From NCBI GenBank assembly GCA_002269645.1, contig NIVC01003551.1, positions 38,309-91,723 of the forward strand: a DNA stretch of 53,415 nt, given 5' to 3'. Positions 1 to 53,415 of this stretch are shown piece after piece. The notes beneath the pieces are model-generated. The model worked only from the letters and a program-made list of their open reading frames with translations. It made no database searches and was not told where the DNA came from. The translations under genes were made by a program, and so were the position numbers. Every line of letters begins with the position of its first letter. Positions within the stretch are counted from its first letter, which is position 1. Source of the stretch: Macrostomum lignano. Its lineage: Eukaryota.

Positions 1-2
1 CC

Positions 3-482
3 TGCAGCATTGGTGTACGCAGAATTAACTGTCCATATATACCCAAAATTGGCAGAATTAGCGCGCGCCCACCCACCCCATAACGTCTATAGAATTAACT
101 GTCCATATTAACTGTCCATATATACCCAAAATTGGCAGAATTAGAGCGCGCCCGCCCACCCCATAACGGTCCATATTATTACTTGTCCATATTTACTGTC
201 CATATATACACCCAAAATTGGCAGAATTAGCGCGCGCCCACCCACCCCATAACGTCCATATTATTACTTGTCCATATTTACTGTCCATCCCAAAATTGTT
301 GTACGCACAGAATTGTAGCGCCCGCCCACCCCATAACTGTCCACATTATTGCTTGTCCATATTTACTGTCCATATATACACCCAAAATTGGTGTACGCAC
401 AGAATTGTCTGTGACCCCCACAAAATTGGCGGTCCCACGCGGAGGCATGATGAGTCAGCCGCTGTAAATCGCCGCTATCCAC
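3..482 (+). repeat. Left terminal inverted repeat containing ~5 imperfect 80-90 bp subrepeats
   Basis: TGCAGCATTGGTGTACGCAGAATTAACTGTCCATAT (from base 3) is the reverse complement of ~9778-9813. CACGCGGAGGCATGATGAGTCAGC...GTAAATCGCCGCTATCCAC matches ~9497-9545. CCCAAAATT recurs at ~42, 124, 211, 289, 381. Confidence 0.92.
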
Positions 483-641
483 ACTGTTATATCCACTCCT
501 TCCATACTTCACTCTCTAGAATTCAGCCCTCGTCGACACTCCGAGACAATTACGTCATCCACCAACCCCCTCTCCCAAATAAGTTTTCAAAAGGCGTATA
601 TATATTTACACAAAAAGCCGGCCGAGCTTTGATACGTATAT

Positions 642-1269
642 TTATTTAGCATACACAATTGGGTGACGACCCAAAACATTTGAATAATAGCGAGCAGGAG
701 CATTTTGCAAACAGTTTACAATCAAGTATGAGTAGGGGTCGCGAGTAGCATCCTCATACGTTTTGACAAAACTTTTTGGATTAGTGGGGACCAGCTGCCT
801 TGCAATATGAGACACTGTGCTGGCATCCCGTACATTGCGGAATAAAACAAGGTAGTTCGAATTGAGCGACTGAGTTCGGTGCTCCTTACCCTTTGCAAAC
901 AGGTTTTGCACAAGATACCAAAGTCGGAACCCCACGTGGGAGACTTTGCGCGTGAAAAAAGTTGTAAAAGCGCCACTCTTTTCCATGGCATGCATTTGGT
1001 CGTCGACGACAAGCAGAATATTTGGTTCAGGGACATATTGTTCAGGATCAAATGTACACGAACGAAAATTTACAGGGTACGGCAATTCAAACAGTTCAGG
1101 ATCCGGATAGTGGCCAAACCAGTCTACGCGAATCGGCTTCGGATCTTGAAAAAATTCTTGTCTCAATAGGTTTTTCACAAGTGTGGTCTTGCCGCTTTGA
1201 GCCACCCCAGCAAAAATTGCCGGTTTTGGGGGCAAATTTTAAAGAGTCGGGGTCTATTGTTTGATACAT
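642..1269 (-). CDS. A32/FtsK-type DNA packaging ATPase (frameshift near 5' end)
   Basis: Walker A GVAQSGKT, Walker B LLVVDD, Polinton-type SH...VQNLF...RTQSLNSNYLVLFRNVRD. The ATG at 1269 (MYQTIDPDSLKFAP) joins the main frame if one A is removed from a run near 1225. Confidence 0.93.
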
Positions 1270-1292
1270 TTTGATAGGCAGCCCAATCATAT

Positions 1293-1741
1293 TTATGGAT
1301 GATGCTGCTTTATTTGTAGACAGTGATTCTGCACCATCAAGTCGTTCTCGTAAAGATTTGTGCTATAACAGTCGCGCAATATTTTTTCAATTGACAGACC
1401 CTCCAGAAAGTGTTTTCAGCCACAAATATTACATGAGCCCCGCAGGTCACACTCAGCGGATGCTGTACAGGATGCCGGTTCATGGCCACCTCCACAGGGA
1501 CATACTTTGCGATCCACAACTTTAATAAATCTGGCACAGGATCGATACACAAGGGGTCAAAAAATGTCACGCTCTCATCGGCATGAAGACAAATTAAAGC
1601 CCAGTGAGTGCCTGGTAGATTGCCAGTGTCAAAGTTAATCACGTATGCAGCAGGATAAACAGGCTGCGGAATCCTGTCAACTGGTGTTACTCGAACAGGG
1701 ACAGGTAGTATTAGACGTTCTAATATATCTAGACTATTCAT
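1293..1741 (-). CDS. Adenain-like maturation cysteine protease (frameshift near 3' end)
   Basis: INFDTGNLPGTHW, FFDP, VQHPLSVTCGAH give the His/Asp/Gln/Cys catalytic set. Adding one A near 1415 restores the typical tail KHFLEGLSIEKILRDCYSTNLYENDLMV, ending at 1293. Confidence 0.9.
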
Positions 1742-1787
1742 ATCGGCATGAATATGGTCGTTATTCGAGAATAAAAAATGTTTGTTT

Positions 1788-3051
1788 CTACACGTAGTCT
1801 AGAATAACCTGACGACCGCGAGTGATTTGCACAGTATTGTCAAAGTAGCCAAACACCAACACGTTGATTCCTGCGGCCAAGGCAGCAGAAAACTTTATTT
1901 GTAGCGTCAGATTCCCTCGCTCGCGAGGCATGCTATGCCCGCCCAGCTCCATGTCGGGCATGAGATTCCAGGCGAAGAAGCAGTAGCCAGCTCCATAGTC
2001 GGAATATGATACGTCAATATCCAGGTCCCGATTCATCTTTCCTAGGCTTTTTAGTAGCATGGCATACTCGCGAGCATAGTTATGAACACCGAATCGAGGA
2101 GTAAACGGTTGTCCACACAGACTGACTCCGTCCTTATACAGAGCGACACTGTCTGCCCAAACGGTTCAAAATTAAACGGGTTATGTGTAGCCACACCGTT
2201 GTATGCGCCGCTGTTCACCATGCCAACAACCACTAGTTTAGGCTTTTGTTCAGGAAATATATTATTGATTGACATGTCCCGAACACCGCCAGCCACTGAA
2301 GTATTGTGCATTCTGTTTGCATTCTGTTTGCCTAGTTGTTCTTCAATCTCCAATGCCAATTGGGGGTTTGCCTTGACGCGGCGCACATGTAGTTTGGCAC
2401 TCTCGAGTACTAGCCGCGCATCAACCCCGTCCGCGTGGTTTTCCAGAACGAAGCCGGAATTGTGCATGGTCAGCGTAATTACCATATCAGTGTATGGCAG
2501 TAGCATTCGGTCGTTGGTAACAAAAAAGTCTAAACTAAGAGGTCCATAAAGGTGAAAGGTGCGTGAGTTTGCCGCCATCGCCTTGCGGGCTACAAAGCCA
2601 GGATTTCCAACCACAGCCATTTGACCTCCAGCGTCCTTTGCGTAGCCCATCATTCTCAGTTGATTAGTTTTTGAATCGTGTCCGTAATTCAAACACGTGA
2701 GAATATAGGCCTTGTAAGCGTGGTTGTTATTGCTCGACTCTACGTGTGTCCCGTTGATTGTCAACGTGACGTTTTTAAACATGCTTTCAAGGACGTAATT
2801 GACCGGCGCAACATTCGAATCAGCAGCAAGATTTGTACCATTAGACTGCTTAACGCGGGCCTTAATCTCGAGGTCAATGTCGTTAAGATCGATAAACGTC
2901 TCACCACCAACAATCCTAAATTCGACCACGCTGGCATTTTCAACACTGGCAACAGGGTGAACTTCTTCAGTGGTGGCGCTAATTGCAGCAATTTGGTGTG
3001 CGCGAGGAGCAAAAGCTCGAATTCCGACTTTGTACACAGGCACTCAGTCAT
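1788..3051 (-). CDS. Double-jelly-roll major capsid protein (Polinton PY/hexon-like), split by two frameshifts
   Basis: N-terminus MTECLCTKSEFELF from ATG 3051 (shift near 3011); core PVNYVLESMFKNV...HAYKAYILTCLNYGHDSKTNQL...NPFNF; after a shift near 2135 YKDGVSLCGQPFTPRFGVHNYAREYAMLLKSLG...GAGYCFFAWNLMPD...FDNTVQI. Confidence 0.92.
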
Positions 3052-3095
3052 TTTTTCTTTCAACAGCGGCTTAGTGTGGTGCTTTAATAGACAGA

Positions 3096-3464
3096 TCACT
3101 TATTGGCACGGGTTTTTTTATTTATAGAGTCGAAAATATCAGAATGCTGCAGTCTTTTTCTCGTTTTTTTGTTAGTCATCTTTCTTCGTCTTTGTCTGCC
3201 GCTACCTCGTTGTGCGACTGTGTCCTTGAAAGCATCTTTAGCTGCCTGGACAGAGTTACGCAATGCCGCTTCTTTCAAGTTCCCGCCTTGATCGAGTGTG
3301 TCGCTAACTGTTGTAGCTAGGGCTCGTGTTCCGTGGCGAAGAATATTTTTGCCAAAACTCTTTAAAATTGGCAGGGCAAATCGGGCAATGCTGCCAAACA
3401 GGCCGTTGCCGCGCTGTGCACCGGAAAATACCGGTAAAGCTCCTCCGATCAAGATTGAAGGCAT
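3096..3464 (-). CDS. Small basic virion protein with amphipathic helix (adenovirus pVI-like / 'cupiennin'-like adintovirus protein)
   Basis: QRGNGLFGSIARFALPILKSFGKNILRHG amphipathic helix, second QRGSG motif followed by an Arg/Lys-rich tail; located between penton and MCP as in animal Polintons. Family name is from recall. Confidence 0.7.
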   Translation of the reverse strand: MPSILIGGALPVFSGAQRGNGLFGSIARFALPILKSFGKNILRHGTRALATTVSDTLDQGGNLKEAALRNSVQAAKDAFKDTVAQRGSGRQRRRKMTNKKTRKRLQHSDIFDSINKKTRANK

Positions 3465-3508
3465 ATTGTCGATCAGTTGCTACCTTTTATTCGTGAAAAC
3501 TTCTTTAT

Positions 3509-4662
3509 TTATAGCTTAATTTCACGAATGTTGATCGATAAAACAGTTTTGCCTCGAAGAATCCGATCCATTAACTTGCCCATATCGTCACAGATTTGCA
3601 CCTCAATGGTTTTGAATGGGTGTTTCACCAACGGTAAGTAGGATGGATTGACAAACTCGTAGTACTCTCGTTCGCCGTATACCTTTTCATTCAAAGGAAT
3701 TGCCCCAAGCAGGGGGACTTTGACGTCTCCAACAATGGCAGAGTCGACAATATTTGAATAGATGTACATAGTTTGTACACCATTTGTTAAATCGATTGGT
3801 CGTTTAGCGGTCTTTGGAGTTTCATTGAAAACATCTTCGCGAAAGCCGAGAATGGCAGCAAGCTCTCCAATGTCGAATAAAATGTTTTCAATGGGTTTGT
3901 ACTCACACCGGTTCAGAAAAGGGTTGTAGTGGAATGCATCCACTCTCGTCGCTGGACTTATTGGGAGCTTTGAAACGACGCCCCAAAGCGCTCCATTAAC
4001 ATAATTTAAGAGCTCATCAGGCGTGCGGTAGAATCCTTTAGCAATCCGCAGTGACGTTCTAGAAGGCCAGACACTCTTTTCAAACGTTAGAGTCATCGGA
4101 CTCTCTATGGAGGAGGAGGACTCCAATTCTATAGCGAATACTAACGAATTTCTTGGGTTTAATAAAAAAGTCGTTACTTCGATATTTGATTTATTTCCAG
4201 CGTCATCAACCTTTTTAAACATGCTACGCACATTACTGGACAGCCTAATGTTCGCACCATACCATGATTTGTTCACAATTGAAATTTGGCCTTCCTGTGA
4301 ACGCTCAATGCAAATCATCGCATTATCGTCTTGCTCATATTTTAGATCGGCGATGATTGCATCAACCACTTCGTTGGCTGTTGATAGCCCCGCGGCGAGA
4401 GAAACCGACGCAAACTGTTTATACGTGGAGGCGGGTTTTTCTCTCACCTCAATGTCAATCACTTCATCCTCGGAGCGTTGGTCAGGACATCAACCATTCG
4501 ATTATCGGGGACGGTTTTGAATTCTTTACAAAAGTAGATCCGTTCGATGCAGACTTCATGATTCGGAAAGTGGAGGGTGTCGGGCAAATTAATGCTATAA
4601 TGTGCCGAATTATTCTCAGGATAGTGCTCAACGCACGCATTGCTAGGTAGGAATAGATGCAT
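3509..4662 (-). CDS. Minor capsid protein (penton, Polinton PX), frameshifted near 4462
   Basis: N-terminal LFLPSNACVEHYPEN...INLPDTLHF...EVCIERIYF (4459-4662) and C-terminal DLTNGVQTMYIYSNIV...VGDVKVPLLGAIP...PSYLPL...FKTIEVQICDDMG (3509-4462). Confidence 0.88.
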
Positions 4663-4696
4663 TGTAATATACTACACATTTCGAGTGTATGTGTGT

Positions 4697-5763
4697 TCAT
4701 CCTTGTCTTATATTTATAACTTCCTCAACTGGTACAAATGCATTGAACGACTCGGATAGCCGCGCCAACTAACGAAATGATGAGCGACACCATTGATGAT
4801 GACATTGCGACGCAGAATTTTGTCTATAACAAAGCGGTCCGGTCGAACCGTCTTTGAAAGTTCATTATAGTAGAATCGACCCTCGATTTGTTCTCCAGAT
4901 AGGTCGGAAATGCGATAAAAATGAGGCGGTCCCGGGCATACTTGAGACACAACGTAAACTTCTTCGCTGTACATATCGTATGCTTCCTTGTCAAAGGCTC
5001 GACGAGATTTTGAAATTCTGACAAAGTCCCCTTTTTGGTAAACTGGTTCATCATATTCAGGATCCTTGTAGAGCTTTTCCCACAATTCTTTTTGATTGTG
5101 CAGACCGACACTCGAAGGTTTCATATCAATAGTAGAGTGTACTGTGTTGTTGTAACTTTCAACCAATATTGGCAAATAGTCGATCCAACGCCACGTGTTT
5201 TTATGCTCAAAGTAGCGAGCTAAACGTTTTCGGAGAGTCCTAATCAGCCTTTCAGCCATATTTGCCTTGTATACAGAGTTTGTACTGTACATTTTGATAT
5301 TATGGGCTTTCAGTAAGTTCTGCATGCGATTGTTATAAAACTCGGTACCTCGATCAACGTGTAGATATAAAGGCTTAATGGGGAAGTCTTTGATCATGCT
5401 TTCAAAAGCCTTTGGAGTGTCGCTTTTCAATTTTATTGACTGACAAAAAGCCAATTTACTAAGCACGTCAATTGCAACTAGAATATATCGATGACCATCA
5501 TTCCATTGTTCGTATCGCGACATGTCCATCAAATCCGCTTGCACAGTTTCCATGAAGCCTCCCGACATTACTTTTCCGGTTCGGAATTTTCTTTTAACCC
5601 TCTTGTGCCGGGTGTAGCTCGATTGGGTCTTCAGCCATTCGTCTGTTTGGCGTCTCGTCAGGGAGGGGACCAGCCGTTTGGCCTCCTGATATACACGGGC
5701 AGCATTTGTAAAAGCGGCGTCCCCCTGTTCGTACACTCTCCGAAGAGCGGTTTTCACCCTCAT
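4697..5763 (-). CDS. Retroviral-like (RVE) DDE integrase with C-terminal chromodomain
   Basis: QADLMDM, VDRGTEF, AERLIRTL (D-D-E); C-terminal FVIDKILRR...FVSWRGYP. One extra T restores SRFNAFVPVEEV ending at 4697. First ATG is at 5763. Confidence 0.95.
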
Positions 5764-5900
5764 TCGCAACTAGATTCGATGCACAGCATGAGTAATTACA
5801 CTTGAACTCCACAGACGGTTTGTCTGAGCAAAGCTTTGAAGTTACAGCTGCGGCACCCATGATCCAAAAACAGATTATAAATCATGAAAATGATTTCTAT

Positions 5901-6551
5901 TTATAGTTTTTTTAACGTCTCGTATTTTACTGCTGGTTTCTGCCGCCTCTTTGGTTCGCGAAGTTGGTATGAAGCATGCCTGTAGGCATTGCTGCCACGA
6001 TCTTCATATTTTTTAATTTCATTCAGGCCACTGGCTTGGTCTTTGTGGAAGTCGTTGTAGAAATCATTAGTTCCAATTGCTTGCTCGACTAAAAAATCGT
6101 CTCGATCCGGATCCGTGCCGACTTCTTTTTTCACACTGACTTCTTCTTGTTGGCGTCGTCTAGTAGAGCTTTTGCAATATCTGCCTCTTCGGCCAGGGCC
6201 CAAAAAAGCGGTACTATATTTTGGGCTTGGGCGGTCGCGCCTTTCATTCGATGTAATCTCCTTCAATAGATCGAAAATATTGCTTCCTGGCCAGGTTTTT
6301 CCATCAAATACAATTTCCCACGACTTGTTGTACTCCAAATTTGGGTATCTTTCTGCCAGCATGTCCCAAACACGTTGTTGTCGTTCAGGAAAGCGATTAC
6401 TCTTCTTTTGCTTGATCTGACTTAGTTTATTTTGGAGTTGAGTGTTGTATTCAATGAGTTTTTCATATTCTGTTTTGGATGCAATTTCTCGGGGTGCGCC
6501 TTGACTTAGTCTATTAAATTCTTCTTCTGGTACAACAACGTATTTATTCAT
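5901..6551 (-). CDS. Conserved Polinton hypothetical protein (GSNIxDL motif), probable internal frameshift near 6205
   Basis: MNKYVVVP start and WEIVFDGKTWPGSNIFDLL resemble a gene commonly found at this position in animal Polintons (recall). ATG at 6551 abuts the upstream stop codon. Confidence 0.65.
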   Translation of the reverse strand: MNKYVVVPEEEFNRLSQGAPREIASKTEYEKLIEYNTQLQNKLSQIKQKKSNRFPERQQRVWDMLAERYPNLEYNKSWEIVFDGKTWPGSNIFDLLKEITSNERRDRPSPKYSTAFLGPGRRGRYCKSSTRRRQQEEVSVKKEVGTDPDRDDFLVEQAIGTNDFYNDFHKDQASGLNEIKKYEDRGSNAYRHASYQLREPKRRQKPAVKYETLKKL

Positions 6552-6552
6552 T

Positions 6553-6909
6553 TTAGCGACCAAGTAGTCCGCCAAACAGGCTTGATATTAGCGGTGCAGC
6601 AACGAATGCAAGGATGGGTAGAAAGCCACCGACTTGAGGATTCGAGAGAAGCATATTTTTCTTCCTATTTATAGACAATTTTGTGTCTGCCAATTCACGC
6701 AACGATCTTCTGTATCGCTTTAATCGCAGATACTGTTTCGGAGAAAGATCGATATTTCCCCGGAGCACGTTGTGACTCAATTCACAGAGACAATGAATCA
6801 GTTCCTTGCCTGCACCTCGAATAATGGCCCGCCGAAGAGCGGGACGGGCTTTGGCGAGCTCTGCGAGCTCGCCGCGACAAGAACATAGTCTGGAGATTCC
6901 GTTTGTCAT
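6553..6909 (-). CDS. Conserved Polinton protein with adenovirus pX-like C-terminus
   Basis: LIHCLCELSHNVLRGNIDL...LKRYRRSLRELA...QVGGFLPILAFVAAPLISSLFGG. The GGFLP plus hydrophobic tail parallels adenovirus pX. Likely start is ATG 6909, 53 nt below a TATA motif. Confidence 0.75.
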   Translation of the reverse strand: MTNGISRLCSCRGELAELAKARPALRRAIIRGAGKELIHCLCELSHNVLRGNIDLSPKQYLRLKRYRRSLRELADTKLSINRKKNMLLSNPQVGGFLPILAFVAAPLISSLFGGLLGR

Positions 6910-7049
6910 TTTGTTTAGCAAAAAGATGTTGGTTGCAGTGCACTGCAATTTATGCACAATATATTTATAGACAATTTCATAGCAGCTTGTACGTACATAC
7001 AAATTCGGTACAGTGGTAAAGCAGTAAAGTTACGCAACAGCTACATGGA

Positions 7050-7529
7050 TTAGGCATGCAAAACGCTAGTCACATGATCGTACATTTGACAGAGCTCTTT
7101 AAAGTTTCGTATTCCAAGGAAAACAAGGCGGCCATTCTTTCCGCATAATAAACATTTAGCATTGCGAAATGGAGACTTTATTACTATTCCATTGAAAACT
7201 TCACACTCCCACTTCACCCAGCGGGACCCGGAGTATGCAATTTGGAAAAAAATTGGCCATCTGTCTACTTCAGCGCGGTAAGTACTAGTGGTAACAACAA
7301 CAGAAATTGGTTTACATTGAGGAAAAAGACGCAAAACTTGGTTGATGGAGCGACAACCGAATACAATTGCAGACAAAGAACGCTGAAAAAAGTTGATTGT
7401 ACATTTTCCTATTCGCAAATTGATAAGAGCTCTTGGTCTGCGAAATTTCCGTGCGCTCGCCCAGTCCAAGTCAGGCATGCGGCTCCATTTCGCGCAAAAC
7501 ACTCGGTTCACACACTCGACGTTCTGCAA
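7050..7529 (-). CDS. Divergent TATA-binding-protein (TBP)-like protein
   Basis: Manual alignment to the TBP core: VNRV...PDL vs QNIV...LDL; IVFGCRS vs VCTGAKS; WECEVFNG vs YEPELFPG; NGRLVFLGIRNFKELCQMYDHVTSVL vs [26 protein letters not shown]. Annotated start is TTG, not ATG. Confidence 0.7.
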   Translation of the reverse strand: MQNVECVNRVFCAKWSRMPDLDWASARKFRRPRALINLRIGKCTINFFQRSLSAIVFGCRSINQVLRLFPQCKPISVVVTTSTYRAEVDRWPIFFQIAYSGSRWVKWECEVFNGIVIKSPFRNAKCLLCGKNGRLVFLGIRNFKELCQMYDHVTSVLHA

Positions 7530-8260
7530 GTAGATTTTTCGGCTGTTTTTACTTTCGTATCCTTCTTTGGGGCTTTCGACCGCTTCTTTGATTCGTTGGC
7601 TGCTACTAGTTTCGATTGATGCTGTCGCTTTCTGGCCTGACTTTTAGGCACCTTTGGCTGCTTCTCCTTGACAAGCTTTGGTGGTTTCTTTGCTTTCTTG
7701 CTTACTTTCTTGACGCCTACCTTGATTTTTGGAGGTGGCGTCCAAAAGCAACGATCGAATGCCTGTTTGGCTTCTTCGACAAACTGTAGCTGTTGAATTT
7801 TTGGCATTGCGGTCAAAACAGCGTCTCGAATCACGGCCGTGTCGAGAGTAAACAGAATCCTGTAGTAGCCGCTCTTGTTTTTGTAATCCTCTACAGGCAG
7901 TCCGTTTTGGTCGTACATTTTAAAGTCGTGAGCCAGCCCAAACGCTGCACTGTCACCTCCAAACGCTGGGTTGTAGCCCAGCAGAGCTAGACTTTCGCTG
8001 GAAAGGTGCTCCGCCACAGTGTTGAAAGTGTAGGGTATGCAGCTTTCAATGTGTTTTTGTGCAATGATGATGAATTCGCGACCTTCGTTGTCAGTACGCA
8101 CGCCCTTGACGATCAAAACAGGGACCGCATTGGCCAAGTAGAGAGGTCCCTGTTCGTCATATTCAATGTCAAACGTTTCAACCCCGTTGAAGCTCGGACC
8201 TCGCGGTTTGAGTGCCAGCAGCTCTCGCTTGACGCAGTTGAAGTCTTGCACTGTCTCCAT
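7508..8260 (-). CDS. Hypothetical protein: globular domain (possibly OB-fold ssDNA-binding) plus Lys-rich tail
   Basis: Intact 250-aa ORF with ATG ~60 nt below TATATAAG. C-terminal ~70 aa are Lys/Pro/Ala-rich (KKVSKKAKKPPKLVKEK). Confidence 0.7.
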   Translation of the reverse strand: METVQDFNCVKRELLALKPRGPSFNGVETFDIEYDEQGPLYLANAVPVLIVKGVRTDNEGREFIIIAQKHIESCIPYTFNTVAEHLSSESLALLGYNPAFGGDSAAFGLAHDFKMYDQNGLPVEDYKNKSGYYRILFTLDTAVIRDAVLTAMPKIQQLQFVEEAKQAFDRCFWTPPPKIKVGVKKVSKKAKKPPKLVKEKQPKVPKSQARKRQHQSKLVAANESKKRSKAPKKDTKVKTAEKSTCRTSSV

Positions 8261-8275
8261 GTCTCTTGTCTGTTT

Positions 8276-8534
8276 AGAAAAATTTGCAGGTACGGGCGCT
8301 TGCAGATGCTCCGGGCTGGTGCTTATATACCCGAGAGTCTCAATAAGTTTTTGTTTTAATTACACGATAACGAGCTTTTTACAGAGTTGTCGTTATCGAG
8401 GATTCCGGAAAAATGAACCTTTTGTTCCTATTTTCGGGTGCTGGCGTTGGAGGTGTGCTGAAATCCTTGCTCCAAGTTGCTGGTAGTTCAAGCTTTGGCG
8501 GCCTGTTCCTCTTGTGCTTTGGCAGCCAAAAATT
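8276..8534. repeat. Internal direct repeat, copy A (~259 bp)
   Basis: Colinear with 8970-9224, e.g. GTGCTTATATACCCGAGAGTCTCAATAAGTTTTTGTTTTAATTACA is identical in both. Confidence 0.95.
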
Positions 8535-8891
8535 CCAAATCTTTTGTTGCTCCTCCCACGACGGATTATACAGATCTTGATGGTTCCGAAAACGTATTTT
8601 TTGGCGACGCTCTTCACTTAGTATCGGAGCCAGTAATCTCTCCATTCGTGCTAAATCAGCTTTGAATCTCATTTTGTCCCGTAGTTGCTCATTTATCCTG
8701 GCTGCTGCGTAGTCTTGGCTGTCGTAGGGGCCTTGATCAATTTCCTCGACCTTGGCATTGAAGGTGACTAATCGCTCGGAAATCGGTTTGCTGTGGCAAA
8801 TGCACAACCAGTCAGCAGATTTTTTCAAGGCCTCATATTCGTCTTTTTCCTCGTTCGATAATAGGGGGTAGTCTCTGGAAATCCAGCTCAT
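8379..8891 (-). CDS. Hypothetical element protein (ORFan)
   Basis: Intact 170-aa ORF downstream of a TATATAAG at 9013-9020; C-terminus shared with ORF 9084-9335. Confidence 0.6.
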   Translation of the reverse strand: MSWISRDYPLLSNEEKDEYEALKKSADWLCICHSKPISERLVTFNAKVEEIDQGPYDSQDYAAARINEQLRDKMRFKADLARMERLLAPILSEERRQKIRFRNHQDLYNPSWEEQQKIWNFWLPKHKRNRPPKLELPATWSKDFSTPPTPAPENRNKRFIFPESSITTTL

Positions 8892-8969
8892 TTCTTGTCA
8901 AGCACTTGCTGCGTTGTTCGCACTAGTGGTGGGGATGTTATTCGAGCTTGAAAAACTGTCGAGAATCCG

Positions 8970-9224
8970 AGAAAAATTTGCAGGTACGGGTGCTTGGTGC
9001 CCTTGGTTGGTGCTTATATACCCGAGAGTCTCAATAAGTTTTTGTTTTAATTACATGTTAACGAGCTTTTTACGGTGTTGTCGTTATCGAGGATTCCAGA
9101 AAAAAGAGACTTTTGTACCTATTTTCGGTGTTGGCGTTGGAGGTGTGTTGAAATCTTTGCTCAAAGTTGTTGGCAGTTCATGCTTTGTCGGTCTGATCCT
9201 CTTGTGCTTTGGGAACCAAAAATT
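8970..9224. repeat. Internal direct repeat, copy B (~255 bp)
   Basis: Imperfect copy of 8276-8534. Confidence 0.95.
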
Positions 9225-9335
9225 GCTTGTCAAACACTGCGTTTTCCACATGATTGGGTTGTTAATTGAACTTGGTGAATTTAGATAAGCGGCCGAGAAT
9301 CCAAATTTTCTTATTTTAGTTTGCTGTCTGAACAA
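9084..9335 (-). CDS. Truncated or degraded paralog of the 8379-8891 C-terminus
   Basis: NFWFPKHKRIRPTKHELPTTLSKDFNTPPTP vs NFWLPKHKRNRPPKLELPATWSKDFSTPPTP. Confidence 0.4.
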   Translation of the reverse strand: MFRQQTKIRKFGFSAAYLNSPSSINNPIMWKTQCLTSNFWFPKHKRIRPTKHELPTTLSKDFNTPPTPTPKIGTKVSFFWNPR

Positions 9336-9496
9336 AGTTGGTTTGGCATCTTGTTAAACGAGAATATTTCATGCATAGAAGTTTGTGTTTTCAGACCTTG
9401 ATGACGTGTCTGGCTATAAAGTTAGCATTGTGGCTCGACCGGGTTGTTGCGTAACACTGCTGCAGGTAGCTATAGCGGCCAGCGCAGGGCAGAGGG

Positions 9497-9813
9497 GTGG
9501 ACAGCGGCGATTTACTGGCTGACTGACTCATCATGCCTCCGCGTGGGGCCGCCAATTAATTGTGGGGGTCAAAGAATATTTTCTTGGATGGGTGGGCGCT
9601 ACAATTCTGTGCGTACACGAAGTTTGGTATATAAACAGCTATGGGGTGGGCGGGCGCTACAATTCTGCGCGTACACCAATTTTGGGATGGACAGTAAATA
9701 TGGACAAGTAATAATATGGACCGTTATGGGGTGGGTAGGCGCTCTAATTCTGCCAATTTTGGGTATATGGACAGTTAATATGGACAGTTAATTCTGCGTA
9801 CACCAATGCTGCA
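9497..9813 (-). repeat. Right terminal inverted repeat (fewer subrepeats than the left)
   Basis: Reverse-complement match to 3-482 with internal units missing. Confidence 0.92.
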
Positions 9814-10319
9814 TTGTGTGGGGATGGGGGCGCGCGCGCGCTTCTGCGTACAACAACTGCGATGCGCTAATTATGCGTACTATATTGTACTCGTCGCTGC
9901 TGTACGATACAGTGTACACTGATTACATGTATAGATTTTACATGAGAGCATAAATGTCTCACATAATGACTCTGGACCAATTAGAATCGGTCTAATGTAT
10001 TTAGATAGGCGTTGAATTTGCATTGGCTCTGACACCCACCTCACCTCCAAAACCCAGCAGAATCTGCACGATACGTAGTGTAGTTATATATTGCTTAAAA
10101 TTAGCTGGCTCAAGCTCGGAACTATACTGTACTGGATGTTTAAGTTCAAAATGCGATTCAAATCGTCCTTATGTTTATTCAAATTCGCGATACTGCGGTC
10201 AGGTCCAGAAAGTTGCGCTTTGTTCATTTCTTATGTCAAAACAAATTTAAGAACACTGGTGGATCCAAGGCGTCAAGAAGGTGATCGGCTGACTCCACCC
10301 ACACGAAAAAATTAGGGGG

Positions 10320-11760
10320 TCATGACCTCCGGGAAAAATCGTGGACCCGACACTGGTTCTCGCGATCCTGGTCCCGATCTTTCCTCTCCTAGCTTTATAG
10401 CTATGGCCCTTGCAGACGATCTGAAGCCTTTTTGGGATATCCGCACCCAAAAATCGGTGCTTGAAATTCTGCATGCGAGGCACACTGGCATCGTGAAAAT
10501 GGATCTGAAGGCTAAGGACTGTTTCTACTGGCCAGCGTGGAGGTATGGCTAGTGAATTTGAATCGTGCTGGCCAGCGTGGAGTAGGTGGCTAGTGAATTT
10601 GAATCGTGCTGGCCAGCGTGGAGTAGGTGGCTAGTGAATTTGAATCGTGCTGGCCAGCGTGGAGTAGGTGGCTAGTGAATTTGAATCGTGCTGGCCAGCG
10701 TGGAGGTATGGCTAGTGAATTTGAATCGTGCTGGCCAGCGTGGAGGTAGGTGGCTAGTGAATTTGAATCGTGCTGGCCAGCGTGGAGGTAGGTGGCTAGT
10801 GAATTTGAATCGTGCTGGCCAGCGTGGAGGTATGGCTAGTGAATTTGAATCGTGCTGGCCAGCGTGGAGGTATGGCTAGTGAATTTGAATCGTGCTGGCC
10901 AGCGTGGAGGTAGGTGGCTAGTGAATTTGAATCGTGCTGGCCAGCGTGGAGGTATGGCTAGTGAATTTGAATCGTGCTGGCCAGCGTGGAGGTATGGCTA
11001 GTGAATTTGAATCGTGCTGGCCAGCGTGGAGTAGGTGGCTAGTGAATTTGAATCGTGCTGGCCAGCGTGGAGTAGGTGGCTAGTGAATTTGAATCGTGCT
11101 GGCCAGCGTGGAGTAGGTGGCTAGTGAATTTGAATCGTGCTGGCCAGCGGAATATGAGGACTCAGTGCAAAGAACCGTTGATGGCTGTGGATAGGCCGAA
11201 TTTTCAGTTCAAAATTTGTTTGACGAATCTGTTTGAGTTCACTGGTGGGTCCTACTAAATTGGTGTACGTTGGCTCCTACAGCCGCTGGATGAGTGTCAC
11301 ACGGATGAGATCAACTACTAGCTTGGCTGTGGCGAATGTCATACGGGAAAATTTTCAAAACTTTGGAGCGCCAGAGAAGCTGCTAGTCAGTGATGGAGGT
11401 CCGCAGTTTTCTGCTCGGGAGTTTCGACAGAAAATGGCTGAGTTCAAGGTGGAACACAGAATTTCAAAGTCCAGCGTAGCCAAAAGCATGCTGAAGAAAT
11501 TCTCCGAGACAGGCCAAAGTCTGGAGCTGGCATTTGCTTCACTACCGCAACGCACCAGTCGGCAGCGGCTTTCCAAGCCCGGCGAAGATGGCTCTCGACC
11601 GTATGCTTCATAGTGACCTGCCAGGGACTGTCAAGGACCCGCGACCAAAGGAAACTCGTATTCACTCCAGCATTGAGGCTTTTGTAAGAAAGTGCGGTAG
11701 AGCAGCGCAGCTGTACAATCGTGGAGCTCGACAGTTGCGGAAACTATCGGCTGATGATCT
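10320..11760 (+). pseudogene. Decayed Ty3/Gypsy-type integrase fragment
   Basis: LHARHTGIVKM...AKDCFYWP (zinc-binding region), then CKEPLM, LFEF, YSRW, FGAPEKLVSDGGPQFSAREF, HYRNAP...SPA, spread over shifting frames. Confidence 0.85.
10528..11149 (+). repeat. Minisatellite, ~15 copies of a 40-43 bp unit
   Basis: Unit CTGGCCAGCGTGGAG(G)TA(GG)TGGCTAGTGAATTTGAATCGTG, head-to-tail. Confidence 0.97.
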
Positions 11761-12988
11761 GGTACATCAGACAGAAAGCAGAGAAAGCTTTTAAATGGTA
11801 TATCATACATGTATATATATTCGGCAGAGTTTGATTCGTCATGTTCTGTGAATTTATATCTGGAAGAAGTTCGGTTCGGATCAGAATTATAATGCAAAGA
11901 TGCGACGAGTAAGTAACGTCACAAAATAGGTTGTTTGCTAGCCAAGAGGTGACACTGGTTGTGCAGTGGACGACTAACGAGTGCTTTGCGGCTGTCTCAC
12001 TGTCAATCTCTTGGTACGCGCGTCTGCGGCGCCTAATTTGTTTTCTTTCACCGTTTACTTTCTGAATAGCTTTGTAAATCTAGATACTGTCAACTTCTTT
12101 CTCACGCAGTCCAGACTCATCTCTTCATCATTTTTTTCTTCACTCGCGCAGCCAAAATAAGCCGTACAGACTTTGGTCTACAGAGTAGTGCAAGGTCTAC
12201 AGTTAGGCTACCATCTCAAGTGCAAATTAGCGATGTAGCTTAGCAGAATAATGTGCGCGCAAGTCTGATGGCTGCATGTGAAGGTAATTCTGCAAGTCTA
12301 TCCATTCTTCCACCCTGCCGCAGACGCCCAAAGAGTCCTGAAAAGGTCTAACAACGGGCCGCATTTTCAAGTAACTCATCGTCCAAGCCCACAATTTATT
12401 TGACTTGGAGCCAATGATCTTCGTCTCCATTTTCTCTGCCCCACCTAAGAAAACCAGATTCAGCTCAGCCCCCAGCTAATTGCGCAGTTTTTACACTTTG
12501 CTTGGATTGAAGCGCGAGCTTTTTTCTCTTTCTTTTGTACTCTGCATTCGCTGATCCAGTCAGACTGCTCTTTCGGGCCACGAAGGCGGGCAAAAACACT
12601 AGGCATAAAAGTAGGAAGACGGTGTGCAAACAGCTGGGTCTGAGTCAACAAGATTCCTTGACGCTTGTCACGAAAAACGCCAAGTCGCAAATAGCAAGTG
12701 AGAATCTTCTGCGGAATCGCTTATAAATACCTAAATACTTGAGTGTTGGAGCACTTGAGTTTAGTCGTATACCTGCTTCTTTGGAGTTGCTCTGATTATT
12801 AAGTTTCTATGCTCTGAAAGCAGCCGAGCAGAAGCAGGAAAGGAAGTGAAAAAAGATACAGATCAAAGCTCGGTGGTCGTGCCGGCATGGTCTGATACAA
12901 GACCCCGCATGCACCAGCTCAAGAGCGCCAGCTGAGCGAGACATAAGCCACAGCGAGGAGAGACGCAACTGAGATACGCAGGTGAAAA

Positions 12989-14248
12989 ATGTTAAAGCTG
13001 CGACGCTCGCGAGGAAAGGAGCGCGAGGTAAAACCGGCCAGCGACGATGAGGTGCCAATCAAGCCGGCTGCAGAAGACCCAATGCATCAGCAGCAGAAGA
13101 AAGGCAAGAAGCAGCCAGCCATTGTCAGCTTCTTCAAACGGATCAAGCTGCGCCGACGGCTGTTTGCGCGCAGTCGCAGTCGAAGCCGCAGCCGCGACCG
13201 TCGACGTCAGAACTCGCCGTTGCGAAAGCGCAGCGACAACGAAGGCACTGATGAAGACGTCGCGGACGGCAGCGGCTCACCGGGCGCCTACGACATCTGC
13301 CCGCTGCCACCACCGGGCCGGAAACTCCGCAGCGCCTCAGCCTTCACCTCCGTCCGGCTCAACGCCTGGACCAGCCCCTACGATTTTGCCGTTCAAACCG
13401 ACCGCCTGCTGGTCCCTGGCCTGGACGTGGCCGAGTTCTCCCTGGCCCAGCCTTGCCGGACGCAGGGCGACGCCAGTAGCTGGCCAGCCAGCCTGGGCCA
13501 CCGCGCGCCGCTGTGCATCGATGCGACTCCGGGTCTCATCTACCTCACCGCTATTAGCACCTCCGGCCGCTGCGGTCTCTTCGTCTTCGATAGGGCTGGC
13601 CGGCTGGCCGCCTCCCGGCTGGAGGCTTCAACTCGTCGGCAACGAAGTGACGGAGGAGCGACGGCGCATCCGTCCAGACCGGGTATGTTCGCCGTGCGAG
13701 TCAACTTCCGTGGCGAGTGCTGGGTGACGAACCCGCGCCAACTGACCGTGGACCACTACACGCCGGCGCCGGCACTGAAGCGGATTCGCAGCATCGACGT
13801 TGCCAGGTTCGGCGTGCCCTACTACCTCGCCGTGCCCGGCCACCGCCTGACCTGCCTGTGGGTCTCGTTCCCCGAGACCCGCCGCGTGGTGAAGTTCGAC
13901 TGGCTGACCCTGGAGCCGCTCTGCCACCTCAGCTACCCGGCTGGTCAGTCGCCGTGCGGTCTTCATCTCGATGAGCGTTTTGACCAGCTGTACGTCACGG
14001 ACATCGGGACGGGTCACGTGCTGGTGTACCGAGCGGGCAGCATGGGCCTGGCCGTCGCTTGCACTCGTGCAGCGAACGCGGTGTTGACCGCGGCCAGCGG
14101 TGGCGGCGGCTTGACAGGCCAACGGCCTGCAGCGGTGCGTCTAGTCAGCAAAGGGTCCCGCGCGCTGCTGCTGCTGCTGAGGTGCCCGGCGGCCACCGAC
14201 TGCCGGGTAGACGCGTACACTGTGGCGTTTGAAGATGACGTTGACTGA
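12989..14248 (+). CDS. Intronless NHL-repeat / beta-propeller protein with basic N-terminal extension
   Basis: 419-aa GC-rich ORF with ATG. Blade-like motifs PGMFAVRVNFRGECWVTN, PYYLAV...LWVSFPETRRVVKFD, PCGLHLDERFDQLYVTDIGTGHVLVY. Confidence 0.75.
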   Translation: MLKLRRSRGKEREVKPASDDEVPIKPAAEDPMHQQQKKGKKQPAIVSFFKRIKLRRRLFARSRSRSRSRDRRRQNSPLRKRSDNEGTDEDVADGSGSPGAYDICPLPPPGRKLRSASAFTSVRLNAWTSPYDFAVQTDRLLVPGLDVAEFSLAQPCRTQGDASSWPASLGHRAPLCIDATPGLIYLTAISTSGRCGLFVFDRAGRLAASRLEASTRRQRSDGGATAHPSRPGMFAVRVNFRGECWVTNPRQLTVDHYTPAPALKRIRSIDVARFGVPYYLAVPGHRLTCLWVSFPETRRVVKFDWLTLEPLCHLSYPAGQSPCGLHLDERFDQLYVTDIGTGHVLVYRAGSMGLAVACTRAANAVLTAASGGGGLTGQRPAAVRLVSKGSRALLLLLRCPAATDCRVDAYTVAFEDDVD

Positions 14249-15128
14249 CCAGTCGAGCTGGCAAGCCGAAGCTGAATTCAGTGACTCCAGTTCAGATACG
14301 CTTTCCTCATATTCCACGCTCATATTCCAGCTGGAGTGAATTGTATGAAAACTAATGACTACATGTACTTGGACTACAGTATTCAGAACATGTCTACTCA
14401 CGCGTTTTGTGATTTGCTGTACAAAAAGGCTACAGTATTCTCGCAGTTCAATTTCCACTGGCCATTACTTAGTCCTGTATTGGACATTGGTTGCGAATTT
14501 AACCAAACAACCTCTCATTACACCTTGATGCTCGTCACAGCGAAGAAAGACGATTTCTCATGCACTTAAGTGTTTTTTTTGCTACTCGCACTTGCTGACG
14601 ACTTTGTTGCGAAGGTTTACTTTGATTTGGGGGTGGGGGTGTGTATTTGTAGATGACAAGTATACTGCAACTTGTGTAAGCTATGCATTCATATAATTTA
14701 GGAAATTCGGTGTCAACAAAAATCTGTATGGTGCGCTAGGATGCCACCACGGGGCATCATTTGCTTCTGAGACGTCCTTGGCAGGCGACTGGATTTCAAC
14801 AGGCGTCAAGGTCGATTCCATCTTGGTCAAGAGACAGCTCCGGAAATTCTTCAGATGCAGCTGGTGGATGTTCGTTAAAATGTCAGCTCAAACACATTTG
14901 ACCACCTACGCCTTGAATTTGAAAATATCGTGATGATATCGTAAACACCATAGACATAACTTAGCAAATTTTTCACTGCGCGTTGCTTTTTTGAATTGCG
15001 CAAGTCCAACTCATTAGACTAACTTTCCTAATTTGCATAGTTATTTCGCTTGAGTCTGTGTGATAAGTGGGAAAGCGAATGTGAATTTCTGAGCAAACGC
15101 ACTACTTTTCCTGGTGCAGTTGTATCAA

Positions 15129-16101
15129 ATGCTGCTCAGGTCTGCTCAGCTTCGAATCTGCATTGTCATCTGTTCGGCTGTGCTATTCACCTGCTCAGAT
15201 TCCTGCATTATGAGACCCTGTGAGTCATCTTTTCTGCCTCTTGTTGTGCACAGAATTGCTTTGATTCGCATCTCTGCTTATTTTCAGCTTATTCGATTTA
15301 AATTCGGCTTATCTCAGTCTACTATAACCTCAGCTCACTGAATCTTATTCCGTTACATTCATGTAGATTTGAGTTCAAGCTGCCTTAAAATAAGTTGAAA
15401 AATTGAAAAAATTAACTTCGAATCTTAGAAGAGCCAGTTTTATCCTTCTTATAAAACTAATTTTACAGAAATATAAAGTCTAAAAGTGCCACGCGTAAGA
15501 CACTGAGGAAAACATAGCAGAATGACCTGGAAACTTGGTTTCTTAGAGAAGCCTTTACACAATATATAAAAAGATCACTGATAGTTTTGCTTTCTCTGAA
15601 AGAATAATGCAATCATATTGTATTAAATCTGATGTGGCGCATATTGGCTTCCACTCTCGGCAATGTATTTTTCGCGTTGAAAGTTCTATGTTGGATTGTC
15701 GATCGATCCATGAGCATCGCATCCTCCAATTGCCATTTGTTGAAACTTCAGTTAAGAAGAAGAAAGTTGACGAGTTCATCAACACGAAAGTGGTGCCCAC
15801 TCGTGCCGTGGCCACTCTGCTCGGCTGCTTTGTCTCGGGCAGCGAGGTCCGCGACCTGCCCGTATTTGCCGGCTCTTTTGACGCGAACAGTCCCAACAAT
15901 TGCAACGACAGGTGTCACGCCAAGCTGAAAAAGTACTTTGGGCTGCACAATGGCAAGGAGTGCTGGTGCGGGGACAGCTACGGGAACATCTCGCCGAACC
16001 CCGCGACATTGGTCAACTGCTACATGCCCTGCCCGGGCAATAGCAAGGAGAAGTGCGGCGGTCCGAAGCACAACTCGGTGTACAATGTTTCGAATTACTG
16101 A
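15129..16101 (+). CDS. Small secreted WSC-domain protein; exons 15129-15219 and 15752-16101
   Basis: Signal-peptide exon MLLRSAQLRICIVICSAVLFTCS with GTGAGT donor; phase-1 compatible acceptor CTTCAG at 15751; WSC pattern LGCF...NCNDRC...YFGLHNGKECWCG...CYMPCPGNSKEKCGG...NSVY. Confidence 0.8.
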
Positions 16102-16653
16102 CACAACCAGGACGGACTTTGCTTGCCTATATTAGGCGTCAGTTATAGGCCTTCTTCTGTACCGGTGTATGCAAAATACTGGCACTGCATGGGCTCCAGA
16201 CAACCCCCGAGCTTAATTAGGCTAGCTGAGTTGTGTTCTATTTTTTTTTACAACTGCAAGTGATATTTGGAAAGTGAGAAATAGATATCGTATAAATAAT
16301 ATAATATTAGTACACAGCAGTCTCTAGTAGGTTTTGTGACTTGCACGGCAGACAGATTCTGGGTCTGTTATTACAAAAAAGGTTTTCCATCCGTGGTAGG
16401 CAGAGTTTTTTTGTAAATAAGGCTTGAATGGGTTGGGGTTGGCCAGCACAGCCTGCGTACACCCGAATGTACATGCCAATGTACGCAGGGGCAAGACCAA
16501 ACGAATCAGCCAATCACACAATGGCCTGGGTGGCGCTTCAGCTTGGCTAGGGCGATAAAAACTCATTGCGGGCTTCAATAAAAAAATTGACAGCCAATTT
16601 CGTGCTTCGCTCAAAAGCTGGAGAAGCTAAAATTAGATTTTAATTCACAGAAT

Positions 16654-17043
16654 ATGCAGCCAGACAGTCGGCGCGGTCAGCAGGAAAGCGGCACTCATCA
16701 GAACCGCCGCGGCGCTAGCGGCATCTCGCGACATTCGCGCAAGCAGCTCGGCAGCAGCGACGCCAGGAGTCCCCGCGCTCCTGCTTCGCCGCGACTATCC
16801 AAACAGCGACTGCGGCTGATTGTGAGCGAGATTGTCGCCCTGCGCGAGTACAAGCAGCAGCTGACTGAGAGGCTCGCCCTGGCCAAGGAACTGAATCAGA
16901 CAGTCGCGTGCGACCGGCTCGCGTGCAGCCTGGACAGTGTGCGGGCCCTTCTGCAGCTGTTCTTCCGATACTACTGCCAGCGGAGCGGCCGCGATGGAGC
17001 AGCAATGTCTGACCTGGCCGAGATAACCGACGCGCGGCGATGA
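16654..17043 (+). CDS. Hypothetical coiled-coil protein or exon
   Basis: GC-rich 129-aa ORF in AT-rich flanks, preceded by a TTCACAG acceptor-like site; helical LREYKQQLTERLALAKEL. No family recognised. Confidence 0.5.
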   Translation: MQPDSRRGQQESGTHQNRRGASGISRHSRKQLGSSDARSPRAPASPRLSKQRLRLIVSEIVALREYKQQLTERLALAKELNQTVACDRLACSLDSVRALLQLFFRYYCQRSGRDGAAMSDLAEITDARR

Positions 17044-18229
17044 TAAGTTCAAAATGTTGTTAACGTTGCATTCAAATGCGCGCCAAAAGTCGTGAAGTCT
17101 TGAACAAGGATTTTCCGGTATTTTTTAAGCGAATTACTTCACGTTTAGGATTTTGAATTATAAAATAATTCTAAAACTATTAAAAAGTAACCATCTTTGC
17201 AGGAAGGAGCAATGACTTTTGACTCTCTCACAACCTCACAACCACTGGCAGCTGCACAAGTGAAAGATTGCTCAAATTAATGTACTCTGGTTCAGACTTG
17301 ATTTGGCTTGAGCAATCTTTGGCTGGCAGAGCTGCTAGCGGAAATTGTGAGCCAGCCTTGAGTATATCTGTAGCTGCATGAACTTTTAATTAATAGTAAG
17401 ATATCTGCATCTATTTAACCTGTTTTAGCTGTTGTTTCTCTGTACAGATTTGGATGCTAAAGTCCTGCAGCTAGCCAATGCAATTTAGAGGCAGAACTCT
17501 GTCGCTTTCACTTTGGACAGTGAAATGTCACAAAAACTTTCACAAACCGTGTTAAAATTTAAATTGGCCTATCCATGGCTTCTCTCATAAACTGTACATA
17601 AACTAATATTGATGCTATGTGCAGTTCTCGATTAATTTAGCTTTTAGCATTTCAATTTTATTCCATTCACTTTGCTTTGGTGGCTCAACTGCGAATGGCA
17701 TGTCAAAGCGGTCATTCGCAGAGAGGTCATCCGGTGCGTGTAAAAATATCATTTTATCACTTTGCATTTTATCTCCCTGTGTGACAAGACTCAGCGCTGG
17801 ACTCGAGCTGAGTTCCAAGTAAGCTGCCAGCCTATATTTTATCTGTAAACTGTTTTTAGCCTTTGTTACTCAATCTAGATCGATATAATTAATAATCGAA
17901 TTCATTTGCTCAACCAGTGTCATTGTCCTGTTGTTGTGCGCCACACCTCGGGGGTGTTGGCTTTCAGATATCAAGAGCGTTAACAATTATTGTTTTCAGC
18001 GTTGCAGCAATAATAAATTGATTAAGTGTGTTGGATTGCAGCTCTTAATTCTTTCAGCAGTGCCTTTCTTTATTCCATTGATCAATTGTGGACTGCATGG
18101 CCAGCAGAACCTGACTAATGATAAATGTCAGTGTGAAAGGACATTCAAGAAAGCATCTTGTGTAGGGTATTCGTAATTTACTTTTACTTTGGGGGGGGGG
18201 GCTCTGGAAAACCAGATGCAGGGGGGAGG

Positions 18230-18446
18230 CGTCGCCGTCCATTCCGCTAACTGGTGCTGCGTTATCGCGCAGGGAGATCCGGTGGTGCGGGTGTCCGCAG
18301 CGCAGTGCCCCTCGGGAGAGTCCAGGAGTTGGACAGTCGCTCGCCCGGTAGCCCTTAGGTAGCGGACGAGCTGGCAGTAATTATCGGGCCTGAAAACATC
18401 GGAGAGGTCCGGGTTGGGGCCGACGTAGGTGAGCCTGTCCTGAGTA
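18230..18446 (-). CDS. Possible isolated exon of an unidentified gene
   Basis: GC-rich open frame ([32 protein letters not shown]...) after a TTTTTACTCAG acceptor. Flanking exons not identified. Confidence 0.3.
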
Positions 18447-18492
18447 AAAATAAACATTCTGGATTTGATCCATGGCTAGAGAGGGTCGTGGC

Positions 18493-21162
18493 CAGGGGCG
18501 TAGGGAGGGGGGGATAGGGGGGATGTATCCCCCCCGAAGAGCCTGACCAAAACTTTTTTGTTGCCCTTTGTTGCTATACATGCTACCATGTGACTCTGTC
18601 ATAGCACTTTTACCTTGGTGTATCCCCCCCGTAGGAAATTCACCTTGGTGTACCTCCCCGTAGGAAATTCACCTTGGTGTACCCCCCCCCGTAGGAAATT
18701 CACCTTGGTGTACCCCCCCGTAGGAAATTCACCTTGGTGTACCCCCCCCCGTAGGAAATTCACCTTGGTGTACCCCCCCCCGTAGGAAATTCACCTTGGT
18801 GTACCCCCCCCGTAGGAAATTCACCTTGGTGTACCCCCCCCGTAGGAAATTCACCTTGGTGTACCCCCCCCGTAAGAAAATTCACCTTGGTGTACCCACC
18901 CCCGTAGGAAATTCACCTTGGTGTATCCCCCCGTAGGAAATTCACCTTGGTGTACCCCCCGTAGGAAATTCACCTTGGTGTATCCCCCCCGTAGGAAATT
19001 CACCTTGGTGTACCCCCCGTAGGAAATTCACCTTGGTGTATCCCCCCGTAGGAAATTCACCTTGGTGTACCCCCCTCGTAGGAAATTCACCTTGGTGTAC
19101 CCCCCGTAGGAAATTCACCTTGGTGTACCCCCCTCGTAGAAAATTCACCTTGGTGTACCCCCCGTAGGAAATTCACCTTGGTGTACCCCCCTCGTAGAAA
19201 ATTCACCTTGGTGTACCCCCCGTAGGAAATTCACCTTGGTGTACCCCCCCGTAGGAAATTCACCTTGGTGTATCCCCCCCGTAGGAAATTCACCTTGGTG
19301 TACCCACCTCGTAGGAAATTCACCTTGGTGTACCCCCCCCGTAGGAAATTCACCTTGGTGTATCCCCCCCGTAGGAAATTCACCTTGGTGTATCCCCCCC
19401 GTAGGAAATTCACCTTGGTGTATCCCCCCCCGTAGGAAATTCACCTTGGTGTATCCCCCCCCGTAGGAAATTCACCTTGGTGTACCCCCCCGTAGGAAAT
19501 TCACCTTGGTGTACCCCCCGTAGGAAATTCACCTTGGTGTACCCACCTCGTAGGAAATTCACCTTGGTGTACCCCCCCCGTAGGAAATTCACCTTGGTGT
19601 ACCCCCCCGTAGGAAATTCACCTTGGTGTATCCCCCCGTAGGAAATTCACCTTGGTGTATCCCCCCCGTAGGAAATTCACCTTGGTGTATCCCCCCCGTA
19701 GGAAATTCACCTTGGTGTACCCCCCGTAGGAAATTCACCTTGGTGTACCCCCCGTAGGAAATTCACCTTGGTGTACCCCCCCCCGTAGGAAATTCACCTT
19801 GGTGTACCCCCCGTAGGAAATTCACCTTGGTGTTATCTCCCCCCGTAGGAAATTCACCTTGGTGTTATCTCCCCCCGTAGGAAATTCACCTTGGTGTTAT
19901 CTCCCCCCGTAGGAAATTCACCTTGGTGTTATCTCCCCCCGTAGGAAATTCACCTTGGTGTTATCTCCCCCCGTAGGAAATTCACCTTGGTGTTATCTCC
20001 ACCCGTAGGAAATTCACCTTGGTGTATCCCCCTCGTAGAAAATTCACCTTGGTGTACCCCCCCCGTAGGAAATTCACCTTGGTGTTATCTCCCCCCGTAG
20101 AAAATTCACCTTGGTGTATCCCCCTCGTAGGAAATTCACCTTGGTGTTATCTCCCCCCGTAGGAAATTCACCTTGGTGTTATCTCCCCCCGTAGGAAATT
20201 CACCTTGGTGTATCCCCCCGTAGAAATTCACCTTGGTGTATCCCCCTCGTAGAAATTCACCTTGGTGTTATCCCCCCCGTAGAAATTCACCTTGGTGTAT
20301 CCCCCCGTAGGAAATTCACCTTGGTGTTATCTCCCCCCGTAGGAAATTCACCTTGGTGTTATCTCCCCCCGTAGGAAATTCACCTTGGTGTATCCCCTCG
20401 TAGAAAATTCACCTTGGTGTACCCCCCCGTAGGAAATTCACCTTGGTGTACCCCCCGTAGGAAATTCACCTTGGTGTACCCCCCCGTAGGAAATTCACCT
20501 TGGTGTACCCCCCGTAGGAAATTCACCTTGGTGTTATCTCCCCCCGTAGGAAATTCACCTTGGTGTTATCTCCCCCCGTAGGAAATTCACCTTGGTGTTA
20601 TCTCCCCCCGTAGGAAATTCACCTTGGTGTTATCTCCCCCGTAGGAAATTCACCTTGGTGTTATCTCCCCCCGTAGGAAATTCACCTTGGTGTTATCTCC
20701 CCCCGTAGGAAATTCACCTTGGTGTATCCCCCTCGTAGAAAATTCACCTTGGTGTATCCCCCCGTAGGAAATTCACCTTGGTGTTATCTCCCCCCGTAGA
20801 AAATTCACCTTGGTGTATCCCCCTCGTAGGAAATTCACCTTGGTGTTATCCCCCCCGTAGGAAATTCACCTTGGTGTATCCCCCCGTAGGAAATTCACCT
20901 TGGTGTTATCCCCCCCGTAGGAAATTCACCTTGGTGTATCCCCCCCGTAGAAAATTCACCTTGGTGTATCCCCCCCGTAGGAAATTCACCTTGGTGTTAT
21001 CTCCCCCCGTAGGAAATTCACCTTGGTGTTATCTCCCCCCGTAGGAAATTCACCTTGGTGTTATCTCCCCCCGTAGGAAATTCACCTTGGTGTTATCTCC
21101 CCCCGTAGGAAATTCACCTTGGTGTTATCTCCCCCCGTAGGAAATTCCTGTCTACGCCCCTG
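18493..21162. mobile_element. Non-autonomous hAT-type DNA transposon filled by a minisatellite
   Basis: 11-bp TIRs CAGGGGCGTAG (18493) and CTACGCCCCTG (21152-21162); perfect 8-bp TSD GTCGTGGC at 18485-18492 and 21163-21170. Confidence 0.88.
18609..21146 (+). repeat. Minisatellite, roughly 85 copies of a ~28-32 bp unit
   Basis: Unit C(5-9)GTAGGAAATTCACCTTGGTGTA; variant ...GGTGTTATCT becomes common after ~19830. Confidence 0.98.
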
Positions 21163-22458
21163 GTCGTGGCTACCGCCCTGCTGTCCCTGCTGTTAAGTCG
21201 AAGGGACAGAGAACAGCAGTGTCTGGGCGTTAATCACAAAACATTTGCAGGAAGGCTGTGGGCCTTCGGCGACTTCGTCCCACGACCAGCGCTGACAGCA
21301 ATTCTCACACACGCTCACACAGGTGCACCGAGGCCTGTTCTGGAGCAGCCACTGTGTCGCGGTATTTCTTGTACTTTTACATTTGCAATAGCAGCTAAAT
21401 ATACGCTCAATTTAGACTAGCATATTTATCTTGCTAGTACGTACATTCCCCCAAATTATTGATCGCACCACTTTCACTCTTTACTGGTCGCCCCACCCCA
21501 TATTACGCTCAATCGTGTATATTTTACGCTTTCATTCAGCTTATAAATGTCGACCTAGAGTATCTCGTTCAAATATAACCCCTTTTCGTTTTTATCGCAT
21601 TATCGCAAAATTATGCAATTTTCTCGTGTTTAAAAAACTCAGCATTGGATTTCACAGGCATTAGGAGCGTAGCTACGCGCAATTTCCCAATTGCTTTGGA
21701 TTCTCGAATGGTTTTTTGTTATAGAGAAGATTTATTTTCAAGTGATCTACATTTATCATGATTTTTTTACACAATAGTAGATCGGTTAAAAGAGGTACTA
21801 GCTTTGACTAATGTAAAAATACTTTAAAGGTTAATAGCTAAATATTTTATCATAGTGAGTATTCTGCACGAGTGTAAGAACAAGCAGCTTTGAGATACAG
21901 TGATCAGTTAGGCAATGTGTAGACGAAAGTTAATTTAAAAATAAAAAATGCTGAAATTCAGCAGAAACATGGACGGACGGTGCGAGGGGATGGATAGGCT
22001 TTAATGGCATGAATGCGATTAAAAATCTTATTGTCAAAAAGCCCACCGAATGCTCGGAATGGAGTTGCTGAATAGGCCAGAATGGAAGAACAAATGATGT
22101 GTACATTTAGAAATCAGTTACAGCGATGCAGCTGGCAAGTCCCACAGAGACCGTCGGGAGCCTCACGGACAGTCGTCTGGTAAGATGTAGCCTGCAAGTT
22201 GGAGATGGGGGCGGGTTTTTATCCGTCAGTTGATGAGGTTATCTATGAATAGCTGTCAAGGTTGCCAAGCTATTTTGTATAAGAGGATATGCTACCGGAG
22301 ATAGAAATTAAGCACAATCGTTCCTGTTTCTGTGTATTCTTTTCAAATTTCGAAGTCCAGAAGGTGAGATACATTGTAATTTTAGTGCTAAAAAAACTAA
22401 AAAACTTTCTGATTAATTTTCGGCCTCCAACGAAATTCGAAAAGAAGCCTGTCCTGGC

Positions 22459-23076
22459 CTACGAGTTGACCTCCCTGCATACGCAGTACTCACTTAACGT
22501 CCCGTTTACGAGATCGTTGGCGGCAGTCGCCAGGGCTCTGGCGCAGTCCCAGCACAGGATGTAATCTCGTTTGTAGCGCTGCTCCTGCCTGCTGAAGCTC
22601 TGCTGCAGCCATCTGGACTCTGCGACGGATTCCGCCGATTGCTCCGCTTGGGCGTCCGTCACACCGCCGAGCTGGCGGAGCAGGCAGGCGGTGACATACA
22701 GGCGGCGCTCGATCTTGACCGAATTGCAGGCCAGAGATCGCAGGCCCTCCGCGTTCTCGGCCAGCCGGAAGCTTTGCAGGAACTGCAGCGTCAGCTGCGT
22801 GGCGTTGAGCGCTCGCCGATTTGGCGTGTCAAAGCCCAGCGTCGACTGGTTCAATGAGGGCAGCAGACTGCGCTTCCGGTGGCTGCAGGAGGAGCCGAGC
22901 GGCAGTCGCTGCTCGAGTCGGCCGGCGATGTCCCGCAGGCCCTCCACAGCCTCGATCAGCATGTCAGCCGCCTCGCCCTGCAGGAGAGTCAGGCAGTCGC
23001 CGGGGCTCGCCTGGCCGTTTGAGATGGTAATGGCGACAAGTGCAAGAAGACCTAATAGAGCCTGTGTTGTCAGCAT
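22459..23076 (-). CDS. Secreted, predicted alpha-helical protein (205 aa, intronless)
   Basis: Signal peptide MLTTQALLGLLALVAITISNG, amphipathic Leu-rich segments, several Cys, basic sites HRKR and RYKR. Confidence 0.75.
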   Translation of the reverse strand: MLTTQALLGLLALVAITISNGQASPGDCLTLLQGEAADMLIEAVEGLRDIAGRLEQRLPLGSSCSHRKRSLLPSLNQSTLGFDTPNRRALNATQLTLQFLQSFRLAENAEGLRSLACNSVKIERRLYVTACLLRQLGGVTDAQAEQSAESVAESRWLQQSFSRQEQRYKRDYILCWDCARALATAANDLVNGTLSEYCVCREVNS

Positions 23077-23689
23077 TGCGGCAAGATTAACTTTTGCGTT
23101 GCAGTTTTAATTGGTCTGAGACTCAGCCTGTTTGAATCCGTGCTTAGCCAAGACTTTGCGAAAGTCTCCATTATATAACAGTTGCCTGGACTATCCATTG
23201 GCAATTCCAAGTTTTGTCTACATTGTAGCTATTCTATTTTTATACCAAAGAATCTTCAATTTACTACCTGCCTCATCTGCTATTTTTGCTTCAGTTTCTT
23301 CTCAGAAATCTTTTTTCTTGTTCTGCACAGAGTTTATTTTTGTTGACTCGGGAATTTCCTTAAAATTAGTTACTGGTTTCATAAAATTTCGTCGGCAGTC
23401 AAATTGTCGTAGTCTGTGGTAAAACCCTGTTCGATGCTATGCATTCTACAAATATTAAGTTACTTTTTAGAGAACAGAACTATATAGCTGAGTTTTCCAC
23501 TCTCCATAACGCTTTTTTCCACAATTTAAAAAGTAAACACTGTACATAAAGTCGCTTCCAGGGCCAGGAACCGAGGCCTGCCTGTCAAAATGTTGTTGTC
23601 TCATCCAAAGTTTTTAATTTGAACACCACAGACAGGTGGGAGGACTGCAAAAGCGCGCCTGTGTATATCTTGACAAGCGCGCAGGCTCT

Positions 23690-24222
23690 GGGGGTGTTTC
23701 TCGAAACTCACGTAAGTTCTATGGTAAGTTAGATCGTAAGAAAGAAATTTACGTGTAGCGTAAGTTTGCTCGTAAGACACTTTCTCAAAACTCACTTAGA
23801 CTTTGCGTGGCTTACGCTGTTCGTAGCTCGTAAGTCGTATCTGAAACGAAAAGTTGCATGTCTATGGTCATAAATCTGCAAATATCTTTACTTAGTCTAT
23901 CGTAAGTTGCTTTCGAGAAAGACCCACCTTCGATAAAGTTTAACTTGACTTGGCTTGACTAAAGCTTCACGTACTATGCGATTAGTGCTTAAGTGCGTCT
24001 TACGACTGATACCGAGCAGTCGTAGGGTTAAGATCAACCTTACGAAAGACCATAGACATACGAACGTTTCGAGAAACAGTCTTTTGCGCAAAGTTACGAA
24101 CTCGTAAAGTTGCGATCAATCTTACGCATAGCTAACTTGCGAGCCCTTCGAGCAACCCGTAAGTGTAGCTTACCCAACTTACGTCTATGGTCGATCGTAA
24201 GTTGCTTTCGAGAAAGACCCCC
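23690..24222. mobile_element. Putative MITE with GGGGTGTTTCTCGAAA-type TIRs
   Basis: GGGGTGTTTCTCGAAA at 23691 and TTTCGAGAAAGACCCC at ~24206-24221; internal CGTAAG/CTTACG motifs; an extra right-end copy at ~23900-23928. No clear TSD. Confidence 0.55.
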
Positions 24223-25417
24223 CTGGACTTGAGCACTCGAGCAGTCAACTGACAGCAGCTAAAGTCAACAGTGGCGGCTCATCGTCTGCCAGTATTCGAT
24301 TCCCAGGAGCGACCGATGACGCACCAGAAGCGTCAGGTGTTTGTGGAATAAGCGGTGACAGGCGTCTTCTTTTACAAAACATTGACGTCTCCATTTCATC
24401 AATCTAACACCTGTCATTCAGACGAACAGCTCGCTCGCCATCAGACGCTCGTAATTAATTTTTCATCGCTTTGCATATAAGTAATAATTTTTTGGCTCAT
24501 TTGATGGCGGTTTGAACACGCCTGGAGTGGCTGTGATCTAATGTGAACTCTGGACGGCCTGCTCAAACCAATCCTGTTCTCATTTTTGCCAGACTCTGCC
24601 AAAATTGCGCCATTGTTCAAAATGTCTATGGTAATTTAGTTCAAGGCAATGACCGGTCATTGTTTGGAATTTTTAGAAGTGGTATAATTTTTCAAGTTAA
24701 CGCGTATATTTTAAACTTAACATATAACAATCAGAAGCACACTTTTAGCTATAGTTAATTTGTCGCACAAATGTCTCACAAAATTTAGTTGAACTTGCAT
24801 TGATTAAAGGTGCATCCATTGAAACTGAACTTAGCCACAGGGTTGTCGTGACTATCGTAGTTTCTCACTCGCTAGGAAATTAAGGAAGCGTTCACCGTGA
24901 ATGTACATCTGCTTCCTCGTTTCGGCAGGTAGGCTTTCAATTTCTACTCGATCCATCTCGTTAAATAAAGTTGCTCGCCATCTAGGCACGGCAGTTCATC
25001 GTTAGAACGATCACTTTGAATGTAGTCAAGGAACGCGGCAAAGTCGTCGTCGCGTCGGTCGATGTTTGAAGTCTCGGAAATAAAGTTCAGTTCGAACGAG
25101 TCGACATTGCCTAATTCGTCGATAGGCAGATTGATTGGAAAATGAATGCCTTCCATTCTATCGCGACTCTATGAAATTGATTCTACTCGCCCGATGAACA
25201 CTCTTTAAAACTCCGTCGTCTTGACCATAGACATATCATTCTCTGTGATTTCGTGTGTTCTGCCGCTGTCTGGAACTGAACTAACTGATTTTTCTGACCC
25301 TTGGCTTTTACCATAGACGTGGCAGATATTAAGATGTGGGTGAAATCCACACCCCTATTTCCGTCCCCCACCCACTTTGATTTCTAACCCCTAGCTGACA
25401 ATTTGGACAATGATGTC

Positions 25418-25507
25418 GTCTGGAATTGAGATTTCAGTTAATGGTCAAATTGACAACTCGCGCGCTACGCACGCTCGTCGTTATTAACTGAAATCTCAAT
25501 TCCAGAC
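25418..25507. repeat. Perfect 25-bp inverted repeat (hairpin or mini-MITE)
   Basis: GTCTGGAATTGAGATTTCAGTTAAT (25418-25442) and ATTAACTGAAATCTCAATTCCAGAC (25483-25507). Confidence 0.9.
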
Positions 25508-26859
25508 AACCACCCATTGTACCGATCTCAGATGTACTTGCACAAAATTGGGGGTTGGCTCAGGCCATTTGTAGTCAACCTATGCGTGTGTTTTAAGCAA
25601 AGCGCGGCAGGCCGACCGCTGCGAATGTCTATGGCCAAAGTTGCCATTGATTCAGTGTGCAAAGCCAGCCAGCGCGTTCCTGAGACTGTCTGTGGTAAAA
25701 CCTCACTTGCGCTATGCTAACTGCAGCACCGTACTCTTACGTGATTTCGCTTCCTGGCGAGCAAAGCCACCATTTTATGGCTTTTTTAATAGATAGGGAA
25801 TTATTGAAGACTGGCTAAATAAATGTATTCTACCTAAATACAGATTTTTTAAAGGTTATCTGTTTTATAAAATATTTGTCAACCATTCAGAAGCCAAAGA
25901 CCTGCATCGCAGGCAATACCTAAACGGCCCAAAAACCCTGAGATTCAAAAATGTCTATGGCATCAAAACCCATCTCCATATTCACTAAAGAAAGTGCCCC
26001 GTATGGCTTGTTGTGGTGTGTCAGATTTTAAAAAGTCCATGTGACAAGACTGTTGAGAAACTGTTCAGTCAGGAAGATCAACCCATTCCGCGGTAGCCTC
26101 ATCTTGGCTCTCATTAGCTTCTGAATTCATGCTTTCCGACTCCGAATCCGTCGAGTCATCGCTTGGTAACGCGTCTTCCGAATCGGAATCGAGTCCCACT
26201 CTGAGCAAGGCGTCACTTTCCCTTTCGAGCGCGTAGAATCCAGCAGAAAACTCTGTGGTATAATTTACTTCTGAACCTCTAAGGTGTGCCCCTGATTCAG
26301 CAAAAAGGACAAATTTGTCTATAAATTGCTTGTTTGCTATTCATCAATCATCTCAACAAGATGCCAATTTTCAGATATTTTCACAAGAAGTTCTCATGAG
26401 CAGACGCGCACAGGTTTCCTGGAAATGTCGAAACAGCAATTTAACCTGCTCTTAATAATGACGCCAAGCTTAGCGTATGCACTCACTCTGGAATTACCTA
26501 AAGTGAGTAGCTCGGCAATTCTTGGAAATAATTAGCCTACCATTGCCCTCTCTGGCCCTCTCTTGTTGCATTTTATTGTCATGCCCTCTGCGGCTAACCT
26601 ATGCACGTTCATCGCTGCTGAGAGAAACACAATTGCTCACTGTCGTCCTGCACCTGTGATGAAACAAACTATTAAGCATTTCCAACCCCACTGCAGACTG
26701 TACGCTCGGCCTGATGCGCGGTTTTTCATTTGAAAATACGAATGCTTCGCATTGTGGTAGGCTTTGTTGTGTATATTACGTGCATGAGGCGCTCATGAGG
26801 TGAAGAAGTCATTTTTGTCAGGGTAAGAAACTTATGCAGTGTAGCATAAGTAAGTAAGG

Positions 26860-27180
26860 AGACGTCAGACTGAAGAGATGTGAGGTTGAAGAGACGAGAG
26901 ATTGAAGAGATGAGATTGATAAGACGTGAGATTGAAGAGATGTTAGATTGATAAGACTTGAGATTGACGAGATGTGAGATTGATTAGACGTGGATTGAAA
27001 AGATGTGAGATTGAAGAGATGTAAGATTGACAAGCTGTGATATAAAAGAGAAAAGAGACTGACAAGATGTGAGATAAAAGAGATGTGAGATTGACAAGAT
27101 GAGAGATCGAAGAGATGTGAGACTTACAATGTGTGAGGTTGAAGAGACGTAAGATTGAGGAGATGTGAGATTGGCGAGAT
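26860..27180 (+). repeat. Degenerate purine-rich tandem repeat (GAGATGTGAGATTGA-like)
   Basis: Visible imperfect ~16-17 bp periodicity. Confidence 0.8.
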
Positions 27181-28183
27181 TTGAAACTGTATTTGCTTTT
27201 TCATTTGATGAAAAAAACTTTTTCATTTCAATGAAGAAATTGAAATTTGATGAAATTGATGAAAAATAATTTTTTAAGTGTTATAAGATAGTAAGGGAAA
27301 ATTGATGTAAAGATTGTGTTTTACAAATATGAAGATATTGTGATATTTTAAGATACTCGTAAAAACTTGAGCTTAGGCAAGTAAACTAGTCTTATGTTTT
27401 TATCCATTTAGACTTTTTCAAGTTACAATATTCTAGTGTTTTTGAACAGAATATATTATTTACTATCTGCTTAGAATCAAAGTACAGAATGTTTTGTATG
27501 TTCATGTACTTAACTACAGCTGTCGGTAAAGTTTACTTTAGTTTATATTATGTTATTAAGCTTTTATTTATGTTAAATTGTTAAATTATATATTAAAGTT
27601 GGTAATTAATAACTATCCTCAATACCTTTTATTTTATATTTGATTATTATAAAAAAATCTAGAGACAATAGTTCCAGTTCTAATCGTTACAGAATTTTAA
27701 TTTTTGTTTTTAGACTGCAGGGAAAGTTTTCATTCACGATTCCAAAACAGGATATCCGAGAAAAAACATTATACTCAAAAAAGTTCTAAAATTGTATTTC
27801 GATTAAAAGTGAAATTATTCAGTGTTTTAAGCAAAGTTAAAGTAACATTTAATTTTATAAAATAACGAATCTTTTGGTATATTTAGCCAGATGTTCTGGT
27901 TACTGGAGAACCATAATTGACAAGTATGAAAAACCCTGCGCTGGTGACATTAGATACCAGCGCGTTTTCATTTTCGTGCATTTTAAAAATTAATAAAATG
28001 AAAGAGACAATTTTTAAAATACTGTTGTTCACGTATTTTGGCACTCTGCATCGTCCACGATAATCCCAAATGCGTTGTTAGTAGAAATTTGTTTTACTTT
28101 GTTGCACGTAAAAGCGTATTTAAGTTGGAATTGGCGATTCTTCGATTCAGAGCTCCATTTTTTAGTATTTTCGCTGAAGCAAA

Positions 28184-29722
28184 ATGGCGCTTCCTCCTCA
28201 GTACTCTGAGGGATTCGGTGGAGGCTGTTCCGGCCAGGCCAATGCCGGTCATATTCAGGTGCACACAAGAGAAGATTCAAGCAACAGCCTTGAAGAGATG
28301 TTCAGGGTTGTCACTGATCCCTCTTGCTCCTTTTCGTCAGCCAAGCCACTGAAAGACAGGAAGCTGCCCCGATCCTTTTTCGACCCGAGTCCCCAGTCTG
28401 TACTGCAGCCAAACATGTCCCCCCCGGTGGGGGAATTCCACTTTCGCAGCGCGTCTGGTGTGTCCTCTATGCAGCGAAGCCCCCTCTTGACGGCCACCCA
28501 TGGTGCCGCAAATGCCTCAGTAGCCGCGGAGAGCGGCCCAGATGCTGCAGGCGCGAGTCCCGGCCTACGGCTCGACACGGCCCCGGCGTCAGTCGGTGTC
28601 GTTGGCGGAGGAGCCGCCGCTTCGGTGTCGCACACGCGAGCTCACTCGTCGCCAGCTAAAATCTCCAACCAGGCAGCGGCGGCGGCGGCGGCGGCAGCCG
28701 CAGCAGCTGCAGCGGTGCAGCAGCACAGGCAGGAGCACTTAGGTGGTCCGGGTCAGCAAGCCTTCTACCAGCAGAGTCGCCAGACCAACCAGACAGATGC
28801 TGCCATGCAGGAGGCGTGAGTTTTGCTTCAATTATATACTCTCTCTGCTTCCATCCTCTTTGCTTCATCTTCGAGAAACTGTTTCAGCTATGCCGACTCG
28901 CCGTCCACCTGTCCGCCCGAGTTCGAGATCTGTCCGCTGCCCGCCGGCTGGGAGATGGCCTTCAACGACGAGAACAAGATCTACTTCGTCGATCACAACA
29001 GCAAATCGACTAGCTGGTACGATCCGCGCATTCCGCGGCAGTTGCAGTCGGGCTGGGGCCAATCACCCAGCGAGGTCTGCCGCCTGCACATTGACTACTT
29101 GGGCCGGTGCAACGCGTACCGTAAGTTGAGCAGCTTGACCGCCCAGAAGGAGTTGCTGCGGTGGAAACTCGAGATGGCGACTAGAAATGTGAGCAATCGG
29201 CTTACCGTTCTTTGACTTGATGACATTTTTCCACGCAACTTTGATTTTTTTTCAAAATAAATTTTTCAGGAGCAGCTGATGCGCCAGGAGATGTACAATC
29301 ACCACAGCGGCGGAGGCGGCGTCACGGATCCCACGCTGCAGTGCGTTTTCAGCGTCGACCACCGCAGGCAGGAGTCCTCCGACTCCGGACTGGCCCCGGA
29401 GACCGTGGCCACGCCGCCGCTGCTGGAGATCGGTAAGCCGCACTCGACAGTCAACATAAAAGTGAAATCCGTGAAATCCACAAGCTACGCAGAATACAGT
29501 ACATGTTTATCTCTTTAATTCTTCAATTTAATCTGCAGTACTGAATTGAGATACAATATTTACGAACGCTTTGCAGACAGCGGCGCGTGCCAGATGGACA
29601 CTGACGCCTCTGACACCAGCGTGGACGGCCTCTTGTCCAGCCTGAAGGAAGCCGATCTTCTTCTGGCTGCCGACATTGATTTGCCGTCATTTCGAAACGA
29701 CTTTCAGGGCTCAATCAATTGA
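28184..29722 (+). CDS. yki: Yorkie/YAP/TAZ-family transcriptional co-activator; exons 28184-28815, 28888-29188, 29270-29432, 29577-29722
   Basis: TEAD-binding QVHTREDS...LEEMF...RKLPRSFF; LATS motifs HFRSAS, HTRAHSSPA, HRRQES followed by SDSGL degron; WW domain PLPAGWEMAF...YFVDHNSKSTSWYDPR; all three GT-AG introns are phase-consistent. Confidence 0.93.
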
Positions 29723-32700
29723 TGCGAGCCCCGCCGGCTTAGAGGGGATGGGGGGGGAGCTGTGCCCAGTTCTGAGTCCGTGTGCTTTGTTTTGCCTTCA
29801 ATTTTTTAAATCATGAGCGCGTGTCAGTGAACGCACAGCTCCGCATGCGCTCCCCATGATTCTTTTCGGCCGGCGTTTTTCCTCACAGATTTTCTGTCCT
29901 TTTTTCTGCTTTTTTGTCGATGACTTCAGACTTTCTGTCCGCCGACTCCGGCCGGCAAGCGCAGCGGCGCAATGATTTCTTTGTTATAACGCGCGTTCCG
30001 CCTTTTTTCGTCGCGCGTTCCAACTGTGCCTTATTGAGCGTTGATTTTTTGCTTGCAAAGGAGACTCGGCGGTCTGTTTTCAGCTACTCAAGCAAAATGG
30101 TGCTTTTCCAGATAAAACCTGACCAGGGCAAACTTTTTCTTACTTTGTGTCGCGTTCGTTTTTCCCCGCACTGCTTTGATCCCGTGTAAACCCTCAGCGC
30201 TTTGCTGTCCTCGCGATTACTCTGCACTAACCATTTCCCCTTCGCTGTACATATCAACTCCATGACTCACCACCAGGCACCCGGCGGTGGCCCTTCTCTG
30301 TGCCAGAATTGCTGAGCACAATAAAAAATGCACAGCCAGCTTCGGCAACGCAAAATGACCGGCTCATGGTGGCTTCGTAGCTCGCCCTATCGACCTCCCA
30401 GCAGCCCATTCCCCCTCGAGTTTTTGACGCGCATGCGTACAGGCTTGTCTGGCACAAGCTGCCCTAAAAGTACTCAATGCCCGCTGTAGTCTGCGCTTTT
30501 TATACTCAGTTTTATCGCTTTTTCTTCATCGCATTAATCTCATTTGCGCTAATTTGAGTACAAGCATCGTCAAAATCGACCGTCTCACCTTACCATCACC
30601 GTAACTCTAGTCTATGTAGCTTTTTATGTGCAAGGTGTAGGACTCAGAATTAGCCCATTACATCCTTGTCTTCATCAGCCATACACACTCGAACTCAGTT
30701 TTCAGTGCCTTGGGATCGCACTTTTTATGCAAAATGCTCCAACTGTTTTTCCTCGCTTCTCTTCATCGCGCCTCATTTTACTTCCACTCGACATCTTACC
30801 GAAGCTGAGCCCAAACTGGATTCAGTTCGGGCCCATCCAAAAGCTGATAAAAATCACAATCTGTTGCATCACTTGTGCGAAAATTTAAGCCTCAAGACGG
30901 GGCAGTATTATTTTCTGAATTTGCTTGAAGTAGCTTTTTATTTTCGCTTAACATTTTTGTTTATTTCTGTGTAAAATTACGCTTTTCCGTGGAAGAAAAC
31001 TACGAGTAAAAGAATCCGAACAATCGCGTAAAATTAGAAAATATGAGCTATAAAGTGAAGGCTACAATTTTAAAGCGTAAGGCGTTCCACTTAATTTCCA
31101 AGTTTGAGAAATGTTTTCTTCCATAGAGATGAAGCGCAAAGCTGTCTGTTAGAACAACAACTTTCGATCCTCGCGTCCTTCTCAATGTTTGACACCGGAA
31201 GGAACAGCGAAAGCGGGTGAACATCGACAATATTTTATCTAAACTTCCGCGTGTTTTCGTTCCATTAATGCGGCTTTTTTTCCTGCAATCCGGCCCCCAA
31301 AATCCGGCGCTCTCGATTCGATCAAACTTTTTGTCAGCATATTTTTGGTCTTCCAACTCAGCTCCAGGCCAGAACAAAAATAAAGCTATCTGGTGAATAA
31401 TCTGCATGGATTCGATATGAAATTTCACAAAACTTCTGCGCTGTTAATCTGCCATGTCTATCGCTGTTCTGTACTTGTGGAATTTGTATTTTCCGCACTT
31501 TTTTGCAGTGCAGAATCAGGGCTGACCTGTTTGGCATTAAAATACAATCTGCAATACGGAGAGTGCAATCAAGTGGGGGGACGCAAATTTTCCTGTTTGC
31601 TCGACATTCTGAAAAGTAAAGCTTCCGGAATGAGTTCCCTTCTGAAAGTTTGTAGGCGCTCATCAAACAAATCCACGACGATGGAGCTTATGCCTGGTAC
31701 AAACCTTTCTTCAGAGAACGCAACTGGAATATTTTGTGCTTCTGGCCTTCGACAAACAATGATTTATCTCGAGAAGTTCGTCAGTCAACCTCAGACAAAG
31801 TGAATACTTCTCCATCGCCTATTCAGAAGTTCAGAAGGGTGAGAAGGCTGAAAACTTATATTTCTCGCAAATGCCTTATGCCGTAAACCCGGCCTACATT
31901 GGATTCCGCATGATTTGCCCAGTGCATTGTTCCTCTACTTCAGTTGCGCATGGCGCAGATGATTTGAATTGGAGAGTGGCTGTCAAAAAATCTTGAAGAA
32001 AGCTGCTTGATCGATTACAGTCTGTCTTCATCGAGCCAAGCAATCCCGGCCTCTGTCACTCCAAGCTGCAGCGAGGTTCCAGCCACGGTGCAGCCAGAGT
32101 GCGAAGGCTTATCTGGAACCCCCCCCCCCCCGAGCGGAGACCAGCTGGTGAAGTCAGCAGCGACCTGGCAGAGAGCCAAGCTGAACTGCAGCACTGGAGA
32201 GCCCCTTAAACAGCCCCATCTCCACAGCGCGGCCTCCCTGAGCCCCCCTAATCACTTCGTCCCCGTAGCCCGCAGGGCTGGGGGCAGGATTGAAGGGTCG
32301 CCCTTTTTCCCCTCGAGGGACTTTGGCTTGGAGGAGGCCGCAACACTGCAGGAAGGGTAGAAAAACGCCAGCGATCCACCGTTGCTGTGGCTGAAACTCG
32401 AGTGCAGCTTCCCCACCGCCCCACTCCACTCTGCCTTCCCTTCTCTGCCTCGGCCCGTTTGCAGCATTTGTTTATGCAGTCGGCCTGGCTTAGCCATCAT
32501 CCAGAGCGGCCAGGGGCAGCCTTCGGCAGTCAAGCACTCTCTTCCCTTGCCAACGCATCTACATTTCCCTCGGCATCGGCAGTAACAGCGGTTGAAGCTT
32601 GTTGTAAATCCAGGCAAAGTCCGCCCTCTCCCTTCCGCTGCCGCTGCCCAGTTGGTTCCGTTCATTCACCGCGGGATCTGCGAGGGAAAGGTCAGCTGGG

Positions 32701-33820
32701 GGAAGGGAGGCCACCGAGGCCGCGGCTGTGTCAGATTCGACTAGCGATGCTGATTTGGGTCTCGCGCAGCTACGGGAAATAAAATCCCAATATTTGGGGC
32801 AATTTTCGTGCGAACTTCTTCGTGGCCGAAACGCATTTCATTTCGCCTCGTAATGCCTACTGCTGCCGCCGAACCCTTTATCTCTTTGCGGAGGGTGGCG
32901 GGGGCTGTTTGGGCGGCAATTGCAGCTGACTGCATTTGATGCACTGGCAGGGACGGCTCTGGGTTTACAGCAACGGAAGCTGCTTAATCCGACCAGATGT
33001 TAAGCAGGAATGTTTTTCTAGGAAACGTTTCCTGTCTTTTATCGCGCGCAGCCTTCCTTCAGCTGCGATGTAGCGGCTTCTTGACAATAAAACGCGCCTT
33101 TCTATTTTCGGACAGCCAACTCTGCCGCGCAATTCTGCAAAACTTTTGCTCGTTGTTTCTAAACAAGTAGCGATCCGATTCTCAAATTCACTCCTGTTTC
33201 AAAGTGTGAAATCTCCTACTGAAATCTGATGCAGCCCGGTCGGGGCTTCAAATGTAGCTGATGCTCTCTGCTTCTCTGCTTCTCTGCGTTCTACGCGCTG
33301 TTTTGCAATCCGCAGTTTTTTTGCAACGCAGAGCCTCGGCAACTCAATCGCAGCGCGCGCCTGCAGTCCAAAACTGTCACTCACTTCAACGGATATCGTC
33401 CGAATTTGACGGCAGGCTAATTTTAGCCAACTGGTGGATGGGCGAAGCTGCCATGTCGCTGGTGGCAAATGCGTGCGGCGGCGGGCGGGGGCGGACAAAC
33501 TCTGCATCTTCTTTTTTGCAGCAGAAATGCGCAGCTGTTGCATCCTCTGGCCTTCGTTGCCCTCACTTTCTGGACTGGGACAAATCCGATCGGCCTTTCT
33601 CGGCTTCGGCTAAAGCTCTGTCAGCTACTGATGAGTAGCCTGGTGCGGAAATTTTTCTAGACCAACAGGCCAATGTTGCAATGTCTGAGAGTTTCAACTA
33701 CATGTACAAGTATATAACTATAATGTTGCTACAAAATTAGACACTTCGCAGGGCTTTTTAAAGTAATTCAAAACAAGCATCTAACTCCACCTGGGAACAA
33801 TAGAGAATACCCACCCACCC

Positions 33821-34405
33821 TCACTCCATGCTCACATCACTCCATGCTCACATCACTCCATGCTCACATCACTCCATGCTCACCTCACTCCATGCTCACA
33901 TCACTCCATGCTCACCCCACTCCATGCTCACATCACTCCATGCTCACATCACTCCATGCTCACATCACTCCATGCTCACCCCACTCCATGCTCACATCAC
34001 TCCATGCTCACATCACTCCATGCTCACATCACTCCATGCTCACATCACTCCATGCTCACATCACTCCATGCTCACATCACTCCATGCTCACATCACTCCA
34101 TGCTCACCCCACTCCATGATCACATCACTCCATGCTCACATCACTCCATGCTCACATCACTCCATGCTCACATCACTCCATGCTCACCCCACTCCATGCT
34201 CACATCACTCCATGCTCACCCCACTCCATGCTCACATCACCCCATGCTCACATCACCCCATGCTCACATCACCCCATGCTCACATCACTCCATGCTTACC
34301 CACTCCATGCTCACATCACTCCATGCTCACCCCACTCCATGCTCACATCACTCCATGCTCACCCCATTATGTGCTCACACCACTTCATGCTCACACCACT
34401 CCATA
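33821..34405 (+). repeat. 16-bp minisatellite (CCATGCTCACATCACT)n
   Basis: Direct inspection; a CCCC variant is interspersed. Confidence 0.97.
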
Positions 34406-34637
34406 TTCTCACCTCTCTAAGTTCAAACTTCAACTACATGTAATTCAAAAGAGCAAGTCAAAACTCAAGAATTTGGAATGATTTTCATACACTGCGCATC
34501 AAGTTGTTTTGTTTTATTCTGCAATGCTAGGACCCGAAAGTCGACTGCTGCTACAAGTTTTCTCTGCATTGGCAATCGGACTAGATATGAGGGATTTGCA
34601 GTAGCAGTTTAGCTTGCTAGAGTCAGTCCCGGCTTTT

Positions 34638-35183
34638 TCACTCGTCGTCTCCGCTTCGCTTGAAATCCGCGTAGCGCTTCCTAAAGTCGGCGTAACGTTT
34701 CTTGAAGTCGGCGTAGCGCTTCCTGAAGTCGGCGTAGGGCTTGTATTCAGCAGAGCGTTTGAAGTCGGCGTAGCGCTTCCTGAAGTCGGCGTAGGGCTTG
34801 TATTCAGCAGAGCGTTTGAAGTCGGCGTAGCGCTTCCTGAAATCGGCGTAGGGCTTGTATTCAGCAGAGCGTTTGAAGTCGGCATAACGCTTGAAGTCGG
34901 CGTAGCGCTTGAAGTCGGCGTAGCGCTTCCCGGCCTCGCCGGTTATCAGCGCCCCTGCGTGCCCGGACGACTCAGACAGGTGGTCTCCGTGATGGCTGCC
35001 AGAGTCTGCGGGTAATTTTCGACAGAAAAAGTGTTAGTCAGTGCAAAGCATTGATCTCATCGCACCTGAGTCGAGCCAGGTGAGCTCGAATGCGAACTCA
35101 CGAAGTGGCGAGTCGGAGCTGTGAGCCAAAGAGACTGCCGCCAGCAGTAGGGTTGCCAGGGCCAGAGATCGGATGGCAGCCAT
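34638..35183 (-). CDS. Neuropeptide precursor (161 aa) encoding YADF and SAEYKPYADF peptides; exons 35183-35066 and 35005-34638
   Basis: Signal peptide MAAIRSLALATLLLAAVSLAHS; phase-1 GT-AG intron; exon 2 reads ...EAGKR-YADF-KR-YADF-KR-YADF-KR-SAEYKPYADF-RKR-...-YADF-KR-SGDDE-stop. Confidence 0.92.
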
Positions 35184-38100
35184 GCCTCTCGTGCCCTTCT
35201 GGTTAGTTTCGGTCTGAAAAATGGAGCGGGACGACACGACAGCTTTTAGATTTTGGTTGCAGCCCCTGATAAGCCAATGGGGTCATCGATTTATAGGCAG
35301 CTGGGGAGGGAGGGGGAGGGAAGCTCGGCAGGAAGATGGCAGGAATTCGAGCCGCTTTTTCTCCCCGAGTTCAGTTGTTGGCTTTGCCTCAGCCTCCGCC
35401 CGCCATCCTGCTGCGTTTGGCACCTGCACGTTTCCTCGACCGCCTTCCGGAAAGGCATTCAGGATGAAGGAGCCCCAGCTATTGTTATCCATTAGTCAGG
35501 TTTGCTGAGAAAACAGCGGCCTTCAATTCACTTCCGCAGGCATTTTTGCCCGTAGAAAATCCAGCGGAAGCGCCAAAGACAAAGAATTTTTCAGTGAAAA
35601 AACACCCTGATGCTTCCAAGATCAGCTTTTTTAAATCTTGTGTTGTTGGAGTTATTTCTACAAGTGAATGGGATTCGGGCAAGACAATAGTTGAGAAGTG
35701 ATTTGAGATAGAACTAGGAGTAGAAATCCCACTACTCAATACTACAGAATTTGAATCTTTTTTCTCGTTTGAAGAGCCAAGCAGATCGGACTTGGGAGCG
35801 GATGCGACACTGCTAAGCAAACAAGCGGCCCGAGGAGTTCAGTTGTCGGATGGATCTCCGCAATCACGCGCTCACCTGCTTGCTGTTGCTAGGGCGGACT
35901 CGAGGCGATAGCTACGTATATCTATGAACGGATTAAACCTGCTTTTTAAGGAAATATCTGAGCAGAGCAAGCAGCAATCTGAAGCAATCTGCAGCCACAC
36001 TCCCCAGCCTCTTTAAGCAGCTGTGCCAAACACCGGGATGCGGAGGCGGCCAGTCATTGGCTCGGGGCAGCTCTGCCTCTTCACCGCTCGCAAGCAGCAT
36101 TTCTGAATACGCGTTCAGGCAGCTGGAAGGAAGAATTCAGACTTCGGGTGCTTCAAAAGCACTTGTGCTTGCAAGCTCTTGATGAGGAAGCTGCAAAGTG
36201 GAGTGCTGCGTAGGTATCGGAAAACAGAATCGATGCAGTTGCCATGTTGTGTCTGCTTAGTCGCTTTGCATCTCCGCTCAGGATAATTACTTCTCACGGC
36301 TATTCGCCATTTGATAGAGTTTAAACCTTCTGGATAAGCGCTATCGCTTATCCCAAATCCATAAGAAAACTGACAAGATTTTTTCCTCCATTGTCGCTTC
36401 ATACAATCGTTTCCAGCCTCTGCAAGCCTCAGGCAAGTTGGCATCGCCCCTGCATTTATCCATTCAGACAAACGGCCCGCAGGTCTGCCTTCAGCCTGAC
36501 AAGGAAAAAACCGTCAGCACCCCACAGGCAGCGGAGGCGAAGAGCAATCCAAAGAGTATACTTGAGCCTGTGCTCATCTTGTCTTCGCGCCGTTTCCTGG
36601 GAGCACAGTGTCACACAGGCTTCCAGCTTCAAGTGGATGGCGAGGCGAGGAAAGCCGAGAAAAAAGATACGTGCAGAAGCAACGGGCCAGAACGTTAAAG
36701 ATGCTGCGCCCTTCTGGAAGGCGTGCGCTGAAGATTGATGCAGGCGGACTCTCCAGATGGAGACGGACAGGCAAAGCGGCTCCCCTGTCCAATGAGTCGC
36801 TGAAAATCGACTGATGGTCAATAACAGCTTGGTGGATCGGAAATCTTTTCACATTTCCAAATCCATTAATCTATTGGTCAATTAGTGGCGCAAGTGAGTG
36901 GCAGAGGGGCTCATTCGACTCGATTAGGTGCGAGGCCATGCACATTCATTTGGGGCTTGTGCGCGAAAATTAGTCAGGGGTTTGTCTAGCCAGACAAATA
37001 GGCAACGGGTTTACGGCACTTCAGATCACATTGCCACCCCAATGTGATCAATGATGGACATTGATGGACAATGTTTGATAAGATCCCCTGGGCGAAACGT
37101 TGAAAGAATCATTCCTCGGCAAACTTTAACCCCAGGAACTCCGGGTCCTGGTTCGGCTTCTGATATAGGCCAGAGTCACATGCATGCCAAACGTTGGCTG
37201 CACCATTTTTCATTCATCATCAGTGTAAAAAACTGTCGTCTCCTTCTTCAAACTCGGGATCTCTATCGGGATTCGGGATCAAAATACTCCACTTGAGACA
37301 TAATGACGATGAATATAGTTCACAAAAACTAAAAATGATGCTAAGTACAGTAGAAGCTGGCTAACTTAGAGCCAGAGAAGCTATACAAATATGCTCGTAC
37401 AATCCAAAAGTCTGAAAGACTGACAGATGAAATTGTTGATGGCCTGCAGAGCGTGAACTTATCATCGACGGGTTCGATCAATCCATCAATCAATCTGCTG
37501 TACTGCACTGACCTGGACATACTCAGTGAGGACCCAGAAGAGCTGCAGAAATACCATGACAATTTGTGCCATACCTGAATTCTGTCAGAATCCCAAGCTG
37601 GAGATTAACATTAAGAAAGCAGAGGTGACCAGTTGTGACGCAAAAACCCCAAGAAGAAAGCAGGCTCTTCATTCAACGCCAGCTAGTGGATTCGTGCCTA
37701 AGATTTCATCTAATCATGAACTCCATCATCTCGGAGACTACTCAGACTAGTTGTGGACACAGTTTACTGTGAGGCTAACAATCACAGATAAAATGAATGC
37801 AAAGCTGTAAGCATGGACGTGTATAGCGAAATCAATCAGAACCTACAAAGACACTGAAGACAAAGAGTAGAGAACTCAAAGCCAAGTGTCACTTTTACCA
37901 CAGCTCCAAATACTCGTAGTACTATTCAACCGAAATTATGTCCAAAGTGCCATGTGGGGGTAGAAGTTGAAGTTCAGTTCCTGTTTAAATGTGTGTAGTT
38001 GGAACTTTTATAGTGCTTCCGTGATCAATTTGAGCAGAAACTAGAAACAAGAAAGAAACACAATGGGGGGTATCTGGAAGCGAGAATTCATGGTATTGGC

Positions 38101-38964
38101 CATAGACACGAGCGGACATCGCGGCTATCGTGTCTATGCCATTACCATGAATTCTCACTTCCAGATACCTTCATTGGTCAATTGGTCCATCAGGATCCGA
38201 GTGGGAAGGGGGAATGGGGGTGTGGGGGCGAAGCCCCCCACTTACAACCATAGACTATTTTATTTTACGCTCATAGACTCGTTCGTTTTCTAAAATGATA
38301 TCCTGGTAAATTGCTTTATTGTCAATTTCAAACAATGACCGGTTATTGCTTGAAGGTCATTGCCTTAACGTAAATTACCATAGACATTTTGAACAATGGG
38401 AATTCTAGCAAAATTAATCAAAAGTTATGACGCAATCTAGAATACCATTGTCCTGTGCTTCATCAGGGACAGCTAAAACTGGACAGAAAAAAACAACTGG
38501 TATGCTCGGTTTGCGAATGAGATTTTAAGCCAGTATTCATTTTATTTTTTCTTTCACTGTATTAACAAGTTCAAATTAATCTAATAAAATAATCTAATAA
38601 AAAAATCAGCACCCTCTACGTGTGTTAAGTATGGAGGCTAAATCCTTTACTTGTTTAATTTAGATTAATTAAGAATTTAATTTTTTGCTTTCGCAGAAAT
38701 TCTTAGTACACTTTAAAAATTACCTGCTTCCTGTGGTGAAAATGCAGATTTTACTCCGATTCTTCTGTTTGAAAAATTCAATTCAATTTTTTATTTCAAT
38801 TCGATTGTCTCTGAGAATTGTTTTTTTCAAATAAAATTTAAAGCAGTAGCTCACTCAAAATTATTATGAGAGGTATAAACCAACTAGAGCTGGATTTTAA
38901 GTTATTAGCACTGGATGCTCGCGTTTCTCTATTGTAAAACCACTGCCTGCGCGTGGGCGGAGGG

Positions 38965-39745
38965 GTTTTAGATGTGGGTACGGTCTGGGACGGATAGATT
39001 CTGGGATTGGGGTCTGGGGCGGATAGATGCTGGGGGATCGGGGTCTGGGACGGATAGATTCTGTGAGCAGATGGGGTTGGGGGTGGATGGGGTCGAGGGC
39101 GGATGGGGTCGGGGGCGGATGGGGTCGAGGGCGGATGGGGTTGGGGGCGGATGGGGTCGGGGGTGGATGGGGTTGGGGGCGGATGGGGTCTGGGGTGGAT
39201 GGGGTTGGGGGCGGATGGGGTCTGGGACGGATAGATTCTCTGAGATCGGGATCTGGGGCGGATAGATTCTGGGAGATCGGGGTCTGGGGCGGATAGATGC
39301 TGGGGGATCGGGGTCTGGGGCGGATAGATTCTGGGAGATCGGGATCTGGGGCGGATAGATTCTGGGAGATCGGGGTCTGGGGCGGATAGATTCTGGGATA
39401 TCGGGGTCTGGGGCGGATAGATTCTGGGAGATCGGGATCTGGGGCGGATAGAGTCTGGGGGAGGGGTCGGTGTCTGTGAGCAGATGGGTTGGGGGCGGAT
39501 GGGGTCGGGGACGGATGGGGTCGAGGGCGGATGGGGTCGAGGGCGGATGGGGTTGCGGGCGGATGGGGTCGGCGGCGGATGGGGTCGAGGGCGGATGGGG
39601 TCGAGGGCGGATGGGGTCGAGTGCGGATGGGGTCGAGGGCAGATGGGGTCGAGGGCAGATGGGGTCGAGGGCAGATGGGGTTGCGGGCGGATGGGGTCGG
39701 CGGCGGATGGGGTCGTGGGCGGATGGGGTCGGGGCCGGATGGGTG
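38965..39745 (+). repeat. G-rich degenerate minisatellite (GGGCGGATGGGGTC / GGATAGATTCTGGGA units)
   Basis: Two interleaved unit families of ~16-30 bp. Confidence 0.93.
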
Positions 39746-41765
39746 CGGGGGCGGTTTAAAAGAGCGGATAAACCAAGGCCATTGTTGACTCGCGGGGCAG
39801 ACTGGGCCAACTAAGGACCTTATGTTGTCTTCTCTTGAGCTTCTCTGCCTAATTAGTTTGTTGTTGAATGGCAAGCAAGCAATTCAATTTCCCTGAAAGT
39901 TCCAAGCAGTCTGTCTGCGCATGCCAACTGCACGCCAGTCTACAATTATTTTTTATTCTCATCTGACTAAAAGCAGTAGCCATTTCATTCAAGATTTCGA
40001 GTCTTAATTAGACCCAGCGATTAAAAAAATGAGACTTGGCTTTTTGAAAAAGCCGAAAAGCGTGGGTAGACTGAGGCATGAGGAATTCATGCTGCAGCCA
40101 ATAGCCATGCATGCCACATACATGAAGCCTCCGACTCCACACTCAGACACTATATCTCACAAACATAATAAGCTTTATATCCTTACTGGCCTACTTTAAG
40201 TACCTCTGTAGGCCAGAGCCTCCATCGCTCCATTTTTCAGAAATGCAGCAACTACTGATTTGCGTTTTCGTGCAAAGACTGCAAGACAGTTAGTTAATCT
40301 TGAGCTTGTTTGACGTTTTATGCTGGAGTAGAATCAGTGGCCAAAGGTCAATCAAAGGCTTGTTAACCAAATTTCAAGAAGCATTCGTCTCATTAAGCTT
40401 CTGCTGTTGATCAGCTTATCAGCTGGGCCCTGTCATGTAGAAGTTTCTGCTTATACAAGGAATGCGGCAAAAAATGTTTTTAGACAAGTTTTTGTAAAAG
40501 ATATGCTTTTGTAAACTTCTTCGCTTTGCCATTTTGTTTAGTAGGGCTCGGAATTCGGTAGCCAACTGCTCGTGATGTCTGAGGATAATTCATATTTAGC
40601 TCCGCGACTTCGCGTAGAGTCAGGAGGATTCAAGAGTCAAAGTACATTCCGTTCTCTAACTTCGATTTGGGACAAGCTACAACTACTATAGTAAAATCTG
40701 CATTGAAGTCTGCACGGCGCTGCTCTCTTGCCCAACCGTCTGATATGATATCAAATAGCAATAATCGGCGCTATTTTGAGGACTCATTGCCAACGTCAGC
40801 ATATCAAAATACTATCAAACATGTACATGTATAAGCACATACGGAGAATTTTTCATGTTTGTTTCTTCCGTAACCAAAGGATATTGCAAGGAAAAATATG
40901 GGTGCACGTGACGTTTCTGATATGTTTGCTGCACCGAAGCCAGAGAAGGAGAGAGACACCAAGATGGCCTGAGAATGTCACTTAGTGGTGTCAGGTCTGA
41001 GATAAGTCCAACTTCTCACCCAGATTTTCTCAGCTCAAATAATCACAGATTGTGTGGCTAAGTAAATGTAAAATAGACTCCAGCTCACCTGTACCCCGCA
41101 ATGTACAATGCGCAAACTCTGCGCATTCTTGTCCATATTTAGGCCAATCAGCCCACGGTCCCCCTTGCCAATTTCCCTGTTCACAACCTCCCATGCACTC
41201 CCATATATAAGTGGCGCTTCTTGTCAAATGTAATGTTGAGTCATCGGAATTCCTCAAATATAAAACAGTCGCTTCGGATTCTACTGGGACAGGCAAGGAT
41301 TTCTCTTATAGCGATATAGCGACTAACAACAGGTAACAATTCAAGCCCATGAGGCACAGATAGTGTTACATGCGTGACGATTCAAGAAAGTCAGGGCCGC
41401 TGTACACCCTGTGTGAGCGTGTGTATGAGTGCTGTGCCTGAGTACAGTATTGGCTCTCTTGTGTGCTCAGGAGCCCGCTGAATGGGCAGAATAGCCGTCA
41501 GCGCTGCATGTGGGACCATGTGGCCGAAGGCGTTGCGCCAGGGTGCCCACAGCCTTCTGCAGTTATTGATTTATTTACCATCTCCGTACCAACCGACTGC
41601 CATCAGCAAGACGCCGGAACAGTCGGCCAGAAACCAGATTTTAGGGAGCACTGCGAAGGTTTCTAGTGGACTGGTCCGACTGGGTATCCATGGCAGTCGG
41701 TTTTGGTCCATTCCCGGCGCTAAGGCTGACAGTCCCTGTTCTCATTCGCCAGACTCCACAGCCGC

Positions 41766-48482
<6,717 letters not shown>

Positions 48483-50339
48483 CTCCCTGCCAAGTTCTGG
48501 GCTTGAACTGACACTGATTCTCGATTGCTTGTCTTCACCAGCCCTGAATGTCCTAAACTCAAAATTGATATTGCTTGTGTTAGTTAAGTCGGGAATTTCA
48601 AGTCTGTGGTCCCTTCTCTGACGGGTGATTCCGATTGAAATGGTCTGGTTTAGCGACCCGCTATTTTCTTCAGCCGAGCCATAAGCTATAGGAGACACTC
48701 AAAAAAGTTACCAAAAAGCCAATAATGGCCATAGAAACTCTCAGGTAAAAGCTCTTCTCTTTTGGTAAGCCAAAAGTTTACAGTCTCAATAAAACAATGC
48801 CCTGTGGTTGTTGATTCTGACGCAGAAATGCTAGCAGCAGCCTCTCTCTCGTATTAGTGGCCAATTATAAACTTAACCAGTTGGTCCATACCATTGCAAC
48901 ACAGATTTTTATGCTTTCTTTTGATCGCTCGAATCCGTTTTTGTCGAATAATTAATTACACATTTATTTTAGTTTATTCTGTTAGAGTGTTGCTCAAGTA
49001 AAGCTATGCTATTTTTTTCATTTTTTTGTAAATACGTCCGATTGTATTCGAAACTTCCTAACAGGCTAAATTAATAATGGAATTAGTTTTTATGTTCCCA
49101 CATTACTGGGTCGTTACGTGTGTTAGCAACCATGCGCCATCGGTAACTCCAGCTGGCAGGCAACATCAACTACCCTCAGCCGGTACAGAAGGCGCTGACG
49201 CTGCAGGCACCCAACCATGTGACGCTGCTGTCTTTAAGAACTCTCTATGACAGCGTATTTTTGTTACTATTGTTACTGTTGTTACATGCTGAAGAGAACA
49301 GTTTGCATTTGCTTAAATACATACATGTTTAAGAAACTAATGTGATTGCCGAAATTAACTTAATGACATGTCATGAAGGGGAAACCTGCGTCAAATTTCA
49401 TGATTCCATGCAGTGCTGCTAAACTTCCCAGCGAAGGCCGTATTGAGGAATGAGTGGTACGAATGAGCCGTAACAGGTCCCCGAATCGAGAACGACCTAC
49501 GCACGAGTGCTTATATGTAGGTACTTGTTGGTCCGCCTCTCACCAAAGTCCCAATTACAAATTGAGAGAGCATGTTGAAGCTGTCATTGGGCCTGCGCAC
49601 CTCTTTCGTTTACTTTTTCCTGAAATACTAAATAGTCCAATTGTCCAATGGTCCACGCAATCATGAAGAGACAAAATTATACAACAGTAAGAATCTATGT
49701 ATAGGTTTTTATTTTTTCAGTATTATTAATATTAGCGTGAGCGAGTTTTACAGGTACTTCTCTATACAATGCATACAACAGTAAATAACGCAGGGTCAAC
49801 TGAAGTCACATGGAATACCGCACCGTGCCCACCTGTACTTCTATAGTCAGAAGTTTACAGCAGATCGCACGCCAGACTGAATATCTCAGAGACAAGCTAG
49901 CTGCACCTCATGTGGCAATTCAGGCAACTGAAAATTGCAGCAGTCATCGACGGTATCTCGATAGTCTAGGATGTCGTCTGCAGCACCTGCTCTGACATCG
50001 GCGGTTTCGGCAGCGGCTGTCAGCGAATTCGCCTTGTCCTGCATCTCCGCCAACTGGCATCCCGTGATCAATGACAGAATTGTCGATTGCAGATAGCGAT
50101 TGTTAAAATTTCTGCCAACCTACCGCCAGGTCCGAGGCAATCAACTCAGCTGCATCAGTCAACAGGTTGTTGGTAGTGTGCCCGAACCAAGTGAGCTGAG
50201 TGATGTAGCCACAGATTCGAGCACAGTTTCCTGCACGATTGGCCACCAATTTTCAAGCTTGAATTTCTCGTCGCTGATAAATAGCTGATAGATAGAAACT
50301 GTTGGGCAGAGGGCTGCTGATTTGAAAGCGAGTAGCTTA

Positions 50340-50569
50340 ATGGGTAGCGGCTGTCCATGCTGATAGATTTGTGTTGTCTTTGGTGTTGATGAGCTCGCGC
50401 GAATGCATTGGTGAGTGGGACATGGGTAGCGGCTGTCCATGCTGATAGATTTGTGTTGTCTTTGGTGTTGCTGAGCTCGCGCGAATGGATTGGTGAGTGG
50501 GACATGGGTAGCGGCTGTCCATGCTGATAGATTTGTGTTGTCTTTGGTGTTGATGAGCTCGCGCGAATG
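50340..50569 (+). repeat. 82-bp tandem repeat, ~2.8 copies
   Basis: TGGGTAGCGGCTGTCC starts at 50341, 50423 and 50505. Confidence 0.93.
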
Positions 50570-51949
50570 AACTTCTTTCAACTTCTGTTCCAAGGAGTCC
50601 CGAAAGAGAGCGCAGGTCAAAACCAAATTGCGAAAAATCAATAAATAGAGCCATGTATATTTTATAGAATAATCGACAGTTCTTGTTTTTCCATACGTTC
50701 TATTGCATATTTCTAGTGTTATTTCGTGGGGGTAGGTGATGTACAGCGGTGTCGAACATATTTCAAAGTGGGGGGGGGGGGCTATTGGTGGGAGCTGGGC
50801 ACATTGCATATACATTTTTGTAATATAAGGGCACCCTAAACTCCTGATGTTATGTCAGTTTGTGACATTGTGACAACCAGGCCAATATTTCAATTTCAAT
50901 AATGTGTTGTAAGTGGTCAAAAGTCTGAAAACGCTCGAATTTTCAACTGACTCAAACATTGCGCGACTCGATTAGGCCTAAAGCCCCAAATCCCAGGATC
51001 ACAATTGTCTGGGATTCAATAATCCCGGCATTGACCATCGGGATCCCGATCCCGCTTCGCAATAATTCAATCATTCATTCTCGAATCTCGAGCAGTAGTA
51101 TCTGCAGCTGAGCTACTGTCAGGTGAAAACCCAGTTGTCCTGCTTTGGTTTATTAATCTTTTAAGCGTACAGGCTAGTGAGAAGGCTGAGGCTGCAGGGA
51201 TACAAAACTAAAGCTGTTGGCAGATCGTAAGGAGATTTCAGGTGTAATTATGTGCGTGCAGCTGTATGCATATGGTACTTGCAGACAAATGTAATTATTA
51301 TTCTAAAACCTGTGCACAGAGCCTAAAGCAACAGAAGCCAAGTCCTCATTGTTTCCGATCAATGTTCATTTGAACTCTCCCTCGACGAGCTATCTCAAAC
51401 TCAGCTAAAATCAGGGGTCTCGACCTTGCACAGATCAGATCAGAAGCCTCCTATGCGGAAGCCTCATTCTCAGCACTGTCAGGACACCCTTTCGATGCCC
51501 AGCATAGGGGTGGTGGCGGAACTACTTTAAGCAGTCCCTACCTTCAAAACTCCTTGGCCGTAGTTGGGTTTAGAACAGTGGGACCTTGCTATCGGACCCC
51601 CCACAACCCAAGCTACCAATTCTCCCTCTAGGGCGGGTGACCCTGGGAGGGTGAGGTCTGATCGATCTTCTACCCTCGTACAGTACCTCGGGCCATAGCT
51701 CTGTAACTATCGATCCCCAGGTCACAATCAAGTGTGATTTTCCTGAGCTGATGCTCTGGCATGTAAAAAAGCACGTTTTTTACTTATAGCCCGTACAATA
51801 CACTCGAATTTGCAAGTTTCTTACTTACAAAATATTTTATTCTGTTCTATTTTATTATTGAAAGCCCTTTAAAATCAGGTTAGATGGCTTTCGTAAACCA
51901 AAATTGCACCAACAAAGATTATAAACTTTTTCAATCCGGGATCCCAAGA

Positions 51950-53415
51950 TCCCAGCGCCCTGCTGTGCTGATGCGGACGCGAGGACCAACGTCCCGATTG
52001 GCACTGCGCAGACTGACCGTCCCGCCTCGCCCGCGGCTCCCGGCCGACAGCTCAGGAAGCCTACCCGGCGAGCTGCCGCCCCCGACAGCACGCGGCGGCG
52101 TGCTCATTCTCCTTTGTGAAGACATCGCCTCCAGCAACCCCGCGGCTCCACTCACGGTGCCCTTGACCTCGCCACGTGCACGGCCCGTGGGTACGTGGTA
52201 ACGTCGGGCTGGCCAGTGTGCATGCCCCACCCACCAGCAGCCAGCGGCCCGGGGAGACGTGGGCCCGGACTTCAACGAAATCCCGGTTTTAAGTTTGTAT
52301 AATTGGCGGGGACTTCAACGCGCATGGCAGTTGGGATGCGGACGCGCCCAGCGACGATCGCGGCGCCACCCTGGAGGAATGGGCCGCCGGCTGCAACCCC
52401 AAACCCTGCACCGGCGCAAGTCGCCCGGACCGCCAGGATCCGCGCCCTCCTACCGTGTCCGTGCGCTCCTCCTAGCACCCGGACTCGACCAGGATCGCGG
52501 CCCTCCTACCGTGTCCGTGCGCTCCTCCTAGCACGTCGACGAGGACCTCGGCTCCGACCACCTGCCGATCTGCTTTACCGTCAGGAAGCGTCGGAGGACC
52601 CCCAGCCCGGCGCCCTCGCTGTGTCTTTCAAGAGAGCCGAAGGGAGTTTCAAATATATCGCTCCAGAGGACCTGCGAGCAGCACCCACACTGTCGCCGCA
52701 GTAGCGACGCGCCTATAACCTCCTGTGCGCGGACATCCTGCGCGCCGCTGACGCCTCCATCCCCAGGGGTGCAGACCTGCGCGCGCAGAAATCCTTCTGG
52801 AATGAAGAGTGCGACACCGCTTAAAAGAACTGCGCGAAGCCCGCAAGAACGTCGCTAACACCCCTTCGGATAGCAACCTTGAGCTCTTCGGACAAGCACG
52901 GTACGTTTCGCAAGACAATATACGAAGCTAAGCGCAGCTTTCTGGGATCAGACCTGCAATGACCTCGACCTCAACTCCGACATTTTCCGCATATTGCGCA
53001 ACCATCCGTGACGACGGCCCCGCGGCCCGATCGAGCGCCGCCATCACGTACATCACCGCTCTGGACGCACCCGCATCGCCGTCACCGATCGCCGAAAAAT
53101 CCAACCTCTTCGCGGCATCTATGTTCGGAATCCAGACTCGAGCACGGCCGAGAACGATGGGCGAGTCCGCGCGGAAGCCAACTGCTACCTCAAAATTTAC
53201 CCCAGCGGCGGCCCAGGACTCCCCGGTCGAACGTGACTTCTGCACCGGCGAACTTAGGACCGCCCTCCGCGTCTCAAATCCGGGAAAGCCGCCGATGGCG
53301 TCGCAAATGAAATGCTTAAGCACCTCCCCGCCGCGCCGCAGAGCTACGTCTCCTAGATCTCTTTGAACGATGTCTGGAGAGGCAGCGCGATCCAGGCCGG
53401 GTGTCGGCGCGCCAC
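51950..53415 (+). pseudogene. Decayed non-LTR retrotransposon (LINE) ORF2: APE endonuclease to pre-RT region, cut by window end
   Basis: GGDFNAHGSW, PSYR, LRADILRAADASIPRG, KSFWNEEC, DFCTGELRTAL and LLDLF motifs across several frames with stops. Confidence 0.82.

What the first reader, a model, noticed from the sequence alone, without database searches (positions are those of the whole stretch)
1..9813. TIR-bounded Polinton with full virion module and integrase but no DNA polymerase
Seen: matching TIRs enclose ATPase, protease, MCP, penton, two small virion proteins and integrase, and no unassigned gap is large enough for a ~1000-aa pPolB; no helicase is visible either. Known: canonical Polintons of 15-20 kb carry a protein-primed PolB. 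Inference: this is either a deletion derivative or a satellite-like endogenous virus that makes capsids and integrates but borrows replication from a helper Polinton or host enzymes.
Basis: partly seen in the sequence, partly recalled or inferred. Interest (0 to 1): 0.85.

Follow-up and report, generated by a model that had tools for sequence, protein, structure and literature searches.

The report
Polinton virus copy lacking DNA polymerase
An integrated virus-like element in an animal genome has capsid, packaging and integration genes but no DNA polymerase, so it probably needs a helper to be copied; it also carries an unusual TATA-binding-like gene.

Summary
The core observation holds. Inverted repeats (3-482, 9497-9813) enclose a one-strand Polinton gene array; 7663 of 9014 interior nt are assigned and the largest gap is 605 nt, so no pPolB fits. 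No polymerase, primase or replicative helicase family was found. Corrections: the window starts inside the left TIR, the right end probably runs to ~9881, no TSD can be tested, and at least 8 frame changes break the genes as assembled. Relatives form a distinct, conserved clade (integrase 100/100); the only named one is from Macrostomum lignano. Whether they carry pPolB is unknown. Two relatives share an 8848-bp longest contig, close to this element's interior length, but no ATPase hit shows that length. Mobile polB-less Polintons beside full-length sisters are already reported in butterflies. Best reading: a helper-dependent, pPolB-less derivative of a new Polinton lineage (0.5). A stable replicase-free satellite lineage is not excluded (about 0.22).

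The parts
3..482 (.). Left TIR, built of ~85-bp subrepeats; outer end cut by window start
642..1269 (-). Packaging ATPase (A32/IVa2 type); frame change near 1235
   Evidence: 6 of 8 hits at 79-87%; frames; Pox_A32/Adeno_IVa2 in 2 of 7 aligned members
1300..1741 (-). Adenain-like maturation protease (ORF as read 1337-1741); probable frame change near 3' end
   Evidence: His/Asp/Gln/Cys motifs recalled; no database hit; position after MCP matches PMC8097293 section 7
1788..3051 (-). Major capsid protein, in three frame pieces (changes near 3010-3040 and 2150-2170)
   Evidence: ORF tiling; identity from recalled Polinton MCP motifs and synteny; no database hit
3096..3464 (-). PW-like small basic virion protein, open
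   Evidence: name recalled; position between penton and MCP as
3509..4662 (-). Penton (minor capsid), two frame pieces (change near 4470-4490)
   Evidence: recalled motifs and synteny; no database hit
4690..5763 (-). rve integrase, DDE residues present; frame change near 4750 in the chromodomain-like tail
   Evidence: Pfam rve E 2.4e-8; 7 relatives at 64-71%; alignment; clade 100/100
5901..6551 (-). PZ-like conserved Polinton protein; probable frame change near 6210
   Evidence: name from recalled motifs, not tool-confirmed
6553..6909 (-). PM/GasderminX-like small protein with pX-like C-terminus, open
   Evidence: name recalled; class described in PMC8502044 section 3.2
7050..7544 (-). Divergent TATA-binding-protein-like gene, open frame, start codon unclear
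   Evidence: profile vs PDB: best E 3.2e-5, 36 of 39 listed sequences are TBP or TBP-containing; atlas 0.94 to TBP clusters; relative P0048 hits NCBIfam TBP E 3.5e-5
7508..8260 (-). Probable OB-fold ssDNA-binding protein (CP312R/gp2.5-like); tail frame differs from relatives
   Evidence: 6 relatives 56-60%; low-confidence models (pLDDT 41-42), top VIA hit ASFV CP312R Z 4.4 and 4.9; Foldseek PDB nothing
8276..8534 (-). Copy 1 of 259-bp repeated cassette with TATATAAG, upstream of the SSB-like gene
   Evidence: 88% to copy 2; mismatches 7/6/6 over codon positions, so not coding-constrained
8379..8891 (-). ORF170, unknown; last ~50 codons run into the cassette
   Evidence: no significant hit
8970..9224 (-). 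Copy 2 of the repeated cassette, upstream of ORF170
3119..6969 (-). Six TATAAATA boxes (6969, 6673, 5905, 4718, 3513, 3126), each 49-142 nt before a gene start
   Evidence: 6 on coding strand, 0 on the other, 2 in the remaining 43,515 nt; shuffle mean 0.18, max 3 in 500
9497..9813 (.). Right TIR, part matched by the left arm
9814..9881 (.). Probable outer part of the right TIR, ending in ACT (alternative end 9891)
   Evidence: GCGTAC motif continues at 9846 and 9875; weak similarity to subrepeats; inferred

Best explanation
A non-autonomous copy of a previously undescribed Polinton (adintovirus-type) lineage in an animal, probably a Macrostomum-like flatworm. It kept every core gene except pPolB. 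Shown: TIRs, integrase, ATPase, TBP-like gene, promoter-like boxes, absence of a replicase. Inferred mechanism: the repeated TATATAAG cassette drives early genes (ORF170, SSB-like, TBP-like); the TBP-like protein helps switch on the TATAAATA-preceded late genes; a pPolB/terminal protein from a full-length sister copies the excised DNA from the TIRs, with the element's SSB coating displaced strands; ATPase, MCP, penton and protease package it; integrase inserts it. pPolB was most likely lost from the early region (8260-9500), where repeated cassettes offer a substrate for a clean deletion. As assembled this copy is frameshifted, either by recent decay or by indel errors of the assembly.
For: No room or trace of pPolB. 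Relatives of SSB-like, integrase and ATPase occur in matching numbers (6, 7, 6) and form one clade with short tips, so this is a conserved lineage, not debris. A probable SSB is retained, and SSDBP labels occur in PolB-bearing adintoviruses (PMC8502044 Suppl. Fig S2). Mobile polB-less polintons coexist with polB-bearing sisters in Pieris mannii. TIR-flanked truncated virophages exist (PMC8547959 passages). ORF170 runs without a stop into a non-coding cassette, as a deletion join would (inference). 0 in-frame stops in 2129 codons examined, against 7.6 expected if the TIR difference were age, so the arms differed at insertion, which fits a recombinant origin.
Against: No pPolB-bearing sister was seen. 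There is no pPolB remnant and gene packing is tight (gaps 1-159 nt outside the 605-nt stretch). P0002 (SSB-like) and P0010 (integrase) both list 2 contigs, longest 8848 bp, close to the 9014-nt interior, which hints that a 30-40% diverged relative is equally small. The SSB call rests on models with pLDDT about 41.
Confidence: 0.5

Rival explanations
1. The whole clade lacks a replicase: a stable ~9-10 kb satellite-like integrating virus with its own SSB and TBP, copied by an unrelated helper (another Polinton or a large DNA virus) or by host enzymes.
For: 8848-bp contig size match for two relatives; SSB-TBP overlap conserved in 5 of 6 relatives, so pPolB does not sit between them; promoter boxes and all other core genes kept; non-identical TIR arms despite stop-free coding; published screens often require pPolB and would miss such elements (passages).
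Against: None of 8 ATPase hits lists 8848 bp; an 8848-bp contig holding SSB and integrase still has room for pPolB; that the two proteins share one contig is inferred from equal numbers only; one locus; ten paper searches found no such animal lineage.
Confidence: 0.22
2. Assembly artefact: a collapsed or chimeric contig end joining reads of different copies and dropping pPolB.
For: Element sits at the window edge with a cut TIR; at least 8 frame changes but no nonsense stop; arms and cassette copies differ by 6-12%; frameshifts in long-read virophage assemblies proved artefacts on Sanger resequencing (PMC8547959).
Against: Indel errors explain frameshifts but not a clean 3-4 kb loss; both TIRs, all other genes and promoter boxes are collinear; losing pPolB needs a repeat on both sides of it.
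Confidence: 0.13
3. One segment of a bipartite virus: pPolB lies on a second TIR-sharing segment, as in segmented bidnaviruses.
For: Clean absence of pPolB with SSB kept; segmented pPolB viruses and independently mobile replication modules are reported (passages).
Against: No segmented Polinton found in the searches; no second segment in the remaining 43.5 kb.
Confidence: 0.07
4. ORF170 or the SSB-like ORF is an unrecognised initiator that recruits host polymerases, making the element autonomous without its own polymerase.
For: ORF170 is unassigned; the SSB assignment is weak.
Against: Both are short (119 unique and ~178 core residues); no HUH, helicase or primase match.
Confidence: 0.05

Closest known systems
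Group 1 / Beta-type Polintons (Mavericks, adintoviruses; Polintoviricetes)
   Same: TIRs, rve integrase with chromodomain-like tail, A32-type ATPase, and the order int-penton-PW-MCP-protease described in PMC8097293 section 7; PM and PZ-like genes (recalled).
   Different: No pPolB; ~9.9 kb against 12.7-24.6 kb for intact vertebrate elements; all genes on one strand with ATPase after protease; TBP-like plus SSB-like pair; integrase only 31-42% identical to outside relatives.
polB-less polintons of Pieris mannii and related insect SVs (bioRxiv 10.1101/2025.02.07.637071, section 13)
   Same: TIR-flanked, lack polB, inferred to stay mobile; how they are copied is an open question there.
   Different: Those carry LINE or LTR cargo and have near-identical polB-bearing sisters; this one has no cargo, and sisters are unchecked.
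Tlr1, PLVs, mid-GC EMALEs, Trichoplax/Capsaspora MELD viruses
   Same: Capsid module without pPolB; Tlr1 and EMALEs also have rve integrase.
   Different: They encode a substitute helicase or primase-helicase; none is found here.
MELD viruses with TBP; adintoviruses with SSDBP (PMC8502044 Fig 5 legend, Suppl. Fig S2)
   Same: TBP-like and SSB genes each occur in this virus group.
   Different: Those shown carry PolB-type genes; an overlapping SSB-TBP pair with matching TATAAATA boxes was not found in the searches.

Membership tests
Polinton/Maverick (adintovirus) | [quoted passage not shown] | tested here: not met
   largest gap 605 nt; no Pfam hit
Polinton/Maverick (adintovirus) | rve integrase with DDE triad | tested here: met
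   tail frameshifted
Polinton/Maverick (adintovirus) | Terminal inverted repeats | tested here: met
   arms imperfect
Polinton/Maverick (adintovirus) | 6-bp target site duplication | not testable with these tools
   left junction lies outside the window
Polinton/Maverick (adintovirus) | AG/AGT...CT/ACT end motif | tested here: inconclusive
   candidate right ends finish in a single ACT at 9881 or 9891; motif
Polinton/Maverick (adintovirus) | A32/FtsK-type packaging ATPase | tested here: met
   2 of 7 aligned members hit Pox_A32 and Adeno_IVa2; the window protein itself does not
Polinton/Maverick (adintovirus) | Double jelly-roll MCP, penton, adenain-like protease | tested here: inconclusive
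   recalled motifs and synteny only; no hit; not folded
Polinton/Maverick (adintovirus) | Size 13-25 kb | tested here: not met
   ~9.9 kb; range
PLV / Tlr1 / transpoviron-like | SF1/SF3 helicase, primase-helicase or PolA in place of pPolB | tested here: not met
TBP family (for 7050-7544) | TBP repeat similarity | tested here: met
   DNA binding untested
gp2.5/CP312R-type SSB (for 7508-8260) | OB fold of this type | tested here: inconclusive
   Z 4.4 (rmsd 5.4, 135 aligned) and 4.9 (rmsd 5.3, 146 aligned) on pLDDT ~41 models; BFVD best E 7e-3; Foldseek PDB and atlas blank
Non-autonomous mobile Polinton family | Several copies with distinct insertion sites and a pPolB-bearing helper | not testable with these tools
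   no host genome at hand; GTDB scans gave nothing related

The most novel reading that the evidence does not exclude
An old, widespread clade of ~9-10 kb integrating capsid-forming animal viruses that has no replicase at all, runs its own late transcription through a virus-encoded TBP and TATAAATA boxes, and is a satellite of a helper virus: a virophage-like lifestyle in flatworms, invisible to screens that start from pPolB.
Probability: 0.22. Interest if true: 0.8.

Novelty: new variant of a known kind. Interest (0 to 1): 0.5.

Why it matters
Polintons are defined by pPolB, and how polB-less copies are mobilised is an open question. If the clade is replicase-free it would be a satellite class that pPolB-based screens miss. 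Even as a derivative, the locus exposes a Polinton lineage with its own TBP-like gene and a sharp promoter-like motif before six genes, which makes Polinton transcription control directly testable. If it is a one-off deletion or mis-assembly, the missing polymerase itself is ordinary.

Tried and rejected
Ends at 3/9813 with TG..CA termini: rejected, because the two flank bases at 1-2 do not match a 4-6 bp duplication at 9814 and TIR motifs continue to ~9881. Hidden polymerase or helicase in other frames: none; alternative frames over 760-5760 were not scanned. The 259-bp repeat as a duplicated coding tail: rejected. Ageing as the cause of TIR mismatch: rejected at P about 5e-4 (the pieces were chosen as stop-free and the PRO and PZ tails were left out, so this is a lean, not proof). 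GTDB scans: 0 of 71 stretches confirmed for the SSB-like alignment; 2 of 601 for the ATPase, both unrelated P-loop matches, one with a 21-residue match to the element. PDB sequence searches for SSB-like, MCP, protease, penton, ATPase and ORF170 named nothing. Foldseek PDB and the atlas gave nothing for the SSB-like ORF. Rfam: 0 matches. The adintovirus protein files in the PMC8502044 supplement lay beyond the part held, so a motif check gave 0 hits and means nothing. Left open: whether P0002 and P0010 share one contig and whether an ATPase from it hides in a cluster; viral and metagenome contig collections and the host genome were unchecked; MCP, penton, protease and ORF170 had no homolog search or fold. 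No complex prediction was run.
Full report
Observation. Inverted repeats join the two ends of 1-9813: 36 nt at 100% (3-38/9778-9813), 87 nt at 97%, and further pairs; 178-482 aligns to 9497-9792 at 78% with gaps. The TIRs are built of ~85-bp subrepeats. The arms differ at 15 of 265 aligned sites with 10 gap runs. The match stops at position 3, but the right side keeps TIR motifs (GCGTAC at 9846 and 9875) to an ACT at 9881 or 9891; the similarity is weak (3 of 1000 shuffles, 2 of 380 host windows reach it). I infer that the window begins inside the left TIR, so no TSD can be tested.

Gene content. All genes lie on the minus strand: ORF170, SSB-like, TBP-like, PM-like, PZ-like, integrase, penton, PW-like, MCP, protease, ATPase. 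They cover 7663 of 9014 interior nt; the largest gap is 605 nt, far below the 3 kb or more that a pPolB needs (recalled size). Pfam found no polymerase, primase or replicative helicase in 23 ORFs (one below-cutoff P-loop match of the ATPase, E 0.012), in 102 further fragments (the other 11 of 113 listed were covered) or in 88 ORFs of the rest of the window. Integrase is tool-confirmed (rve E 2.4e-8; DDE). The ATPase is confirmed through relatives (2 of 7 members hit Pox_A32 and Adeno_IVa2). MCP, penton, protease, PW, PM and PZ are named from recalled motifs and from the order int-penton-PW-MCP-protease in PMC8097293 section 7; no library named them.

Missed genes. 7050-7544 is TBP-like: atlas score 0.94 to TBP clusters, 2 relatives at 63% and 41% among 1.84 billion representatives, profile E 3.2e-5 to archaeal TBP with 36 of 39 listed PDB sequences being TBP or TBP-containing. 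Its start codon is unclear. 7508-8260 has 6 relatives among 696 candidates at 56-60%. Two low-confidence models from overlapping alignments (pLDDT 42, 41) both gave ASFV CP312R as top of 48,161 chains (Z 4.4 and 4.9, next 3.2 and 3.0; phage Enc34 SSB rank 10 in the second). CP312R is described as ssDNA-binding (PMC9963768 passages). BFVD top hits are giant-virus proteins, none at E 0.001 or better; Foldseek PDB and the atlas were blank. This is a lead, not a result. The C-terminal tails of 5 of 6 relatives match best, among 1302 windows, over the 5' part of the TBP-like gene in a third frame, so the SSB-TBP overlap is a family trait.

Regulatory anatomy. TATAAATA occurs 6 times on the coding strand, each 49-142 nt before PM, PZ, integrase, penton, PW or MCP, never on the other strand, and twice in the other 43,515 nt; shuffles give mean 0.18, max 3 in 500. 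The protease has no such box. A 259-bp cassette with TATATAAG is present twice (88%), before ORF170 and before the SSB-like gene; its mismatches fall 7/6/6 over codon positions, so it is non-coding. An early/late programme with a virus-encoded TBP is my inference.

State of this copy. Frame changes are shown against relatives for ATPase, integrase tail and SSB tail, seen by frame tiling for MCP (2) and penton, and inferred for protease and PZ: at least 8. There are 0 in-frame stops in 2129 codons examined; 7.6 would be expected if half the TIR difference were neutral ageing. ATPase identity to 4 full-length relatives is 82-87% against 85-89% among them, and the integrase tip is 0.22 against 0.07-0.29 in its clade. 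So the copy is young or the breaks are assembly indels, as found for virophages in PMC8547959 (passages), and the TIR arms probably differed at insertion.

Relatives and host. Seven of 33 integrase hits are 64-71% identical and form a 100/100 clade with the window protein on a long stem (23 of the 33 hits were in the tree). Six of 8 ATPase hits are 79-87%. The only named relative is a Macrostomum lignano gene model (P0001, 57%). The window holds YAP/Yorkie-like exons (WW E 7e-10; TEADIR3 below cutoff), so the host is an animal; a Macrostomum-like flatworm is an inference. P0002 and P0010 both list 2 contigs, longest 8848 bp, near this element's 9014-nt interior. That they share a contig is inferred from the numbers; no ATPase hit lists that length, and such a contig could still hold a pPolB. 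GTDB scans found nothing related. Viral and metagenome contig collections and the host genome stayed unchecked.

Mechanism and rivals. Best (0.5): a pPolB-less derivative, copied in trans by a full-length sister that shares its TIRs, with pPolB lost from the early region where repeated cassettes allow a clean deletion. Rivals: replicase-free satellite clade (0.22), mis-assembly (0.13), bipartite genome (0.07), unrecognised initiator with host polymerases (0.05).

Literature. Polintons by definition encode pPolB and integrase; Tlr1 and PLVs replace pPolB by helicases (PMC5499653 passages; PMC11161782 passages). Mobile polB-less polintons beside polB-bearing sisters are reported in Pieris mannii (bioRxiv 10.1101/2025.02.07.637071, passages and section 13). 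TBP appears in a MELD virus legend and SSDBP in two adintovirus maps (PMC8502044, parts 1-3 of 6 and supplement part 1; its preprint 10.1101/697771 passages); the supplement's protein files were not seen and could hold relatives. Repeat-bracketed mobile replication modules are described in 10.64898/2026.10.13.758929 (passages, section 10 part 1, section 13). Polinton-related insertions in Rhabditophora are noted without detail in 10.1101/2025.04.19.649669 (passages; its supplements could not be seen). Passages only were read in 10.1101/2023.08.22.554363, 10.1101/2024.01.15.575659, PMC11131425, PMC11071296 and PMC11296320. Searches found no description of a Macrostomum Polinton or of a replicase-free animal Polinton clade; the library lacks most subscription papers and Repbase.

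Verdict. It works like a Polinton but fails the pPolB criterion, so it is filed as a Polinton-derived, pPolB-less variant. The absence is real in this sequence and has precedent; the lineage, its TBP-like/SSB-like pair and its promoter boxes look new. Interest 0.5.

Noticed in passing
window 10322-11610 (+): Degenerate gypsy-like integrase remnant (Integrase_H2C2 E 0.0012, rve E 4.9e-9) split by a 41-bp x15 tandem array at 10528-11149, about 450 nt right of the element.
   Followed up: partly
window 28178-29212 (+): YAP/Yorkie-like exons (TEADIR3 below cutoff, WW domain), marking an animal host.
   Followed up: partly
window 15547-16098 (+): WSC-domain ORF (E 2.4e-17).
   Followed up: no
window 12986-14248 (+), 22459-23106 (-), 41730-42182 (+): Long GC-rich host ORFs without Pfam hits; the last has a P-loop and looks Rab-like by eye (recalled).
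   Followed up: no
window 18612-21147, 33821-34404, 39070-39754, 43824-48228: Large tandem arrays: 30-bp x84, 16-bp x37, 16-bp x43, and 4.4 kb of TCTG-type repeat.
   Followed up: no
window 24610-24671 / 38324-38399 and 42203-42275 / 43182-43254: Further inverted repeat pairs, 13.7 kb and 0.9 kb apart; possibly MITE or transposon ends.
   Followed up: no
window 7050-7544 (-); P0048, P0049: The TBP-like gene has no in-frame ATG before its first repeat, and both relatives are annotated from internal starts; non-AUG start, splicing or frameshifting from the SSB-like ORF is possible.
   Followed up: partly
window 2307-2331: An 11-bp tandem duplication inside the MCP gene, possibly a real lesion rather than a single-base error.
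   Followed up: no
P0001: The M. lignano gene model fuses the SSB-like domain with unrelated flanks and an internal repeat; its UniRef name (PGA_cap) is probably wrong. The flanks do not match this element.
   Followed up: partly

What the first reader, a model, noticed from the sequence alone, without database searches (positions are those of the whole stretch)
3119..6970. Conserved (C/T)TATAAATA motif above six consecutive genes: candidate late promoter matched to the TBP-like factor
Seen: five exact CTATAAATA and one TTATAAATA on the coding strand, each 42-135 nt above an ATG. Several are embedded in the 3' end of the upstream gene: the 5898 copy contains the stop codon, and the 3119 and 3506 copies overlap AATAAA. 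A rough hand estimate gives about 0.1 chance copy of the 9-mer per element strand. The two non-structural ORFs instead have TATATAAG (8322, 9013). Inference: two promoter classes (early and late), with some sites doubling as poly(A) signal and TATA box.
Basis: partly seen in the sequence, partly recalled or inferred. Interest (0 to 1): 0.75.

Follow-up and report, generated by a model that had tools for sequence, protein, structure and literature searches.

The report
Polinton lineages carry private TATA codes
Six consecutive genes of a virus-like transposon sit behind the same TATA-like word, and four such transposon lineages in this one genome each carry their own TATA-binding-like gene and their own different word, so each lineage likely switches on its late genes with a private protein-promoter pair.

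Summary
Observation confirmed: six YTATAAATA lie on the coding strand of a Polinton-like element (0.18 expected). All seven sites of intact copies survive in a sister family whose 4-fold sites are only 40% identical. Out-of-frame ATGs fall sevenfold beyond +36, as expected of a TATA box. The ORF at 7050-7523 is TBP-like (Pfam in the sister family, fold search) and is likely exon 2 of a spliced gene behind a different, canonical box (GGGTATATAAG); the two such boxes are one duplicated promoter. Decisive context: three other Polinton lineages in this genome each encode a divergent TBP-like protein and use their own word (TATAAGC, YTTAAGAA, YATAAGA); a lineage with no detectable TBP shows none. 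Best reading (0.7): a private TBP reads a private late promoter, as in herpesvirus vTBP/TATT. Binding, start sites, timing and splicing are untested, and host TBP could read TATAAATA. The scan noted Maverick TBP plus a shared word before, in other genomes; my literature searches found no such report. In addition, this element lacks a polymerase, while polymerase-only elements share its termini and early promoter: a candidate two-segment Polinton.

The parts
6962..6970 (-). CTATAAATA, intergenic, 60 nt before the 118-aa ORF
   Evidence: kept in 18 of 19 family-A copies with the flank and in family B with diverged flanks
6666..6674 (-). CTATAAATA inside the 118-aa ORF, 122 nt before the 216-aa ORF
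   Evidence: 25 of 25 family-A copies; family B
5898..5906 (-). CTATAAATA holding the stop of the 216-aa ORF; +45 to the small MGA ORF, +142 to the integrase ATG
   Evidence: 26 of 27 family-A copies
4711..4719 (-). TTATAAATA at the integrase 3' end, 56 nt before the putative minor capsid gene
   Evidence: 21 of 21 family-A copies
3506..3514 (-). CTATAAATA holding the minor-capsid stop and overlapping AATAAA; 49 nt before the 122-aa ORF
3119..3127 (-). CTATAAATA inside the 122-aa ORF, overlapping AATAAA; 75 nt before the major capsid gene
1311..1319 (-). variant CTACAAATA overlapping AATAAA, 49 nt before the ATPase start; candidate eighth site
   Evidence: same variant at +48 in family B
9312..9319 (-). 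eroded seventh site; intact TATAAATA in sister copies and in family B
8322..8332 (-). GGGTATATAAG, candidate early (host-TBP) promoter of the orfB/TBP-like gene, ATG at +69
   Evidence: conserved in family B; same GGGTATATAA in polymerase-only elements
9013..9023 (-). duplicate of the 8322 promoter, before orfA
   Evidence: 259 nt, 88% identical; absent from family B
7721..8260 (-). orfB, predicted exon 1 (180 codons); function untested (an SSB-like OB fold is only my recalled impression)
   Evidence: structure model unusable, pLDDT 39
7524..7720 (-). predicted intron (AAG|GTAGG ... TTGCAG|), 197 nt here, 67 nt in family B
   Evidence: inferred, no spliced contig seen
7050..7523 (-). TBP-like domain, predicted exon 2 (157 aa)
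   Evidence: Pfam PF00352 over cut-off in the family-B copy; 13 of 14 weak PDB hits are TBP; Foldseek hits listed down to rank 44 are TBP or TBP-containing complexes
8379..8891 (-). orfA, 170 aa, unknown
6553..6909 (-). 118-aa basic ORF with amphipathic tail (Polinton core-protein-like by recall; no family hit)
5901..6551 (-). 216-aa ORF, unknown
   Evidence: weak match to ORFs of pPolB Polintons
5594..5860 (-). 88-aa Cys-rich ORF starting MGAAA, overlapping the integrase start; conserved in family B (92 aa)
4714..5763 (-). retroviral-like integrase
   Evidence: Pfam rve E 2.4e-8
3509..4662 (-). putative minor capsid gene, broken in this copy
   Evidence: name from gene order and recall
3096..3464 (-). 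122-aa basic ORF (core-protein-like by recall)
1788..3051 (-). putative major capsid gene, broken in this copy
   Evidence: 26-35% to the matching gene of pPolB Polintons; open 427-aa ORF in sister copies
1337..1741 (-). cysteine protease; no conserved motif in front of it
   Evidence: (Peptidase_C48 E 0.064 in family B)
642..1269 (-). packaging ATPase, broken near its start in this copy
1..470 (.). left terminal inverted repeat, cut off by an assembly gap
9500..10079 (.). right terminal inverted repeat (approximate inner edge), ending GTAGT

Best explanation
YTATAAATA is likely the lineage-specific late-promoter TATA box of this Polinton-like element, likely read by the element's own TBP-like protein, which would recruit host RNA polymerase II. 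Inferred steps: host TBP fires the canonical GGGTATATAAG promoter; splicing joins orfB to the TBP-like exon; that protein binds the invariant octamer placed before each downstream gene, often inside the end of the previous gene; transcription starts about 30-35 nt downstream, and the first ATG is used. Shown: the motif, its conservation, its geometry, the TBP homology, and that each of four co-resident Polinton lineages pairs its own TBP-like gene with its own word.
For: Enrichment 6 vs 0.18. 7 of 7 octamers are identical between families A and B while 4-fold sites are 40% identical (194 of 481). Out-of-frame or short-ORF ATGs number 18 in 976 nt at +8..+23 but 6 in 2244 nt beyond +36 (Fisher p 8e-6; 61 of 66 sites). 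Cross-table of 13 elements: TATAAATA 6-7 in 3 of 3 window-type elements and at most 1 in the other 10; TATAAG[CT] 5-10 in 5 of 5 clade-3; YTTAAGAA 6-7 in 4 of 4 clade-2; YATAAGA 5 in the one clade-2b element. All four lineages encode TBP-like ORFs. Two complete AT-rich elements without a TBP hit show no clear excess of any word. YTTAAGAA and TATAAGC depart from the TATAWAWR consensus (recalled) at two or more positions. TBP genes of the window family, clade 3 (4 elements with the upstream region in hand) and clade 2b sit behind varied canonical boxes. The lineages with the most similar words (clades 2 and 2b) have sister TBPs (88/90).
Against: TATAAATA is a canonical TATA box, so in this family the word alone needs no viral factor. 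The TBP-like domain keeps only 2 of the 4 intercalating phenylalanines and lacks the second-repeat Asn (alignment; yeast positions recalled), so it may not bind DNA alone. The model is poor (pLDDT 56, TM 0.36), and the window's own copy has no Pfam TBP hit. Four lineages in one genome are too few to show co-evolution; the words were derived from the same elements; homologous sites are not independent; the tree carries long-branch warnings. The clade-2 TBP gene sits behind its own word, and the protease has no conserved site. One TBP-less element has 5 TATAAATA on one strand against 2.2 expected. No other viral transcription activators were identified, unlike the herpesvirus complex.
Confidence: 0.7

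Rival explanations
1. The sites are ordinary TATA boxes read by host TBP; the TBP-like protein does something else, such as acting as a decoy or sequestering host factors.
For: TATAAATA fits TATAWAWR (recalled). The host TBP is canonical. Cellular TBP has been crystallised on single-base variants such as G(-26), C(-25) and T(-30) (entry titles). The element protein has lost contact residues. The review PMC4893493 notes that EBV BcRF1 binds TATA and TATT alike in vitro.
Against: It does not explain why each lineage homogenises 5-10 dispersed sites, many under coding constraint, to one word that differs between lineages in the same nucleus. Nor does it explain why the TBP genes themselves use varied canonical boxes.
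Confidence: 0.19
2. The words mimic the late promoters of different helper viruses, as proposed for virophage EMALE types; TAAG in three of the words recalls the baculovirus late motif (recalled).
For: EMALE types carry different promoter motifs thought to match different giant viruses (PMC8547959 passages). TATAAGC, YTTAAGAA and YATAAGA contain TAAG.
Against: Out-of-frame ATGs are common just after the words and scarce only beyond +36; this fits an upstream TATA box, not initiation inside the motif. The window's word has no TAAG. Each lineage carries its own TBP-like gene.
Confidence: 0.06
3. The motif is mainly a 3'-end signal (stop codon plus poly(A) hexamer) or a by-product of coding sequence.
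For: 2 of 6 copies hold a stop codon and 2 of 6 overlap AATAAA.
Against: 4 of 6 lack AATAAA. One copy is intergenic with diverged flanks but an intact core. Coding copies keep identical codons where only 51% of same-residue codons are identical. ATG depletion lies downstream.
Confidence: 0.05

Closest known systems
Beta/gamma-herpesvirus viral TBP (BcRF1/ORF24/UL87) with TATT late promoters (PMC4893493, passages read)
   Same: A virus-encoded TBP-like protein paired with a modified TATA box as the main late-promoter element, using host polymerase II.
   Different: Here the factor is a 157-aa TBP domain likely fused to a 180-aa partner by splicing. No multi-subunit activator complex was identified. 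The window's word is canonical, and the word differs between co-resident lineages. Binding is untested.
Polintons/Mavericks (adintoviruses; 10.1101/697771 and PMC8097293, passages read)
   Same: Long TIRs, 6-bp target duplications, integrase, ATPase, protease and capsid-like genes.
   Different: No pPolB inside the TIRs, and termini are ACTAC...GTAGT rather than AGTAGT...ACTACT. The adintovirus paper lists TBP-like genes only in figure legends for MELD viruses and has no promoter analysis ('promoter' 0 occurrences); the vertebrate Maverick paper has no TBP.
Virophage/EMALE type-specific promoter motifs (PMC8547959, passages read)
   Same: Related integrated viruses in one host genome carry type-specific upstream motifs.
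   Different: Those motifs are ascribed to giant-virus machinery; here each lineage encodes its own candidate reader.
Bipartite bidnaviruses (described in 10.1101/697771, passage read)
   Same: Segments with matching termini, one carrying a protein-primed polymerase.
   Different: Bidnaviruses are ssDNA viruses; here integrated dsDNA Polinton-type elements with target duplications, and complementation is not shown.

Membership tests
Polinton/Maverick | Long terminal inverted repeats | tested here: met
   about 590 nt in family A, about 655 nt in family B
Polinton/Maverick | 6-bp target site duplication | tested here: met
   4 of 5 family-B and 1 of 4 family-A copies examined; the window copy cannot be judged because its left end is a gap
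Polinton/Maverick | Retroviral-like integrase | tested here: met
   Pfam rve E 2.4e-8
Polinton/Maverick | Protein-primed polB inside the element | tested here: not met
   TIR-bounded copies of 10-10.6 kb are filled by other genes; pPolB lies on separate elements with matching termini
Polinton/Maverick | Capsid, protease and ATPase module | tested here: met
   homology to the matching genes of pPolB Polintons in this genome; capsid folds not tested
Polinton/Maverick | AGT-type termini | tested here: not met
   ends are ACTAC...GTAGT; full Polintons here end AGTAGT...ACTACT
TATA-binding protein | Two-repeat TBP fold | tested here: met
   Pfam 23.0 vs cut-off 22.9 in family B; Foldseek alignments of 172-192 columns to TBPs, E from 9e-5, low TM
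TATA-binding protein | Four intercalating Phe and two Asn contacts | tested here: not met
   2 of 4 Phe and 1 of 2 Asn kept (positions recalled)
TATA-binding protein | Binds TATA DNA and TFIIB | not testable with these tools
   needs biochemistry
Pol II TATA-box promoter | Start about 25-35 nt downstream | tested here: inconclusive
   ATG depletion fits; only contigs were available, no 5' ends
Herpesvirus-type late promoter system | Non-canonical TATA word | tested here: inconclusive
   canonical in the window family, non-canonical in clades 2, 2b and 3
Herpesvirus-type late promoter system | Expression only after DNA replication, dependent on the viral TBP | not testable with these tools
   no time course or knock-down data
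Herpesvirus-type late promoter system | Multi-subunit viral pre-initiation complex | not tested
   no homologues were sought specifically; a PC4-like ORF was seen in clade 2 only

The most novel reading that the evidence does not exclude
Animal Polintons run a hidden early/late transcription cascade built on orthogonal TBP-promoter pairs that diverge between lineages, so co-resident viruses do not cross-activate; and this lineage is a two-segment virus, with capsid, integrase and TBP on one element and the polymerase on another that shares its termini and early promoter.
Probability: 0.45. Interest if true: 0.9.

Novelty: new variant of a known kind. Interest (0 to 1): 0.76.

Why it matters
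How integrated animal Polintons are switched on, and whether they have a viral life cycle, is open. A private TBP-promoter pair would give them a timed gene cascade and make activation testable with simple reporters and 5'-end mapping. TBP specificity is regarded as nearly invariant; four natural TBP variants, each with its own word and all in one host nucleus, would be a ready comparative set for how TBP recognition can be retuned. The polymerase-only partner elements would explain how a polymerase-less element keeps spreading, and would be a segmented form of Polinton that my searches did not find described.

Tried and rejected
Expression: no RNA holder was listed. I laid 8 of 24 listed runs, all contigs and none on record as RNA. 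No joint appeared at the predicted intron, contigs from six runs crossed all or part of it unspliced, and no start sites could be read; this is uninformative because the runs may be DNA and the unspliced mRNA is also expected. The motif is therefore untested outside this genome. A search for a longer fused orfB-TBP protein found none among 8000 scored candidates (weak evidence). The profile search returned unfused TBP-like relatives of all four clades, and its long hits were gene-model fusions or cellular TBPs. orfB function: no Pfam, PHROG or PDB hit; AlphaFold pLDDT 39; hhalign to the clade-3 exon-1 proteins gave only 2-4% probability, so their homology and the SSB label are unproven. The ESM Atlas gave no usable hit for a homologue and did not answer for orfB. 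Rejected: that the TBP-like ORF starts at the window's ATG 7478 (absent in family B); that 8322 and 9013 are independent promoters; my early impression that pPolB Polintons lack TBP, overturned. Left out of the cross-table: C273 (interrupted by a transposase), C1391 (degraded, no TBP hit) and the polymerase-only elements. The clade-3 element C4072 has a truncated pPolB. Host TATA-variant usage was not measured, and no complex prediction was run.
Full report
Observation. They lie in an element that runs from an assembly gap at the window's left edge to 10079, bounded by inverted repeats, with all genes on the minus strand. Within it TATAAATA occurs 6 times on the coding strand, 0 on the other, 0.18 expected. 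Two copies hold stop codons and two overlap AATAAA. The two TATATAAG boxes are one promoter duplicated (259 nt, 88% identical).

Conservation. The genome holds at least 22 close copies (family A) and a second family, B, at 70-78% nucleotide identity. Family B keeps all six sites plus a seventh that is also intact in A copies but eroded in the window. Between one A and one B copy, 4-fold degenerate sites are 40% identical (194 of 481) and same-residue codons 51%, yet 7 of 7 octamers are identical. Among family-A loci with the flank present, four sites are kept in 18 of 19, 25 of 25, 26 of 27 and 21 of 21 copies. A variant CTACAAATA before the ATPase is also shared; the protease has no conserved site.

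Geometry. I scored 66 motif sites in 10 elements; 5 had no ORF of 85 aa or more within 175 nt and were dropped. In the other 61, out-of-frame or short-ORF ATGs number 18 in 976 nt at +8..+23, 11 in 703 nt at +24..+35, and 6 in 2244 nt beyond +36 (Fisher p 8e-6). The patterns were widened slightly after inspection, and homologous sites are not independent. The result fits a TATA box with starts near +30 to +35 followed by scanning; it does not fit initiation inside the motif.

The TBP-like gene. The window copy has no Pfam hit. The family-B copy just passes the TBP cut-off and two outside homologues score weakly. 13 of 14 weak PDB hits are TBPs, and the Foldseek hits listed down to rank 44 for a pLDDT-56 model are TBPs or TBP-containing complexes. 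It keeps 2 of 4 intercalating Phe and 1 of 2 Asn contacts (positions recalled). Family B has no ATG for it. Both families have a donor after codon 180 of orfB and an acceptor giving a 157-aa second exon in frame, with introns of 195-206 and 67 nt (35 loci listed). Five full-length outside orfB homologues are conserved up to the same K-V position. Clade-3 elements show the same layout with strong splice signals (3 of 4). I infer a spliced fusion; a +1 frameshift or a non-AUG start remain possible, and no spliced contig was seen.

The natural experiment. My first screen suggested that pPolB-type Polintons here lack both the motif and TBP. A de novo count then showed other words, and a Pfam TBP search of the genome found many element-borne TBP-like ORFs beside the host TBP and a paralogue. 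Clade 2 and clade 2b ORFs score 74-85 bits; of four clade-3 ORFs two pass the cut-off, one scores 20.9 and one is found only by my profile. The cross-table of 13 elements is diagonal: TATAAATA 6, 7, 7 in the window type and 0-1 elsewhere; TATAAG[CT] 5-10 in five clade-3 elements; YTTAAGAA 6-7 in four clade-2 elements; YATAAGA 5 in clade 2b. The off-diagonal counts of note sit at the TBP genes' own promoters. Those promoters are varied canonical boxes in the window family, clade 2b and four clade-3 elements (TATATAAG, TATAAAAG, TATAAATA), but the lineage word in clade 2. Two complete 17-kb elements with no TBP hit show no clear excess of any word; the largest is 5 against 2.2. A tree joins the window type with clade 3 (96/96) and clade 2 with 2b (88/90), with long-branch warnings; four lineages cannot establish co-evolution.

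Mechanism. Most likely (0.7), host TBP fires the early GGGTATATAAG promoter, the spliced TBP-like protein is made, and it then directs host polymerase II to the invariant word before each later gene. Compactness is achieved by embedding boxes in upstream coding ends, at two sites over AATAAA. Shown: motif, conservation, geometry, TBP homology, diagonal pattern. Inferred: splicing, binding, timing and polymerase II recruitment. Rivals are host TBP alone (0.19; strongest for this family because TATAAATA is canonical), helper-virus mimicry (0.06) and a 3'-end signal (0.05).

The missing polymerase. Neither family has room for pPolB, and their ends are ACTAC...GTAGT, unlike the AGTAGT...ACTACT of full Polintons here. 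Separate 8.8-9.5 kb elements encode pPolB without integrase, capsid, ATPase or TBP (0 hits in 17 loci). They have 6-bp target duplications in 3 of 3 complete copies, share termini with families A and B, and carry GGGTATATAA promoters in 11 of 14 loci. This suggests a two-segment system; complementation is untested.

What is known. Herpesvirus vTBP with TATT boxes is the working analogue (PMC4893493, passages). TBP-like genes appear in figure legends for MELD viruses in the adintovirus preprint, with no promoter analysis (10.1101/697771, passages). Term searches found no TBP in PMC11161782, PMC8097293, PMC10748475 or 10.64898/2026.06.19.733378, and no promoter analysis in PMC12220804. EMALE types carry type-specific motifs ascribed to giant viruses (PMC8547959, passages). 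PMC5499653 states that Polintons by definition encode pPolB and integrase (abstract start in a listing), so this element fails strict membership while working like one. Nine library searches showed no report of a Polinton TBP-promoter pair or a bipartite Polinton. I read no supplements, and Repbase and most subscription journals are not covered, so prior description there is possible. Two earlier notes of this scan report a Maverick TBP with a shared TATA-like word in other genomes, and a third a TBP-bearing fragment; I saw them after reaching this reading and did not check them. What this window adds is the within-genome switch of word with TBP lineage, the splice architecture and the partner elements.

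Verdict. New variant of a known kind, interest 0.76.

Noticed in passing
L122:1200-9955; G000 C566 (L118/L130), C1159 (L120/L131); window 9500-10079: Numerous 8.8-9.5 kb TIR-bounded elements encode a pPolB but no integrase, capsid, ATPase or TBP (0 hits in 17 loci). They have 6-bp target duplications (3 of 3 complete copies), share ACTAC-type termini with families A and B, and use the same GGGTATATAA promoter (11 of 14 loci). Candidate partner segment of a bipartite Polinton.
   Followed up: partly
alignment A6: Termini are mosaic: family A shares its first ~30 nt with one polymerase-only type and the next ~30 nt with the other. The first ~28 nt vary between copies but match at the two ends of each copy.
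   Followed up: partly
window 7524-7720; L061, L075, L081: The TBP-like domain is likely a second exon in two lineages. In clade 3, in-frame GTGAG donors after PP-x-K-x-L meet pyrimidine-rich acceptors (3 of 4 elements). In the window family, exon 1 is 540 nt and exon 2 is 157 aa in both families, while the intron differs.
   Followed up: partly
window 5594-5860: Conserved overlapping Cys-rich ORF starting MGAAA (possible myristoylation, recalled) is the first ORF after the 5898 site; similar short MG-starting ORFs follow a TATAAGC site in clade 3.
   Followed up: partly
window 8322-8329: The early box GTATATAAGCA contains TATAAGCA, the clade-3 word, so cross-activation or a composite promoter is possible.
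   Followed up: no
L041:106-474; L035:5900-6690: Family B carries a Fic-domain gene at its start (Pfam E 2e-10) that family A lacks.
   Followed up: no
L067:4873-5532: Clade-2 Polintons encode a PC4-like transcriptional coactivator domain; clade 3 encodes dUTPase and PLA2-like genes.
   Followed up: no
L089-L091, L097-L099: AT-rich (67%) 17-kb pPolB elements with a Pox_A32-type ATPase have no TBP hit, and many ORFs have an A-run directly before the ATG, suggesting a different transcription system.
   Followed up: partly
G000 C4072:14540-22994: A polymerase-only element is inserted inside a clade-3 Polinton whose own pPolB is truncated.
   Followed up: no
P0016, P0020: Named public proteins nearly identical by eye to clade-2 ORFs are labelled Macrostomum lignano, so the host is likely this flatworm or a close relative.
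   Followed up: partly
window 10545-11150 and 43670-48300: Tandem arrays: a ~39-nt unit, and a long 8/12-nt microsatellite-like array.
   Followed up: no
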